A stretch of DNA of 64,000 nt from Flavobacteriales bacterium (lineage in GTDB: Bacteria > Bacteroidota > Bacteroidia > Flavobacteriales_F > PHOS-HE28): positions 1,933,796 to 1,997,795 of the forward strand of contig CP064979.1 of the NCBI GenBank assembly GCA_016699575.1. Reading direction: 5' to 3'. This document shows, one piece after another, positions 1 through 64,000 of this stretch; within the stretch, counting starts at the first letter, position 1; each line of letters opens with the position of its first letter. The notes under the pieces are model-generated. The model was not told where the DNA came from. It saw only the letters and a list, made by a program, of their open reading frames with translations, and searched no databases. Both the position numbers and the translations under genes were made by a program.

Positions 1-2389
1 CATTGCTGAGCAGTTCGTTCAGGATGAGCCCGCAGGGTATGGCTTGGTCAAGGCCGAGTTCGACTTTCTGCACGTCGGTGTTGAGCTTCACCTTCCCCGA
101 TAGGCTGTAGCTCAACATGAGGTTGCGGGCAAGGCTGTCGATGTAGCTGCCCAGGTCGATACTGCTGAAGTTCTTGGTCTGGTAAAGGCTTTCGTGGATG
201 AAGGACATGCTGCGCACACGGTCCTGGCTGTCGCGCAAGAGTTCCAGCATGCGTTTGTCCCCACCCACATAGGAACTCTGCAGATTGAGGATGCTGCTGA
301 TGATCTGCAGGTTGTTCTTCACCCGGTGGTGCACCTCTTTCAGGAGCACCTCCTTCTCGTGCAGGTTCTCCAGCATTTTCCGTTGCGCGTCCTTGCGGTC
401 GGTAATGCCGTGCGCAATGCAGCTCACCTCCTGGACCCTGCCGTCCACCACAATGGGGTTCAGGAAATTCTCCACCCAGAGCATGCGGCCCCTACCGTTG
501 TCCAGCTCCACTTCGAAATGCTGCGGCTCCCCGCGCATGGCCGCCTCATAGTGCCCCACGATCGGCTTCCAGAGACCACCGGCCACGCGCTGTTTCATGT
601 CGTCAATGAACGGGTCTCCAACCTTGTAGTCGATGCTTAAGCCACGGAGATTGCTATGGTGGAAGTGCTCGTTGAACGCCGTGAGCCTATAGTCGCGGTC
701 GAGCGTCCAGATCATCACGTTGGCGCTGTTCTCGAAAATGGCCTTCAGCCGAGCTGATCGATCACGGACCATGCGCTCGGCCATCACTTGTTCAGTTACC
801 TCGTGGCCAAGGCCGAACACCTCGTCCACCGTACCGTCCGCGGCAAGCACGGGGCTCAGGAAGATCTCGTTGCACACCAAGCTTCCGTCATGGGCTTTCA
901 CCTCCGTCTCGAACCGCATGGTGCGCCCTTCGAAAGCACCGGCGTATTTGTCCTCCCAGAAGCGGTGGTAGGCATCGCTTGCGAAGCGCTTGCGCGGCTC
1001 GAACGCATTGGTCCGCGCCTCGGGGCGTATGCCGTAAAGCCGGTGCACCATGTCCGAATAGCTCTGGTTGAAGCTGGTGAGCGCGATCTCCCTGTCCACC
1101 GTCCAGAACATGTGATCCCCGCTTTCGAACAACGCTCGCAGCTTGGCGGTCTCGTGATGGAGTTTCTCTCGGTCTTTGTTGGCCTTGGTAATGTCGCGGC
1201 TCACGCCCATCGAACCCAACAAGGAACCATCCTCGGCGAACAACCTGCTGGCAGAAAGGAACGAGACGAAGTGGTTGCCCTCGCGGTCCACGTTGCGCAC
1301 TTCGCCAGCGAAGGCTCCGTGGGCGTCCAACTCTCGCAAAACGCGCGCATGTTCTTCAGGCCCCGCGTACAGCATGCCTGCGTGCTTTCCCAGTACCTCG
1401 TGCGGTTCATAGCCGAATTTCACACTGGCCGCCGGATTGAACTCGGTGATCGTAGCGGTGCGGTCCACGGCAATGATGCAGTCCAATGAGCTGTTCACCA
1501 GGCTCCGTGCGAATTGTTTCGAGCGTCCCAGTTCTTCCTGCGTGCGCCTGTGGCGATCGATCTCCTGGCGCAACACGTGGTTCACCTCCTCGGCGATGGT
1601 GGCACGCAATCGCTCCTGCTCAAGACGGTCCCTTTCGCGGCGGTCCGCCATGTTCAATTGGATCGCCACCGCACCTTCGTAGCGGATCGTCGATGCGGTG
1701 AGCAATAGTTCGCGAGCGGATCCATCCGGCGCCATCCATCTGGCTTCGATGGCCGGGCTGTGGCCATTGGCCGGCACTTCGCTCAGCCAACCACGCAACC
1801 GTGGCTGGTCCCCTTCATGGATGAGGCCGATGAATTCCTCTCCGGTCAATGCCGCACGGATGGTCAGTCTTTCCGCGGCCGGGTTGGCATATCGCACCCT
1901 GCCCGACATCACGATGATGATGCCATCGCTCACGTGCTCCACCAACTGCCGGTAATTCTCCATCAACGCCCGTTGCTCCACTTCTGCGTTACGGTAGGCG
2001 GTGATGTCCACCAAGGTCCCTTCAATAGTGGCCTGTTCTTCGTTTTCCGTGCCCATGAAAACGTTTTCCAGCACATGCACGGGACGTCCGCTCTTGTGCT
2101 TCAGGACAAGACCGTAGTTGATGAGCCGGCCGTTCGCTGCAAGGTCCTTGACGAACTGTCTTCGGTCTGCTTCGCTGAAATACAATTCCCGGGTGTCCAT
2201 CACCAGCAGTTCCGCGCGATCCTTGTAGCCCAGCATATGGGCCATGGCATCATTGCATTCCAGGAACGTCCCCTCCAGCGTGGAGCGGTAAACGCCTGCA
2301 ACGTTCTTCCCCACCAAGTTGTCGTACTGGCGCTTCAGGTCAAGATAGGCCTGCTCCAATGCCTCACCTGTCGGTGCTTCCGTGCGCAT
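1..2389 (-). CDS. Multi-PAS sensor histidine kinase (HisKA_2/HWE-type), C-terminal end cut by window edge
   Basis: Absent from the ORF track because it runs off the window. My reverse-complement translation from ATG 2389 (MRTEAPTGEALEQAYLDLKRQ...) stays open to nt 1. It has several PAS-like modules, the H-box EVHHRVKNNLQIISSILNLQ (nt ~290-340) and the N-box LGLDQAIPCGLILNELLSN (nt 2-58). There is an in-frame TAA 10 codons upstream of the ATG and AGGAG 8 nt upstream. Confidence 0.8.
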   Translation of the reverse strand, partial: MRTEAPTGEALEQAYLDLKRQYDNLVGKNVAGVYRSTLEGTFLECNDAMAHMLGYKDRAELLVMDTRELYFSEADRRQFVKDLAANGRLINYGLVLKHKSGRPVHVLENVFMGTENEEQATIEGTLVDITAYRNAEVEQRALMENYRQLVEHVSDGIIIVMSGRVRYANPAAERLTIRAALTGEEFIGLIHEGDQPRLRGWLSEVPANGHSPAIEARWMAPDGSARELLLTASTIRYEGAVAIQLNMADRRERDRLEQERLRATIAEEVNHVLRQEIDRHRRTQEELGRSKQFARSLVNSSLDCIIAVDRTATITEFNPAASVKFGYEPHEVLGKHAGMLYAGPEEHARVLRELDAHGAFAGEVRNVDREGNHFVSFLSASRLFAEDGSLLGSMGVSRDITKANKDREKLHHETAKLRALFESGDHMFWTVDREIALTSFNQSYSDMVHRLYGIRPEARTNAFEPRKRFASDAYHRFWEDKYAGAFEGRTMRFETEVKAHDGSLVCNEIFLSPVLAADGTVDEVFGLGHEVTEQVMAERMVRDRSARLKAIFENSANVMIWTLDRDYRLTAFNEHFHHSNLRGLSIDYKVGDPFIDDMKQRVAGGLWKPIVGHYEAAMRGEPQHFEVELDNGRGRMLWVENFLNPIVVDGRVQEVSCIAHGITDRKDAQRKMLENLHEKEVLLKEVHHRVKNNLQIISSILNLQSSYVGGDKRMLELLRDSQDRVRSMSFIHESLYQTKNFSSIDLGSYIDSLARNLMLSYSLSGKVKLNTDVQKVELGLDQAIPCGLILNELLSN

Positions 2390-2443
2390 ATCAGCACTCC
2401 TTTCCACGCCACGAACTTAGCGCGGGCAAGGGCCGGGCCCTGC

Positions 2444-3979
2444 TCATTGTTCGTCGCCTCCTTCCGATGGAACCGGCAGTCGTTCACCATCGATACGGAC
2501 TTCCTCGCCGTTCACGTAGCGTATGGTCATCTTGAGGGAGCCCACCGGATCGTAGAGCTGCCAATCGCCCTGCTGAAGCCCCATGGTGTATTTGCCTTCC
2601 ATGCGCAGCTGTCCGTTCGGGAAGTACCATCGGTGCTTGCCTTGCGGCTCCCCGGAAACGAACTCGCCGATGAAACTGGTCCTTCCGTTTTCGTACTCGT
2701 GCTTCCACACGCCTTCCTTCAAGCCGTCTTTGTACTGGCCGTGTTCCGTGTGGTCACCAACCACATAGACCCACTCTCCTTCCTTTCGACCGTCGATGTA
2801 CTCGCCTTGGGTGATCACAACACCCAGGCTGTCATATTCCACGCTTGAACCGTCCTCGCGGCCTTTGCGATAGTTCTCCTCGCGGTGCACGGCCCCGTTC
2901 TGGTAGAACCACTTCCATGTGTTCTGCGCAAGGCCGTTCGCATATCTACCCCGTTGTTCCACCTTGCCGCTGCGGTGGTAATACACCCACTCACCCTCGC
3001 GCTTGCCCTCCTTGTATTCACCCTCCGCCCGCAATTCGCCGCTGGCATAGAACTCCTGCCACATTCCGTTGGGCACGCCCAGTTCGTTCACGGGTCCCTT
3101 GCCCATCAACTGGCCGTTGCGGAAAATGCTGGATGAGACAATGGAACCGTCAGGGGCGAACTCTTTGAACAGGCCTTGCTTGCTGCCATCCTTGCCATAG
3201 CTCCCCGTTGTGGCCGGCTTTCCATTGGGGTGATACGTGCTCTTGATCTTCAGGATTTCCGCTTCCGCCGCGTTCTGTTGCACCTCTCCCGCATCGAACT
3301 TGCTCAGGTCCTTCAGATTGCCGTTCGCGTCATACTCCTTGAACACTCCTTGGCGCTTGTCGTCGACGAAAACGCCCTCCCACTTCACCTTGCCTGGTCT
3401 GCCATCCGCACTCCCCGGATAGAACTCCTTCCATGGGCCCTGCTTCCAGCCCCTGGCATCCGTCCTGTTGATCTCTTCCCGCTTGCGCAGGACACCTCCT
3501 CCGTAGGAAAGCAGTGCGGTGATCCGCCCGTCTGCCGAGTACTCGTAGCCCCTTCCCTGTTCAACACCTTTCTCGAACGGGATCCTCTTGTGCACAGTAC
3601 CATCGCCATTGTAGTACAAAGCATCCCCTTCCCTGATATCATTCGTGAAGATCTCAATGCTCTCAAGTCTCCCTTCCGCCGAAAACTTCCGTTGCGCACC
3701 GTTCTTCTTGTCCGCGGCATACGTCATCTCGTTGGTCAGCTTTCCTTCAGGCGAATAGAACCGCCAAACGCTGTCCAAGAGGAACTGCTTGCGGTTGCCT
3801 TCGCTCCTGAGCACGCCAGTGTCATAATAGGTCTTCCACCACCCCTCCGGCTTGCCGTCCACCAAAGTGCCCTCGCTGCTCACGCGCCCGTTGGGGTGCT
3901 TGTATTGCACGAACCCCTCCTGCCCGTTCGCCACTTGTGCGACGAACATCATCCACACTAACACACCAATGTATTTCAT
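2444..3979 (-). CDS. Secreted MORN-repeat (MORN_2/YwqK-like) protein
   Basis: 511-aa ORF. It has a signal-like N-terminus (MKYIGVLVWMMFVAQVANGQ) and many tandem G-x-W-x-x-Y/F-x-x-N/D/S-G repeats along the whole length. Confidence 0.8.
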   Translation of the reverse strand: MKYIGVLVWMMFVAQVANGQEGFVQYKHPNGRVSSEGTLVDGKPEGWWKTYYDTGVLRSEGNRKQFLLDSVWRFYSPEGKLTNEMTYAADKKNGAQRKFSAEGRLESIEIFTNDIREGDALYYNGDGTVHKRIPFEKGVEQGRGYEYSADGRITALLSYGGGVLRKREEINRTDARGWKQGPWKEFYPGSADGRPGKVKWEGVFVDDKRQGVFKEYDANGNLKDLSKFDAGEVQQNAAEAEILKIKSTYHPNGKPATTGSYGKDGSKQGLFKEFAPDGSIVSSSIFRNGQLMGKGPVNELGVPNGMWQEFYASGELRAEGEYKEGKREGEWVYYHRSGKVEQRGRYANGLAQNTWKWFYQNGAVHREENYRKGREDGSSVEYDSLGVVITQGEYIDGRKEGEWVYVVGDHTEHGQYKDGLKEGVWKHEYENGRTSFIGEFVSGEPQGKHRWYFPNGQLRMEGKYTMGLQQGDWQLYDPVGSLKMTIRYVNGEEVRIDGERLPVPSEGGDEQ

Positions 3980-4413
3980 CTTCTACTTTCTAAAGAAAGA
4001 TCATAGTTCTAGTAGGCCTGTTCATTGTGTTGAAAGCCGTTGCGTCGATCAGCACGGCAAGGACTTCTCAAAAGTAGCCAACGATCCATCCACGATCCAT
4101 CGTGCCCTCATAGCCCGGGGAAGATGGACTGGTCGCAGGAACCGTAGATGACCGAACGATCGAAGGATGATGGTTGAAGACGGTGCATGTGGATGAGATA
4201 CGGGCTTATGAACAGTGGAACGATCGTTGAAGGCGGGTATGGAGAATGATCGAAACTTGATCCTTGTGGGAACGGAACGATCGATCATGGCGATCAACGA
4301 TCGTTCGATCCCGAAGAAGTTCTCCCGGGATCTCCATGGCCGATCCCACGATCCATCCACGATCCCTGGGATCCCAGCTGGTCGCCCGTCTATCTTTGCC
4401 GTACAGGCACTCC
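3980..4413. repeat. GATC-saturated, internally repetitive intergenic region
   Basis: About 17 GATC sites by manual count between 4047 and 4373. An 18-bp perfect direct repeat ACGATCCATCCACGATCC occurs at 4081-4098 and 4348-4365. GAACGATCG occurs at 4154, 4218 and 4275, and CAACGATCG at 4295. An AT-rich stretch lies at 3976-4035. Confidence 0.7.
4391..4398 (+). promoter_or_regulatory. Candidate Bacteroidota -7 promoter box TATCTTTG upstream of rpiB
   Basis: Perfect match to TAnnTTTG, 15 nt before ATG 4414. Confidence 0.4.
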
Positions 4414-4854
4414 ATGAACATAGCGATCGGGAACGACCACGCCGGGACCGTTCTGAAGAACAAACTGGTCCGGCATCTGGAGGAAATGGGGCATCACGTG
4501 TCGGACCACGGCTACGGAGGGGCCGATAGCGTGGACTACCCCGATTTCGCTCATCCTGTGGCTGAAGCCGTTTCAGGCGGAAATGCACAGTTGGGCGTGT
4601 TGATCTGTGGCAGTGGTAACGGTGTGAACATGGCTGCCAACAAGCACCATGGTGTGCGTTCGGCTTTGGCTTGGAACGAAGAAGTGGCAAGGCTGGCACG
4701 CACGCACAACGATGCGAACATTGTGGCACTGCCGGCACGGTTCATCTCCGATGAGGAGGCAGTGACGATCCTGGACGCTTTCTTGACGGCTCCTTTCGAG
4801 GGTGGCAGGCACCAACGCCGAGTGGCGAAGATCGAGGAAGGAACACGGTCATGA
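4414..4854 (+). CDS. rpiB: Ribose-5-phosphate isomerase B
   Basis: MNIAIGNDHAG...LICGSGNGVNMAANKHHGVRSAL...NIVALPARF matches the RpiB/LacA family. The ATG at 4414 is preferred over the upstream track start 4264, which lies in the repeat region. Confidence 0.9.
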   Translation: MNIAIGNDHAGTVLKNKLVRHLEEMGHHVSDHGYGGADSVDYPDFAHPVAEAVSGGNAQLGVLICGSGNGVNMAANKHHGVRSALAWNEEVARLARTHNDANIVALPARFISDEEAVTILDAFLTAPFEGGRHQRRVAKIEEGTRS

Positions 4855-4861
4855 TCACCGC

Positions 4862-6406
4862 ATGAACAAGAGATCCGTTTCGATGCTGGGTTGGGTCATG
4901 CCGTTCGTGCTGATCGCCCAGCGCGACAGTGTTCAGGTCCGTTACGCAGAGACCATCACGGAGGCTGACCTACGTAAGCATTTGACCGTATTGGCCAGTG
5001 ATGCATACGAAGGCCGGGAAACAGGAATGCGCGGCCAGAAAATGGCAGCGGACTACCTGAAGGAACAGTTCCGATCGTTCGGTATCGAGCCCCTGCCCCA
5101 CCACGCTTCAAGCGGAATGAGGGATGGCTACTTTCAGCCGTTCGACCTGGTCATTGAGCAACCCGGAGCCCTTGTTCTGCAGGTCGACGGAGTTGCTTAC
5201 AAGTTCCTGGAAGACCAGATCTATTTCTCCAAGCGCGCAACCGACGATCGGTCGTTCGATCGTATCTGGTTCACTGGCGAATCAGGACTGGCCGGGTTGC
5301 CTCCCGAGGCGAGCGCGGCCATGGTCCTTGTGCCTAAAACAGAACCCGGATCGGTAGCAATACTGGAGAAGCTCAGGACGCTGACGGGGTCCTTCTCCGG
5401 CCAGGGTGGAAAGTTGTTGCTTATCGCACTCGAGGACTTTGATGCGACGGCAGCACAGTACGCGCACTGGTTGGGCAGTACACGAATGCGCCTGGCGGAT
5501 GACGAAGAGGGCAAGCCGGTTGATGGATTGCAGGTCATGTTGGTCGATGCCGGTCCGGCCATGGCCATCCTTTCCCATGGAAACATCGCTTGGGCAAAAG
5601 CCCTGAAGTCGGTGCGGAAGGGCCGGGCGGTGAAGACAAGGTCCATTGAGGCCGTCATCAGTGTTCTTGACCGGCCCGTGCGTACTCCGATCGAAAGCGA
5701 GAACGTCCTGGCGTATGTGGAAGGCACGGATAAAAAGGACGAACTTGTTGTGGTGACGGCCCACTACGATCACATCGGTGTGCACGATGGCGAGGTGTAC
5801 AATGGTGCCGACGATGATGGTTCAGGCACTGTCGCGCTGCTGGAGATGGCCCAAGCCTTTGCCGAGGCCAGGAAGAACGGTCACGGACCGCGCCGCAGCG
5901 TCCTCTTCATGCCGGTGAGCGCCGAGGAGAAGGGCCTGTTGGGCTCTGAACACTACAGTGAACACCCTGTTTTCCCACTGACGTCCACGGTGTGCAACCT
6001 GAACATCGATATGATCGGAAGGACCGACAGTGCGCACTCCGCCAGCCCACCGTACGTGTACATCATCGGTAGTAACAGGCTGAGCACACAACTGCATGAG
6101 GCCACCCTGGAGGCCAATGAACGCTACGTCAGGCTCGACCTCGATGAAACGTTCAATGCGCCGGAAGACCCCAATCGGTTCTACTACCGGAGCGACCACT
6201 ACAATTTCGCTCGGAAGGGTGTTCCGGCGGTCTTCTTCTTCAGCGGCGTTCACGAGGACTACCACCAACCCGGCGATGAGGTGGAGAAGATCCGCTTCGA
6301 TCTCTTGCACCAACGCACGTTGCTCGTCTTCCACACGGCATGGGATGTTGCCAACCGCGAGCAACGGCTGGTGGTTGACGGCAAAGTGGAAAAGGAGAAC
6401 GACTAG
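4862..6406 (+). CDS. M28-family aminopeptidase (secreted)
   Basis: VVVTAHYDHIG...NGADDDGSGTVALLEMAQAF...MPVSAEEKGLLGSEHY are the metal-ligand blocks of peptidase M28. ATG 4862 (MNKRSVSMLGWVMPFVLIAQ) follows the rpiB stop. Confidence 0.85.
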   Translation: MNKRSVSMLGWVMPFVLIAQRDSVQVRYAETITEADLRKHLTVLASDAYEGRETGMRGQKMAADYLKEQFRSFGIEPLPHHASSGMRDGYFQPFDLVIEQPGALVLQVDGVAYKFLEDQIYFSKRATDDRSFDRIWFTGESGLAGLPPEASAAMVLVPKTEPGSVAILEKLRTLTGSFSGQGGKLLLIALEDFDATAAQYAHWLGSTRMRLADDEEGKPVDGLQVMLVDAGPAMAILSHGNIAWAKALKSVRKGRAVKTRSIEAVISVLDRPVRTPIESENVLAYVEGTDKKDELVVVTAHYDHIGVHDGEVYNGADDDGSGTVALLEMAQAFAEARKNGHGPRRSVLFMPVSAEEKGLLGSEHYSEHPVFPLTSTVCNLNIDMIGRTDSAHSASPPYVYIIGSNRLSTQLHEATLEANERYVRLDLDETFNAPEDPNRFYYRSDHYNFARKGVPAVFFFSGVHEDYHQPGDEVEKIRFDLLHQRTLLVFHTAWDVANREQRLVVDGKVEKEND

Positions 6407-7671
6407 GCAGCCTTGCGAACGACAGCGGGCTCAGCAAGCATCCGTTCAATGAACAGCTCCAGGTTGCGGCGGTAGTTGAGGTAGTGGTCACCGGTGCCAG
6501 GGCCATAAAAGCCTGTGCGGATGCGGCGCACCCTGCCTGCGCGGTCTATGAAGATACAGGTGGGATAGCTCATCACATGATCAAGGAACGGAAGGCGTTC
6601 CGCGGCCTCCTCTTTTCCCGCCCGACCAGCGTAGGCGATCTCGTACTTCACATGCAACCGGTCCCGGAACCTCCTCAACGCTTCAATGGCCTTCAGGCTG
6701 TCGCTCTGTTTCTCGAAGGCCAATGCGACCACTGAAAGACCTTCGTGGTTGTACTTGGCGTACATCTCGTCCAGAAGCACCGTTTCATCCACGCAGTTCG
6801 GGCACCAGCTTCCCATGACCTGCACCATGATGACCCTGCCAACGTGTGCCGAGTCCAAGGGGCTCACATAACCGCCCTCGATCAACGGGAAGCGGAAATC
6901 GGCCATAGCGTATCCCTCACGCAAATGGGTCAGGGAATCGGGGTGGCGCAGGGTGAAGGCCGGATTGCGGACCGCGACCCACGGCTCCTGCCAATGATTG
7001 CCGCTCCAGAAGCGGCCGATCAAACTATCGCTTTGCCACCCGGCCTTGAAGAGGAACGCGTGCGAGCCATCGAAGCATGATAGAAGAAGGGAGTCCCCGA
7101 TCACCACTCCCTCCAAATAACGATAGTCGCCGGTTTCCGTGAGGAAGGTTCCACGCATGCGCGGCCCCTGCTGTTCGAACTGGCCAATGGCCGCGTAGGC
7201 ATCCGCCGTGCCGATGCTGTAATGGGTTTCCCACGAGCCCGACAGATCACGCGGCTCTTGGTTGGGAACACCAAGGAACCGCTCTGAACGGCCGGCGGTG
7301 GCGTGGAACGGAATGGAATAATCGGGACCCTTCAGATGGTTCAACCACCGTCCCGAAAGCGAGGAGTCCGAGGTGAAGACCCCGATGAATTCCGAATCGA
7401 AAAGCGGCATTTGGGCATGGAAGGAATCGCCAGCGATGACCACTTGATCCACGGCGATGCGCTCCGTGCTGTTCAGGACCGTTAGCGCCCACCGCGTGGA
7501 GTCACGCGTGAGTTCCACGTTGAAGGGCAAATGGTTGCCACCACCGATGTCCAAGGTGAACAACCAAGGACCAGTGATGGGTTCGGTCGCTTTCTTTACC
7601 ACGGGCGCGCTGCACGAAGCAAGCACCAGTGAAAGAGCAAGGGCGATCCAGTGGGAGGGGCGCAAGCGCAT
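6403..7671 (-). CDS. TlpA/ResA-like thioredoxin-fold lipoprotein with a long N-terminal domain
   Basis: It has the WCPNC redox motif (MVQVMGSWCPNCVDE). Start ATG 7671 gives MRLRPSHWIALALSLVLASCSAP, which contains a lipobox. The longer track ORF would overlap the ALDH gene. Confidence 0.75.
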   Translation of the reverse strand: MRLRPSHWIALALSLVLASCSAPVVKKATEPITGPWLFTLDIGGGNHLPFNVELTRDSTRWALTVLNSTERIAVDQVVIAGDSFHAQMPLFDSEFIGVFTSDSSLSGRWLNHLKGPDYSIPFHATAGRSERFLGVPNQEPRDLSGSWETHYSIGTADAYAAIGQFEQQGPRMRGTFLTETGDYRYLEGVVIGDSLLLSCFDGSHAFLFKAGWQSDSLIGRFWSGNHWQEPWVAVRNPAFTLRHPDSLTHLREGYAMADFRFPLIEGGYVSPLDSAHVGRVIMVQVMGSWCPNCVDETVLLDEMYAKYNHEGLSVVALAFEKQSDSLKAIEALRRFRDRLHVKYEIAYAGRAGKEEAAERLPFLDHVMSYPTCIFIDRAGRVRRIRTGFYGPGTGDHYLNYRRNLELFIERMLAEPAVVRKAA

Positions 7672-7717
7672 CAAGGGCGCCGAATATACCGGCGGCACCA
7701 TACGCGTCAACGGCCCT

Positions 7718-9268
7718 CTACACGTCGAACTTGATACCCTGTGCCAAGGGCAACGAACTACCGTAGTTGATGGTATTGGTTTGGCGGCGCATGTAAGCTT
7801 TCCAAGCGTCGCTTCCGCTCTCCCGCCCCCCACCGGTTTCCTTCTCGCCGCCGAAGGCACCACCGATCTCAGCACCGCTTGTGCCGATATTGACGTTCGC
7901 TATGCCACAGTCGCTCCCTGCGGAACCCAGGAACTCTTCCGCTTCCCTAAGGTCGTTCGTCATGATGCTGCTGCTCAAGCCCTGCTTCACTCCGTTTTGG
8001 ATGGCTATCGCGTTCGAGAGCGGCCCCGAATAGCGTAGGAGATAGAGTATCGGCGCGAAGGTTTCTTCTTGTACAATGTCCATTTCCGGATGCGCCTCAA
8101 CAATGGCGGGCCTGACGTAGCAGCCGCTCGCGTGTTCGGCAGTGCCCAAGACACCGCCCGGCACTACAATGGTCCCGCCTTGCGCGCTGGCCAAGGACAG
8201 GGCGCGGGTGTATTGTTCCACGGCCGCACGATCGATCAAAGGACCCACGTGGTTGTGTTCATCAAGCGGATCGCCAATACGAAGTTGAGCGTATGCGCGC
8301 GTCAGTTTCTCTTTCATCCGATCGTAAACACTTTCGTGGATGATCAAACGGCGCGTGGTGGTGCAGCGCTGTCCTGCTGTTCCCACGGCCCCGAAAAGCG
8401 AAGCGCGTAAAGCCATGTCGAGGTCTGCACGCTCGGAGATAATGATGGCATTGTTGCCACCGAGTTCCAACAATGAACGCCCAAGGCGCTCCCCTACTAC
8501 CCGGCCCACTGCCTTGCCCATGCGCGTACTACCGGTTGCGCTCACCAGTGCAATGCGCTCGTCGGCGGCGAGCCACTCCCCTACTTCGCGCCCGCCATTG
8601 ATCACAACGCTGACTCCGGCGGGTACATTGTTGCGCTCGAAGACCCGCTGCGCGATGTTCTGGCAGGCAACGCTGCAGAGAGGCGTTTTTTCACTGGGCT
8701 TCCACACGCATGCATTGCCCGCGACCCAAGCGAGGGCCGTGTTCCAGCTCCACACAGCAACAGGGAAGTTGAATGCCGTGATAATACCCACCACCCCGAG
8801 CGGATGCCATTGTTCATACATGCGGTGCGACGGCCGCTCACTGTGCATGGTGAGCCCGTGGAGCTGTCTGGACAGCCCAACCGCGAAGTCGCAGATGTCG
8901 ATCATTTCCTGCACTTCGCCCAGTCCTTCTTGCAGGCTCTTGCCCATTTCATAGCTCACCAGGCGCCCGAGTGCGGCCTTGTGCAGGCGCAACTCATCCC
9001 CAAGTTGACGCACCACCTCGCCGCGTTTTGGTGCTGGCCAAGTGCGCCATTCCGCGAAGCCTTGTTGCGCCGAACGAATGCAGGCATTGTATTCGTTGCG
9101 GAGCGCGGACTGGACGTGGCCGATGACGTTGCCATCAACCGGCGAGATGGACGGGATCGGGCTGCCCGCGGAAGGAAGCCAGGATCGGCCGTCGGACTGG
9201 CCGCTTTGGGACTGTTCGACTGCTAGCTCGCCGAGGAGCTCTTGAATGGGGTGTTTGGCGGTGATCAT
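7718..9268 (-). CDS. ALDH7-type aldehyde dehydrogenase (alpha-aminoadipic semialdehyde / piperideine-6-carboxylate dehydrogenase-like)
   Basis: ELGGNNAIII, GTAGQRCTTTRRLIIHESVY and the C-terminus GGAFGGEKETGGGRESGSDAWKAYMRRQTNTINY...LPLAQGIKF closely match remembered antiquitin (ALDH7A1) blocks. The start is taken at ATG 9268 (MITAKHP). Confidence 0.85.
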   Translation of the reverse strand: MITAKHPIQELLGELAVEQSQSGQSDGRSWLPSAGSPIPSISPVDGNVIGHVQSALRNEYNACIRSAQQGFAEWRTWPAPKRGEVVRQLGDELRLHKAALGRLVSYEMGKSLQEGLGEVQEMIDICDFAVGLSRQLHGLTMHSERPSHRMYEQWHPLGVVGIITAFNFPVAVWSWNTALAWVAGNACVWKPSEKTPLCSVACQNIAQRVFERNNVPAGVSVVINGGREVGEWLAADERIALVSATGSTRMGKAVGRVVGERLGRSLLELGGNNAIIISERADLDMALRASLFGAVGTAGQRCTTTRRLIIHESVYDRMKEKLTRAYAQLRIGDPLDEHNHVGPLIDRAAVEQYTRALSLASAQGGTIVVPGGVLGTAEHASGCYVRPAIVEAHPEMDIVQEETFAPILYLLRYSGPLSNAIAIQNGVKQGLSSSIMTNDLREAEEFLGSAGSDCGIANVNIGTSGAEIGGAFGGEKETGGGRESGSDAWKAYMRRQTNTINYGSSLPLAQGIKFDV

Positions 9269-9456
9269 TCCAAAATGAAGGGGCTGCGAAGCTATGTGGG
9301 AGAGATATGCACCTCGCAACAGACAAATACGTGAGTATCAGACGCATAGCACTGACGCAGTTCTTTGGGCTTAGATGCGGTATAACAGCACAGAAGGGGT
9401 AGAGTACCCAAGAGGGGTGTAAGTGCCAGCAGAGACGTCGCAATGGGGCCACAGGC

Positions 9457-10344
9457 TCAATGTGTCTTTTTTAGAACATAGAGCATGCTGGAAGTGGAGC
9501 GGCCAGTACTGAGCGCGACAAGGTTGGAGTAGGTGCCCTTGGCTAGACCCAGGACCAATGCCGGAATGGGGCCCCGGCCGGCGTACCTCTCAGATAGCAT
9601 GGAGATGTACAGGGCGTCGAACCATAACCGTTTGGTGAGCGCGAGGCGAAGCCCGCTTTGGCCAGCGAGATGGTGCAGGTCCCTGGGCCGGAAGTGGGAA
9701 AGGTGACGAGGGACATCGAGTGCGGCCCAGAGGGAGCCGTAGTGTTGCGAGTCCCAGCTGCTAACGTCGGGTACTGCGATCAGGAGGATCCCGTTGGGCG
9801 AGAGCAGGCTTGTGAGTTGTAAAAGTGTCTGGGTTGGATCCGGAACGTGTTCCAAGACGTGCCAGAGTGTAATGACATCGAATCTGTGCTGGGTGAGATC
9901 GGCCAGGGATGGGTGTACGGGGCATGATGCTGTCCGGCGGGCAATTGCTCGCGCCTCGTCACCGGGCTCGACACCCTCGACCGTGTATCCGCACGAACGC
10001 ATGTGCGCTAAGAAGGCACCTGCCCCACAGCCGTAGTCCAATACGGTTTTGCCGGAGGTGAGCCGGGCGATCATGCGGCGTTTGGCCCGAAGAGCTATTG
10101 ATCGTGCCAAGTAGTATAGAGCAGGGACCAGACCTCGAGCACGATTGCTATGACTGATATAGTTGCTGGACCCGTAGTAGCGGCCGAGTTCGTTTGGGTT
10201 CGGGCGGGGATTGGTAAAGGCGAAGCCACAGTGGGTACAACGTGTGAGGGTGAAGACTTCCTTGGTCAGGTAATGGTCAGGTACGTTGAGGAAGGTGTTC
10301 AACCCGCGGTTTTTGCACAGGGGGCATTGCTCAAGGTTTTCCAT
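9457..10344 (-). CDS. Class I SAM-dependent methyltransferase with N-terminal Cys4 zinc ribbon
   Basis: CPLCKN...CTHCGF at the N-terminus. VLDYGCGAGAF is the SAM-binding motif I, followed by FDVITLWHVLEHVPDP. Confidence 0.75.
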   Translation of the reverse strand: MENLEQCPLCKNRGLNTFLNVPDHYLTKEVFTLTRCTHCGFAFTNPRPNPNELGRYYGSSNYISHSNRARGLVPALYYLARSIALRAKRRMIARLTSGKTVLDYGCGAGAFLAHMRSCGYTVEGVEPGDEARAIARRTASCPVHPSLADLTQHRFDVITLWHVLEHVPDPTQTLLQLTSLLSPNGILLIAVPDVSSWDSQHYGSLWAALDVPRHLSHFRPRDLHHLAGQSGLRLALTKRLWFDALYISMLSERYAGRGPIPALVLGLAKGTYSNLVALSTGRSTSSMLYVLKKTH

Positions 10345-10347
10345 GGC

Positions 10348-10364
10348 GATGTTCCACGTGGAAC
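10348..10364. repeat. 17-bp GATGTTCCACGTGGAAC, copy 1 (contains the 14-bp perfect palindrome GTTCCACGTGGAAC)
   Basis: Lies in the 29-bp spacer between the mnmG stop (10374) and the methyltransferase ATG (10344), 3 nt from that ATG. Confidence 0.8.
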
Positions 10365-10373
10365 AAGGAGTTT

Positions 10374-12266
10374 TTATCGGCCGAGGTAGACCAACAGTAC
10401 GGTAAGGTCGGCGGGCGAAACCCCGCTGATACGGCTTGCTTGGCCTAGGGTGGTGGGACGCGCAGCACTAAGTTTTTGACGGGCCTCTATGCTGAGCGAG
10501 GCTAGGAGGGCGTACTCCAAAGCGGGGTCCAGCGGAATATCCTCTAGGCGGGTCAACTTTCTTGCCAAGGCACTTTCCTTCTCGATATAGCCTTCGTATT
10601 TCGCAGTAAGCTCAACCTGCTCCAGCACTTCATTTGCCAAGTCGCCGAAAGACGGGAGCAACGACCACGACGCCGGGGCCAAGAGCTCGAGGTCGCCTAT
10701 GCCCAGTTGTGGGCGAAGTAAAAGATCAGATGCACGAATGCGCTGCTTCAGCGGGGATGTTCCACGTGGAACCAAGTGGGTATTGGCAAGCTTCGGATCG
10801 ACACTTTCCCCACGTAAGCCGATCTGCATTTCTGCAATGTGGCGGATCTTGGTATTGAGCCGTTCCAAACGACCGCGACTGGCCAAGCCTAGCTCAAACC
10901 CCTTTGGTGTAAGGCGTGCGTCTGCGTTGTCCTGCCGGAGCAGGATGCGATACTCTGCCCGACTGGTGAACATCCGGTAAGGCTCTTCCGTGCCTTTGGA
11001 GATAAGATCATCGATCAGCACACCGATGTATGCTTCATCCCTCCCAAGGACGAAAGGAGACGCACCACGGACCTTCAGATGCGCATTTATACCCGCCATC
11101 AAGCCTTGGCAAGCCGCCTCTTCGTAGCCCGTGGTACCATTGATCTGGCCGGCGAAATAGAGCCCGTCCACCAGCTTCGTCTCGAGAGTATGGTTAAGCT
11201 GGGTCGGCGGGAAGTAGTCATACTCAACAGCATATCCAGGCCGGAACATGCGCGCATTGGCGAAGCCTGGGAGAAGCCGTAGCGCAGCGATCTGCACATC
11301 CTCAGGAAGGCTTGTGCTGAACCCATTGATGTATGTCTCGATCGTGTTCCACCCCTCGGGTTCGACGAAGATCTGATGCCGGTCCTTGTCTGCGAAGCGA
11401 TCGATCTTATCCTCAATACTTGGGCAATACCGCGGGCCCCTTCCGAGGATGCGGCCGTTGAACATGGGGCTGCGATCGAACCCGCTGCGGAGCATGTCGT
11501 GGACTTCCGGACTGGTGTAGGTGATCCAACAACTCAGCTGTTTTTCGACCGGCCGGGTAGTGGGAGAGAAGCTGAACTTGCTGGGGTGTTCGTCTCCACG
11601 TTGCTCCTCCAACTGACCGTAATCGATACTCCGGCCATCCACTCGTGGAGGCGTGCCGGTCTTCATACGGCCGGCGGTGAATCCCAGCTCCTCCAGTTGT
11701 TCGGTGATCCCGTGCGCTGCACGCTCGCCCGCCCGTCCGCCTCCGAATTGTTTATCCCCGATGTGCATGACACCCCCGAGGAAGGTGCCGTTAGTAAGCA
11801 CCACTGCGCGGCACAGAAAGGTATTGCCCAATGCAGTACGCACTCCGCTCACCATATAGGTGCCGCCGTTCCGATCGACCTGTAATGAGACGACCTGGTC
11901 TTGGAGGAAATGGACATTGGGGATAGATTCGAGCACGAGGCGCCATTCCTCGGCAAACCGCATCCGGTCGTTCTGTGTCCGGGGACTCCACATGGCCGGC
12001 CCCTTGCTGCGGTTGAGCATCCTGAACTGAACCGTGCTGCGGTCGCTCACCAGCCCGCTGAAGCCACCCAAGGCATCTATCTCCCTGATAATCTGGCCCT
12101 TACCAACCCCGCCCATAGCCGGATTACAGCTCATTTGCCCGATCACACCCATGTTCATGGTGATGAGCAACACACGACTACCCATGGTAGCCGCTGCAGC
12201 AGCGGCTTCGCAGCCGGCATGACCAGCACCAACGACGACCAAGTCGTATGCGGTGGAGTTATTCAC
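10374..12266 (-). CDS. mnmG: tRNA uridine-5-carboxymethylaminomethyl modification enzyme MnmG (GidA)
   Basis: [19 protein letters not shown] motif and full-length GidA-like sequence. The track start at 12290 is a TTG that overlaps a promoter-like box. GTG 12266 (VNNSTAYD) gives the usual short N-terminus. Confidence 0.93.
10756..10772. repeat. 17-bp GATGTTCCACGTGGAAC, copy 2 (inside the mnmG coding sequence)
   Basis: Exact match to 10348-10364. It encodes LVPRGTS of MnmG. Confidence 0.8.
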
Positions 12267-12286
12267 AGCATGTTGAAAAAGGGCGG

Positions 12287-12294
12287 CCAAGTTA
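12287..12294 (-). promoter_or_regulatory. Candidate -7 box TAACTTGG followed by CCGCCCTTTT, upstream of mnmG
   Basis: The minus strand reads TAACTTGGCCGCCCTTTTTCAACATGCTGTG, with 20 nt to GTG 12266. Confidence 0.35.
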
Positions 12295-12357
12295 ACGGTA
12301 CCCCATGCTGCACCAACCTTTGGCGCACTCGGCGGTGCTAATGAACGACCGCGCGGG

Positions 12358-12708
12358 TCAGACGTTCAGCCCCTTCAGCAGTAGGCGCTTCCACTCCGGG
12401 TGCTCGCGCAAATAGGTCTTCACATGCATGCTGACCGGGATCAATTTCCAGCGCTTCTCCTCCACGAACATGAGCGCCTTCAGGACCAGCGCATCAGCCA
12501 CAGGCAGGCCATCCAGCGCTTTGGGTATTTCGGTCTGGGTCAGGAAAATGCGATCACCCTGGAAGTCGTATTCCATGCGTGCCCGGTGTTCGCCCACCTG
12601 TAGCACGAACTGGCGCATGTCCTTTTCATCGATCAACGGCAGCGACTCGAGGTCGGTGGCTTCGGGGGCGGTGCGCTTGGCCATGGTAACGGGCCGCGAA
12701 TTTACCAT
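12358..12708 (-). CDS. GNAT-like small protein (YjdJ / acetyltransf_CG type)
   Basis: [56 protein letters not shown] resembles the YjdJ-type C-terminal block. An alternative ATG lies at 12684. Confidence 0.6.
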
Positions 12709-12831
12709 GAGTTAAGACAGGTACAGCGTCTTTGTGGGGTCCCGTACCGGCGTTCGATGGATCCGTGAATTCGCACGGCCGATCGGCACTGGGCAGGGGT
12801 GAAGACGGACAATACCCTGTAAGATCGGGGC

Positions 12832-14028
12832 GTGCGATTGCTTTTGTTCTGTCTGGGGTGCCTACTGATCACGGTGCCGGAGATCCTCAGGGTCTATTAC
12901 ATCATGCCCTTTCCGGACAGTCAGGAAGACGTGCCCACGGACCTGCGACAGGTCAACATCGCTTACTGGCTGCACAACAACATCTGGTGGGTGCGATTGG
13001 TCGGCCTGACCTTCTTGATCGGCCCGTTCATCCATTACGTGAAACGTAGCGGGGTCTGGACGCGCCTGGTCGTTTTGGTCCCGGTTGCGTTCGGCGCACT
13101 GGTGATCTACGCGTTCAATTTCAAGTTCATGGCCGACAAGATGTTCCTGCCGCCGAAGAACAAAGTGATGCAGCCTCCGGTGCTTACGGACAGTACGGGC
13201 AACGACCTGGCAATCTCGGTGGAGCACAACGGTGACGCGCGCGCCTACCCGATCGAACTCATAGGTTACCATCACCAGGTCGATGACACGGTGGGCGGCA
13301 AGCCGGTATTGGTCACCTATTGCACGGTGTGCAGAACGGGGCGTGTGTGGGATCCCACAGTTGATGGAAGGCAAGAACACTTCCGTCTGGTGGGCATGGA
13401 CCACTTCAACGCGATGTTCGAGGACAGCCGCACGGGCAGTTGGTGGCGGCAGGCCACGGGCGAATGCATCGCTGGGCCACTGAAAGGCCAAACGCTCACG
13501 GAGGTGCCATCGCAGCAAATGACACTGAGCGAATTCGTGGAGGCCCATCCGCAAGGACTTGTGATGCAGCCGGACGGCAACTTCGCGGAACAGTACAAAG
13601 GGCTAGCGGGTTTCGATGAGGGCACCATCGACAGCGAGCTGGAATATCGCGATACCGCGAGCTGGCAGCCCAAAAGCTGGGTGGTGGGAGTGGTGCACAA
13701 TGGTGTGGCGCGGGCCTATGACTGGAACGAGCTTCTTCGTCTAGGGGAAATTGCCGATACCTTGGGAGGGGATACCATTACCGTGTCCATGCCGGTCTCT
13801 TCGGTGCACCTGGACTCTCTGGGGTGGATGCACATGGCCAGGGACTCCTCGGGTTTCGAGGTGCTTCTCCTGTCGACCACCCCCCTTGAACGATTGGTGG
13901 ATCCAACCACGGGTGAGGAAACTGACGCGCAGACCACAAGCAGGACGAGGATTCTCTCATACCAGGAATTCTGGCACAGCTGGCGCACCTTCCATCCGAA
14001 CACGACGCGCTACGTACCCGAACGCTGA
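12832..14028 (+). CDS. DUF3179-family protein with N-terminal transmembrane segments
   Basis: ARAYPIELIGYHHQVDDTVGGKPVLVTYCTVCRTG matches the remembered DUF3179 core. GTG start. Confidence 0.6.
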   Translation: MRLLLFCLGCLLITVPEILRVYYIMPFPDSQEDVPTDLRQVNIAYWLHNNIWWVRLVGLTFLIGPFIHYVKRSGVWTRLVVLVPVAFGALVIYAFNFKFMADKMFLPPKNKVMQPPVLTDSTGNDLAISVEHNGDARAYPIELIGYHHQVDDTVGGKPVLVTYCTVCRTGRVWDPTVDGRQEHFRLVGMDHFNAMFEDSRTGSWWRQATGECIAGPLKGQTLTEVPSQQMTLSEFVEAHPQGLVMQPDGNFAEQYKGLAGFDEGTIDSELEYRDTASWQPKSWVVGVVHNGVARAYDWNELLRLGEIADTLGGDTITVSMPVSSVHLDSLGWMHMARDSSGFEVLLLSTTPLERLVDPTTGEETDAQTTSRTRILSYQEFWHSWRTFHPNTTRYVPER

Positions 14029-14046
14029 GCGTGCCATCTTCGGCAC

Positions 14047-14640
14047 ATGAACGAAGAGCGGTTCGCGCGCATCATCGGCAACATCTCGCGCTGCACCACA
14101 CTGCCGTATGAGCAGCAGCAACGGTTCCTGGAGGCGCTGGAGGTAAAGCAGGTGGTCAAGAAGACCTTGATACTGCGCGCCGGAGAGCAGTGCGATTTCG
14201 AAGCATACGTGAACAAAGGCTGCGTGCGCAGCTACTTCCTGGATGCGCACGGGCATGAGGTGACGCTACAGTTCGGTGTAGAGGACTGGTGGGTGAGCGA
14301 CGTGGTGAGCGTGGTGGAAGGCAAGCCCTCGCGCTTGTTCATCGAGGCTGTGGAGGACAGCGAGCTGCTGTTGATCCATAAGGACAAGAAGGAGGACCTC
14401 TACCGCGACATCCCGGCCCTCGAACGCGTGTTCCGCATCATGCTGCAGCGCAACCTCGGCGCGCTGCAGGACCGCCTGTTCGCCACCATGGCCTGGCCTG
14501 CGGAGGAGCGTTACGAGGCGTTTTTGAAACGGTTCCCGGACCTGCCCAACCGGGTGCCACAGCACATGATTGCTAGCTACCTGGGCATTACCCCCGAGTT
14601 CCTGAGCAAGCTGCGGGCGCGCCGTGTCGGCAAGACCTGA
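14047..14640 (+). CDS. Crp/Fnr-family transcriptional regulator
   Basis: 197 aa, with a cNMP-binding-like N-terminal half and a C-terminal HTH (IASYLGITPEFLSKLR). Confidence 0.8.
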   Translation: MNEERFARIIGNISRCTTLPYEQQQRFLEALEVKQVVKKTLILRAGEQCDFEAYVNKGCVRSYFLDAHGHEVTLQFGVEDWWVSDVVSVVEGKPSRLFIEAVEDSELLLIHKDKKEDLYRDIPALERVFRIMLQRNLGALQDRLFATMAWPAEERYEAFLKRFPDLPNRVPQHMIASYLGITPEFLSKLRARRVGKT

Positions 14641-14713
14641 CAGGTCTTCTTGTCCCAGTTCAATGATGCCGCGTTGGTGATCACGGGATCTTTGTCCACA
14701 CAAACCAGCAACC

Positions 14714-15574
14714 ATGGATCGCAAGGAGTTCCTCAAGAAAAGCCTGCTCGGTGCGGGCGCCGCCGCGATCGCCGGGCCAGCGCTGCAAGCCCAAGAGGAT
14801 ACCGCACCAGCCGTACTGGGCTTCGAACATCTGCCTTCCGCAACACCGCACATCATGGCCAACACCGTCCTGCACAAAGCCGCCACACGCGGCCTCGCCG
14901 ATCATGGTTGGTTGAACAGCCACCACACCTTCAGCTTCGCCAACTACTACGATCCGGATCGCATGAATTTCGGAGTGCTGCGCGTGCTCAACGACGACGT
15001 CGTGGCTCCGGGCATGGGCTTCGGAACGCACCCCCACGACAACATGGAGATCATCTCCATCCCGCTGGAGGGGGACCTTGAGCACAAGGACAGCATGGGC
15101 AATACGGCCGTGATCCGCAACGGCGATGTGCAGGTGATGAGCGCGGGAACGGGCATCCGCCACAGCGAGTTCAACAAGAACGCGGACAGCACGGTGAAGT
15201 TCCTCCAGATCTGGGTCTTCCCCAACAAGCGCAATGTGGCGCCCCGCTACGACCAGATCACTCTTGACCCCGCCAAGCGGCACAACCGGCTGCAACAGAT
15301 CCTCTCACCACGCGCCGATGACGAGGGGGTGTGGGTCCACCAGAACGCATGGTTCCACCTAGGTTCGTTCGACAAGGGTGCCTCGACCAACTACGCGTTG
15401 AAAGATCCGACGAACGGTGTGTACGTGTTCGTGATCAAGGGAGACTTCACCGTGAACGGTGTGGCATTGAACCAACGCGATGGAATGGGCGTGTGGGATG
15501 TGAACGAATTCGCGTTGAAGGCGGACAGCAATGGCGCCGAAGTGCTGTTGATGGAAATTCCCATGCAACGATGA
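14714..15574 (+). CDS. Pirin-family protein with Tat-like N-terminal signal
   Basis: HPHDNMEIISIPLEGDLEHKDSMGN is a pirin cupin metal-site block. The N-terminus is MDRKEFLKKSLLGAGAAAIAGPALQAQ. Confidence 0.85.
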   Translation: MDRKEFLKKSLLGAGAAAIAGPALQAQEDTAPAVLGFEHLPSATPHIMANTVLHKAATRGLADHGWLNSHHTFSFANYYDPDRMNFGVLRVLNDDVVAPGMGFGTHPHDNMEIISIPLEGDLEHKDSMGNTAVIRNGDVQVMSAGTGIRHSEFNKNADSTVKFLQIWVFPNKRNVAPRYDQITLDPAKRHNRLQQILSPRADDEGVWVHQNAWFHLGSFDKGASTNYALKDPTNGVYVFVIKGDFTVNGVALNQRDGMGVWDVNEFALKADSNGAEVLLMEIPMQR

Positions 15575-16188
15575 CCTTCGCGGCGCTTACGACAGACATG
15601 CCGGTCGATATCAAAGGCCTGAAAGCTGCGCCCACGGAGCATGCGGTGATCCCCTTGATCCGGCAGCGCTTCAGTGCGCGCGGCTTCAGTGATGCACCGC
15701 TCACGACCGACGTGCTCATGACATTGTTCGAGGCCGCGGCATGGGCACCGAGCAGCATGAACGAACAACCGTGGCGCTACCGGTTTGCCCTGCGGGGATC
15801 ACAGCAGTTCGAACTGCTGTGGTCTTGTTTGACCGCTGGAAACCAGCCATGGACGAAGAATGCCGGCGCACTTGTCGTGTGCAGCGGCAGCACCGTTCTG
15901 CAGCGCAACGGGGAGCCGAACCACTACTGGTTGCACGATGTTGGATCGGCCAACTCGAACCTTCTCCTGCAGGCGGCCAGCATGGACATCTATGGTCACT
16001 TGATGGGCGGCTTCGACCGGGCCAAGGCAAGTGAACTGCTTGGTCCTGTCGGGGGCAAAGAGGAGATCGCCTGCTTTCTGGCGCTCGGATATTTAGGCGA
16101 CCCGGCGACACTTGTGGAACCGTTCAAGACACGCGAACACACGCCGCGTGCACGTCGGGCACTGGACCAGACCGTAATCGCACTTTGA
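15571..16188 (+). CDS. Nitroreductase-family protein
   Basis: MTFAALT...IRQRFSARGFSDAPL...AAAWAPSSMNEQPWRY is a nitroreductase N-terminal signature. ATG 15571 overlaps the pirin TGA as ATGA. Confidence 0.8.
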   Translation: MTFAALTTDMPVDIKGLKAAPTEHAVIPLIRQRFSARGFSDAPLTTDVLMTLFEAAAWAPSSMNEQPWRYRFALRGSQQFELLWSCLTAGNQPWTKNAGALVVCSGSTVLQRNGEPNHYWLHDVGSANSNLLLQAASMDIYGHLMGGFDRAKASELLGPVGGKEEIACFLALGYLGDPATLVEPFKTREHTPRARRALDQTVIAL

Positions 16189-16245
16189 GCGGGAAACCTT
16201 CGCCCACCAACGTCTGACCTTGATGCTCTTCATCTTTGTTGCATC

Positions 16246-16665
16246 ATGCCGCACGACCCCCTGTTCGAAGAACGCGTCGCCAATGCGCTGAAGGCACAAG
16301 GCGCCGAACCAGAGCACAAGAAGATGTTCGGTGGCGTCGCCTTCATGGTACGCGGCCACATGACCGTGGGCATTACCAACAAGGGCGACTTCATGGTGCG
16401 TTTCGACAGCACGCGCCATGCAGAGATCAGCCAATGGCCGGGGGCGAAACCAATGACGTTCGGCAAAGGCGAGATGAAGGGGTTCCTCTTCGTGGACGCC
16501 GACGCCGTTGCCGCGAAGTCATCCTTGGACAAATGGGTGAAGCTGTCCTTGGCGCATAATGCCACATTGCCGGTGAAGGTGGCGAGTGCAGTTTTGGCCA
16601 AAGCCACGAAGACTTCAGGCAAGAAAAAGCCTGCGGGCCAGCCAAAGGTCCGAGGCAAGAAGTAG
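16246..16665 (+). CDS. TfoX/Sxy N-terminal-domain protein
   Basis: EERVANAL...KKMFGGVAFMVRGHMTVGI...DFMVRFD matches the TfoX_N pattern. The tail is Lys-rich. Confidence 0.7.
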   Translation: MPHDPLFEERVANALKAQGAEPEHKKMFGGVAFMVRGHMTVGITNKGDFMVRFDSTRHAEISQWPGAKPMTFGKGEMKGFLFVDADAVAAKSSLDKWVKLSLAHNATLPVKVASAVLAKATKTSGKKKPAGQPKVRGKK

Positions 16666-16823
16666 GATTGCCGGGTCATTGACCCGCTCGGAACAGCCGC
16701 TCACCCGTTGAATTCGTCGTTGCACGGGATCGCACGTTGCGTCCGGTCGCGCCGTGAACAGCTTTGGTTGAAGAACGCCAAGTGACCGGGTTGGATCCCG
16801 ATCGGCGCGGCGCATCTTTCGAT

Positions 16824-17456
16824 ATGGGAGCAACAGCGCAACTCGCTTCATCGCTCGGTCGCAGCGACGAGCAACCGAACATCGCCTTGGCCGAGGCCAT
16901 CGTTTCCACCAAGGACATGAACAACGTCCGCGAACTTGTGGACCTGCTGAACGCGAAGGACAAGGCGCTGAAGGGCGATGCCGTGAAAACGCTGTACGAG
17001 GTCGGCGCGCGCGACCCGCAATTGATCGCGCCTTTCCTGGCACAGTTCAAGAACCTGCTCACCAGCACGGACAACCGACTGGTGTGGGGCGCCATGTGCG
17101 CCATCGACGCCATCACCTTGGCCAAGCCCGAAGCCGTGTTCATGATCATTCCACAGATCATGGCCGCGGTGGAACGGGGCTCGGTGATCACGCGTGATCA
17201 CGCGGTGAAGGCACTGGCCAAGCTCTCCACCGACGATCGTTTCAGCCGCACTACGATGCCGCTGCTCTTGGAACAACTGCGCACCTGCCCGGTGAACCAG
17301 TTCCCGATGTATGCGGAAGAGGTGGAAGCAGCCACGAAACCCGGCGCTGCAAAACAGGTCGTCTCGGCACTGGAGACCCGCATGGCCGAGATGCCGACGG
17401 AAGCGAAACGCAAGCGTGTGGAGAAGGTGTTGCGGAAACTGGCCAAGAAGGGGTAG
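16824..17456 (+). CDS. Hypothetical helical-repeat (HEAT/ARM-like) protein
   Basis: The coding-looking ORF starts at ATG 16824 (the track start is a TTG). It is a repetitive helical sequence with no recognisable catalytic motif. Confidence 0.45.
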   Translation: MGATAQLASSLGRSDEQPNIALAEAIVSTKDMNNVRELVDLLNAKDKALKGDAVKTLYEVGARDPQLIAPFLAQFKNLLTSTDNRLVWGAMCAIDAITLAKPEAVFMIIPQIMAAVERGSVITRDHAVKALAKLSTDDRFSRTTMPLLLEQLRTCPVNQFPMYAEEVEAATKPGAAKQVVSALETRMAEMPTEAKRKRVEKVLRKLAKKG

Positions 17457-17507
17457 GGGCGAGGCGGGGGCGGTTCGGCGTTCCGTGCTAGCTTGCCGCA
17501 ACCCACC

Positions 17508-20024
17508 ATGGAAGGACTGGTCGTTCTCCTTGCGCTGATCCCCATAGCGCTCCTCATTCTAGCTATTGTCACCGCCTTCCGAACAGGGTCTATCGCCCGC
17601 GAGGTGGATGCGCTACGCAAGGAACTCGCCACCATGCGGAAGTTGCTCGGCGAGCAGGGCGCTGCACCGCGGGTCACGGTCCCGCCGTCGGTGGCACCAC
17701 CACCACCGGTTGCTCCTCCCGCTCCCGCGCAACCGCCGGTTGCCACCCCCGAACCCTGGTACACCGGCATGAGCGAACCGGCACCCCGTGTGTTCGAGGC
17801 ACCAGCAAGCGGACCGGCCGAGGTGAAGCCCGATCACGCGCCACCACCACCGCGCATTGTGGTAACGCAAACGAGCGCTCCGCCACCCGTGGCCGAGGTT
17901 GCGCGGCCCGTGGTTGCCGCACCTCCGCCGCAACGTTCACCAGCACCGCCACCACCACCGCAGAAAGGAGCGTGGGAGCGGTTCCTGGAGAACAACCCCG
18001 ACTTGGAGAAGTTCATCGGCGAGAACCTCATCAACAAGATCGGCATTGCCATACTGGTGCTGGGCCTAGGGTTCCTGATGCGGTATGCGATCGGCAAGAA
18101 CTACATCAATGAGGTGGGCCGCGTGCTGATCGGCGTTGGTGCCGGAGCGGCGCTCATGTACATCGCGCATCGGCTCCGGACAAAGCTCCGCGCGTTCAGC
18201 AGCGTGCTGTTGGCGGGAGGATTGAGCGTGCTCTACTTCACCATCACCATCGCCTACCAGCAGTACGAGCTCTTCACCCAGCTGCAGGCCTTCGCCATCA
18301 TGGTGGTCATCACGGCGCTAGCGGTTGTCTTCTCCGTTGCCTACGATCGGCGCGAGCTCGCCGTCATCGCGCTCATTGGAGGGTTTGCCGCGCCTTTCAT
18401 GGTGAGCAAGGGCGACGGCAACTTCATGGTGCTCTTCACCTACTTGCTCATCCTCGATGCCGGCATGTTGGTGCTCGCGCTCATCAAGCGCTGGAACATT
18501 GTGCATCTGGTCGCGTACGGCCTAACGCTCATCGTTTTCGGCGCGTGGGCTGCAGGTCCGTACACCGGTCTTGAGCCTCGCCCATGGTCGTGGGGCTTCG
18601 TGTTCGCCACGTGCTTCCATCTGGTGTTCTTCGCCATGGCGGTGGGCTACAACCTCAGGCACCGCCTGCAGTTCCGACCGCTGGAGTTCGGCTTGTTGGT
18701 GAGCAACACTGCTGGTTATTACGCGGCGGGCATGCACTTCCTGAGCGATGCCGAGCTGTACGCACACCCGAAGTGGACGGGCCTGTTCACGGCCGCCCTG
18801 GGGTTGTTCCACGCCGTGTTCGCGTTCGTCTTCTACCGCCGGCAGCAAGTGCCGCGCAACCTGGTGCTGCTGCTTATCGGCCTTGCGCTCACCCTGTGCA
18901 CACTGGCCGTGCCGGTGCAGCTGGAGGGCTACACCATCACCTTGTTCTGGGCCGCGGAAGCGGTGCTGTTGGTGTGGTTCGCACAACGCGCCGGATTGCC
19001 GTTGGTGCAACGCGGTGCTGTGATCGTCGCGGTGCTCGGGCTGATCAGCTTGCTGATGGACATCGACGCATTCTACAACTTCCTGCGCCCAGAACTGCCG
19101 CCCCTTGTCAATGCTGGCTGGATCACGGGCATGGTGGTGGTGGCCAGCATGGTGGCATTGTGGTGGTTGTGGAAACGCCAGGACGCAAAAGGGGAGGAGC
19201 ACACGATGCGCATCATTCCCGGCGTCGGCCTGAAGCCGTTCGCGACCGTCGCGCTGGTGATCGCCATTGGCCTCGGCTACTTGGTCAACCTGTTGGAACT
19301 GCGGAACCAAAGCGCCAAGCTGCTCAGCAACGACGGCGTGCGGATGGCCACCATGCTGTTTACTTTGCTGTATGCGCTTGGTGTGGAGTTCTTCACGCGC
19401 AAGGAGGAGCTGCTCGTGCGCCGCGTGGTGTTCACGCTGGCTGCGCTGGTGCTGCTGGTGTATGTCACCGGGTTCTACCAGGCAAGCCGGACAAGTCTCG
19501 AGGAAATGCTGCTGGGTTCAGCGCGCAGGTTCGGCATCCATTACGCTGCGCTCGCGTGCTGTGTGGGGCTGGTGGTACGCACGGCCTTGCTGGCGCGAAC
19601 GGTTGTTCCCCGACCATCGCAGACATGGAACATCTACCTGTGGGCCATGTGCGCGTACCTCGTTGTATTGGCCAGCCAGGAATTGGACCATCTGATGGTG
19701 CTGGTGAACCACGAGCCCGGCCAGAGCATGATGGCGGCATTGCGCAAAGCGCGGCGTGCTGGCTATCCGATCCTCTGGGGCGTGGGTTCGTTCTTGTTCA
19801 TGTGGTACGGCATGCGCAACAAGTTGAAGATGGTGCGCATCATCGCACTCGTGCTCTTCGGCATCACCTTGGTGAAGCTCTTCGTCTTCGACCTGCGCGG
19901 CATCAGCGAAGGCGGGAAGGTTGCAGCGTTCATCTGCCTGGGCATCCTGCTGTTGGTGGTTAGCTTCATGTACAACAAACTGAAGGGATTGTTCGTGGAT
20001 GACAGTGAAGCCGTGAAGCAATGA
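17508..20024 (+). CDS. DUF2339-like large polytopic membrane protein with Pro-rich N-terminal linker
   Basis: About 838 aa from ATG 17508. One N-terminal TM segment is followed by a Pro/Ala-rich low-complexity region (nt ~17660-17960) and then more than 15 hydrophobic segments. This architecture is typical of DUF2339. Confidence 0.6.
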   Translation: MEGLVVLLALIPIALLILAIVTAFRTGSIAREVDALRKELATMRKLLGEQGAAPRVTVPPSVAPPPPVAPPAPAQPPVATPEPWYTGMSEPAPRVFEAPASGPAEVKPDHAPPPPRIVVTQTSAPPPVAEVARPVVAAPPPQRSPAPPPPPQKGAWERFLENNPDLEKFIGENLINKIGIAILVLGLGFLMRYAIGKNYINEVGRVLIGVGAGAALMYIAHRLRTKLRAFSSVLLAGGLSVLYFTITIAYQQYELFTQLQAFAIMVVITALAVVFSVAYDRRELAVIALIGGFAAPFMVSKGDGNFMVLFTYLLILDAGMLVLALIKRWNIVHLVAYGLTLIVFGAWAAGPYTGLEPRPWSWGFVFATCFHLVFFAMAVGYNLRHRLQFRPLEFGLLVSNTAGYYAAGMHFLSDAELYAHPKWTGLFTAALGLFHAVFAFVFYRRQQVPRNLVLLLIGLALTLCTLAVPVQLEGYTITLFWAAEAVLLVWFAQRAGLPLVQRGAVIVAVLGLISLLMDIDAFYNFLRPELPPLVNAGWITGMVVVASMVALWWLWKRQDAKGEEHTMRIIPGVGLKPFATVALVIAIGLGYLVNLLELRNQSAKLLSNDGVRMATMLFTLLYALGVEFFTRKEELLVRRVVFTLAALVLLVYVTGFYQASRTSLEEMLLGSARRFGIHYAALACCVGLVVRTALLARTVVPRPSQTWNIYLWAMCAYLVVLASQELDHLMVLVNHEPGQSMMAALRKARRAGYPILWGVGSFLFMWYGMRNKLKMVRIIALVLFGITLVKLFVFDLRGISEGGKVAAFICLGILLLVVSFMYNKLKGLFVDDSEAVKQ

Positions 20025-21262
20025 AGCAGTGGAGCAGATGGTGCGTGCTGGTAGGTTCCGCGGCTATCGGGGGCGGTGCGATCGCGCAGCAATGGAAGGC
20101 CGAGGTGCCCACAGTGGAGAATGCGGGGTTGTATCGGATTGAATTATCGGCGGAGATAATCGCTAGGTCAGTACAGAACCTTGAAGATGTGCGCATCATT
20201 GAACGATCGGGGACTATGGTCCCGTTCGTTCTGGATCTTCCTGAGAGCGGCTCGAAGGTTGAGCGGGAGATGCCGTTCGACATCCTGAGAAATGAAAAGC
20301 TGGACCACTACACCATCGTCGAGCTTCAGGGATACGAGGGGGAAATAATCGAAGCCATATACCTCTCGGTGCGGAATGCTTGGGTTGTGAAGGATGCGAC
20401 CATCACCGGAAGTGATGACCGAAAGAACTGGTACGCTCTTGCCCAACAGCGTGTTGAACCCGCCTATGGTGGGCCGGAGCCGTGCGGTGCGTTGTGTGAG
20501 GCGATATTGAGGATCCCACCGAGCGACTATCCGTACTACCGGATTGAGATCAACGATTCTCTCACACCACCCATTAAAGTCGAATCGGCCGAATGGTTCA
20601 CAACTGTGGAGGTGGGCACTGGTTGGACACCGATGGAGGGTCTGGTCTGGAGGCAGGCGGAATCGTCCGGGATAACGCGCATAGAGTGTTTTTTGCCCTA
20701 TCCGGGACGGATTGATCGCATCGACATGGGTTTTAAACACGCAGGGATGTTCCATCGGGAGGGTCGCCTGGTAGTACCAATAGTCCGAGAAACAAGGCAC
20801 GGGTCAAAGAGACGGTCTGAGCGGATCGAAAGCGTCGTGTCACGGTTTGTGATCGACTCACGCCGAAAGAACTTTGTTGAACTCTCGAATGAGCCCATGG
20901 ACACGTTTACGATTGTAATTGAGAATGTGGACAACAGACCACTGGCGTTCGAATCGGTTCGGCTTGGACAACGGACGACTTCGATGTTGGTATTGCTTGA
21001 ACAATCGAAGCACTACACCATCACCACCGGCGATCCGAAGAAGCAAGCACCGCAATACGACCTAGCCCACTTCAAAGAGGAATTGCCCGCACCCATCGCA
21101 ACGCTGAACCACGGCCCGCTCATCGCGTTGCCATCCACCGCGCGGCAAGGCCCCACCATTGCCCCTTCACGCTGGTGGATCTGGGCCGGACTTGTCGCGG
21201 TGCTCGGCCTGGTCGGCTTCATGGCCGTGCGCATGCTCCGCGAACCACCTTCGACCACCTGA
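20021..21262 (+). CDS. DUF3999-like protein (signal peptide, C-terminal TM anchor)
   Basis: ATG 20021 overlaps the upstream TGA as ATGA. GLYRIELS...LEDVRIIERSGTMVPFVL resembles the DUF3999 N-terminal block. The C-terminus has WWIWAGLVAVLGLVGFMAV. Confidence 0.5.
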   Translation: MKQWSRWCVLVGSAAIGGGAIAQQWKAEVPTVENAGLYRIELSAEIIARSVQNLEDVRIIERSGTMVPFVLDLPESGSKVEREMPFDILRNEKLDHYTIVELQGYEGEIIEAIYLSVRNAWVVKDATITGSDDRKNWYALAQQRVEPAYGGPEPCGALCEAILRIPPSDYPYYRIEINDSLTPPIKVESAEWFTTVEVGTGWTPMEGLVWRQAESSGITRIECFLPYPGRIDRIDMGFKHAGMFHREGRLVVPIVRETRHGSKRRSERIESVVSRFVIDSRRKNFVELSNEPMDTFTIVIENVDNRPLAFESVRLGQRTTSMLVLLEQSKHYTITTGDPKKQAPQYDLAHFKEELPAPIATLNHGPLIALPSTARQGPTIAPSRWWIWAGLVAVLGLVGFMAVRMLREPPSTT

Positions 21263-21265
21263 CCT

Positions 21266-23089
21266 ATGACCATCGCACTACGCTCGATGCTCCGCATGTT
21301 CAACCACCATAACGTTTTCGTGAAGGTGGCTCTCTGCTTCACCGCTCTATTGCTCAACTGCGTCACAGCCACCGCGCAATGCCCCGGCTGCCAGATCAAC
21401 TTCGGCTGCACGAGCAATCCGGCTTATCCCACGCTGTGCCCTCTGCAACCGCCCGATGCGGTGAGCGGACAACCCTACGCCACGGACATCACCTTTTGGA
21501 TGCCGGCCAACTTCGACGATCCCGGCACTGGCTTCAATGTGGACTTCCTGCAAATGACCATCACCGGAGTGAGCGGTCTGCCGTTCGGGTTGGACATTGA
21601 AACGAACAACCCGCTCGGTGTTTACTTCCCGCAGCAGGACCAATACGGCTGCGCGCGCATCTGCGGCACACCGATCGGCGCAGGCACGTTCACCGTCACC
21701 ATTTCCATCCTGGCGCAGGTGGAGTACAGCGGCTTCACCATCAATGCGCCACAGCAGTTCCCCATCACACTGGTGGTGCAACCGGGCAGCGGCAACAACA
21801 GCGGGTTTTCGTTCGGACCCTCCGTGGCATGCGGCAGCGCGGAAGTGCAGTTCGACGCGCTCATCGATGGCGCGCCATCACCCACCACCTACGCATGGGA
21901 TTTCGGCAATGGCAATACGAGCACCGATGCATCACCCAGCGTGCAGACCTACAGCGGTCCAGGCACGTACACCGTTACGCTGCAAACGACCATTGGTGGT
22001 TATGTGCTCGATGCCGTTGCGCTGAACAGCGTGAACGACAATTGGTGCGGAGACGTGGAAGAACCGGACATCTTCGGGTGCACGGGATCGCCCGACCTCT
22101 ACTTCGTGCTCACCGATGGCGGCGGCGGCACGTACACCAGCAGCAGTGGCAGCGACAGCGGCAGCGAAACATGGACAGGACTTGGTTTGGTGCTCAGCAA
22201 TCCGCCGTATTCCATCGCCTTCTACGACGAAGACCCGATCAGCCAGGACGACATCCTGGGCACCTTGAACATTCCCGCCGGAACCACGGGCAACCTGCCG
22301 TTCAATATCGCCGGGGGAACCGTGGGCGGTCTCGACATCAGCTTGCAACCGCAACAGGTGTTCAACGACACCGATAGTGTGGTGGTGTTCCCATTGCCGG
22401 AGATGGTGCTGGGCTACGACACGCTTGCCAGCACCATCTGCGTGCAAGACACCACACTCGTGAGCTATGTCTGGTTCGTGAACGGCGATACGGTTCCGCT
22501 GGCCACCGGCCCTTGTGTGAACGCGAACGCCCCGGGCTTGTGGTGGGCTGTCGGCAACAACGGCTTCGGGTGCCCGGGCGAAAGCGATACGGTGGTGGTG
22601 TGCCCGACCATGGAGATCACCTACGATGCCGGTGTGCTGTTCGTTGAGGACGAGTTCGACGGCTACGCGTGGACCTTCAACGGACAAGCAATCGCCAACA
22701 GTGATCAGCCGTTCGTGTTCTCACAAGGAGATGGTCTTTACGTAGTAACGGGAACCACAACGTATGGCTGCGCGGTTATCGACACCCTGCAACTCCTGAC
22801 CATCGGGCTTGCTGAAGCAACGGCGTTGGACTCTCCGTTGCTCTTCGTTCACCCGGTCCCGAACAACGGCGACTTCACCGTTAGCGCGACAGGTCTCGCG
22901 CCGGGCGAACTCCGCCTGAGCGTTGTGGATGCCGCTGGTCGCGAAGTGCACGCCCAGGCGCTGGGGTCGTCGGATGGATCCGTTCGTGAGCGCGTGATGC
23001 TCGTTGGCGCCGCACCCGGCCGCTATGCCGTGGTGCTCGGTGACGGCGAAGGCCACCGTGTGTCGCGGCACATCGTGGTGGCCCGCTGA
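21266..23089 (+). CDS. Secreted PKD-domain protein with T9SS C-terminal sorting domain
   Basis: The PKD-like block is YAWDFGNGNTSTDASPSVQTYSGPGTYTVTLQTT. The C-terminus is VHPVPNNGDFTVSATGL...LSVVDAAGREVH...GRYAVVL...IVVAR. Confidence 0.75.
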   Translation: MTIALRSMLRMFNHHNVFVKVALCFTALLLNCVTATAQCPGCQINFGCTSNPAYPTLCPLQPPDAVSGQPYATDITFWMPANFDDPGTGFNVDFLQMTITGVSGLPFGLDIETNNPLGVYFPQQDQYGCARICGTPIGAGTFTVTISILAQVEYSGFTINAPQQFPITLVVQPGSGNNSGFSFGPSVACGSAEVQFDALIDGAPSPTTYAWDFGNGNTSTDASPSVQTYSGPGTYTVTLQTTIGGYVLDAVALNSVNDNWCGDVEEPDIFGCTGSPDLYFVLTDGGGGTYTSSSGSDSGSETWTGLGLVLSNPPYSIAFYDEDPISQDDILGTLNIPAGTTGNLPFNIAGGTVGGLDISLQPQQVFNDTDSVVVFPLPEMVLGYDTLASTICVQDTTLVSYVWFVNGDTVPLATGPCVNANAPGLWWAVGNNGFGCPGESDTVVVCPTMEITYDAGVLFVEDEFDGYAWTFNGQAIANSDQPFVFSQGDGLYVVTGTTTYGCAVIDTLQLLTIGLAEATALDSPLLFVHPVPNNGDFTVSATGLAPGELRLSVVDAAGREVHAQALGSSDGSVRERVMLVGAAPGRYAVVLGDGEGHRVSRHIVVAR

Positions 23090-23123
23090 CGGCCGCTACA
23101 TTCGTCGCCAGCAGAACACGCGC

Positions 23124-23822
23124 ATGATCAACAAAGTGGTCAGCGGCCCCGAGGCCGCTTTGGAAGGCATCGACGATGGCATGACGCTCATGGTGGGCGG
23201 CTTCGGCCTGTGCGGGATCCCGGAGAACAGCATTGCCGCGTTGGTCCGCAAAGGCACGAATGGGCTCACATGCATCAGCAACAATGCCGGTGTGGACGAC
23301 TTCGGATTGGGCCTGCTGCTCAGGACGCGGCAGATCAAGAAGATGATCAGCAGCTACGTGGGCGAGAACGATGAGTTCGAGCGCCAGATGCTGAGCGGCG
23401 AGCTGGAGGTGGATCTCATTCCGCAGGGATCGTTGGCCGAGCGTTGCCGTGCTGGCGGCGCGGGCATCCCGGCGTTCTTTACGCCTGCGGGTTTTGGAAC
23501 TGAAGTGGCGGAAGGGAAGGAGGTGCGCGAGTTCGACGGCAAACCCCACATCCTGGAGACATGGCTGCGCGCCGACTTCGCCATTGTGAAGGCATGGAAG
23601 GGCGACCACTACGGCAACCTGGTGTACAAGCGCACAGCCCGCAACTTCAACCCCATGATGGCGATGGCCGGCAAGATCACCATCGCGGAAGTGGAGCATT
23701 TGGTGCAACCCGGCGAACTGGACCCTGACGAAGTGCACACGCCGGGCATCTTCGTGCAGCGCATCTTCCAAGGCAGCAACTACGAGAAGCGCATCGAGCA
23801 ACGTACGGTGCGCAAGCGCTGA
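23124..23822 (+). CDS. scoA: 3-oxoacid/acetate CoA-transferase subunit A
   Basis: MINKVVSGPEAALEGIDDGMTLMVGGFGLCGIPENSI is the canonical subunit A N-terminus. ATG 23124. Confidence 0.9.
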   Translation: MINKVVSGPEAALEGIDDGMTLMVGGFGLCGIPENSIAALVRKGTNGLTCISNNAGVDDFGLGLLLRTRQIKKMISSYVGENDEFERQMLSGELEVDLIPQGSLAERCRAGGAGIPAFFTPAGFGTEVAEGKEVREFDGKPHILETWLRADFAIVKAWKGDHYGNLVYKRTARNFNPMMAMAGKITIAEVEHLVQPGELDPDEVHTPGIFVQRIFQGSNYEKRIEQRTVRKR

Positions 23823-23837
23823 CGAGCCGCACCGCCC

Positions 23838-25601
23838 ATGAACACGCGCGATGGGCGTTGGTTCTTCCTGCTCTGTGCCATCGTTCTGTGTTACGTCATC
23901 GCACGAGCAGTACTAGTGCCGTTCGTGCACGATGAGGCGGCTACGTACAGTATGTACGTCCAAGTGGGGGAGTTCCTGCCGTGGCGATCACATTGGGATG
24001 CCGGCAACCACTTTTTGAGCACGGGGCTGGGCATTGTCGCGGATCGTGCGTTCGGCATGCACCAATGGGCGTTGCGAGGGGCGAGCGTCCTGGCGTTCGT
24101 GCTCTACGCTTTCGGTGCTTGGCGCATCGGAGGCATGGTGGGTGACAGGCTTGTGCGATGGTGCATGTGGTGCGGACTGTTGCTCTGCCCGTTCGTTCTG
24201 GAGTTCTTCTCCTTGTTCCGTGGCTATGGCTTGGCTGTGGCCTTCATGCTCGTTGGGTTGGATGGTCTGCTCCGATTGGTCCGGGATGGCGCTGTTCGGC
24301 ATGCCGCCCAAGCGTTGCTCGGGTTTGCGTTGGCGAACGCGTGCATCCTGTCGTTGCTAACGCTTTGGTTCGTGGTGTTGGTCGTTGTGGGCTGGCTGCT
24401 CTTGACCACTGCACGGACAACGAAACAGCGCGCTTGGCGGATCCTGCTTTGGATGATGATCGGGGTGGCGCCGTTCCTGTTCGCGCTGCGTGTGAGCAGG
24501 GAAATGCAGGCCGTGGGATTGTTCTATTACGGAAGCCTGGACGGGTTCATGGACGTTACCCTCCGCACGTTGTGCAACTACGTTCTAGGTTCGGGGAGTG
24601 CGTGGGTGATGCTGATGGTCATCATCGCGTTGTCGTGCTGTACAGCAGTGGCGGCCCATCGTTGGTGGAACAGAGGAACCTGGCGGCAACCGATCGTGGT
24701 GTGTACCAGCCTGCTATGGGCGGATGTCCTTTCCCGGGTGGTCATGGCTGTGCTTATCAGCGTGAACTACCCCGAGGACAGGGCCGCGTTGCACATGGTC
24801 CCGTTGTTCGTACTCACCCTTGCGCTCACGGCGGATGCGCTTGCTGCTCGCTCAGGGGCGATGCGTTATGCGGCGCTGGTCTTGTTGTACTTGCCGCTGC
24901 GCACCATTGTCACCGCCAACACCACCCACACATCGCTCTGGCCCGATGAGTCGGTGCCAGCAAGGTTCGTTGCGCGCATGGCCGATCTGCAGAGGCAACA
25001 AGGGCGCCCGCTCGTGACCGGGGCTTATCGGCAGATGAACCGAAGCCTGCCCTTCGCGGCGGTGCAACAAGGTGTTCAATTACCCATGCCGCTCACGGAG
25101 GGCTTCCCGACCGGCCCCCACGATGTGCGCGTTTCAAGGCCCGACCACCTGACAGCGGCCAGCATCGGATACAAGGAACTGGACCATGACCAGGGAACCG
25201 GACTGACCCTGTTGCAACGCGAACGACCGCTGCAGTTCATCTCTTCCCCGAGCATCCCATGGCCATCCCGGAACACGACGGACGAGTTCATCGGCGTTCT
25301 TGATAGTGACACGCTCAGCAGCGGGTCCGACCATCTGGTGGAATTCTCAGGCCGTCTGAGCACCAACGGGCCTGCACAGGTGAAGTTGGTGGTGGAAGTC
25401 AGGAACGCGGCCGACAGTGTTTTGTACTACGACGCGATCATGGTCACGGCCTTTGCGCCATTGGAGCACTCGTTCACCGAAGTGCGCCACGTTCCCCACC
25501 TCCACCCGGAACAGCGGGCGGTGATCTACTTCTGGAACATGCGTACGGCCGCTCTCCGGATCGACGACAGTGTGGTGCGTGTTCATGTGGTCCTGCCGTA
25601 G
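23838..25601 (+). CDS. GT-C-like (PMT_2/ArnT-like) polytopic membrane protein, paralog 1, with ~200-aa C-terminal soluble domain
   Basis: 587 aa. After TM1 comes the loop motif VPFVHDEAATY. It shares NHFL, WALRG and PFVLEFFSLFRGYGLAVAFML blocks with 26303-27715 and 35737-37196. Confidence 0.55.
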   Translation: MNTRDGRWFFLLCAIVLCYVIARAVLVPFVHDEAATYSMYVQVGEFLPWRSHWDAGNHFLSTGLGIVADRAFGMHQWALRGASVLAFVLYAFGAWRIGGMVGDRLVRWCMWCGLLLCPFVLEFFSLFRGYGLAVAFMLVGLDGLLRLVRDGAVRHAAQALLGFALANACILSLLTLWFVVLVVVGWLLLTTARTTKQRAWRILLWMMIGVAPFLFALRVSREMQAVGLFYYGSLDGFMDVTLRTLCNYVLGSGSAWVMLMVIIALSCCTAVAAHRWWNRGTWRQPIVVCTSLLWADVLSRVVMAVLISVNYPEDRAALHMVPLFVLTLALTADALAARSGAMRYAALVLLYLPLRTIVTANTTHTSLWPDESVPARFVARMADLQRQQGRPLVTGAYRQMNRSLPFAAVQQGVQLPMPLTEGFPTGPHDVRVSRPDHLTAASIGYKELDHDQGTGLTLLQRERPLQFISSPSIPWPSRNTTDEFIGVLDSDTLSSGSDHLVEFSGRLSTNGPAQVKLVVEVRNAADSVLYYDAIMVTAFAPLEHSFTEVRHVPHLHPEQRAVIYFWNMRTAALRIDDSVVRVHVVLP

Positions 25602-25631
25602 CATCTTAGCTGCCCTCAACACCGGTGCACC

Positions 25632-26288
25632 ATGCCCCTTGATAAGAACCAAATGGCCAGGCGCATCGCGCGCGAACTGAAGGACGGCTACTACGTGAAC
25701 CTCGGCATCGGCATACCCACGCTCGTGGCCAACTACGTTCCCGAAGGCATCAACGTGGCCTTCCAGAGCGAGAACGGGATCCTGGGCATGGGCCCCTTCC
25801 CGTTCGAGGGCGATGAAGACGCGGACCTCATCAACGCGGGCAAACAGACCGTGACACTGCTGGACGGTGCGGCGATCTTCGATAGTGCGACCAGCTTCGC
25901 CATGATCCGCGGGCAGCATGTGCAGCTCACCGTGCTCGGGGCCATGGAGGTCACGGACAGCGGTGACATCGCCAATTGGAAGATCCCCGGCAAAATGGTG
26001 AAGGGCATGGGCGGTGCCATGGACCTGGTGGCCAGCGCCGAGAACATCATCGTCGTGATGATGCACACGAACAAGGCTGGTGAGAGCAAGCTCCTCAAGC
26101 AATGCACACTGCCGCTCACCGGCGTGAAGTGCGTGAAGAAGGTGGTGACCGATCTCGGCGTGTTCGACATCACACCGGAAGGGTTCAAGTTGCTTGAGCG
26201 TGCGCCCGGTGTTTCCGTCGAAGAGATCAAGTCCAAAACAGAGGGCCGCGTGGTGGTGGAGGGCGACGTGCCGGAAATGGTGGTCTGA
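25632..26288 (+). CDS. scoB: 3-oxoacid/acetate CoA-transferase subunit B
   Basis: FQSENGILGMGP contains the catalytic-Glu SENG motif. 218 aa. Confidence 0.9.
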   Translation: MPLDKNQMARRIARELKDGYYVNLGIGIPTLVANYVPEGINVAFQSENGILGMGPFPFEGDEDADLINAGKQTVTLLDGAAIFDSATSFAMIRGQHVQLTVLGAMEVTDSGDIANWKIPGKMVKGMGGAMDLVASAENIIVVMMHTNKAGESKLLKQCTLPLTGVKCVKKVVTDLGVFDITPEGFKLLERAPGVSVEEIKSKTEGRVVVEGDVPEMVV

Positions 26289-26302
26289 TCACTTCGGGGG
26301 CG

Positions 26303-27715
26303 ATGAACGACCGGTCCATCGCGCACATCCTGCCGCTGCTCGTCATCGGGGCGCTCGTGTTCGCCTACGTCATGGCACGGGCAGTTCTTGTGTCCTTCAC
26401 TTGGGACGAGAGCTGGACGTTCATGCACCATGTTCTGCCGGGTGAGCTCTATCCGGCGCAACACGATATGATGAGCGGCAACCACCACCTATTGAACGTG
26501 TGGGGCATGTGGGCATGTGCCAAGTTGTTCGGGCAAAGTGAATGGGCGCTGCGGATACCGAACCTCACGGCGCTGGTGGTGTATGTCCTTGCTGCTGGGC
26601 GCATTGCCCTTCGTGCCGGACACATGGCCCGGTCCGTTGTCGGCTTCGTGCTGCTCGTTGCGCATCCGTATCTCCTTGAATTCTTCGGACTGGCGCGCGG
26701 ATACGGACTTTCCATCGGCTTCATGCTGATGAGCGTGTGGCACTTGGTGCGATGGAGCGAACAACCCGAACAACGTCGTCATGGCATGCTCATGTTCCTG
26801 TGTGCAGGGCTGTCCGTGCTCTCGCACTACGTCATGCTCAACTTCTTCATGGCCGTCGCGGTCGTTTTCGCGGTACGGATGGCGAGGATGCACTCCGGGA
26901 CGGTGAGTTGGCGGTTCGTGCGCTGGCCGTTGCTCATCAGCGCGGTGCTACTAGCGGTCATCGCCCCGCAAGTGCTGGGGATCCTCCGGGGTGGTGGGCT
27001 CATTTGGGGCTGTGGGGATCTCTGGTCGTGCTCCGTTCGTGGTCTCCTGTTGCGGCTGGCCGGGATGGACCTCGACACGGCGCTCATCGGCCCGTTGGTG
27101 CTGCTGGGCGCAGTGTTCCTGTTGGAAGCATCTCTTCAACGATGGGATGAACAGCATCGCGCTACAGCCACGGTGGCCGCGGTAACCCTGCTCTGTGCAG
27201 CGTTCGTTGCCATGGAGCATTTCCTCTTCGGAATGGAATGGCCGCGCACGCGAACAGCGCTTTACCTCTTCCCGCTGTTGATGACGGTAGTGGTGTTGTG
27301 GCTGCAGGCGAATGCCATCAGCTGGCCATGGTTGTGGTGGCCCGTGGTGCTCGCGGCGGGCGTGTTCACGATCAATACAACGCACCGGGCCAACCTTACG
27401 CATGCATCGGAGTGGCCCGAAGCCGCCGAGGTGGCGCGCATGATGGAACTGATCCAGAGCGACCGCGCCCAACATGGCTCACCCCGTCGGGCCACGCTGT
27501 CCTCGGGCCCTATTGCCTGGGGAAGTCTCGGCTACTACTTCCATCGACTGCACATCTCGGATATCGACACGGTCCGATGCTGGCCTAACGAAGCCCATCA
27601 GCCGGGCGACTACTACATCGTGGAGCCGCACGGACAACCGTTCGACACGACCGCAACCGAGCTGATGTTCCGCTCGGCGTCCAAGGTCGAACTGTACAGG
27701 AGTCGCGAGCGGTAG
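26303..27715 (+). CDS. GT-C-like (PMT_2/ArnT-like) polytopic membrane protein, paralog 2
   Basis: 470 aa. Blocks VSFTWDESWTF, NHHLLN, EWALRIPNL and PYLLEFFGLARGYGLSIGFML align with paralogs 1 and 3. Confidence 0.55.
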   Translation: MNDRSIAHILPLLVIGALVFAYVMARAVLVSFTWDESWTFMHHVLPGELYPAQHDMMSGNHHLLNVWGMWACAKLFGQSEWALRIPNLTALVVYVLAAGRIALRAGHMARSVVGFVLLVAHPYLLEFFGLARGYGLSIGFMLMSVWHLVRWSEQPEQRRHGMLMFLCAGLSVLSHYVMLNFFMAVAVVFAVRMARMHSGTVSWRFVRWPLLISAVLLAVIAPQVLGILRGGGLIWGCGDLWSCSVRGLLLRLAGMDLDTALIGPLVLLGAVFLLEASLQRWDEQHRATATVAAVTLLCAAFVAMEHFLFGMEWPRTRTALYLFPLLMTVVVLWLQANAISWPWLWWPVVLAAGVFTINTTHRANLTHASEWPEAAEVARMMELIQSDRAQHGSPRRATLSSGPIAWGSLGYYFHRLHISDIDTVRCWPNEAHQPGDYYIVEPHGQPFDTTATELMFRSASKVELYRSRER

Positions 27716-27752
27716 TCCATACCGATCGGCCGCGGGATACTTTCGGCCGCCC

Positions 27753-28472
27753 ATGCCGATCACCAAGCTCAGCATCCTCATCCCCGCCTACAACGAGGAG
27801 CGCACCATCCATCTGATCCTCGACAAGGTCCGTGACGTGCAGCTGATGAACGGGATCGCCAAGGAGGTGGTGATCGTGAACGATGGCAGCATGGACGGCA
27901 CGGTGGCGGCCGTGAAGCGTTACATGGCCACGAACCCCGGCCTCGACATCCGCTTGTTCGAGCAACCGAGGAACATGGGCAAGGGTGCTGCGATCCACAA
28001 GTGCATTGAGCTGGCGACCGGGGAGTACATGATCGTGCAGGATGCCGACCTGGAGTATGACCCCCGCGAATACAACGACCTGTTGCGTCCGGTCGTGGAA
28101 GGCTTTGCCGATGTGGTGTTCGGTTCGCGTTTCATGGGCCACCACCCGCACCGCATCCTGTTCTTCTGGCACAGCATCGGCAACAAGTTCCTCACCTCGT
28201 TGAGCAACGCGTTCAACAACCTCAACCTCACCGACATGGAGACGTGCTACAAGCTCATGCGCAGCGACGTTGCGAAGGGATTGAAGCTGCGGGAGAGGCG
28301 GTTCGGCTTCGAGCCCGAAGTGACGGCCAAACTGGCTCGCGTACAAGGGATCAGGTTGTACGAGGTGGGCATCAGCTATTACGGGCGCACCTATGCTGAA
28401 GGAAAGAAGATCGGTTGGAAGGACGGTTTCCGGGCCATCTGGTGCATTGTGCGCTATGGTCTGGCGGATTGA
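27753..28472 (+). CDS. GT2 glycosyltransferase, Dpm1/GtrB/ArnC-like (putative polyprenyl-phosphate sugar synthase)
   Basis: LSILIPAYNEE...VIVNDGSMDGT...NMGKGAA...IVQDADLEYDP are GT-A fold DxD blocks. 239 aa with no TM tail. Confidence 0.8.
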   Translation: MPITKLSILIPAYNEERTIHLILDKVRDVQLMNGIAKEVVIVNDGSMDGTVAAVKRYMATNPGLDIRLFEQPRNMGKGAAIHKCIELATGEYMIVQDADLEYDPREYNDLLRPVVEGFADVVFGSRFMGHHPHRILFFWHSIGNKFLTSLSNAFNNLNLTDMETCYKLMRSDVAKGLKLRERRFGFEPEVTAKLARVQGIRLYEVGISYYGRTYAEGKKIGWKDGFRAIWCIVRYGLAD

Positions 28473-28490
28473 GGCAAAGTCACACGGATT

Positions 28491-30377
28491 ATGTTCGTCG
28501 GCATGTCACGCCCGCGCAACGAGGGACCGGTCACGCTCGCGTTCGCGCTGGCGGGGGCGGCCTTCCTGGTCCGTTTGCTCAGCGAAGGAGTTCCGGATAG
28601 TGGTGACGGTGTTGCCCATTACCAGATCGCGCGGTACGCGTGGAAGCACCCGTTGATGCTGTTCGACGCATGGGGCAAGCCGCTGTACACGCTGCTGGCT
28701 TCTCCCTTCGCCCAATGGGGTCTTTGGGGACCGGCGCTGATGAACGCCTTGTTGGCCGCGGCCACTGGTGTGCTCATCATCGGACAGGTCGCACGCGTGC
28801 AACGGGCTTGGTGCTGGGCTGTTCCGGTGATGCTTTTCGCAGCGCCCCAATATGCGCACACGGTGATGGCCGGACTTACCGAGCCGCTCTTTGCTTTCCT
28901 GGTGGTGTGGGCCGTAGTGTGCGCGTTGCGCGATCGCTGGGCCTGGGCGTTGGGTATTGTGTCGTTCGTGCCCTTCGCCCGGCCGGAACACATAGCAGTG
29001 CTTCCCATGATCCTGCTGGTGGCAGCATGGCAACGTGAATGGCGCGCATTGCCATGGGTCTTGTTGGGAACAGTGTTCCACGGTGTGTTCGGCTTCGTAA
29101 TGACAGGTGACCCCTTCGTGGCGTTCGGCGGGAACCCTTACGCGGGCGTCACTACGTACGGCACCGGACCGGCCACGCACTTCATTGGGCGGATGCCGCA
29201 CTACTATGGATGGCCGATCATTGTTTGCGCCTCGTTCGCGTTGGTCGCATGGCCCTATGTGTGGCGAAGGGATGGCGCGCAACGTGAGCAGCACCTGATG
29301 GTCTTGTTGCTCGCGTTCGTTCCGGCGGTGCTCATACTTGGCCTGCACAGCTACGCTTGGTGGAAGGGCGGCCACGGCTCCCTGGGCCTCGACCGGGTAA
29401 TGGCCACATGCCTGCCGCTGCTCGTGTTGTTCACTGTGCATGTGCTCGCCTTGCTTTGGAAGCGTTTCCCGATGAATGCTGCCATGCGACCGGTCTTCAC
29501 TCTGCTCGTTGGTGCATTCGCCTTGTTCGCCTATCCGCATGTGGTGGACGAACTTCTGCTTCCCTACAAGCCGGACATGGTGCAGACAACCTTGCGAAAG
29601 GCTGCGGAGAAGGTGAAGGAGATCAAGGAGGAGGGAGAGCGGGTGTATTGCATGACCCCGTTAGTAGGCGCATTGCTCGATCTGGATCCCAGGGATGAGC
29701 GCGAGGCGCAACTGCTCTATGAGCCGGCCTCGATCGCGGCGGGGTCGGGCATTCGACCAGGAGACATCGTTGTCTGGGACGCCCATCACGCGCGCATGGA
29801 TGCGCGAATACCGCTTGATACGCTGATGCAAAGTGATCGCTTCAGTTTATTGACCGTGGTGAAACCCGAGGTACCGACCCTGGTTCTCGGCGAGGTGCCG
29901 TTCGAAGTGTACCTCTTTCAACGACGCTCCGTTCAGCGCGCCGCCATTGTGGACACCTTGTTCGGTCTATCCGTTGAACCCGCAGCGCAAGCGCCTGCAC
30001 AAGTGGATACGGTAGGTGGAGCGACCAAGGGCACGTGGGTGCTCAGTGCACTGGAATTCCCGCTCACCTGGGAGGGACTGCCGCTGGGCAACGGTACCAA
30101 CGCGGTCATGGAAAAGCTCGTGGTGACCGGAAACGTGGATGGCCGCTACGGAAAGGATTCGCTGGACCTGGTGTTCACCGAAGAGGAAACGGGCGAACAG
30201 GTCCGTTACGCAAGCGCGCCGCTGCGCGGAGGAGAATTCAAGGTGGAGTGGGACATCGGTGATGGAGCGCGGAAGCGGGCGAACAAGTTGTACGTGTGGA
30301 ACAGGAGCGGGCGGGAAGTACGGATCACAAGCTGGACCGTGACCCGGAGCCAGTGGATGCAACACGAGGTTCCATGA
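28491..30377 (+). CDS. Large polytopic membrane protein (possible GT-C) with C-terminal soluble beta-rich domain
   Basis: 628 aa. The acidic loop DSGDGVAHYQIARYAW follows TM1. About 10 hydrophobic segments are followed by a ~270-aa hydrophilic C-terminal region. Confidence 0.45.
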   Translation: MFVGMSRPRNEGPVTLAFALAGAAFLVRLLSEGVPDSGDGVAHYQIARYAWKHPLMLFDAWGKPLYTLLASPFAQWGLWGPALMNALLAAATGVLIIGQVARVQRAWCWAVPVMLFAAPQYAHTVMAGLTEPLFAFLVVWAVVCALRDRWAWALGIVSFVPFARPEHIAVLPMILLVAAWQREWRALPWVLLGTVFHGVFGFVMTGDPFVAFGGNPYAGVTTYGTGPATHFIGRMPHYYGWPIIVCASFALVAWPYVWRRDGAQREQHLMVLLLAFVPAVLILGLHSYAWWKGGHGSLGLDRVMATCLPLLVLFTVHVLALLWKRFPMNAAMRPVFTLLVGAFALFAYPHVVDELLLPYKPDMVQTTLRKAAEKVKEIKEEGERVYCMTPLVGALLDLDPRDEREAQLLYEPASIAAGSGIRPGDIVVWDAHHARMDARIPLDTLMQSDRFSLLTVVKPEVPTLVLGEVPFEVYLFQRRSVQRAAIVDTLFGLSVEPAAQAPAQVDTVGGATKGTWVLSALEFPLTWEGLPLGNGTNAVMEKLVVTGNVDGRYGKDSLDLVFTEEETGEQVRYASAPLRGGEFKVEWDIGDGARKRANKLYVWNRSGREVRITSWTVTRSQWMQHEVP

Positions 30378-31840
30378 GCAGGCCCTCGGGTTTCCTGTTG
30401 GCCGCATTGGTTTTCGTGGTCCTGTTCGGGGGGTGTGGTGGTACGGAACCCTCACACTCGTTCGTGGGCTTGGACAAGAACGGGTTCGTTGCCGGTGGAG
30501 AGAGGTTTTTCCCGAAGGCAGTGAACTACATCGCTTGCTTGCGCACGGACGGCAAGGAGGTGTGGATGGCTCCGAGCACGAGCTATGCTTCACATGTACC
30601 CGGTCGCATGGACCTTGCGGCTGATAGTCTCCAACTGCGCGCTGATCTGCAGTTGATCAGGGATATGGGCTTCAACACGGTGCGTGTGGTGGGCTTCGCG
30701 GAGCAGGCCTTCGACAGTGCCGCGATCATGCTTCGTGCACGCGACCGGTCGGACTCCTTGGTGTGGTTGTCCATTGAAGATGAGCAAGGAAGAGAGAAGT
30801 ACTTGGGCGCGCTCACGACATTGATCGGCGCCGTTCGTGCTGCTGGGCTCAGGTGCATTCTGCTCACGCAGGTGCGGCCCTATACCCCGGCCACCGAGCA
30901 CCACTTTGCTCTTGTCGCCGACCACTTCGTCAACGACACCGTCATCCTGGCTTACGACCTCTTCAATGAGCCGCTGTACTTCGATCGTCCTGAGCGGCCC
31001 AAGGAGGAGGCTTGGGCGATCCTGCAACGATGGCGGGCGCTGTTCGATGAGCACGCGCCGAACCACTTGTACACGCTGGGGCTCACTGGTATCCGCGAGA
31101 CGTTCGAGTTCGATCCGAACATGCTCACGGTCGATTTCATCAGCTACCACCCGTACGAGTACGAGCCCGATCAGGTGCGAAATGAACTCCGTTGGTACGC
31201 CAACAATGTGGATGTGCCTTGGATCATAGGTGAGACCGCCATTCCCGCGGACAACGATTCCGTGCCGTACGCCGACCAGGAGGAATTCGCGCGCAAGACA
31301 CTGTTGCAGAGCCGCGCTTGCGGTGCCATCGGATACAGTTGGTGGCAATTCCAGGACGTGAAATGGGGGCGGTTCCATGCCGACTACATGGGCGTGCTGA
31401 ACCGCGAAGGGGTTTCAGTGACTTCCGTCGGTGATACTGTGTTCGGAACCAGGAAGCCGGTGGCGGGCGCGCTCAAAGGGTTCGATCCCTGGACCGGTGC
31501 TGGCGAGTGCCTGTGCTTGCCGAACTACCTCAACTATTCCGATGGCCGTGTAAGCAAAGTCTCGGGCCGCTTGGTGGATGAGCACGGTGTACCGATCAAC
31601 GAAGGGACCGTCATTGCCTGGAACGAGGTCTGGAACGAGAGCTACCACACCACCTCTGGGTCGGATGGCCGTTTCGAACTGCGCGCGCCGATCTGGCTGC
31701 ACCACTGGATGGCCAGCGCATCACGCTACAGCATGGACCGCGGCGATTGCGACCCGAACGCCATGGTGCGCAGCGCGGATGGTGTGCCGGGCTACGAGCT
31801 TGGCGACATCCGGCTGGATCGTCTGGACTTCGTACCGTGA
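30374..31840 (+). CDS. GH5-like (clan GH-A) glycoside hydrolase lipoprotein with CarboxypepD_reg-like C-terminal domain
   Basis: ATG 30374 overlaps the upstream TGA as ATGA. The lipobox is VLFGGCGG. Catalytic-type blocks are DLFNEP (acid/base), ISYHPYEY and WIIGET (nucleophile). The C-terminus has VSGRLVDEHGVPINEGTVIAWN...GSDGRFEL. Confidence 0.6.
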   Translation: MSRPSGFLLAALVFVVLFGGCGGTEPSHSFVGLDKNGFVAGGERFFPKAVNYIACLRTDGKEVWMAPSTSYASHVPGRMDLAADSLQLRADLQLIRDMGFNTVRVVGFAEQAFDSAAIMLRARDRSDSLVWLSIEDEQGREKYLGALTTLIGAVRAAGLRCILLTQVRPYTPATEHHFALVADHFVNDTVILAYDLFNEPLYFDRPERPKEEAWAILQRWRALFDEHAPNHLYTLGLTGIRETFEFDPNMLTVDFISYHPYEYEPDQVRNELRWYANNVDVPWIIGETAIPADNDSVPYADQEEFARKTLLQSRACGAIGYSWWQFQDVKWGRFHADYMGVLNREGVSVTSVGDTVFGTRKPVAGALKGFDPWTGAGECLCLPNYLNYSDGRVSKVSGRLVDEHGVPINEGTVIAWNEVWNESYHTTSGSDGRFELRAPIWLHHWMASASRYSMDRGDCDPNAMVRSADGVPGYELGDIRLDRLDFVP

Positions 31841-33856
31841 TCAACGCGTTCGGAAGAGCGCCAGCCCCTCCGGCTTTGCGGCGCGAGCGTAGAGGCGCAG
31901 GTCTGCTGTGTCCAGCTCCAGGTAAAGCCCGTTGTCGGCGCGAAGGGCCATCGATCCATCGCCGAGATCGTTCCAAAGGAACATGCCCATATCACCCAGG
32001 CGGGCACTCGTTGCCACGAGACCACTGTCCTTGTGCAGCTGAACGCTCATGAAGGCATCGTTGTGCGCCACCAAGGCCACACGACCGTTGGCCAAGCGAA
32101 GCCTCACCAGCGTTTCCCATTGCATCGCCGTGTCGCGGCTGGCGAGCACGCGGGGATCTTGCTGAAGATCCACACAGACCCAATGACCGTTGGCGGCGCG
32201 CAATTGCAACGTGTCGGTGAGGAGGACGCGTTGATGAGCATTGTTGACGATGGTGATCTCGTCGGTCGTGGTTTGGTTGAAGGCACACCACTCCGCCAGG
32301 CTTCGCGGTGTTTGTAGGTCCCAGAACCGCATATGGTTGCCCGGATAATGGCCTGTGTAGGCGTTCACCACGGGAATGCCCAGTTCCTGGCCCGCCAACA
32401 TGGCCGTGAGGTGGATGGCGATGCTCCGCTCGTGGTCCTCCCGGAAGGGTTGCATTCCTCTTACGGGGGTATAGGCGATAGCGGAAGTGGGGCTGTCGGC
32501 CATCAAATGCATGTCCAGGGCCGCGCGTTCCACCATCTCCCGTGCGGCGTGTTTGTTGTACTGCTTCAGCTCAGCGACGTTCACCTTGTTGTCAAGCACC
32601 GTCGAAACGCACAAGAGAACACCTAGCACCGCACCGGTCAAAGGCTTCACCTTCACGTGTGCGGCCACGACCGCCACAAGAGCAGCGAAGTACACGGCCA
32701 GCACGGGCACGAACCGATCGATGGCGCGCAAGGCGCTGAAGCCCGGCAGCCCGGCGATCAGTTTGTAAAGCGAGAGATCGCCCATGCGCAGACAGAAGAG
32801 CAGGGACAACCCAAGCGCGACGATGAGCGCAGCAACCGGCTTCCGGTCGTTGCCGCGCAATGCCAGGACCACAGCCGCGATGACCGCAGCCCAAGCCACA
32901 GCACCCATGAAATGAAAATGGCTCCACCAGTCGGGGAATGCATCCTTGGAGTGGGAGGAGAGGCTCTGCCAATTCACGGCAGCTGGATGCGTGAAGAACC
33001 AGCTCGAGGGTCGCGGGATGGTGTTGGCGATGTGCTCGTAACCACGCACACCGGTGACCTTGCTGATCGCCAGGTACGGCGTCATCAGCGGCAGCATCGC
33101 CAGCCCTCCAGCAACAAGAACAAGGAGCGACCGCCACACGGTGCGCGGGGACCACGACCATAGTGCGCTTAGTCCGCGCCAATGCACAAGCTGATGACCG
33201 ATGACCAAGAAGAACATCACATAGCACAGTATGAACCCGAGATAGATGCCACAATAGAACTGGAACACTATGGCGCCTGTGGTAAGCGCCAAGTGCACGG
33301 GCTTGCCGGTCCGCAACCATTGCCAACACCACCAGAACGCCAGTGGCACCATGAACCGGGGGAACATCTGCGCGTGGTCCATGTGCCCGATGAAATGGAT
33401 GCCGAACGCGAACACGTACGCGCCGCATGCTGCCGGAACGACGCGTTTCGTCCATGCCCACAGCGCTGCGAAGCAGCAGAGGAAGTTCAATGCGAACATG
33501 GCAAGTATCCAGAGCTGGTAAGACGACTCCCGATTGAAGCCCAGGCCCCGGAACAGCGAATACACCGGCGCGCTTCCCAGCAGATTGTCGCTGAAAGCGA
33601 TGACGTTCTTGTACGGATACATGAAGGGCGCGTCCCAATACGATGGCGTGCGACCCGTCACGTACTGGTGGAAGTGCTCGAGAATGTAGTTGTTGAAGCG
33701 GGAGTCGCCCAGATCACCGGGCAGCAGTTCGCGCCCCGGCCCCATCACCGCCAGCGGAAACGAGTACATGCCCACACCGAACAGGACCATGGCCAAGGCC
33801 AAGCCCGGCAAATGGGGCAGGGCTCCTCTGGTCCACTTCATCACGCAGGTGCGCAT
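31841..33856 (-). CDS. Large polytopic membrane protein with C-terminal three-fold repeat (beta-trefoil/fascin-like) domain
   Basis: 671 aa. The loop GDLGDSRFNNYILEH follows TM1, with many TM segments. The last ~130 aa show three repeats of the type L-R-A-x-N-G-x-aromatic/aliphatic (ANGHWVCVD, ANGRVALVA, ADNGLYLEL). Confidence 0.45.
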   Translation of the reverse strand: MRTCVMKWTRGALPHLPGLALAMVLFGVGMYSFPLAVMGPGRELLPGDLGDSRFNNYILEHFHQYVTGRTPSYWDAPFMYPYKNVIAFSDNLLGSAPVYSLFRGLGFNRESSYQLWILAMFALNFLCCFAALWAWTKRVVPAACGAYVFAFGIHFIGHMDHAQMFPRFMVPLAFWWCWQWLRTGKPVHLALTTGAIVFQFYCGIYLGFILCYVMFFLVIGHQLVHWRGLSALWSWSPRTVWRSLLVLVAGGLAMLPLMTPYLAISKVTGVRGYEHIANTIPRPSSWFFTHPAAVNWQSLSSHSKDAFPDWWSHFHFMGAVAWAAVIAAVVLALRGNDRKPVAALIVALGLSLLFCLRMGDLSLYKLIAGLPGFSALRAIDRFVPVLAVYFAALVAVVAAHVKVKPLTGAVLGVLLCVSTVLDNKVNVAELKQYNKHAAREMVERAALDMHLMADSPTSAIAYTPVRGMQPFREDHERSIAIHLTAMLAGQELGIPVVNAYTGHYPGNHMRFWDLQTPRSLAEWCAFNQTTTDEITIVNNAHQRVLLTDTLQLRAANGHWVCVDLQQDPRVLASRDTAMQWETLVRLRLANGRVALVAHNDAFMSVQLHKDSGLVATSARLGDMGMFLWNDLGDGSMALRADNGLYLELDTADLRLYARAAKPEGLALFRTR

Positions 33857-33913
33857 TTTTCAATCCATTGAACAGCAAGCAAGATTAAGTGCGGACCGCT
33901 CTATCATTGTTCG

Positions 33914-35704
33914 ATGCGCACCATCAACTTCCGCGAGCCGCTTTTCGTAGCGGGTTGTGCGCTTCTGGGCTTTCTGGTCCTCATGGCGTGCGTGTTCTAT
34001 GTGGAGCGCACCACAGGCTTCGACAGCGCATGGCAGAGTTTCCAGATGCTCTTGGAGCGCTTCCCACGTTGCGAGCACAGGCGTTATTCCACCATGATCA
34101 CCCAACTGGTCCCGACGCTGGTGCTGTGGTGCAAAGGCTCATTGCAAAGTGTCCTGTTCGCGTACTCCGCATCGCTCATCGCCGTGCACTTGTTGGTCTT
34201 CGCGGTCATCGCGATCAGGCTTCGTGACGGGTCTGCCGCGCTGGCGGTACCGCTTGCGCTGGTGGTGATGGTGGGGGGCTCTTTCTACTTCGGCGTAAGT
34301 GAGGTGCAGCAAGGCATCACTGCACCGTTGCTTGCGTGGGCATTGGGCAGAAAGGCACTGGCCGCGCCGAGAGCGGATCTTGTTCGGGCCTGGGGATCGG
34401 GTGCTGTGGTGGCAGCTGTATGGGCAACGCTCTACCATGTCGTTTACGCGTTGCCTGTGGTCTATGTCCTGGGCTTGGAGATCATCGGGCGCAAGGGTTG
34501 GCTTCGGTTACGGTACTGGCTTTTGCCCCTGTCCATGGTCTGCGCCATTGCATTGTGCCGACTGTTCGTGGGCATGTCCGATTATGAACGCGAGCGCATG
34601 GTGGACCCCGGGGAGTTCACCCAGTTCGCATCCGACTTGTCCGTGCTTCCGAGTGCGCAATACCTGCTCGACGCGTTGCCGCGCTTCCCGGCGATGTTGG
34701 GCCTGATGGGCGTATGCGCCATTGTTGCACTGCTCAGGTTGCGCTGGCTATCACTGTTATGGACGGGGGGGTGGACAACGTTGACGGTACTGTTGATCCT
34801 CATCACCGACCGCGCGACCTACTCGCCCTACATGTACGAGAACCTCTACCCGCTGTTGGGCATCGCGTGGGCGGCTTTTGCGGCTGATCTCACTGTAGGA
34901 CTTGTGCGTGGGCGTGCCGTGATGACCGCCGCGTTGGTTGTCGTCATGGTCCTTGGTGCTTGGCAGGTTTGGCGAGGAAGGGTCACCTATGTGGACAAAG
35001 TGCAGTACGCCGAGCGGATCACCACTGACCTTCGGGGCCAAGGAGTGCGAAAGGCGATCGTGTCCGCGCACCTCATTCCATGGGGATATGCCCAGACCCA
35101 TTGGACATTGCCGTTCGAGACACTGCTGGTCTCATCGATGATGGCTCCTGACAGCGCAGTAACCGTTTTCGCCGAAGAGCCGATGGACAAGGCCAAACCG
35201 TGCATGGATGACGAGACCCGGTTGCTGGGCCCCGCGTGGAACATCTGCGCGTTCGGGCTCGCCCAGCTCGACACGGCGCTTTTTCAATTGCCCGGCGGTC
35301 CGTATCGCATTGTGAGCCAGTTGCCGGACAGCGCTTTCCGGCCGCAGGGAACCGTTCGTGTTGCTCCATTGACCGCGGAGTTCACCATGCGCTCGGGTGA
35401 CTACGACCTGTTGCCGGTGGAAGTATGCTGGGAAGGTGAGGTGCCCTTGTACGCTTTGGGCACCAAGGCCTTGACCACGATCCATTACGAGATGCGCAAC
35501 CGGTGGAGCGGATGGGTTGAAGCCACCGGCTGGACGTCGTTGGAAATGGACCTGGCCCCAGGCGCCTGCTGTGCACTCCCGCTCAAGGTGGACCGTCCGG
35601 CACGTGCGGGTGAGCATCATTTGTACCTGCAGCTCAAGGTGAACGAGGAAACACTTGCCACGGCCGGTCCGGTGACCATCCGCGTCCACTCGTTCGGCAT
35701 TTGA
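33914..35704 (+). CDS. Polytopic membrane protein of unknown family with C-terminal soluble domain
   Basis: 596 aa. It is divergently transcribed from 31841-33856 with a 57-bp spacer. About 10 hydrophobic segments are followed by a ~230-aa hydrophilic region. Confidence 0.45.
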   Translation: MRTINFREPLFVAGCALLGFLVLMACVFYVERTTGFDSAWQSFQMLLERFPRCEHRRYSTMITQLVPTLVLWCKGSLQSVLFAYSASLIAVHLLVFAVIAIRLRDGSAALAVPLALVVMVGGSFYFGVSEVQQGITAPLLAWALGRKALAAPRADLVRAWGSGAVVAAVWATLYHVVYALPVVYVLGLEIIGRKGWLRLRYWLLPLSMVCAIALCRLFVGMSDYERERMVDPGEFTQFASDLSVLPSAQYLLDALPRFPAMLGLMGVCAIVALLRLRWLSLLWTGGWTTLTVLLILITDRATYSPYMYENLYPLLGIAWAAFAADLTVGLVRGRAVMTAALVVVMVLGAWQVWRGRVTYVDKVQYAERITTDLRGQGVRKAIVSAHLIPWGYAQTHWTLPFETLLVSSMMAPDSAVTVFAEEPMDKAKPCMDDETRLLGPAWNICAFGLAQLDTALFQLPGGPYRIVSQLPDSAFRPQGTVRVAPLTAEFTMRSGDYDLLPVEVCWEGEVPLYALGTKALTTIHYEMRNRWSGWVEATGWTSLEMDLAPGACCALPLKVDRPARAGEHHLYLQLKVNEETLATAGPVTIRVHSFGI

Positions 35705-35736
35705 GGACTGGTCCGGCGGTGGCCAGCGCTTCTCGC

Positions 35737-37196
35737 TTAGAGCGACGGTATCGCAGAGGGACTCGCGCGCTTGAGCAGCACCACATCACTTATGTCGAAG
35801 ATGGCCAGTACCACGAACCCCTCATCATAGCCCGGCTTTTCGACCCAGCGCACGACCATGCGATACTCATCGTCCGGTGCGAAGCCATCACGGTCAGCCC
35901 GCTCAAGCCAGCCCAGCCCCCGGGAGCGCGCGTAATAGTTCATGGTGGGCTCCAGCAGCCATGTATTGCCGATACGCACGGTGCGACCTTCGTTACCGCC
36001 CGCTCGATGGTCCGCAGGTCGTAGGCCCATTCCACGCTATGGTCGGGGCCAAAGTGGTCCGGGAAGCGCAGTGCGCACCAGGCCGCGCAGGAAGCAAGAA
36101 CACAAAGAGCAAACCACTTGCCCGGGGAGCCCCTGAGCAATGACAGTTGCAATGGCAACAACAACACCAACGACGGCTCCAGGAACATGGCGAAACGACC
36201 CGCCATGCGGTCCACACCGAGGAGCAAGTGCTGCAGTTCGGCCCCGATGCACGTTGCGATAAGGGTGGTACCGAGAACGAGCAGTGCACTGTGCTTCCGC
36301 AGGAAGGCCGTGTTCCGCAGGATGGCGTGCCGAACCAGGACGAAAGCCGGGATGAGCACCACCGCCGAGATGAGCACCTGCATCGCCAGCATCAGTCCTG
36401 TCCCCACCCCGATCCCGGGCAAGAAGCTCCGCGCCCATGTGCCAACCGTATCGGCAAAGAGCCCGCCCTTGCCACCGAAATCGAAGGCATTGTTCTCCAT
36501 TACCTGGAGCACCGGCTTGCGCAGGACAAGGAAGGCTGCGACAAGCATGGCAAAGCCTTGCACGTACGCACGACGGCTTCGCCGCCCGCCTTCACCAAGG
36601 CCCATGAAAAGAGGCGCTACGTAATACAAACAGAGCCCGGCCACGTATGCCGTGAGCAACGTGAAATTGCTCAATGCCGCAAGCACGGATGCAATATGGA
36701 ACAACCCAAGATGTTTCATCCCCGGCCCCGTGATCGCACGCGCCAAATGGTATTGTGCCATGAGGAAGAAGCCGAACGAGAGCCCGTAACCACGCGCCAG
36801 CGTGAACAGCTCGATCAGGTAGGGGTTCGCACAGAGCAAAAGCAACCCGCCAATGGCCAGCGGCGGCCAAAGCGGTCTCAGGATCCGGATCGCGTACACC
36901 AGCCAGAGCGCAAGCGCGGCCAGGTTGGGAAGCCGCAACGAAAGTTCCGAGTCACCGAACCACTGCCAGGCGTATTTCATGCCCAGTGTGTTGAGCAGAT
37001 GGTTGTTGGTGTAGGCGTGCTTGTGCAGTACGATGTCGGAGAAGGAGGCTTCCGGGTAATGCAGGTACGTAAAGCTCTCGTCATGGCTGAACGAGGTCAC
37101 GGCAGCACGGTGGACCGCCAAGCCAAGAACCGCCAGGCTTATCGCGATGAGCGCGATGGTCAGCCATAGAGGCGCACGTGACGTTGCTTCGTTCAA
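35737..37196 (-). pseudogene. GT-C-like paralog 3, interrupted by a single-nucleotide frameshift near 35995-36005
   Basis: Frame A (35940-37196, TTG start overlapping the exonuclease stop as TTGA) carries TSFSHDESFTY, NHLLN, LSLRLPNL and PYLIELFTLARGYGLSFGFFL. It ends in ...TIERAVTKVAPCVSAIHGCWSPP*. Frame B (35737-36030) continues GGNEGRTVRIGNTWLLEPTMNYYARSRG...DDEYRMVV..., which aligns with the C-terminal domain of paralog 2 (RRATLSSGPIAWGSLGYYFHRLH...GDYYIVEP). Confidence 0.6.
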
Positions 37197-37906
37197 AGCA
37201 CGGTGATGTTCTCCGCAGCGATCAACGGCTGTCCCTTCAATCTCAAATAGACCTGCACAGTGGCCACCACATCCTTCTTACAGTAGGCGGCGATCCGTTC
37301 CAGGTCCTTCTCCTCGTAGTACACACGCGCCACATCGCTACCCTTAATGTCACCCTTCGGTGATGGGATGCCGAGCACATGCGTGAGCAGCTCCAGCGAG
37401 GTGTAATGTTTGCGGTCACCGAATTTCCACAGCTCAAGTGTGTCTTCGTGCTGTACTTCCCAGGGCTTTTTGCCCGACAGGTCGAGGATCGGGGGGAGGG
37501 GAATGCTATTGATCACGCACCGCCGTGCGATGTACGGGAAGTCGAACTCCTTGCCGTTGTGGCCGCACAGACGGTGATCGGCCGTGTGGAAGCGCTCGTT
37601 GAGCAACGCCACGAACTCTTCAAGGATGTCGCGCTCGTGATCGCCGTGGATGGTCTTCACGCGCAGCTTGCGGTCCTTGCTGCCTGCAGTGAGGAAGCCC
37701 ACACCGATGCAGATGATCTTGCCGAATTCGCTCAGGATGCCGCCACGGTCGCGGAACATGTCCTCTTCGCTTTTGCCATCGCGTTCGCGTTCGTAGCGGG
37801 TCTTCTCGCTGAACAGTTGCTGTTCGCGCTCATCCATGTCGGACCAGCGCTGCACGTGCGGCACCGTTTCAATGTCTAGGAAAAGGATCTTGCTCAGGTC
37901 GGCCAT
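37193..37906 (-). CDS. 3'-5' exonuclease, PolB-exonuclease-like (RNase H-like fold)
   Basis: MADLSKILFLDIETVP (ExoI DxE) ...LCGHNGKEFDFPYI (ExoII). ATG 37906 is preferred to the TTG at 37918. Confidence 0.7.
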   Translation of the reverse strand: MADLSKILFLDIETVPHVQRWSDMDEREQQLFSEKTRYERERDGKSEEDMFRDRGGILSEFGKIICIGVGFLTAGSKDRKLRVKTIHGDHERDILEEFVALLNERFHTADHRLCGHNGKEFDFPYIARRCVINSIPLPPILDLSGKKPWEVQHEDTLELWKFGDRKHYTSLELLTHVLGIPSPKGDIKGSDVARVYYEEKDLERIAAYCKKDVVATVQVYLRLKGQPLIAAENITVL

Positions 37907-37976
37907 GTCAAGCTTCAAGTCTCAAGGCCCAAGCTACAAGCTTCAACAAGACGGGCAGGAACCTGTGGCGAGACAA

Positions 37977-38327
37977 CTACCCCTCGATCACGTACACCAC
38001 ATGGTCCACAGCGCCGGCAACGGGCGGATGCTCCTTCACCAGGCGCACGCGCCAGGCAAAGTCCGCGTGCCATTCTGCTTTGAGGGCCTCCAGGATGCGT
38101 CGGCCCACGTGCTCGATCAGTTTGCTGCGCACGGCCATTTGCTCCTTCACGATGGCAGTGACGCGTCCGTAGTCGATGGTGTCAACCAGTTTGTCGCTGG
38201 CCTCCGCCGCGGCAAAATCGCCGCGTACGCTGATGTCGATGCGGTAGTGTCCCCCGATGCGACCTTCCTCGGCAAGGCAACCGTGGTAGGCGTACACCTT
38301 GATCCCGTTGACCTCGATCACGCCCAT
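37977..38327 (-). CDS. folB: Dihydroneopterin aldolase
   Basis: MGVIEVNGIKVYAYHGCLAEEGRIGGHYRIDISV...DTIDYGRV is the FolB signature. It overlaps the gltX 3' end by ~10 nt. Confidence 0.85.
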   Translation of the reverse strand: MGVIEVNGIKVYAYHGCLAEEGRIGGHYRIDISVRGDFAAAEASDKLVDTIDYGRVTAIVKEQMAVRSKLIEHVGRRILEALKAEWHADFAWRVRLVKEHPPVAGAVDHVVYVIEG

Positions 38328-39853
38328 GAGCGGCACAGGTCGAGCCCGGCTTGCAAGCGGGCGATCACCTCATCTATTCCGAGCAACGTGCTCACATCGA
38401 ACATGCCGGGCCCCTGCATGCGCCCCGCAACGAAGAGGCGGTAGATCGGCATCACTTGGCCCACCTTCATGCTCTTTTCCGCAAGCACTTGGTTGAACGC
38501 GGCTTCGAGGGTGGCGGGAGAGAGCGAGGGAAGGGAAGCGAGGGAGGAGATGTAGGCTGCGAGCGCGGGACTGGCTTCGGGCTTCCACCGCTTCTTCAGC
38601 TCTTCCAGCGCGATGGTGTTGTTCTTCAGTGGCGAGCCTGCGGTGAAGAGGTACTCGCCCTCGAGCATGTCGTCCACGAACGTTGCGCGCTCCTTAAGCA
38701 AGCCGGCCGCCGCGGTTGCGCGTTCCAAGGTCGTATCGATGCCTTTTGTTTTCAGCTTGGCCTGCAGCTGCGCACCCAATTCGGCATCGGGCCGCTTGCG
38801 CAGGTACTGCTGGTTGAACCACTTCGTCTTCTCCGGATCGAACTTGGCGCCCCCCTTGTGCACGCGCTCCAGATCGAAGAGCTGCGTGAGCTCCTGCAGG
38901 CTCATGATCTCCTGGTCCGTGCCGGGGTTCCAACCGAGCAGCGCCAGCATGTTGATGAAGGCATCGGGGTAGTAACCCTTCTCGCGGTAGCCGCTGCTCT
39001 TCTCCTTGCTCGTAGGGTCGATCCAATCCAATGAGAACACCGGGAAGCCGAGCCGATCGCCATCACGCTTACTGAGCTTGCCATTGCCGTCCGGCTTCAG
39101 GATCAGCGGCAGGTGCGCGAATGCCGGGCGCTCCCAGCCGAAGGCTTCGTAGATGAGCACGTGCAACGGGGCGCTCGGCAGCCACTCCTCGCCACGGATC
39201 ACGTGCGTAATGCGCATCAGGTGATCGTCCACGATGTTGGCCAGGTGGTACGTGGGCATGCCGTCGCTCTTGAAGAGCACCTTGTCGTCGATATTGGCGC
39301 TGTGCACCACCACCCAGCCGCGGATGATGTCCTCGAAACGTACTTCCGCGTGGCGCGGCACTTTGAGGCGGATCACATACTGGTCGCCACGAGCCAGGCG
39401 CTCCTTCACTTCGTCCGCGCTCAGCGTGAGCGAGTTCTTCATGTGCTCGCGCGTCACAGCATTGTAGGCGGGCGCCGCAACACCAGCTGCCTGCAAGCGC
39501 GCGCGCATCGCCTCCAATTCCTCGGGCGTGTCGAAAGCATAGTAGGCCTTGTCCTTCGCGATCAGTTCGTCGGCGTACTGCTTGTAGAGGTGCTTGCGGT
39601 CGCTCTGGCGGTAAGGACCATCCGGGCCGCCGACCCATGGGCTTTCATCGGGCACCAGACCGCACCACTCCAAGCTTTCCTTGATGTAGTCCTCCGCCCC
39701 TGGCACGTAGCGCGTCTGGTCGGTGTCCTCGATGCGCAGCAGGAACTGGCCACCGTGCTTGCGGGCGAAGAGGTAGTTGTACAAAGCCGTGCGCACACCG
39801 CCCATGTGCAGCGGGCCGGTGGGGCTGGGGGCAAAACGGACGCGGACGGACAT
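38318..39853 (-). CDS. gltX: Glutamate--tRNA ligase
   Basis: VRVRFAPSPTGPLHMGGVRTALYNYLFA (HIGH region) and KLSKRDG (KMSKS). 511 aa. Confidence 0.95.
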   Translation of the reverse strand: MSVRVRFAPSPTGPLHMGGVRTALYNYLFARKHGGQFLLRIEDTDQTRYVPGAEDYIKESLEWCGLVPDESPWVGGPDGPYRQSDRKHLYKQYADELIAKDKAYYAFDTPEELEAMRARLQAAGVAAPAYNAVTREHMKNSLTLSADEVKERLARGDQYVIRLKVPRHAEVRFEDIIRGWVVVHSANIDDKVLFKSDGMPTYHLANIVDDHLMRITHVIRGEEWLPSAPLHVLIYEAFGWERPAFAHLPLILKPDGNGKLSKRDGDRLGFPVFSLDWIDPTSKEKSSGYREKGYYPDAFINMLALLGWNPGTDQEIMSLQELTQLFDLERVHKGGAKFDPEKTKWFNQQYLRKRPDAELGAQLQAKLKTKGIDTTLERATAAAGLLKERATFVDDMLEGEYLFTAGSPLKNNTIALEELKKRWKPEASPALAAYISSLASLPSLSPATLEAAFNQVLAEKSMKVGQVMPIYRLFVAGRMQGPGMFDVSTLLGIDEVIARLQAGLDLCRSWA

Positions 39854-39876
39854 GTGCCGATGGAATGAAAGGGCGG

Positions 39877-39884
39877 CGAAGGTA
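39877..39884 (-). promoter_or_regulatory. Candidate -7 box TACCTTCG followed by CCGCCCTTTC, upstream of gltX
   Basis: The minus strand reads TACCTTCGCCGCCCTTTCATTCCATCGGCACATG, with 23 nt to the ATG. Confidence 0.35.
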
Positions 39885-39964
39885 GAAGCCGTCAGCGGGT
39901 GGCTTTATTGGCTAGCCAACGTGAGCGGCGGGAATAGCGTCTAGGACTTCAACCTACCACGCCG

Positions 39965-40822
39965 ATGAAACAGTTCTGCACGCTTGTCCTCGGATTTCTT
40001 GCAATGGCGGCCCCCGCCCAAATGGTGATGTCCGTGCAGAACGGGCCATGGAATTCGCCTTCCACATGGGATTGTGCGTGCGTTCCGGCCGTGACGGACG
40101 AAGTGCACATCCTGCACAGTGTGGAGCTCATGGGCAACTACGACTTCGCGCACCCGCTCACCCATGTGATGACCGGTGGCGAGATCACCACAACCATGCC
40201 CGCCAACATCACGGTGAGCAGTACGTTCACGAACAACGGGCACATCTTTTTCATCGGTAACACGCAGATCATCGCGCCCTTCACCAACAACGGGTTCGCC
40301 GAGTTCGTTGGGCTGCTCTACAGCGACGGCAGCATCATCGTGGCGCAAGGCAGCGTGATGCAGGTGGAAGGCGACTTCATCAACTACTTCCAGGTGGCGG
40401 GCAACGGCGCGATCTGCGTTACCGATTCCACCATGAACTACGGCACTCTGCAAGGCGCCATGGACTTCTGTGACTGGTCGCCCACGACGGCCAGTGCACC
40501 TTACATCGATGTGAACACGGGCACCGTGGACAATCTGGTGACGTACTGCACCAACAGCCCTTGCTTCACCGGAGTGGCCGAGGATGTGTTCGGCAATGTG
40601 GGTTTCGGTCCCAACCCAGCGAGTGATATCGTACGGATGAGCGGCTTGCCGAACGGCACTCGACTGCGGGTGCTCGATGCGCGCGGTGCGGTTGTCGGGG
40701 AGTTGGGCGCTGTCTCGGGCGCGGCTGAAATGAGCATGATGGGACTTCTACCAGGGGCCTATACCGTTCAGTTTGTTCACCCGCAGGGCCGGGCGTTCAG
40801 AAAACTGTTGGTGGTGCGCTGA
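39965..40822 (+). CDS. Secreted protein with T9SS C-terminal sorting domain
   Basis: The signal is MKQFCTLVLGFLAMAAPAQ. The C-terminus is FGPNPASDIVRMSGLPNGTRLRVLDARGAVV...LLPGAYTVQFV...KLLVVR. Confidence 0.6.
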   Translation: MKQFCTLVLGFLAMAAPAQMVMSVQNGPWNSPSTWDCACVPAVTDEVHILHSVELMGNYDFAHPLTHVMTGGEITTTMPANITVSSTFTNNGHIFFIGNTQIIAPFTNNGFAEFVGLLYSDGSIIVAQGSVMQVEGDFINYFQVAGNGAICVTDSTMNYGTLQGAMDFCDWSPTTASAPYIDVNTGTVDNLVTYCTNSPCFTGVAEDVFGNVGFGPNPASDIVRMSGLPNGTRLRVLDARGAVVGELGAVSGAAEMSMMGLLPGAYTVQFVHPQGRAFRKLLVVR

Positions 40823-40884
40823 GGTCCGGCCGCCGACCGATCGTGGAACACCGCTTGCTTTGCGGGGCCCACAACACCATCCAC

Positions 40885-41709
40885 ATGATCCGATCAATGC
40901 TCTTCTCCGCTGCTTTTGCTCCGGCCGTTCTGACCGCCTCCGCCCAACAAGCCACCTACAAGGCCGACCACCGCTTCGCCTACAGCAACGTGCTGTTGGA
41001 GAACAGCGTGGTGAAGGTGGAGATGGAAGACATCCTGGCGGAAGTCACTTATTGCAAGTTCCGGTTCCGCGTCACCAACAAGACCAACGACTACGTCTTC
41101 GTGGACCCCACCAAGTTCAAGGTGAAGATGGGCGACGCGGCCATCGCGTTCCAGGAGAAGCCGTACATGATCCGACCGTACGAGAAGGAGGGCAAGACGT
41201 TGAACATGACCGGCGCCACCAACTACCACATGGAGTCCTTCAGCATCGATTTCGCCGATGGTTTCCAACGCGCGGCCAGCAAGGGCAACGCGGTGGCCGT
41301 GGAGGATGGAGCGCTGCCTGCGGCGAAGAACGAATTGAGCGGCGGCCCGTTCACCGTGAACCTGCAGAAGGCGGACCAGGAGACCAAGATCACCATCGCC
41401 AAGTACAACGTGAAGTACGTGGGCAGCTCGCTGGCCATCGTCGATCCGAGCAAGGTGAGCGTGCGCATCCCGTCGGGCCAGGTGTTCGCCACCACCAAGT
41501 CGAAGTCGAAACCCGTGGTGCTGAACGGAGGCGAAGAGGACAACTTCACGGTGACCATCGAGATCCCTGGCAAGATCGCCGACATGCAGTTCACCACGCT
41601 CACCGTGCTGTGGAACGATTGCATGGTGGAAACCAGCAAGGAGAAACTGGCCGTTGATGCGGCGAACGTGACCGTTGATCAGGCGCGTACGACGGAGATC
41701 AACAAGTGA
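40885..41709 (+). CDS. Hypothetical secreted protein (two beta-rich repeats)
   Basis: ATG 40885 gives MIRSMLFSAAFAPAVLTASAQQ (the track start is a GTG upstream). No family recognised. Confidence 0.45.
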   Translation: MIRSMLFSAAFAPAVLTASAQQATYKADHRFAYSNVLLENSVVKVEMEDILAEVTYCKFRFRVTNKTNDYVFVDPTKFKVKMGDAAIAFQEKPYMIRPYEKEGKTLNMTGATNYHMESFSIDFADGFQRAASKGNAVAVEDGALPAAKNELSGGPFTVNLQKADQETKITIAKYNVKYVGSSLAIVDPSKVSVRIPSGQVFATTKSKSKPVVLNGGEEDNFTVTIEIPGKIADMQFTTLTVLWNDCMVETSKEKLAVDAANVTVDQARTTEINK

Positions 41710-41726
41710 GCCGACCGTAGTTTCGC

Positions 41727-41966
41727 ATGACCAGACCGCGCAACATGGAAAGCGAACAATCACTCTTGGCCAAGCGCATCCTTCGAACGAAGGACAAGGC
41801 GAAGCTGACGGCCATACGCCAAGTTCTCGATGGTGAGCGGGGCGCGGTTTTCTCGCACGAAGAGCTTGTCGCAATGGAGGAACTGCGCGACCGGTTGGTC
41901 AGTGGTGCGGTCCGTGGCCGCGCTTGGGAGGACGTGAAGAAAGACCTGCGGAAACTGGCGCGATGA
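41727..41966 (+). CDS. Putative antitoxin (addiction-module component-like)
   Basis: 79 aa. Its stop overlaps the toxin ATG as ATGA. The C-terminal ...RDRLVSGAVRGRAWEDVKKDLRK resembles the TIGR02574-type tail. Confidence 0.5.
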   Translation: MTRPRNMESEQSLLAKRILRTKDKAKLTAIRQVLDGERGAVFSHEELVAMEELRDRLVSGAVRGRAWEDVKKDLRKLAR

Positions 41967-42265
41967 AGCGCTTGGTCATCGGCCCGGATGCCGAGGCAGA
42001 CCTGCGGCAGGCCGTGTTGTGGTACGCTGACCAGCGTGAAGGACTTGAGCAGCGGTTCATTGATGAATTCGACGAATTCACCCGCGCCATTCTGCTGTTT
42101 CCGCGTGGAGCACCGCTCATAACGGACCATATCCGCATGATGCCCATGCGGGTGTTCAAGCATGTCATCACGTACACGGTAGATGGCGACCAGGTCGTCA
42201 TCTTGCGCGTGGTGCATGGAAGCCGTCACCCACGGCAACGAACAAGAGGGCGCAAGCGGATCTAG
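41963..42265 (+). CDS. ParE/RelE-superfamily type II toxin
   Basis: MKRLVIGPDAEADLRQAVLWYADQREGLEQRFIDEFDEF...HVITYTVDGDQVVILRVVHGSRHP is a typical ParE-like layout. 100 aa. Confidence 0.7.
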   Translation: MKRLVIGPDAEADLRQAVLWYADQREGLEQRFIDEFDEFTRAILLFPRGAPLITDHIRMMPMRVFKHVITYTVDGDQVVILRVVHGSRHPRQRTRGRKRI

Positions 42266-42777
42266 GGCACCCGCTCCCCGCCCAACAACGCGAACACGTC
42301 AAGGCTGATGGCCTTTCCGTCCTTCCATTCGCTCTCGCGCAAAGTGCCTTCGTGTTTGAAGCCGAAACGTTCCAGCAATTTCCGGCTCGCGTGGTTCTCG
42401 GTCTCCACCTGCGCCTCGATGCGGTGCAGGCCTAAGGTGCTGAACGCGTGATCGATCACCAGCGGCATGGCCCAGCTGGCAATGCCCTTGCCCCAATGCT
42501 CGGGCAGCAGCCAGTAGCCGATCTCGCAACGCCGATGCTGCCGATCGATCTTGTAGATCCCGATGGCGCCGAGGAAGGTGTTGTTCTCCGTTGCACGGAT
42601 CGCGCGCCACCAGCCCGTGCCATCACGCTCCAGTGCAGCGAACCAATCCATCTGCTCCTGCGTGGCCTCCAGGCTCGCGAAGCTGATGGCGTAGTAGCGC
42701 ACCACATCGGGGTGCGAGAGGCCGCGGAAGACGTGGTGGATGTCTTCGGGGGTGAATGGAACAAGCGTGCGGTCCAA
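42262..42777 (-). CDS. GNAT-family N-acetyltransferase (RimJ/RimL-like)
   Basis: EIGYWLLPEHWGKGIASWAMPLVIDHAF...LHRIEAQVETENHASRKLLERFGFKHEG. The TTG start abuts the upstream stop. Confidence 0.8.
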   Translation of the reverse strand: MDRTLVPFTPEDIHHVFRGLSHPDVVRYYAISFASLEATQEQMDWFAALERDGTGWWRAIRATENNTFLGAIGIYKIDRQHRRCEIGYWLLPEHWGKGIASWAMPLVIDHAFSTLGLHRIEAQVETENHASRKLLERFGFKHEGTLRESEWKDGKAISLDVFALLGGERVP

Positions 42778-43395
42778 CTAGTTATTGTTCAATACGGAGC
42801 CGGCGATAACGTAGAAAAGCGGTGCCGTCAAGAAGCCCATGGCCCAAGCTCTCCAAACACGTCCCCGCTTCATCTTGTAAGCTTGATGCTTATAGCCGGT
42901 GGCATATTCCGGCACCTGCATCAACCCTATGTCTGGGTACATGAGGTTGGGGTCTTTGGGTTGGTTCGCGGAGCAACTGATGGCCGGGATGAGACCGACT
43001 ACAGGGGTAAAGAGTGTACTCGTCCAGAACGTGCTTCCCGCTCCGCATTTGCCTCGGTAGTGGGCCTTCGCATCCGAAACCCCGAAATCGTATAGCTCGG
43101 TTGATTTCCCGGACGATGCGGGGACCGGCGGTATATCGGTCGTGCGAAAAACATCCTTGGTTCCGGCCGCATAAGAGATGCTCAGCAAATCGGACTTTAG
43201 AACAGAGTAGGTAGGCCCAGAGGGATTGTCCGTGCGTTTGTATCGGACTTCGTTCACCCCAACCTCCAACACAAGCCCCGGCACTTGGCTTCCGTCTGAA
43301 AACCACAAGGTGTCTTGGGCAAGAACTGCCGGCCCGGAAAGGAGCGCACCGAGAAGCGCAGCAACAATTATCAGCGAGTTATAGCACTTGCGCAT
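42778..43395 (-). CDS. Hypothetical secreted/membrane protein
   Basis: The signal is MRKCYNSLIIVAALLGALLSGPAVLAQ, and the C-terminal end is hydrophobic. G+C is lower than in the neighbours, judged by eye. Confidence 0.45.
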   Translation of the reverse strand: MRKCYNSLIIVAALLGALLSGPAVLAQDTLWFSDGSQVPGLVLEVGVNEVRYKRTDNPSGPTYSVLKSDLLSISYAAGTKDVFRTTDIPPVPASSGKSTELYDFGVSDAKAHYRGKCGAGSTFWTSTLFTPVVGLIPAISCSANQPKDPNLMYPDIGLMQVPEYATGYKHQAYKMKRGRVWRAWAMGFLTAPLFYVIAGSVLNNN

Positions 43396-43431
43396 GCGGA
43401 AACTGTGACCGCCAAGCTATGCGCGAACGAC

Positions 43432-44622
43432 TCACCCCCTCACCGCCGCGATCCCCGGCAGCACCTTTCCCTCCAGATACTCGAGCATGGCGCCGCCGCC
43501 GGTGCTCACGTAGCTGATCTTGTCAGTGAGGTTGAACTGGTTCACGGCCGCAACGCTGTCGCCGCCGCCCACCAGCGAGAACGCACCCGCAGCTGTGGCT
43601 TCGGCAACAGCATTCGCCACAGCGATGGTGCCCGCTTGAAAGCTCTTCATCTCGAACACGCCCATCGGTCCGTTCCAGAGGAGGGTCTTGCTACGCTTCA
43701 CTGCCGCGCTGAACGCCTTGATGCTCTCCGGGCCGATGTCCAAAGCCATCCAGCCATCGGGAACGGCATTGGCCGCACACTGATCGGTGTTGGCGGTGTC
43801 TGCGAACGCATCGGCCACCACGGCATCGGTCGGCAGGTGGATCTTCACGCCTTTCCCAGAGGCCTTTTTCATGATGGTGCGCGCCATCTCCAGCAGGTCG
43901 TCCTCAACGAGCGAAGCACCCACGTTGCCGCCCTGGGCCTTCACGAATGTGTTGGCCATACCGCCGCCGATGATCAGTTCGTCGCACTTGCCCAGCAGGT
44001 TCTCCAGCACTTCGATCTTGCTGCTCACTTTGCTACCGCCGATGATGGCGGTGAGCGGGCGCTGCGGATTGTCCAGCACCTTGCCCACGCTGTCGATCTC
44101 CGCTTGCATCAGGTAGCCGAACATCTTGTCGCGCGGGAAGAACTTCGCCATGATGGTGGTGCTGGCATGCGCGCGGTGGGCCGTACCGAACGCGTCGTTC
44201 ACGTACACATCGCCCAGTGAGGCGAGCTGCTTGCTGAAGGCTTCGTCACCTTTCTCCTCGGCTTCGTGGTAGCGCAGGTTCTCCAGCACCAGCACTTCAC
44301 CCGGGCGCAGCGCGGCAGCAGCGAGGTTCGCCTTGTCGCCGATGCAGTCCTCCGCGAAACGCACGGGCGTAGCGAGCAATCCTTCCAAGTGCTTCGCGAC
44401 CGGTCGGAGGCTCATGGCCGGGTTGGGCTTGCCTTTGGGGCGGCCCAAATGGCTCATTAGAATGGCGCTGCCACCATCGCGCAGGATCTTCTTCACCGTA
44501 GGCACGATGGCGCGGGCGCGCGTGTCGTCCGTCACGTTCATGTTCGCGTCCATCGGCACGTTCAGGTCAACGCGCACAAGGGCTTTGCGGCCCGAGAAGT
44601 TGAAGCTGTCGATCGTCTGCAT
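43432..44622 (-). CDS. pgk: Phosphoglycerate kinase
   Basis: [25 protein letters not shown]... is the canonical Pgk N-terminus. ATG 44622 gives 396 aa. The longer track ORF (to 45006) is a spurious extension. Confidence 0.95.
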
Positions 44623-44642
44623 TGGGTGTTTTGAAGGGGCGG

Positions 44643-44650
44643 CAAAAGTA
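44643..44650 (-). promoter_or_regulatory. Candidate -7 box TACTTTTG followed by CCGCCCCTTC, upstream of pgk
   Basis: Perfect TAnnTTTG on the minus strand, 20 nt before ATG 44622. Confidence 0.4.
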
Positions 44651-44834
44651 GAAGGGAGGGCACACGGGAGTCGTTTTGTTGGGAGAGGGGATCTCGCGCA
44701 CCTGCTTCGTCGGGACGAACTCCGACGCGGGGAGCGCGGAGAATGCGCCCCCGACCCTCTTGGAGCATCATCTTCATCATCCTCATCCGTGGATGCATCT
44801 GTGGTCCATGTATTCTCCTGCGCATCCCCCCGGA

Positions 44835-44842
44835 TAACTTCG
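44835..44842 (+). promoter_or_regulatory. Candidate -7 box TAACTTCG followed by CCGCCCTTTC, upstream of lysS
   Basis: TAACTTCGCCGCCCTTTCCCAACGAGCATG, with 19 nt to ATG 44862. Confidence 0.35.
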
Positions 44843-44861
44843 CCGCCCTTTCCCAACGAGC

Positions 44862-46381
44862 ATGTCCGACCAATTGAGCGATCAGGAGCTGGTGCGCCGC
44901 GAAGCCTTGCAGAAACTTCGTGCGCTCGGCATCGAACCCTTCCCCGCTGCGGAATATCCCGTGAGCCACACGGCTGCGCAGGCGAAACAACTGCTGCCCG
45001 CGCCACAGGAAGGTGTTGAAGCGCCCAAACCGGAAGTGTGCCTGGCGGGCCGCATCATGAGCGTTCGCGTCATGGGCAAAGCATCGTTCGCGGTGCTGCG
45101 CGATCACAGCGGCGACCAGCAGATCTACATCGCTCGCGATGAAGTATCGCCCGGCGACAACAAGACGATGTACGATGAGGTATGGCGGCACCTGCTCCAC
45201 CTCGGTGATTTCATCGGTGTGAAGGGCTTCATGTTCCGCACGCGAACGGGCGAGATTACCGTGCATGTGAAGGAACTCACCGTGCTGGGCAAGGCCCTGC
45301 GCCCGCTGCCGGTGGTGAAGACCGATGACCAAGGCAATGTGCACGACGCGTTCACCGATCCCGAGCAGCGCTACCGCATGCGCTACGTGGACCTGAACGT
45401 GAACCCCGGGGTGAAGGAGACCTTCCTCAAGCGCTCGCGCATCATCACGGCCATGCGCGATCACATGACAGGTGCAGGTTACCACGAAGTGGATACGCCC
45501 GTGCTGCAGCCCATTCCCGGCGGCGCTGCGGCGCGTCCGTTCATCACGCACCACAATGCGTTGGACATGCCGCTCTACTTGCGCATCGCCAACGAGCTCT
45601 ACCTGAAGCGCCTCATCGTGGGCGGGTTCGAAGGTGTGTTCGAGTTCAGCCGCAACTTCCGCAACGAGGGCATGGACCGCACGCACAACCCGGAGTTCAC
45701 CATCATGGAACTATACGTGGCGTGGAAGGACTACCGCTGGATGATGAATTTCATGGAGAGCATGCTCGAACGAGTTTGCATTGCTGCGAACGGGACGAGC
45801 ACCACGACCTTCCAAGGCAACGAGCTGCAGTTCAAGGCGCCGTTCAAGCGGATCACCATGTGCGGCTCCATCAAGGAGAAGACCGGAGCCGATGTGCTGG
45901 AACTGGACGAGGCCGCGTTGCGTTCATTGTGCGCCAAGCACCATATCCACGTGGAGCCGAGCATGGGCAAGGGCAAATTGATCGATGAGCTTTTCAGTGC
46001 GCTCGTGCAACCCGAGCTGATACAGCCGACGTTCGTGTGCGACTTCCCGGTGGAGATGAGCCCGCTTTGCAAGAAGCACCGTGATGATGAGCGCCTCACC
46101 GAGCGCTTCGAGCTTTTCGTGAACGGCTTCGAGCTGGCCAACGCCTACAGCGAACTGAACGACCCGATCGATCAGCGCGAACGCTTCGAGGCGCAACTGG
46201 AACTACAGCAACGCGGCGACGACGAGGCCATGTTCATCGACCAGGATTTCCTCCGTGCCCTGGAGTACGGTATGCCGCCCACCAGCGGCGTTGGCATCGG
46301 CGTGGACCGCTTGGTGATGCTCATGACCAACAACCCGGCGATACAAGAGGTGCTGCTGTTCCCGCAAATGAGGCCGGAACG

Positions 46382-46385
<4 letters not shown>
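44862..46385 (+). CDS. lysS: Lysine--tRNA ligase (class II)
   Basis: 507 aa. It has an OB-fold N-terminal region, the class II motifs [15 protein letters not shown] and GGxGIGVDRL, and the C-terminus [10 protein letters not shown]. Confidence 0.95.
46249..46381 (+). repeat. Direct repeat, left copy (functional 3' end of lysS)
   Basis: 133 bp, identical at 126 of 133 positions to 47537-47669 by manual alignment. Confidence 0.9.
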
Positions 46386-47682
<1,297 letters not shown>

Positions 47683-47704
47683 GGACCGGACCGACCCCTT
47701 TTCG

Positions 47705-48736
47705 TTAGGCTGTTCCGAAGCGCGCCACATCCACCTCGGGATCCAACGCCGCACCGTTGAGCATATGATCGATCAAGTGCTCAGCGCACCAGGGTGCGAG
47801 CAAGGCTCCCCGTGAGCCCAGCCCATTGAAGATGAACTGCCGCGGTGCGACCTGTCCCAACAATGGGCGCCGGTCGCGCGTTGCCGGTCGCACACCACAA
47901 GCGAACTCGAACGGACCGCTCGGAGGGTCGGTCACTATGCCGTTGAGCTTGCGCAGAAGCTCTTGTCGACCGCTTTCAGTGGCGCCATCCCATACGGCAT
48001 CCCACGCGAACGTGCTGCCAACGCGGTAACGGTCGTTGCCCACGGGAAGCAGAAAGCCGCTCCTGTGGATCATCGCCGAACATTGCAGTTGCGGATCGGT
48101 GAAGCTGAGCACCTCGCCGCGCGTGGGCACCATGCCCGGCAAACCAGCGAAGGCACCGGTGCACCACACAACATGGCGGGCGCGTATGTCGTGGACGGTC
48201 AGACCCTCTTCGCAGGCCTGCACGTCGTCGGGCACCACTTCACGCTCCACCCACATCCCGCCCCTCGCATGATGTGTTCGATGAAGTGCGATCAGCTGCT
48301 GCATATCGAGCCATGCGCACCCACGCACCGTTCCATGGCCGTGGTCTGCCTTCAGTCGGTGCGGGGGGACATCGTCCGCCTCGCCAAGCAAGGGTTCCAT
48401 GGATACGTCCGCTCTTCTCCGTTGCCAATCCGAGCGTTCTCGTGCATTGGCAAAGAGCCTCACCATGGGCAGCGGATGCCAGAGCGTAACCTCATGCTGC
48501 ACCTCCAAATCCGTGTAGAACGCCGTGGCCTTGGCTATTAGCTCGGTTGCCCGCCACACCGGGATCATACGCCGCATTGAAACCGGATTCACGACCCCGG
48601 CCGCTGCTCGTGAGGCCGAGAAGGGTTTTTGGACGTCGAAGACCGCAGTGGAAAGCCCGCGAGCGGCCAAAGTCCCGGTCAGGACCGCGCTGGCCAAGCC
48701 TCCGCCGACCACGATTACATCCGCTTCTGCCGCCAT
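47705..48736 (-). CDS. FAD-dependent oxidoreductase (DAO family)
   Basis: MAAEADVIVVGGGLASAVLTGTLAARG is a Rossmann GxGxxG motif. 343 aa from ATG 48736. Confidence 0.7.
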   Translation of the reverse strand: MAAEADVIVVGGGLASAVLTGTLAARGLSTAVFDVQKPFSASRAAAGVVNPVSMRRMIPVWRATELIAKATAFYTDLEVQHEVTLWHPLPMVRLFANARERSDWQRRRADVSMEPLLGEADDVPPHRLKADHGHGTVRGCAWLDMQQLIALHRTHHARGGMWVEREVVPDDVQACEEGLTVHDIRARHVVWCTGAFAGLPGMVPTRGEVLSFTDPQLQCSAMIHRSGFLLPVGNDRYRVGSTFAWDAVWDGATESGRQELLRKLNGIVTDPPSGPFEFACGVRPATRDRRPLLGQVAPRQFIFNGLGSRGALLAPWCAEHLIDHMLNGAALDPEVDVARFGTA

Positions 48737-48875
48737 ACAACAAAGGTCCAACGTGAAGTCATTGATCGAACACTCCGTCTACGAACACGCCGTTGCGGAA
48801 ATCATAACACCGCCTTGCAGGGCCGGTGCCGCCACGGACGTTCCTTAGCGCGGCAAAATCAATCGTACAGGAAGG

Positions 48876-49862
48876 ATGGAGCAGCTCATTGATGGATTTC
48901 CCCGGCAACTGAAGGAGGCGCTGGAGATCGGTAGAAAGGCGGAACTGAAACCTCCGGGCGGTCCTTACACCAATGTGGTGGTGACCGGGCTGGGTGGAAG
49001 CGGCATTGGCGGTCGCATTGCCGCGCAACTGGTGCACAAGGAGGCCAAATGCCCCATCGAGGTGTACAACAACTACTACCTGCCGGGCTATGTGAACCAC
49101 AAGAGCCTGGTGATCGCATGCAGCTACAGCGGCAATACGGAGGAGACCATGGCTGCTATGGAGCAAGCGCTGGCCAAAGGCGCCCGCGTGTGTGTGGTGA
49201 CCAGCGGCGGCGCCATGCTGGAGCAAGCCAAGGCAAAGGGGTTGGACCACATTGTGATCCCCGGGGGCAATCCGCCGCGCACCATGCTGGCCTACTCGCT
49301 CGTGCAGCAGTTCTTCGTGCTGCGCCACTTCGGCATCATCGGCGACGGGTTCGAAGGGGCCATCAAGACAGCGGCCGATATGCTGGAGAAGGACAAGGCA
49401 CAGATACAGGCAGCCGCGAAAGACCTCACGGAGAAGCTCTTCGGGAAGCGGTTGGTGATCTACAGCGAGGCAAGCACCGAGGCGGTGAGCATCCGCTTCC
49501 GCCAGCAAGTGAACGAGAACAGCAAGGAACTCTGCTGGCACCACGCCATCCCCGAAATGAACCACAACGAACTGGTGGGCTGGGCCGGGGGCAAGAACGA
49601 CATTGCGGTGGTGATCTTCCGGCACAAAGAGGATCATGAACGGAGCCAGATCCGCATGGAGATCAACAAGGATGTCTTCAGCCGCTACACCCCGCACGTG
49701 CACGACGTGTGGAGCAAGGGCGACACGGCGTTCGCGCGCCAGCTGTACCTGATCAACCTGGGCGACTGGGTAAGCCTGTACTGGGCTGGCAAGAAGGGAG
49801 TTGACCCCACCGAGATCGCGGTGATCAACATGCTGAAGGGCAAACTTGCAGGCATGAAATAG
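48876..49862 (+). CDS. Bifunctional phosphoglucose/phosphomannose isomerase (SIS-domain)
   Basis: VVVTGLGGSGIGGRI...ACSYSGNTEET...and the C-terminal block ELCWHHAIPEMNHNELVGW. Confidence 0.75.
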   Translation: MEQLIDGFPRQLKEALEIGRKAELKPPGGPYTNVVVTGLGGSGIGGRIAAQLVHKEAKCPIEVYNNYYLPGYVNHKSLVIACSYSGNTEETMAAMEQALAKGARVCVVTSGGAMLEQAKAKGLDHIVIPGGNPPRTMLAYSLVQQFFVLRHFGIIGDGFEGAIKTAADMLEKDKAQIQAAAKDLTEKLFGKRLVIYSEASTEAVSIRFRQQVNENSKELCWHHAIPEMNHNELVGWAGGKNDIAVVIFRHKEDHERSQIRMEINKDVFSRYTPHVHDVWSKGDTAFARQLYLINLGDWVSLYWAGKKGVDPTEIAVINMLKGKLAGMK

Positions 49863-49947
49863 CGGTGCGTGGAGCGCGTGCCCCCGGCGCGCGCTCCATT
49901 TGCCTCCGAGCATCGCGGAAAGTCTTCATCACCAACGACCCGGCCCG

Positions 49948-49955
49948 TAAGTTTG
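49948..49955 (+). promoter_or_regulatory. Candidate -7 box TAAGTTTG upstream of sdhC
   Basis: Perfect TAnnTTTG, 22 nt before ATG 49978. Confidence 0.4.
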
Positions 49956-49977
49956 CGGTCGTTCCCAACGCATCAGC

Positions 49978-50661
49978 ATGGCCAGTAAAGGACTCTTCGG
50001 ATCGTCGCTCGTCAAGAAGTACTGGATGGCCCTCACGGGCCTTTTCCTTATCAGCTTCCTGGTGGTGCACGCCACCATCAACGCCCAGATCTTCTGGAAC
50101 GATGGTGGCGCCACCTTCAACAAGTGGGCGCACTTCATGGGAACCAACATCCTGATCCGTACCGCCGAGATCGGCCTCTTCATCGGCCTCATCGCCCACA
50201 TCGTGGACGGCTTGATGCTCTGGAGCCAGAACCGTTCAGCCCGTCCGGTGAAGTATGCCATGGAGAAGGGCAGCGCGAACCGGAGCTGGTACAGTGCAAG
50301 CATGGGCATCCTCGGCACCTTGTTGCTGCTCTTCCTCATCATGCACCTCTGGCATTTCTGGGTGCCCAGCCGCATCACCGGGCTCGATGAGATCGCTGGC
50401 ATGCCCGGCCACCACGACCTCTACATCGAGATGGTGCGTGTCTTCGAAAGTCCCATTCCCGTGGTGCTGTACGTGCTCGGCTGCATCAGCCTTTTCTGGC
50501 ACCTGCTGCACGGCTTTTCCAGTGCTTTCCAAAGCCTCGGCCTCAACCACAAGCGATACAATCCGATCATCAAGATGTCGGGGGTGGTGTTCAGTACCAT
50601 CATCTCTCTGCTCTTCGTCTCGATGCCTCTCGCCATCCATTTCAAGCTCCTTGTACCCTAA
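49978..50661 (+). CDS. sdhC: Succinate dehydrogenase/fumarate reductase cytochrome b subunit (b558 family)
   Basis: 227 aa with five hydrophobic helices carrying conserved His residues. It lies immediately upstream of sdhA with a TAATG overlap. Confidence 0.8.
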
Positions 50662-52676
50662 TGAGCAAGCTCGACAGTAAGATCCCGCCCGGTCCCATCG
50701 ACAAGAAGTGGACCTACCACAAGGGGCACGCGCGTATCGTGAACCCGGCGAACAAGCGCCGCATCGACGTGATCGTGGTGGGCACGGGCCTGGCAGGTGG
50801 TGCCGCTGCGGCATCGCTCGCCGAACAGGGCTACAGCGTGAAGGCGTTCTGCTTCCAGGACAGCGCCCGCCGTGCGCACAGCATCGCTGCGCAGGGCGGC
50901 ATCAACGCCGCCAAGAACTACATGAACGACGGCGACAGCACCTACCGTCTGTTCTACGACACCGTGAAAGGCGGTGACTACCGCGCCCGCGAAGCCAACG
51001 TGTACCGCTTGGCGGAAGTGAGCGCGAACATCATCGATCAGTGTGTGGCGCAAGGTGTTCCCTTCGCCCGCGACTACGGTGGACTGCTCGACAACCGTTC
51101 GTTCGGTGGCGTGCAGGTGAGCCGCACGTTCTACGCCCGCGGACAAACAGGACAGCAGTTGTTGCTCGGCGCGTACAGCGCGCTCATGCGCCAGGTCGGC
51201 AAGGGCGCGGTGCAAATGTTCGATCGCCACGAGATGCTCGATGTCGTGATCGTGGATGGCAAGGCACGCGGCATCATCGCCCGCAACCTGATCACCGGCG
51301 AGATCGAACGCCATGGCGCGCACGCGGTGCTGCTCTGCACCGGCGGCTACGGCAATGTGTTCTTCCTGAGCACGAACGCCATGGGCAGCAACGTCACGGC
51401 GGCTTGGAAAGCGCACAAGCGCGGTGCCTTCTTCGGCAACCCGTGCTACACGCAGATCCACCCGACGTGCATCCCCGTGAGCGGCACGCACCAGAGCAAG
51501 CTCACGCTGATGTCGGAGTCGCTCAGGAACGATGGCCGCATCTGGGTGCCAGCGAAACTTGAGGACGCGAAAGCAATCCGCGAGGGCAAGAAGAAAGGCA
51601 GCGACATCCCTGAAACGGATCGCGACTACTACCTCGAGCGTCGCTATCCGGCCTTCGGGAACCTGGTGCCACGCGACGTGGCCAGTCGTGCTGCGAAAGA
51701 GCGTTGCGATGCGGGCTTCGGTGTGAACAAGACCGGCGAGGCAGTGTACCTCGACTTCAGCGCTGCGATCGAGCGCTACGGGAAGCAGCAGGCCAACATC
51801 CAGAAGATCCAGAACCCGACGAAGGAGAAGATCACCGAGCTCGGCCGTGCCGTGGTGAGCGAGAAGTACGGCAACCTCTTCGACATGTACGAGAACATCG
51901 TCGGCGAGAACCCCTACGACCACGCGATGAAGATCTACCCGGCCGTGCACTACACCATGGGCGGCCTGTGGGTGGATTACAACCTGCAGACCACGGTCCC
52001 CGGACTCTTCGCATTGGGCGAAGCCAACTTCAGCGATCATGGCGCGAACCGCCTCGGTGCTTCAGCCCTGATGCAAGGCCTCGCCGACGGCTACTTCGTG
52101 ATCCCATACACCGTGGGCGATTACCTCGCCGATGACATACGCACCGGACCCATCGACACAAAGCGTCCGGAGTTCGATGCGGCCGAGAAGGAGCAGAAGG
52201 ACCGCATCAACCACTTCCTCAACAACAAGGGCACCAAGCCTGTGGACGACTTCCACCGTCGCTTGGGTAAGGTGATGTGGGACAAGTGCGGCATGGCGCG
52301 TAACGCCCAAGGCTTGCAGGAAGCGATCACGGAGATCCGCCAGATCCGCGAGGAATTCTACCGCGATGTCCGCGTACCTGGCAGCGGCAACGCGTTCAAC
52401 CAGGAGCTGGAGAAAGCCGGTCGCGTGGCCGACTTCCTGGAACTAGGCGAACTGATGTGCGTGGATGCCCTCAACCGCAACGAAAGCTGCGGCGGCCACT
52501 TCCGCGAGGAGTACCAGGAGATGGACGGTCCGCAGAAAGGAGAGGCCAAACGCGACGATGCCAACTACGCGTACGTGGCAGCTTGGGAGTGGACAGGCGA
52601 TGCTGGCAAGGCGAACCTGCACAAGGAGGCACTGACCTTCGACGAGGTGAAACTGACCCAACGTTCATATAAATGA
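50661..52676 (+). CDS. sdhA: Succinate dehydrogenase/fumarate reductase flavoprotein subunit
   Basis: [33 protein letters not shown] (covalent-FAD His) and [10 protein letters not shown]. 671 aa. Confidence 0.95.
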
Positions 52677-52733
52677 TCCCGTAGCGTCGACCCATGGGGT
52701 CGACCTGCACGAACAGCAAGGCAGATGGGCAAC

Positions 52734-53483
52734 ATGAAACTGACATTGAAGGTTTGGCGCCAGAACGGCCCCAACGACAAAGGCAAGATCGTGGACTATC
52801 CAGTGAGCGATGTGTCGGAGGACATGTCGTTCCTCGAAATGCTCGATGTGTTGAACGACGACCTCGTGCGCAAAGGCGATGACCCCATCGCGTTCGACCA
52901 CGATTGTCGCGAGGGCATCTGTGGCATGTGCAGCCTCTTCATCAATGGCGAAGCGCATGGTCCGGGCCGTGGCATCACCACCTGCCAGTTGCACATGCGC
53001 AAGTTCAAGGATGGCGACACCATCTACGTGGAGCCTTGGCGCAGTGCTGCATTCCCCGTGATCAAGGACCTTGCGACCAACCGCGGCGCCTTCGATCGCA
53101 TCCAGGCGGCCGGCGGTTTCGTGAGCGTGAACACCAGCGGCAACCTCGTTGATGGCAACGCGGTGCCCATCCCGAAGGACGACGCCGACAAGGCGTTCGA
53201 TGCAGCTACCTGCATCGGTTGTGGTGCCTGCGTGGCCACCTGCCCGAACGGCAGCGCGATGTTGTTCACCGCAGCGAAAGTCTCGCAGCTCTCACTGTTG
53301 CCACAAGGCAAGCCCGAGCGCAAGCGTCGTGCGCTCGCCATGGTGGAGCAGATGGACAAGGAGGGCTTTGGCAATTGCAGCAACACCGGCGCGTGTGAGG
53401 TGGAATGCCCGAAAGGCATCAGCCTCGAGCACATCGCACGGCTGCACCGCGACTACTTGGTGGCGACGGTGACGAAGGAGTAG
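52734..53483 (+). CDS. sdhB: Succinate dehydrogenase/fumarate reductase iron-sulfur subunit
   Basis: [10 protein letters not shown] (2Fe-2S), [12 protein letters not shown] and [12 protein letters not shown] clusters. The start is [10 protein letters not shown] (ATG 52734), with an alternative at 52725. Confidence 0.93.
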
Positions 53484-53487
53484 CGCT

Positions 53488-53961
53488 TTATTCGAGGAAA
53501 GTCTCTCTCAGCAAGGCCAGTCGTTCTCTTACCAGCCGGATCCCTGCTTCGTTCGCCAACAAGGTGCGACCGGTACCACTCTTGTTCAGCTCAAAGACAA
53601 AGGAGGTGTGGTCGTTCAGATAAGCCTTGAAGCTCGCTTGATCACGTACTAGGGCCGTCTTCACCGAGTCAGCTTCAAGAGCTTCATCCTGCAACCGTTG
53701 TTCGTCTCCTTCATCTGAAGCCATGACATGCCAACGTCCAAATTCGATCATCGAATCGAGTTCATGGACTTGTTGCGCGACGAGCGTCTCGAGGGCCTGC
53801 TCCAAGCTGTCCAATTGATGGCGTGCACAAAGGCTGAGCTCCAGTGTGTTTCTGGCCGTATCGCAATCCAGCTTACCCTCGAAATAGGGGATGACCTGTG
53901 CTTCTACACATACCGGCAACACCATTCCCATTACTAAGGGAGAAGCCCATTCAAACCCCAT
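53488..53961 (-). CDS. Hypothetical protein, possibly DUF1311/LprI-like
   Basis: The CDTARNTLELSLCARHQLDSLEQALETL pattern (C-x-T-x-E-x-x-C) is reminiscent of DUF1311. The start is uncertain (ATG 53961 or the track start 54066). Confidence 0.35.
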   Translation of the reverse strand: MGFEWASPLVMGMVLPVCVEAQVIPYFEGKLDCDTARNTLELSLCARHQLDSLEQALETLVAQQVHELDSMIEFGRWHVMASDEGDEQRLQDEALEADSVKTALVRDQASFKAYLNDHTSFVFELNKSGTGRTLLANEAGIRLVRERLALLRETFLE

Positions 53962-54150
53962 GACGCAAAGATGGGAAAGCCTCGGTTCGCGGGGATTGCT
54001 TACTAAGTTGCAACCCGCATGCCGTCCCAGGCTACGCGTTAATCTGTTCAAAGCAAACTCCCCCACATCGGCATCACCATCCCGCTTAGGCGGGACAAAG
54101 ACGTCTTCACGGTGATGAGCAAGCTGTCGGCCGAGCGGAGCTTCTTGCCC

Positions 54151-54158
54151 TAACTTTG
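54151..54158 (+). promoter_or_regulatory. Candidate -7 box TAACTTTG upstream of the DUF433/DUF5615 pair
   Basis: Perfect TAnnTTTG, 18 nt before ATG 54177. Confidence 0.4.
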
Positions 54159-54176
54159 GGCATCAAGCCTTCGGCA

Positions 54177-54401
54177 ATGACCTACCTGATGGACCGCATC
54201 ACTATAGACCCGCAAGTGTGCGGAGGTCGCGCGTGCATCCGTGGAATGCGCATACGCGTTACCGACATCCTCGACCTACTGGCATCGGGGCTCACCACGA
54301 AGCAAGTGGTCGAAGAGCTTCCTGACCTGGAAGTAGCCGATGTGGGGGCGGCGCTGAAGTTCGCGAGCGGCCGCTTGGACCATCCGATCCTGGCCGCGTG
54401 A
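54177..54401 (+). CDS. DUF433-domain protein (putative antitoxin)
   Basis: ITIDPQVCGGRACIRGMRIRVTDILDLLASG is the DUF433 core. Confidence 0.75.
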   Translation: MTYLMDRITIDPQVCGGRACIRGMRIRVTDILDLLASGLTTKQVVEELPDLEVADVGAALKFASGRLDHPILAA

Positions 54402-54733
54402 CCATCTGGCTCGATGCCCAGCTCTCGCCGGTCCTGGCCAATTGGATCCGCGCAACATTCAACGAGACCTGCTTCCCGATCCGCGACCTTGGTGAGCTGA
54501 ACATGGCCGATGAGACTTTGTTCCTGCGGGCCAAGAAGGAAGCGGACTTGTTGATCACCAAGGATGTGGACTTGGTTCATCTGCTGCACCGCCATGGACC
54601 ACCGCCAAAGGTTGTGTGGCTGCGGATGGGCAACACGAGCAATGCGCGTCTGAAGCAAGTATTCACCCAGCGTTGGAGCGACATCATGGCATTGACCGGG
54701 GCGAACGAACCCTTGGTAGAACTGGTTGATTGA
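54398..54733 (+). CDS. DUF5615-family PIN-like protein (putative toxin)
   Basis: GTG 54398 overlaps the upstream TGA as GTGA. The MTIWLDAQLSP...DETLFLRAKKEADLLITKDVD layout is typical of DUF5615/Mut7-C-like partners of DUF433. Confidence 0.65.
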   Translation: MTIWLDAQLSPVLANWIRATFNETCFPIRDLGELNMADETLFLRAKKEADLLITKDVDLVHLLHRHGPPPKVVWLRMGNTSNARLKQVFTQRWSDIMALTGANEPLVELVD

Positions 54734-54747
54734 GCACCGGCCGACAC

Positions 54748-56127
54748 ATGTTCACAACCCCTTCCCGCGCGGTGCCCTGTCTTGTGTTTTGCTGTGCGGG
54801 CGCAACTTTGGCGGCACAGGACGACAGCATATCCGAACCCGCCCGCCACGAACTGCAATGGTTCCAGGACGCCAAGCTGGGCATCTTCATCCACTGGGGC
54901 ATTTACAGTGTGAACGGCGTGGACGAGAGCTGGGCCTTCTACAACAAGAAGATGTCCCATGCGGAATACAGGAAGCAGGCCGATGGCTTCACGGCGAGCA
55001 AGTACGACCCGGCAGCGTGGGCGGACCTGATCCAGCGTAGCGGGGCGAAGTATGCGGTGATCACCATCAAGCATCATGACGGTGTGGCGATGTATGATAC
55101 CAAGCTTCTTGGCGGGCGCGGATGGATGATGTCGCTCGCAGATCCGCATCCCAACTCGATCCCGCATACGGGACTCCCGTTGAAGAACAGACTGGTAGAT
55201 GATCTGTTCGGAGCGTTACGGAAGCAAGACGTCCGATGCGGGGCATACTACTCCTTGATAGACTGGTCCGACTTCAACTACCCGGCTTTCACAAAGGACA
55301 GTGCGCGCTACGCGATCAAGGACGACCCTATCCGCTGGCAACGTTTCCGCGACTACTTCCAAGGCCAGATCAACGAGATCGCCACGCGGCTCAACCCCGA
55401 TCTCTGGTGGTTCGATGGCGATTGGGAGCACAGCGCCGAGGAATGGGAGGCGGCCAAAGTGCGCGCGATGATCCTGGAGAAGAACCCGAAGGCCATCATC
55501 AACGGCAGGCTTGCGGGTTATGGGGACTACGCTACACCGGAGCAGAACATTCCGGTGGAAACGCCGAAGACGCCGGCGTGGGAATTGTGCATGACGCTAG
55601 GCGAACAATGGGGCTGGCAGCCACAGGACACCAACTACAAGAGCACGCACGACCTCATCCACATCTTCGCCGATGTGATCGGCCATGGCGGCAACCTGCT
55701 GCTGGGCATCGGACCGAAGGAGGATGGCACTTTCACACCGGGACAAGTCTCCCGGTTGGAAGACCTCGGCCAATGGATCCGCAAGCACGCTGAGGCGATC
55801 TACGACACCCGGGCGGGTTTGCCCAACGGCCACTTCTTTGGACCAACAACGCTTTCACAAGACAGCACCACGCTCTACCTCTTCCTCGCGAACGGTATGC
55901 AGGGCAGTGTGGAGATCAAAGGGCTGGTGAACAGGATGATCTCCGCCGAGGTGGTTGGAACGAATACACAGCTCAAGCACCGCGTCGTGGGCAAGATCAG
56001 CTGGAGCAAGGTGCCTGGGCTGGTCTTCATCGATGTGCCGAAGGAAGCCGCCGACGAGTGGATGACTGTGCTGAAGGTGAAGCTGGAAGGGCCGGTGAAG
56101 TTGTACCGAGGGGAGGGAGGGTATTGA
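54748..56127 (+). CDS. Alpha-L-fucosidase (GH29), secreted
   Basis: WFQDAKLGIFIHWGIYSV...KYAVITIKHHDGVAMYDT are GH29 N-terminal blocks. ATG 54748 gives the signal MFTTPSRAVPCLVFCCAGATLAAQ. Confidence 0.85.
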   Translation: MFTTPSRAVPCLVFCCAGATLAAQDDSISEPARHELQWFQDAKLGIFIHWGIYSVNGVDESWAFYNKKMSHAEYRKQADGFTASKYDPAAWADLIQRSGAKYAVITIKHHDGVAMYDTKLLGGRGWMMSLADPHPNSIPHTGLPLKNRLVDDLFGALRKQDVRCGAYYSLIDWSDFNYPAFTKDSARYAIKDDPIRWQRFRDYFQGQINEIATRLNPDLWWFDGDWEHSAEEWEAAKVRAMILEKNPKAIINGRLAGYGDYATPEQNIPVETPKTPAWELCMTLGEQWGWQPQDTNYKSTHDLIHIFADVIGHGGNLLLGIGPKEDGTFTPGQVSRLEDLGQWIRKHAEAIYDTRAGLPNGHFFGPTTLSQDSTTLYLFLANGMQGSVEIKGLVNRMISAEVVGTNTQLKHRVVGKISWSKVPGLVFIDVPKEAADEWMTVLKVKLEGPVKLYRGEGGY

Positions 56128-56166
56128 GGGCACTAGGGTACACGCGCAAAGAGCACCATGCCCACC

Positions 56167-56430
56167 TCAGCGGTCGTACACGTCGCTGCGGTGCCCGATC
56201 TTGCGGATATCCACGATGCGAAGAACGTCCTCGATCGCGTACAAAATGCGATAGTCGCCAGCCCGGACACGCCACATGTCCTCGTCAGAGCCCTTGAGCT
56301 TCAGGCATCCGGGAGGACGAGGATCGACTTCCAACTCTTCCAGCTTACGAGATACTCTCTTCAGATCACTTCCAGTGAGACGGTCAAGCTCCTTTTCAGC
56401 CGACTTGGCGAAGACCAGCTTGTACTTCAC
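56167..56430 (-). CDS. RelE/StbE-family type II toxin
   Basis: (V)KYKLVFAKSAEKELDRL...LKGSDEDMWRVRAGDYRILYAIEDVLRIVDIRKIGHRSDVY. GTG 56430 overlaps the antitoxin stop as GTGA. Confidence 0.75.
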   Translation of the reverse strand: MKYKLVFAKSAEKELDRLTGSDLKRVSRKLEELEVDPRPPGCLKLKGSDEDMWRVRAGDYRILYAIEDVLRIVDIRKIGHRSDVYDR

Positions 56431-56621
56431 AGCCGACCCTCCTTTTTCAGTCGTGCTTTGATCACGGTCCAAGGCACGCGCTTCTCGTCCTTTCGGCTTT
56501 CGGCGATCATTAGATCAAAGACATCCTGCACCCATTCGCGGTCATCCTTAACCGCCTTCAGGTCGATCTGCATGTACCGACGCTTCTTGGTCTTGTCTTC
56601 AATGATGCTAACGCCTTTCAT
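56427..56621 (-). CDS. Putative cognate antitoxin (family not recognised)
   Basis: 64-aa ORF immediately upstream of, and overlapping, the RelE-like gene. Confidence 0.5.
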   Translation of the reverse strand: MKGVSIIEDKTKKRRYMQIDLKAVKDDREWVQDVFDLMIAESRKDEKRVPWTVIKARLKKEGRL

Positions 56622-56674
56622 GCCACCAAAACTAAGCGGAATGCGAGCCTCTCGATTTGGATCCGATGGAGCCT

Positions 56675-58129
56675 TTAAAATGCTCTACTCAGATAGGTCA
56701 CTTTGACAACTACTGGCAAGCGCTCGCCGAATTGATCGACTCCAGGAAGCCGCAGAGTCAAGCCACTGGAATTCCGCGCGAGCTTGACCTTGCGACCCCT
56801 ATTCAGTGAAGAGACTTGCTCACCATGCTTCCATGGTGGAAATGGCACTGTTATCGTCCCGGGGCCTATCACCTTGGGGTCAAGGAATAGGTAGTCTGTC
56901 CGACGTTCGCCTTCTCGCATTGAAGTGGTTTGGCCAATCACCCCGGACAACCCGCTATTCGCCACACCCCGCGTCCCATACACCGCCTCCCCGTTCACCT
57001 TCAGCCACTCGCCCACTTCCTTCAAGCGCACATACGCCGTTGAGTCCAATTGCCCATCCGGTCCCGGTGCTGCGTTCAGCAGCAGACTTCCACCGCGCGA
57101 CACCACGCTCACCAGCGTGCGAATGATCTCGTCGGTGCTCTTGTACTGCTCGTTCGGCACCCAGCTCCAGCTGGTGCCCATGGGCATGCAGGTTTCCCAC
57201 GGTACGCCAAGGTCTGCATCGGGCACATGGCCTTCGGGCGTCACATAGTTCTCGTATTCGCCGCCCACGGTGCGATCCACCACGAGCAGGCCGGGCTGGT
57301 GCTTCCGCGCCATCGTTGCGATGCGCGCCATATCGATGTCCTGCTCGACGGTGATGGCCTTCTGCCAGCTCACGCTCGTGTCGATGCTGCTGAGCGGACG
57401 CACCCAACCACCATCGAGCCAGAGGATGTCCACCGTGCCGTAGCCGGTCATCAGCTCCTCGACCTGCGCATACGTGTGGTCCTTGAAATTCTGCCAACGC
57501 TCCGGGTGCTTCGTTGGCAGGTAGTTCACGCTGCGGTCCTTCGGCGGGAAGTACGGCCACCAGTAATCGGGGCTGTGCCAGTCGGGCTTGCTGAAGTAGG
57601 CACCGGTCCATAAACCCTCAGCGCGGAACGCATCGAAGATGTGTTTGGTCACGTTCGCACGCGCATTAGCGTGGAAGGGCGTCTTTGGGGAAGTGATGCG
57701 ATAGTCCGTGGTTTTCGTTTCGAACATGCAGAAGCCGTCGTGGTGCTTGGTAGTGAAGACCACGTACTTCATGCCAGCCTCCTTCGCGGCGCGCGCCCAC
57801 TTGGTCGGATCGAACTTCACGGGGTCGAACGTGGACTGCAGTGCTTCGTAGTTGCGCACGTATTCGGCGTAGGTCTTGCCGTGCGACGAGTCGCGGCGGC
57901 ACCAACCTTCATCCTCGGGGCAGATGCTCCAGCTCTCCACTACGCCCCACTGGCTGTAAGGCCCCCAGTGCATGAGCAAGCCGAACTTCAGGCCCTTCCA
58001 CTGATCGAGCTTGGCGGCCACAGCGGGGTCGGTGGGCGCGACGTAAGGAGCCTGGGCGATCAGATGATCAGACAATGGGAAGATCAGAAGATGGAATACC
58101 AGGCACGTGGTCAGTCGGGCGGCGTTCAT
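56675..58129 (-). CDS. Alpha-L-fucosidase (GH29), secreted
   Basis: WKGLKFGLLMHWGPYSQWGV...KYVVFTTKHHDGFCMFET. Signal-like N-terminus. Confidence 0.85.
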   Translation of the reverse strand: MNAARLTTCLVFHLLIFPLSDHLIAQAPYVAPTDPAVAAKLDQWKGLKFGLLMHWGPYSQWGVVESWSICPEDEGWCRRDSSHGKTYAEYVRNYEALQSTFDPVKFDPTKWARAAKEAGMKYVVFTTKHHDGFCMFETKTTDYRITSPKTPFHANARANVTKHIFDAFRAEGLWTGAYFSKPDWHSPDYWWPYFPPKDRSVNYLPTKHPERWQNFKDHTYAQVEELMTGYGTVDILWLDGGWVRPLSSIDTSVSWQKAITVEQDIDMARIATMARKHQPGLLVVDRTVGGEYENYVTPEGHVPDADLGVPWETCMPMGTSWSWVPNEQYKSTDEIIRTLVSVVSRGGSLLLNAAPGPDGQLDSTAYVRLKEVGEWLKVNGEAVYGTRGVANSGLSGVIGQTTSMREGERRTDYLFLDPKVIGPGTITVPFPPWKHGEQVSSLNRGRKVKLARNSSGLTLRLPGVDQFGERLPVVVKVTYLSRAF

Positions 58130-58237
58130 CTTCTGATCGGCTTGCTTTCACGGTAAAGGTGTGGAAAGAAGGACACCGCGCAACCCGCAGCGATGTTCGC
58201 GCCGGTCCACATTTACCCGCCCTTGTCCCCGCACCCC

Positions 58238-59539
58238 ATGAACCAGCAGCGCTCTCTTGTGCCGATCCTCATCCTAGGTCTGCTCTATTTCATCTTCGGC
58301 TTCGTTACGTGGATGAACGGACCGCTGATCCCGTTCCTGCGGATCGCATGCGAGCTGAGCGACTTCCAGGCTTCGTTCGCCCCGTTCGCTTTCTATGTGA
58401 GCTACTTCGTTATGGCGCTTCCCTCATCGGTGGTGCTGCAACGCACCGGCATGAAGAGCGGCATGAGCCTCGGCCTGGTGGTGATGGCCATCGGGGCGTT
58501 CCTGTTCATTCCGGCGGCCAACACACGTTCGGCCGCTCTGTTCATGTTCGCGCTCTTCACCATCGGCACGGGCCTCGCTTTGTTGCAGACGGCCATCAAC
58601 CCGTACGTAACGGTGGTGGGCCCCTTGGAGAGCGCCGCGAAGCGCATCAGTATCATGGGCATCTGCAACAAGGTGGGCGGCATTATTGCGCCGCTTGTGC
58701 TCGGCGCGCTCATCCTGGTGAATGCCGATGAACTGAAATCCGAGCTGGCCAACCTGCAAGGAGCCGAGCGTGCTGCACTGCTGGATGCGCGTGCTGCATT
58801 GGTCGTAACGCCTTACATCGTGCTGGCCGTTGCACTTCTGGCTGCTGCGTTGTTCATCCGTTTCTCGCCACTGCCCGAACTGGAGGAGAGCAACGATGCG
58901 AGCGCCCAAGGCGGATCGGTCTTCAAGCACCCGCAGCTCGTTCTGGGCGTTGTCGCACTCTTCGTGTACGTGTGGGCCGAGGTTCTGGCTGGCGATAGCA
59001 TACCCGTGTACGCCGAGCGGCTCGGCACGCCGCTGGACACCGCCAAGATCCTCACGAGCATGACGTTGGTGGCCATGCTGGTGGGCTACCTCATCGGCAT
59101 CGCGCTCATCCCGAAGTACGTGAGCCAGGCGAAGGCATTGATGTTCTCCGCACTGGTGGGCATGCTGCTTTCGGTGGGCATCATCATGGTGGACCCCGCG
59201 AGCACGGCCACCGCGTTCGTCTTCAACGAGAAGCTCGATTTCCAAGTTGTGCAGCTACCTGTATCCGTGATCCTTGTTGCGTTGCTGGGCTTGGCCAACG
59301 CGCTGATGTGGCCTGCTATCTGGCCATTGGCCGTGGAGGGCATCGGCAAGGCACTGAAAACGGGCAGCGCACTGCTCATCATGGCCATCCTTGGCGGCGC
59401 TGTTGCCATGCCGGTATGGTCGGGCATGTCGGCGGACAAGTCCGTGGAGGCATCGCAGAACGCGTACGCACTGCTGCTCGTGTTCTACCTGTTCATCGGC
59501 TGGTATGCGATGAACGGCCACCGCAAGCGCGCGTGGTGA
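58238..59539 (+). CDS. Sugar MFS transporter (FucP/GluP family)
   Basis: MNQQRSLVPILILGLLYFIFGFVTWMNGPLIPFL is the GluP/FucP-type N-terminus. It has 12 predicted helices and sits next to the GH29 genes. Confidence 0.75.
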   Translation: MNQQRSLVPILILGLLYFIFGFVTWMNGPLIPFLRIACELSDFQASFAPFAFYVSYFVMALPSSVVLQRTGMKSGMSLGLVVMAIGAFLFIPAANTRSAALFMFALFTIGTGLALLQTAINPYVTVVGPLESAAKRISIMGICNKVGGIIAPLVLGALILVNADELKSELANLQGAERAALLDARAALVVTPYIVLAVALLAAALFIRFSPLPELEESNDASAQGGSVFKHPQLVLGVVALFVYVWAEVLAGDSIPVYAERLGTPLDTAKILTSMTLVAMLVGYLIGIALIPKYVSQAKALMFSALVGMLLSVGIIMVDPASTATAFVFNEKLDFQVVQLPVSVILVALLGLANALMWPAIWPLAVEGIGKALKTGSALLIMAILGGAVAMPVWSGMSADKSVEASQNAYALLLVFYLFIGWYAMNGHRKRAW

Positions 59540-59540
59540 G

Positions 59541-61082
59541 CTAGGGTTTCACGAACTTCACGATGGCGCGCTCACTGCCGAGGCGCACAATGGCCACGTA
59601 GGCGCCGGGCTTCAGATCGCGGAGCGGCACCACGTGTTCACCGTTGGGCGAAGGCACGGAAGCGTTGAACACGGATCGACCGGTCGCATCCACCAGCAGC
59701 GTTTGCAGCTCGCCGCCACCGTCCATGCCGCCGATGTGCAAGCCCGTTCCGGCATCGAACCATGTGCGCAGAGCTAGGCCTTGCTCCGCGATGCCCGACG
59801 CATCGATGGCCTGCGGCGTGCGGCAGAACGTGTAGCTGTTGATGAGGCTGATGGCGGGTGCCAGGCTGTCGGTGCGCCAGCCGCGCAGGGTGATGCATAC
59901 ATCGGTGCCGTCATCGTCCACCAGCACCTCGCCGAACTGCCCGAAGGCCTCCGTGGGGTTGGGGAAGCTGCCGCCCTGGTTGAACATGCCGCCCTTGTAC
60001 GAGCCGCCCCGGTTGAGCCCGGCAGCTTGCAGGATGGGATAGCGGTACGAACTGCTCTGCCCCGTGCTGAAATCGGCGTTGGCCCCATCGTCGATGGCCA
60101 GCATGTGTGCGTCGCCACTGAGGATGAAGAGGTCGTCGATGGCGTTGTCGCGCAACCAGTTGCCCAGCTGCTCGCGCTCCTGCGGCGCACTGCCCCAGTT
60201 CTCCGGATAGCCGATGCTGTTCCAACTGAGCGTGGTGGCCCAGCAGGCCACCAGCCCGCTGTCGCGCGCCAGGAGCAGCTGCTCGCGCAGCCACGCGTGC
60301 TGCATGCTGTCCATCATGTGCGTGCTGTCCTTGGTGGCGTGCATGTCGGTGAGGATGAAGCGCACGCGGCCGATGGTGAAGGCCTGGTACACCGCCGTGT
60401 CGTGCGCCAACTTGTAGTGGGGCACGTGCTCGCGGTAGGCACGGGCGGCGCTCGGCTTGCCCACGGAGTGCGTGTTGGAGGCATTGCCGCTGAAGTCATG
60501 GTCGTCCCACACGTGCGCAAGGGGCGTCATGTGCAGAAAGTCGATCATGGGGTGCTTGGTGTACACCTCGTTCACGTACGCGTCGCGGTGCACGTTCACA
60601 TCGGTGCTGGTCGGCTCGGCATAGTGCAGATCGCCCAGGCTTAGGAAGAAGAGCGGCTGCAGCCACTGCATGCTCTGCCACACGGGGTGGGCACCACTCC
60701 CGTTGCACGACCCCGTGGTGAAGCTGAACGAATACGGTCCTGCTTCCGGGGTGCGGAAATCGCCGATGTTCGGTGCGCTGGTATCGGTGGTGCCGCTCAC
60801 CTCGAAGCGGTACTTGTAGTGCGTGCCGGGCTGCAGACCGTGCATACGGAAGGGCACCACCAGGTCGCGCGATGTGTCGGCTGTCATGTACGGCGACCAC
60901 AGCGGCGAACCCCAGAACGGGTCATCGTCCAACAACAGGCGCACGCTGTCGTTGGGGCCGCTCAATTGCGCATGCACGCGGATGCGATCGTGCGCCAGCG
61001 CGCCGCTCCAGTGGTGCAGCACGCTGTCCTGCGCGCACAGGGCATCACCGATGAAGAGCAGCAGGGGCAACAACCAGCGCAT
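59541..61082 (-). CDS. PhoD-like metallophosphatase with T9SS C-terminal sorting domain
   Basis: VWDDHDFSGN, ILSGDAHMLAIDDG and an N-terminal PhoD_N-like beta domain. The C-terminus is LLVDATGRSVF...LKPGAYVAIVRLGSERAIVKFVKP. Confidence 0.75.
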   Translation of the reverse strand: MRWLLPLLLFIGDALCAQDSVLHHWSGALAHDRIRVHAQLSGPNDSVRLLLDDDPFWGSPLWSPYMTADTSRDLVVPFRMHGLQPGTHYKYRFEVSGTTDTSAPNIGDFRTPEAGPYSFSFTTGSCNGSGAHPVWQSMQWLQPLFFLSLGDLHYAEPTSTDVNVHRDAYVNEVYTKHPMIDFLHMTPLAHVWDDHDFSGNASNTHSVGKPSAARAYREHVPHYKLAHDTAVYQAFTIGRVRFILTDMHATKDSTHMMDSMQHAWLREQLLLARDSGLVACWATTLSWNSIGYPENWGSAPQEREQLGNWLRDNAIDDLFILSGDAHMLAIDDGANADFSTGQSSSYRYPILQAAGLNRGGSYKGGMFNQGGSFPNPTEAFGQFGEVLVDDDGTDVCITLRGWRTDSLAPAISLINSYTFCRTPQAIDASGIAEQGLALRTWFDAGTGLHIGGMDGGGELQTLLVDATGRSVFNASVPSPNGEHVVPLRDLKPGAYVAIVRLGSERAIVKFVKP

Positions 61083-61143
61083 GACGCGAAGATGCGTTGT
61101 GGCGGGCGCTCGCTGCGCTCTCGCCGGACGAACGGAAGAAGAT

Positions 61144-61230
61144 CAACCACGGATGCACGGCGATGGACGGGGATGAAATACCAGGAAGGAGTGGGCTCCA
61201 TCGCCGTGTATCGCCGTGCATCCGTGGTTG
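61144..61230. repeat. Perfect 21-bp inverted repeat (CAACCACGGATGCACGGCGAT / ATCGCCGTGCATCCGTGGTTG) with 45-nt spacer
   Basis: The arms are 61144-61164 and 61210-61230. An extra tandem ATCGCCGTG at 61200-61208 offers an alternative pairing. It lies 8 nt downstream of the PAP2-like gene stop and 61 nt upstream of the PhoD-like ATG on the minus strand. Confidence 0.85.
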
Positions 61231-61238
61231 GCATTGCC

Positions 61239-61877
61239 TCACAACACCACGCCCGCCATCATCGCGACATACACACAGGCGAAGCCCATCAATGTCCCAA
61301 CGTACAACTGCGCCGGCGTGTGGTCGCTATCGACCAGTCGCGCGGTGCCGAGCAGCCTGGCCACCAGTACGAAGGGCACGATGAGCAGCACGCTGAACGA
61401 ACCGAAGAGCTGCTGCAAGGCCAGCAGCGCACCGATGAGCCCGCCGATGCCCGCCATGTGCAGGCTCACCTTCCACCAGAACGTTGTGACGAGGGTGGCC
61501 ACCAGCGTGAGGCCCATGCCCAGGAACATGCTGAGCGCTGCGGGCTGGTGGGGGTACTTCCGCAGCAGCCAATAAGCCACGCAGTAATAGATGAGCGTGC
61601 CCATCATGGGCGATATGCGGGCGGCGCGGTCGTTCAGCACGACATCGTCCATACGGTGGCCACGGCGCAGGATGAGGGCGCCCAACAAGGGGAACACGCC
61701 CGTCATCACCGCAACGACGAGGTGGTTGTACCACTGCGCCTCTTTCGGCATGAAGAAGCCCAGGTGCGGCTCAACGCGGAACGCGACCAGGAAGGTGTAC
61801 AGCGGCATCCACAGCGGATGCAGGAGGATTGAGAGGGCGCGGGCAAGAGCTTTCAAAGGCGAAGTGTCAAAGCACAA
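61239..61877 (-). CDS. PAP2-like integral membrane protein
   Basis: KVSLHMAGIGG and ARLVDSDHTPAQ resemble the PAP2 C2/C3 motifs, with six hydrophobic segments. The track start is a TTG inside the repeat cluster, so the true start is uncertain. Confidence 0.45.
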   Translation of the reverse strand: MCFDTSPLKALARALSILLHPLWMPLYTFLVAFRVEPHLGFFMPKEAQWYNHLVVAVMTGVFPLLGALILRRGHRMDDVVLNDRAARISPMMGTLIYYCVAYWLLRKYPHQPAALSMFLGMGLTLVATLVTTFWWKVSLHMAGIGGLIGALLALQQLFGSFSVLLIVPFVLVARLLGTARLVDSDHTPAQLYVGTLMGFACVYVAMMAGVVL

Positions 61878-62008
61878 GTGTCAAGTGACAAAGCTCAAAA
61901 GCGGGAGAGCGGGAGCAAGTGTCAAGTGACAAAGTCCAAAGCAGCCTGATCGAAACTCTGGGATGTCACCCTTGGATCTTGACACTTGCTACTTGGACCT
62001 TGTCACTT
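61861..62008. repeat. Cluster of seven AAGTGWCAA motifs, including a 19-bp exact direct repeat
   Basis: Plus-strand copies are at 61862, 61876, 61883, 61917 and 61924. Minus-strand copies are at 61979-61987 and 62000-62008. CAAGTGTCAAGTGACAAAG occurs at 61875-61893 and 61916-61934, each containing TGTCA-AG-TGACA. Confidence 0.85.
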
Positions 62009-62027
62009 AAAGCAACCAGCGCGTTCC

Positions 62028-63494
62028 TCAAAGCTGCTTCCTCATCCGGGCCACGGGCACTTGCAGTTGCTCGCGGTACTTGGCCACGGTGCGGCGCGCG
62101 ATGTTGTAGCCTTTCTCTTTCAGTAGCGCGGTGAGCTCCTCGTCGGTGAGCGGGTTGCGCTTGTCCTCGGCGTCCAGTGCGTCCTTCAGGATCTTCTTCA
62201 CCTCGCGCGTGCTCACCTCCTCGCCCTCCTGATTGGTGAGGCTCTCGCTGAAGAAGAACTTCAGGATGATGGTGCCGTAGTTGGTCTGCACGTACTTGCT
62301 GTTGGCCACACGGCTGATGGTGCTGATGTCCATGCCCACCTTTTCGGCAATGTCCTTCAGGATCATCGGCTTCAACTTGGTCTCGTCACCGGTGAGGAAG
62401 AACTCGCGCTGGTGCTCCATGATGGCCTCCATGGTGATGAGGAGCGTGTGCTGGCGCTGCTTGATGGCGTCGATGAACCACTTGGCGCCGTCGAGCTTCT
62501 GCTTCACGAACATCATAGCGTCCTTGGCGCCCTTGTCGTTCTTGTTGCGCTTGTACGCGTCGATCATCTCGCGGTACTGGCGGCTCACGCGCAGCTCGGG
62601 CGCGTTGCGGCTGTTGAGCATCAGCTCCAGTTGCCCGTCTATGGTGTTGATGATGAAATCGGGCACCACCTCCTGCGCACTGCGCTCGGCCTCGCGCAAG
62701 GTGCCGCCGGGTTTCGGGTTCAGGCGGTGGATCTCCTCCAGCGCGGCCTTCAACGCATCCTCGTCGATCTCCAGCGCCTCGGTCAGTTTGTCGTAGTGCT
62801 TCTTGCTGAAGGCATCGAAGTGCTTCTCCACGATGGCCTTCGCGGTGAGCGTGTCCACGGCGCGGGGCATGCGCTTCAGTTGCAGCAGCAGGCACTCGCG
62901 CAGGTCGCGGGCGCCCACGCCGGGCGGGTCCAGCGCTTGCACATGGCGCAGCACGGCTTCCAGCTCGGCCTTGTTGGTGTCGATGCCCTGGCTGAAGGCG
63001 AGGTCGTTGGCAATGGCTTCCAGGTCGCGGCGCAGGTAGCCGTCCTCGTCCAGGTTGCCGATGATGTGCTGACCGAGGATCTCCGTGCGTTCGTCCACCT
63101 CGCGCAGGGCCAGCTGGTCCATCAGCAGATCGGCGAAGCTCTTGCCGCCGGCCAGGGGCACCTCGTATTCGTCGTCATCGCGCCCCTTGTTCTGCACTTG
63201 CAGCTTGTAGTCGGGGGTGTCGTCGTCGTAGTAGGCGCTCAGGTCGATGTCCTCCTCACCGGGGATGTCCTCGTTGGCCTCGCTGGCCTCGCTGTCGGCC
63301 AGGGCCTGGTCCTCGGTGGGCAGCTCCTCTTCCTCGCCCATGTCCTCGCCCTCCTCCAGTGCGGGGTTGTCCTCTATCTCCTGCTTTATGCGTTGCTCCA
63401 GCTCAGCGGTGGGCACCTGCAGCAGCTTCATCAGCTGTATCTGCTGGGGGCTCATCTTCTGCTGGAGCTTCAGCGAAAGGTTCTGCTTCAACAT
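62028..63494 (-). CDS. rpoN: RNA polymerase sigma-54 factor
   Basis: MLKQNLSLKLQQKMSPQQIQLMKLLQ at the N-terminus, an acidic region II, and the C-terminal RpoN box ARRTVAKYRE. ATG 63494 (the track ORF extends spuriously to 63710). Confidence 0.95.
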   Translation of the reverse strand: MLKQNLSLKLQQKMSPQQIQLMKLLQVPTAELEQRIKQEIEDNPALEEGEDMGEEEELPTEDQALADSEASEANEDIPGEEDIDLSAYYDDDTPDYKLQVQNKGRDDDEYEVPLAGGKSFADLLMDQLALREVDERTEILGQHIIGNLDEDGYLRRDLEAIANDLAFSQGIDTNKAELEAVLRHVQALDPPGVGARDLRECLLLQLKRMPRAVDTLTAKAIVEKHFDAFSKKHYDKLTEALEIDEDALKAALEEIHRLNPKPGGTLREAERSAQEVVPDFIINTIDGQLELMLNSRNAPELRVSRQYREMIDAYKRNKNDKGAKDAMMFVKQKLDGAKWFIDAIKQRQHTLLITMEAIMEHQREFFLTGDETKLKPMILKDIAEKVGMDISTISRVANSKYVQTNYGTIILKFFFSESLTNQEGEEVSTREVKKILKDALDAEDKRNPLTDEELTALLKEKGYNIARRTVAKYREQLQVPVARMRKQL

Positions 63495-63562
63495 ATCGGG
63501 GGCGAAGGTACCGGAGGGCGAAGGCATACGATGTGCCGGGCGTGGGTGAGGGGTGCCGTTGG

Positions 63563-63601
63563 TGAAAACAACAACCCCCGACCTGTCCGGGCCGGGGGTT
63601 G
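63563..63601 (-). terminator. Candidate intrinsic terminator after the upstream partial gene
   Basis: The minus strand reads CAACCCCCG-12 nt loop-CGGGGGTTG followed by TTGTTTT. The stem is 63572-63580 / 63593-63601. It begins 24 nt after the stop at 63625. Confidence 0.55.
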
Positions 63602-63624
63602 CACAAATTGTTTGATGGACCTGC

Positions 63625-64000
63625 TCAGGTGCGAGGCTGGCTGCCGGGCATGTTGGCCAGGCGGCGCATTGTAGCCACCAGTCCGGCAACATCCTCGGGG
63701 GTGTCGCCATGCTGGGCGGCTTGGCGTTGGGCCTCAGCCTCCACCTCGCGCATCATGCGTTCGCGCTGGCCTACGGTGAAGTTGTTGAAGTAGAGCTTCA
63801 GGTCCAGTCCCTCGGCCAGCATCTGTTGCTCGGCATCCAGCTTCCCGAAGTCCACGAACGTGTGCAGCTTGCTGATGCCGGTGGTTTTGTTCCATTGGCC
63901 GAAACCGACGCCCTGCGACATACCGGCCATCACCTCGTACACATTGTTGCCCTCGTCGGCCAAGGTGTGGAAGGCGGGGGTGTGGTTGGCCTGGAAGAAT
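63625..64000 (-). CDS. 3' part of an unidentified protein-coding gene (continues beyond the window)
   Basis: The frame is open from nt 64000 (…FFQANHTPAFHTLADEGNNVYEVMAGMSQGVGFGQWNK…) to the stop at 63625. The composition looks coding, but no family is recognised. Confidence 0.5.
   Translation of the reverse strand, partial: FFQANHTPAFHTLADEGNNVYEVMAGMSQGVGFGQWNKTTGISKLHTFVDFGKLDAEQQMLAEGLDLKLYFNNFTVGQRERMMREVEAEAQRQAAQHGDTPEDVAGLVATMRRLANMPGSQPRT

Follow-up and report, generated by a model that had tools for sequence, protein, structure and literature searches.

The closest described counterparts of the locus analysed here are the three-component periplasmic glycosylation systems, represented by GtrA/GtrB/Gtr* of Shigella and Salmonella and by the GT136 pentofuranose systems (PMC11127046). 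As in our locus, a GT2 synthase is encoded beside a GT-C enzyme acting extracytoplasmically, with GT-C partners that vary and evolve fast. The locus differs, however, in lacking a flippase gene, in having a synthase without TM helices, and in encoding six predicted GT-C proteins, from four sequence families, where those systems have one; it also adds a GH5 hydrolase and lectin-like domains, and does not lie in an O-antigen locus or prophage. The PPM-dependent LM/LAM pathways of mycobacteria and corynebacteria (Ppm1 with PimE, MptA, MptB, and MptC; PMC3485146) are similar in that one synthase with a soluble catalytic domain feeds several GT-C enzymes, and PimE, AftB, and a weak GT87 signal in M628 are among the matches of the locus proteins. 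Yet these pathways belong to another phylum, the GT87 match of M628 (18 bits) falls below the cut-off of 25, the locus lacks a PIM-type anchor pathway, and its enzymes are clustered and variable, whereas those of LM/LAM synthesis are dispersed and conserved. Protein O-mannosylation by Ppm1/Pmt (GT39; Actinobacteria and eukaryotic PMTs) shares the PMT_2-type N-terminal module, the D-E pair directly after TM1, and a Dpm1-like donor synthase, but the locus proteins are much shorter, have different C-terminal domains, and lack MIR domains and PF02366 matches. Finally, the ArnC/ArnT system for aminoarabinose modification of lipid A (GT83) resembles the locus in the best structural E-values, the ArnC-like GT2, and the PMT_2 family assignment, but differs from it by its sugar-modifying Arn genes, whereas the locus has multiple transferases, lectin domains, and a GH5. 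Our literature search found no description of this cluster. We consider it fairly likely to be a donor-centred periplasmic glycosylation island that depends on a lipid-phosphate-sugar, with the GT-C genes encoding modular transferases that share one donor.

Gene content and order

The window, a 64,000-nt stretch of a Flavobacteriales genome, contains ten ORFs at 23124-37196, and all sizes, motifs, and small gaps claimed for them in the original prediction are present:

scoA, 23124-23822, + strand: 3-oxoacid CoA-transferase subunit A
M587, 23838-25601, + strand: 587 aa, predicted DE-motif GT-C paralog of family A1
scoB, 25632-26288, + strand: 3-oxoacid CoA-transferase subunit B
M470, 26303-27715, + strand: 470 aa, predicted DE-motif GT-C protein, PMT_2-like
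GT2, 27753-28472, + strand: 239 aa, predicted polyprenyl-phosphate hexose synthase
M628, 28491-30377, + strand: 628 aa, GT-C-like membrane protein of family A4
GH5 lipoprotein, 30374-31840, + strand: Pfam Cellulase, with a C-terminal CarboxypepD_reg-like beta-sandwich
M671, 31841-33856, - strand: 671 aa, polytopic membrane protein of family A2
M596, 33914-35704, + strand: 596 aa, membrane protein of family A3 with a modelled GT-C fold
M418, 35738-37196, - strand: third predicted DE-motif GT-C paralog, frameshifted (ORF 35940-37196, 418 aa)

The coordinates confirm the tight packing of the seven co-directional genes, with gaps of 15, 30, 14, 37, and 18 nt and one ATGA overlap (30374-30377) at the M628/GH5 junction. 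This layout is real, but two of the seven genes, which had been counted as members of a glycan locus, encode subunits A and B of a 3-oxoacid CoA-transferase: scoA matches Pfam CoA_trans (259 bits) and TIGR02429 (281.5 bits), and scoB matches TIGR02428 (330.9 bits, cut-off 243.55). With 82-96% identity in related loci, scoA is probably not a glycan gene but a conserved anchor that runs in the same direction as the cluster. Co-transcription of the cluster with scoA and scoB would have no glycan rationale, which counts against the donor-centred reading. M587 sits between these two genes.

Domain searches of the locus and its flanks found no Wzx, Wzy, phosphoglycosyl transferase, nucleotide-sugar, or ABC-exporter domains, in agreement with the list of absent genes given previously. 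That list held up but did not include the flippase: neither the locus nor the window contains a gene of the GtrA, SMR, or MATE type. Genes for anchor synthesis or priming are likewise missing from the cluster.

The GH5 lipoprotein, whose NEP and GET blocks and coupling to the 628-aa protein had been noted earlier, matches Pfam Cellulase with 31 bits (cut-off 23.5), and its start codon overlap with M628 indicates translational coupling. FNEP (E199) and GET (E287; IGET in the locus protein) are invariant in seven homologs, and the N-terminus is of the lipoprotein type (LFGGC). This gene is present in only seven of the loci examined.

Predicted donor synthase and membrane proteins

GT2 is predicted to be a polyprenyl-phosphate hexose synthase of the Dpm1/GtrB/ArnC type, a likeness that was proposed from the sequence and is supported by its matches to Pfam Glycos_transf_2 (105 bits), by AglJ, PgfS, and PpgS as best NCBIfam matches, and by PDB matches including 6yv7, PfDPMS 5mlz (residues 5-220), GtrB 5ekp, and ArnC. 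The DADLEYDP block is present, but TM prediction found no TM helix, unlike in GtrB, ArnC, and PfDPMS. While GT2 does lie in the locus, it is not specific to it: the protein is conserved throughout the phylum (67-86% identity across Bacteroidota), which had been missed. Since several lineages, e.g. Mucilaginibacter, encode GT2 without a neighbouring GT-C gene, it may serve a function unrelated to these genes.

Three of the membrane proteins, M587, M470, and M418, are true paralogs, as claimed from their shared blocks (blastp E-values of 4e-24 for M470-M587, 9e-31 for M470-M418, and 2e-9 for M587-M418). The blocks can be read in the translations, as ARAVLVPFVHDEAATY / ARAVLVSFTWDESWTF / HRAAVTSFSHDESFTY and as PFVLEFFSLFRGYGL / PYLLEFFGLARGYGL / PYLIELFTLARGYGL. 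M587 matches the family A1 HMM (E 1e-119), carries VPFVHDEAATY directly after TM1, and ends in a 250-aa extracytoplasmic domain. In M470, 11 TM helices are accompanied by a small alpha/beta domain at the C-terminus. The protein matches Pfam PMT_2 (33.2 bits, cut-off 26.1), as do 52 of 81 A1 family members, and TMEM260-like families. In its AF2 model (pLDDT 92.2, pTM 0.92) and in the family alignment, the D-E pair is located directly after TM1 as predicted; D35/E36 are near-invariant and R132, G133, Y134, and R317 invariant in the DE-motif family. The positive-inside tally of M470 is weak (13 vs. 10). The top 24 Foldseek matches of this model in the PDB are all GT-C enzymes, comprising ArnT, ALG12 (TM-score 0.58), ALG9, STT3/AglB/PglB, AftB, PimE, and Pmt4.

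The third paralog is not the single reading frame of about 486 aa that was described, but a frameshifted gene. Its ORF, which ends at 35940 after 418 aa, encodes the TM module in intact form; the conserved C-terminal part is read in a different frame, whose stop lies at 35738. The full span is 1459 nt and thus cannot be divided by 3. Compared with the intact ortholog in L001, an indel follows SVEWAYDLRT, with a length not divisible by three and estimated at ~25-28 nt.

The PMT_2 and TMEM260-like matches of M470, the PMT-like position of the D-E pair, and Pmt4 among the structural matches could also point to protein O-glycosylation, in which these enzymes would move a sugar directly from the lipid-phosphate donor onto Ser/Thr residues in proteins of the periplasm or membrane, in the manner of actinobacterial Ppm1/Pmt, and might feed the general O-glycosylation of Bacteroidota, initiated by a core hexose. 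GT2 is conserved throughout the phylum, as is the O-glycosylation system. According to reviews (PMC12871550; PMC8729774), the reducing-end sugar of that system is a hexose (mannose), and its OTase, core flippase, and core GTs have yet to be discovered. In the accepted model, however, the O-glycan is assembled on Und-PP in the cytoplasm (PMC12871550). Moreover, all 87 matches of the DE-motif family come from Flavobacteriales-type MAGs and are not phylum-wide, domain searches yielded neither PF02366 nor MIR, the associated GH5 and CBM-like domains suggest a polysaccharide, and many GT2 loci have no adjacent GT-C gene, so that we consider this explanation unlikely.

M596 lacks a Pfam family, but 836 representative clusters match it, and R32, D37, R57, and S85 are invariant in family A3. 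Its positive-inside counts (10 vs. 4) favour an N-in topology. The AF2 model (pLDDT 95.8) matches ArnT 5ezm (E 3e-4, 490 columns), STT3, and EmbA/B, and its C-terminal domain is a CBM-like beta-sandwich matching the Wzt carbohydrate-binding domain and a porphyran CBM. Among membrane folds, the models of M470 and M596 match exclusively GT-C enzymes (ArnT, ALG9/12, STT3, Pmt) with moderate TM-scores of 0.34-0.58; the models thus show a GT-C fold for both, with predicted glycosyltransferase activity. For M628 and M671, a relationship to the DE family is suggested by profile comparison, with hhalign alignments that span the C-terminal half only: family A4 (M628) matches A1 with 93.6% probability (E 2e-7) and family A2 (M671) with 91.5% (E 9e-7), compared to 1-6% for four other family pairs that served as an internal control. 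The profile searches and AlphaFold modelling proposed earlier as checks were supportive: of the GT-C folds predicted for all six proteins, those of the DE family and M596 are shown by models, and those of M628 and M671 are suggested by profiles.

M628, with a large C-terminal domain, gives a sub-threshold signal for Pfam GT87 (18.2 bits) and matches the AZOBR_p60025 family with 35.5 bits, and D39, H43, E131, R164, and E166 are invariant in its family. M671, which has 349 homologs in Bacteroidota, carries a conserved PGDLGD..RFNN..EH block after TM1, and conserved acidic residues just after TM1 occur in every GT-C family. Its C-terminus is a fascin/CBM92-like beta-trefoil that matches CpCBM92 (7zoh, E 6e-15). 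CBM92 proteins have a WETF consensus at WExF sites (PMC11039641); M671 retains a WExF-like QWETL but has lost two of the three sites, and its carbohydrate binding is putative. Its trefoil is joined to a polytopic membrane protein, unlike CBM92, which is attached to a secreted glycoside hydrolase.

A further explanation is decoration of lipid A or the LPS core, with an ArnC-like GT2 and ArnT-like GT-C enzymes whose sugars would alter charge or resistance. ArnT is the best E-value match of both modelled proteins, and ArnC is among the PDB matches of GT2. PMT_2 is a Pfam family that covers ArnT-like enzymes. Still, the best TM-scores of M470 are to ALG12 and ALG9 and not to ArnT, the locus contains no ArnA-, ArnB-, or ArnD-type modified-sugar genes, six transferases far exceed the need, and the lectin-like domains and GH5 would be left unexplained, which makes this reading distinctly improbable.

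Conservation and proposed mechanism

Counterparts of the cluster occur in many Flavobacteriales and in other Bacteroidia, and the predicted clustering extends to related and distant genomes. The same gene set is found in L001 (73-85% identity) and variant clusters in L004/5, L086, and L087; L001 and L087 both retain the order GT2-M628-GH5, and L086 adds GH16, Acyl_transf_3, and MBOAT genes. M628 adjoins GT2 in 13 loci, its family being the commonest GT-C family directly downstream. In 43 of 80 species-level loci, a protein of at least 400 aa with at least six TM helices is encoded within 3 kb of GT2, and the density of large polytopic proteins across these 80 species is about four times higher near GT2 (1.56 per 10 kb) than at 5-10 kb (0.37 per 10 kb). 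The observations that the original prediction named as counting against it, i.e. absence of a GT-C fold, assignment to unrelated transporters, a cytoplasmic DE motif, or scattered genes, were not encountered.

This enrichment and the recurrence of the GT2, GT-C, GH5 order in distant genomes argue against the genes being neighbours by descent that have no common function, with a housekeeping GT2 and independent membrane proteins that are partly decaying GT-C relics. The residues at catalytic positions are invariant or near-invariant in all families, suggesting purifying selection on activity. In favour of this reading are the position of scoA and scoB, genes without relation to glycans, among those of the cluster, the frameshift in one paralog, and the several lineages in which GT2 stands alone, but we regard it as very improbable.

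In the donor-centred island that we favour, GT2 would charge undecaprenyl phosphate from a nucleotide sugar at the cytoplasmic face of the inner membrane, probably with a hexose, and a flippase encoded outside the locus would bring the lipid-phosphate-sugar across the membrane. Up to six GT-C-fold transferases, i.e. the three PMT_2-like DE-motif paralogs, M628, M671, and M596, each with its own extracytoplasmic C-terminal domain, may then use this one donor to add or extend envelope-glycan sugars. In at least two of them, lectin-like C-terminal domains (the CBM92/fascin trefoil of M671 and the Wzt-like sandwich of M596) could bind the acceptor, which favours a carbohydrate over lipid A or a bare protein, and the GH5 lipoprotein may trim, release, or remodel the product. 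The island thus probably builds or decorates a putative envelope glycan outside the cytoplasm.

Alternatively, the six GT-C proteins may form a single LM/LAM-like assembly line, working one after another on the same acceptor anchored to a lipid or to the membrane. The product would be one homo- or heteropolymer, for example a lipoglycan of the mannan or beta-glucan type or a glucan in the periplasm, with GH5 as chain-length or release enzyme. We consider this possible but doubtful. Tight co-directional packing with translational coupling, the identical gene set in L001, lectin-like domains suited to polymer acceptors, and GH5 with the GH16, Acyl_transf_3, and MBOAT genes of L086, which are typical of polysaccharide modification, are consistent with it, as is the weak match of M628 to GT87, the family of mycobacterial PPM-dependent mannosyltransferases. 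However, a fixed line is difficult to reconcile with the scarcity of GH5, the lack of anchor-synthesis or priming genes, and a frameshift in one paralog while the rest of the cluster is kept, and above all with a GT-C number and family composition that varies widely around the same anchors. GT2, scoA, and scoB are 82-87% identical between genomes whose GT-C genes share 28-38%, and the conserved anchors enclose 0 to 7 GT-C genes, with family swaps at one position and lineage-specific bursts of paralogs. Strong conservation of GT2 and its flanking genes beside a variable, fast-evolving GT-C set therefore suggests modular diversifying transferases and not a fixed pathway, and the content of 0 to 7 genes is explained no less well by such a modular set than by a fixed assembly line.

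Gene content and layout of the locus

Ten closely packed genes lie at 23124-37196 of the window, and the first seven are all on the + strand. The six membrane proteins are named by their length in amino acids and belong to four families: A1 (the DE-motif family, with M587, M470, and M418), A2 (M671), A3 (M596), and A4 (M628).

Genes of the locus (window positions, strand, product)
23124-23822, +, scoA, 3-oxoacid CoA-transferase subunit (TIGR02429, 281 bits, above cut-off)
23838-25601, +, M587, DE-motif paralog of family A1
25632-26288, +, scoB, 3-oxoacid CoA-transferase subunit (TIGR02428, 331 bits, above cut-off)
26303-27715, +, M470, family A1, with a PMT_2 match
27753-28472, +, GT2, glycosyltransferase family 2 protein of 239 aa
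28491-30377, +, M628, family A4
30374-31840, +, GH5-type lipoprotein (PF00150)
31841-33856, -, M671, family A2
33914-35704, +, M596, family A3
35940-37196, -, M418, family A1, with a conserved C-terminal segment reaching 35738 in another frame

The sizes, motif blocks, and coordinates of the original prediction hold overall. The co-directional genes are spaced by 15, 30, 14, 37, and 18 nt, and the ATGA stop/start overlap of M628 and the GH5 gene at 30374-30377 was verified. Two gene claims had to be revised: the genes at 23124 and 25632, which had been counted as part of a glycan locus, encode the CoA-transferase subunits, and the reading frame of the supposed ~486 aa protein stops after 418 aa. 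In M418, a conserved C-terminal segment (GRTVRIGNTWLLEPT) is instead found in another frame, with its stop at 35738. Compared to the intact ortholog in a close relative (L001), M418 contains an indel (estimated ~25-28 nt) just after SVEWAYDLRT whose length is not a multiple of three. It shifts the last ~80 codons into the other frame (35738-36050, -) and spares the TM module, which carries the D-E pair. M418 is either a pseudogene or affected by an assembly error.

The absence of Wzx/Wzy, an initiating phosphoglycosyl transferase (PGT), nucleotide-sugar genes, and an ABC exporter, as originally predicted, was borne out in a scan of the 10 locus genes and 20 flanking genes, setting the locus apart from Wzx/Wzy- and ABC-dependent polysaccharide systems. 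Horizontal transfer of the locus was considered and rejected, because GC is flat across the region (0.60-0.62) and synteny with the housekeeping anchors is conserved. A sigma-70 and terminator scan was uninformative: it returned 0 promoters, although it does not cover Bacteroidota promoters, and terminator predictions occurred at chance rate.

Candidate GT-C families, donor synthase, and GH5 lipoprotein

The proposed paralogy of the three A1 proteins was confirmed by blastp (M470-M587, 4e-24; M470-M418, 9e-31; M587-M418, 2e-9). M470 matches the Pfam family PMT_2 (PF13231), an ArnT/GT83- and GT39-like N-terminal module, with 33.2 bits (threshold 26.1), and 52 of the 81 A1 members match it at E ≤ 0.01; M587 and M418 individually have no PMT_2 match. 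PDB searches with the single M470 sequence and with the A1 profile yielded nothing useful. An AlphaFold2 model of M470 built from the 81-sequence alignment (pLDDT 92.2, pTM 0.92) retrieved exclusively GT-C structures at ranks 1-24 of a Foldseek search against the PDB (probability 1.00, TM up to 0.58), among them ArnT, ALG12 (TM 0.58), ALG9, STT3/AglB/PglB, AftB, PimE, and Pmt4; hits to unrelated transporters and receptors start at rank 25, with probabilities of at most 0.2. D35 and E36, conserved in at least 90% of the A1 sequences, start the first loop helix in the model, directly after TM1 (helix 10-29), and R132, G133, Y134, and R317 are invariant. The modelled structure of M470 shows a GT-C fold that has a D-E pair after TM1, as had been claimed, and M587 and M418 count as GT-C proteins through their paralogy to M470. 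PF02366, MIR, and PMT_4TMC are absent from all six membrane proteins in Pfam searches, which places them outside GT39.

For M596, neither a Pfam nor an NCBIfam match was found, and 0 of 72 relatives have a Pfam family, despite A3 comprising 836 representative clusters at E ≤ 1e-3. The single sequence found nothing useful in the PDB. With the AlphaFold2 model of this protein (pLDDT 95.8), the best Foldseek match of the membrane domain is ArnT (E 3e-4, 490 columns), and STT3 and EmbA/B come next. The C-terminal beta-sandwich resembles carbohydrate-binding modules (CBMs), among them a porphyran CBM and the domain with which Wzt binds O-antigen. Within A3, R32, D37, R57, and S85 are invariant and E31 is shared by at least 90% of the sequences, with E31 and D37 located immediately past TM1. 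The model thereby shows a GT-C fold for M596. Profile comparisons of A3 with A1, A2, and A4 by hhalign were not significant, so the GT-C assignment of M596 comes from structure only.

M628 and M671 are connected to A1 by their profiles. In hhalign comparisons, A4 aligns to A1 with 93.6% probability (E 2e-7, 333 columns) and A2 to A1 with 91.5% (E 9e-7, 244 columns), compared to just 1-6% for the four other pairings of TM-rich profiles (A3-A1, A3-A2, A3-A4, and A4-A2), A4 against A2 being not significant. Membrane composition alone therefore cannot account for the two high scores, which suggest a relationship of both proteins to the GT-C-type family A1. M628 reaches 18.2 bits against GT87 (PF09594, threshold 25), with weak matches in only 3 of 11 orthologs, and it matches the domain of the NCBIfam [quoted passage not shown]. 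PDB searches with M628 and the TM part of M671 as single sequences, and with the A4 profile, gave nothing useful. The C-terminus of M671 is a fascin-like beta-trefoil, for which the A2 profile hits 7zoh and 7zoi, two structures of CBM92 (E 6e-15). CBM92 binds beta-glucans via WExF motifs (PMC11039641), of which it has three, versus a single WExF-like motif in M671 (QWETL; family consensus WETF).

All four families keep one or more acidic residues in the first loop past TM1; in A4, D39 is invariant after TM1, and in A2, E60 is invariant and at least 90% of the sequences have D48 and D51. A periplasmic orientation of this loop is suggested by a weak positive-inside signal, with a tally of 10 vs. 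4 favouring N-in for M596; a crude Kyte-Doolittle hydropathy analysis was not decisive for topology.

The soluble GT2 had been likened to Dpm1, GtrB, and ArnC. It matches PF00535 with 105 bits and contains the DADLEYDP block, and its closest PDB structures are the Pyrobaculum-type GT2 6yv7, the Pyrococcus DPMS 5mlz (PfDPMS, residues 5-220), GtrB, and ArnC. The top NCBIfam models, each below its equivalog cut-off, are the lipid-phosphate sugar synthases AglJ, PgfS, and PpgS. These matches support its membership in the polyprenyl-phosphate glycosyltransferases, in agreement with the original prediction. No TM segment is predicted in GT2, unlike GtrB, ArnC, and PfDPMS with their C-terminal TM anchor. 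TM-less polyprenyl-phosphate glycosyltransferases do exist, such as human DPM1 and the catalytic domain of mycobacterial Ppm1, and the lack of the anchor thus does not rule out synthase activity. Orthologs in databases are named merely “glycosyltransferase family 2 protein”, and a link to GtfF of P. gingivalis or to other A-LPS glycosyltransferases was not established.

The assignment of the lipoprotein to GH5 also stood: it passes PF00150 with 31 bits (threshold 23.5), the acid/base E199 of the FNEP motif and the nucleophile E287 of the GET motif are invariant in seven homologs from different genomes, and most homologs have a lipoprotein-type cysteine. A call on its specificity was rejected, because the family is too divergent: the single sequence found nothing useful in the PDB, and the profile retrieved only marginal endoglucanase, mannanase, and endoglycoceramidase fragments (E > 0.02).

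Together, these analyses support the original annotation of a locus acting in the periplasm, with GT-C proteins, a donor synthase of the Dpm1 type, and a GH5 protein. Two more specific roles are protein O-glycosylation and an ArnT-like decoration of lipid A. Both are less likely: for protein O-glycosylation, because the distribution of the DE family is restricted and PMT and MIR domains are absent, for lipid A decoration, because Arn genes are absent, and for both because of the GH5 protein and the CBM-like domains.

Conservation across Bacteroidota

The clustering expected in related genomes was found. The close relative L001 has the same ten-gene order, and in the more distant Flavobacteriales MAGs L004/L005, with ~30-36% identity in the GT-C genes, the order is scoA, two A1 genes, scoB, a PMT_2 gene, GT2, further genes beginning with an A1 member, a DUF6311 protein, A3, and, at the border, the same PolB-exo2-like exonuclease. 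The GT2-M628-GH5 order recurs in L001 and L087. On the distant Bacteroidia contig L086, GT2 is accompanied by GH5, GH16, Acyl_transf_3, and MBOAT genes, a member of A1, and four to five paralogs resembling M671. This last island (L086, 3277-21983) is expanded: its M671-like paralogs bear beta-trefoils, a separate 163-aa protein is a beta-trefoil on its own, and a Peptidase_S74 protein carries a T9SS tail.

In a survey with one genome per species, at least 598 loci encode GT2, and the best 80 of these were analysed. Their GT2 proteins are 67-86% identical and come from Flavobacteriales, Chitinophagales, Saprospiraceae, Sphingobacteriales (Mucilaginibacter), Cytophagales (Hymenobacter), and Bacteroidales (Prevotella). 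Members of A1-A4 were detected by HMM in 22 of the 80 loci, the M628 family adjoins GT2 in 13 loci, and in 43 of the 80, a protein with at least 6 TM segments and a length of 400 aa or more is centred within 3 kb of GT2. Across the 80 loci, large polytopic proteins occur at 1.56 per 10 kb near GT2 vs. 0.37 per 10 kb at a distance of 5-10 kb. Of ten such polytopic GT2 neighbours sampled from diverse lineages, seven lack any Pfam family and the other three match PMT_2 or PMT. Several Pfam-less polytopic GT2 neighbours in L013, L014, L020, L031, and L043 share the block W/F-D-x-x-G-Y-Y-x-Y-L-P-A-x-F just past TM1, which suggests another uncharacterised GT-C-like family tied to GT2. The 772-aa DUF6311 membrane protein of L004 (14925-17243, -), which takes the place of M671 on the same strand and has no A1-A4 HMM match, may represent a further one.

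The anchors and the genes between them differ markedly in conservation: in the same genome pairs, scoA, scoB, and GT2 are 82-87% identical vs. 28-38% for the GT-C genes, whose number between the anchors varies from 0 to ~7. Mucilaginibacter has 0 GT-C genes, and there the exonuclease gene abuts GT2. In the window, this PolB-exo2/RNase_H_2-type 3'-5' exonuclease gene (37193-37918, -) forms the downstream border of the cluster; it is also near GT2 in L004, L008, L009, L013, L025, L029, L032, L038, L049, L061, L066, L072, L073, L082, and L087. As the exonuclease is near GT2 even without GT-C genes, the two look like ancestral neighbours between which GT-C genes appear to have been inserted. On the other side, one to three GT-C genes lie between scoA and scoB, a split kept in at least 13 species-level loci (window 23124-26288, L001, L004/5, L008, L010-L012, L015-L017, L030, L032, and L073). 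In L016, an M671-family gene fills this slot, whereas in other loci scoA and scoB are side by side and followed by a GT-C gene.

Proposed function and relation to known systems

With anchors that are conserved and GT-C genes that vary and evolve fast, the locus is better explained by a modular repertoire of transferases that diversify while sharing one donor than by a fixed pathway. We infer that, on the cytoplasmic side, GT2 would load a sugar onto undecaprenyl phosphate, and that a flippase encoded outside the locus would expose this donor. The GT-C enzymes would then pass the sugar to an envelope glycan, with their lectin-like C-terminal domains gripping the carbohydrate acceptor, and the GH5 protein would trim or release the product. 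A single-polymer assembly line with LM/LAM-like logic, as originally proposed, is possible in this particular genome. Stable anchors around a changing set of GT-C genes look like surface-glycan diversification, which would bear on the phage and predator interactions of activated-sludge and aquatic Flavobacteriales.

The logic resembles that of Gtr-type three-component systems (PMC11127046), although the locus has a synthase and GT-C genes but no flippase gene (GtrA, SMR, or MATE-like), none being found in the locus or the window. It is also similar to PPM-dependent lipoglycan synthesis (PMC3485146), but fails GT87 membership. With neither GT87 nor GT39 assignments and a synthase without a TM anchor, the locus belongs to neither system.

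Much work in Proteobacteria, Firmicutes, and Actinobacteria has dealt with extracytoplasmic glycosylation that relies on GT-C enzymes and lipid-phosphate sugars; for Bacteroidota, the literature searched contains almost nothing on it and no description of this cluster (DUF6311, AZOBR_p60025, GT-C in Bacteroidota). In databases, proteins of the locus go under the names “hypothetical protein”, “glycosyltransferase family 39 protein”, or “glycosyltransferase family 2 protein”, and three of the four families (A2, A3, and A4) have no Pfam model above threshold. The locus ties at least four GT-C-like sequence families to one highly conserved gene for a predicted, phylum-wide donor synthase. It deserves attention because this single, well-defined genetic target offers a handle on several large unannotated GT-C families of Bacteroidota. 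In Bacteroidota O-glycosylation, the oligosaccharyltransferase, core flippase, and ligase are still missing (PMC12871550; PMC8729774), and the locus may have a bearing on these enzymes, a link of low probability. It is an improbable scenario that the TM-less GT2 supplies a lipid-phosphate-hexose donor for an unrecognised extracytoplasmic glycosylation layer in Bacteroidota, with the neighbouring dark GT-C families (A1-A4 and others that lack Pfam models) including the missing periplasmic O-glycosylation enzymes, for reducing-end hexose attachment or as the core-to-outer-glycan ligase, or else making a new LM/LAM-like lipoglycan.

Several genes around the locus are worth recording. Upstream, at 17493-23089, the genes for a DUF2339 membrane protein (843 aa) and a DUF3999 protein overlap, and a gene for a protein with a PKD domain comes next; the three are conserved ahead of the cluster in L001. 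Downstream, an Abi_2 (abortive-infection-like) gene at 46482-47510 lies between those for phosphoglycerate kinase and a DAO oxidoreductase, and at 54730-59539, two GH29 alpha-L-fucosidase genes on opposite strands, adjoining an MFS transporter gene, form a small fucoside-utilisation unit.
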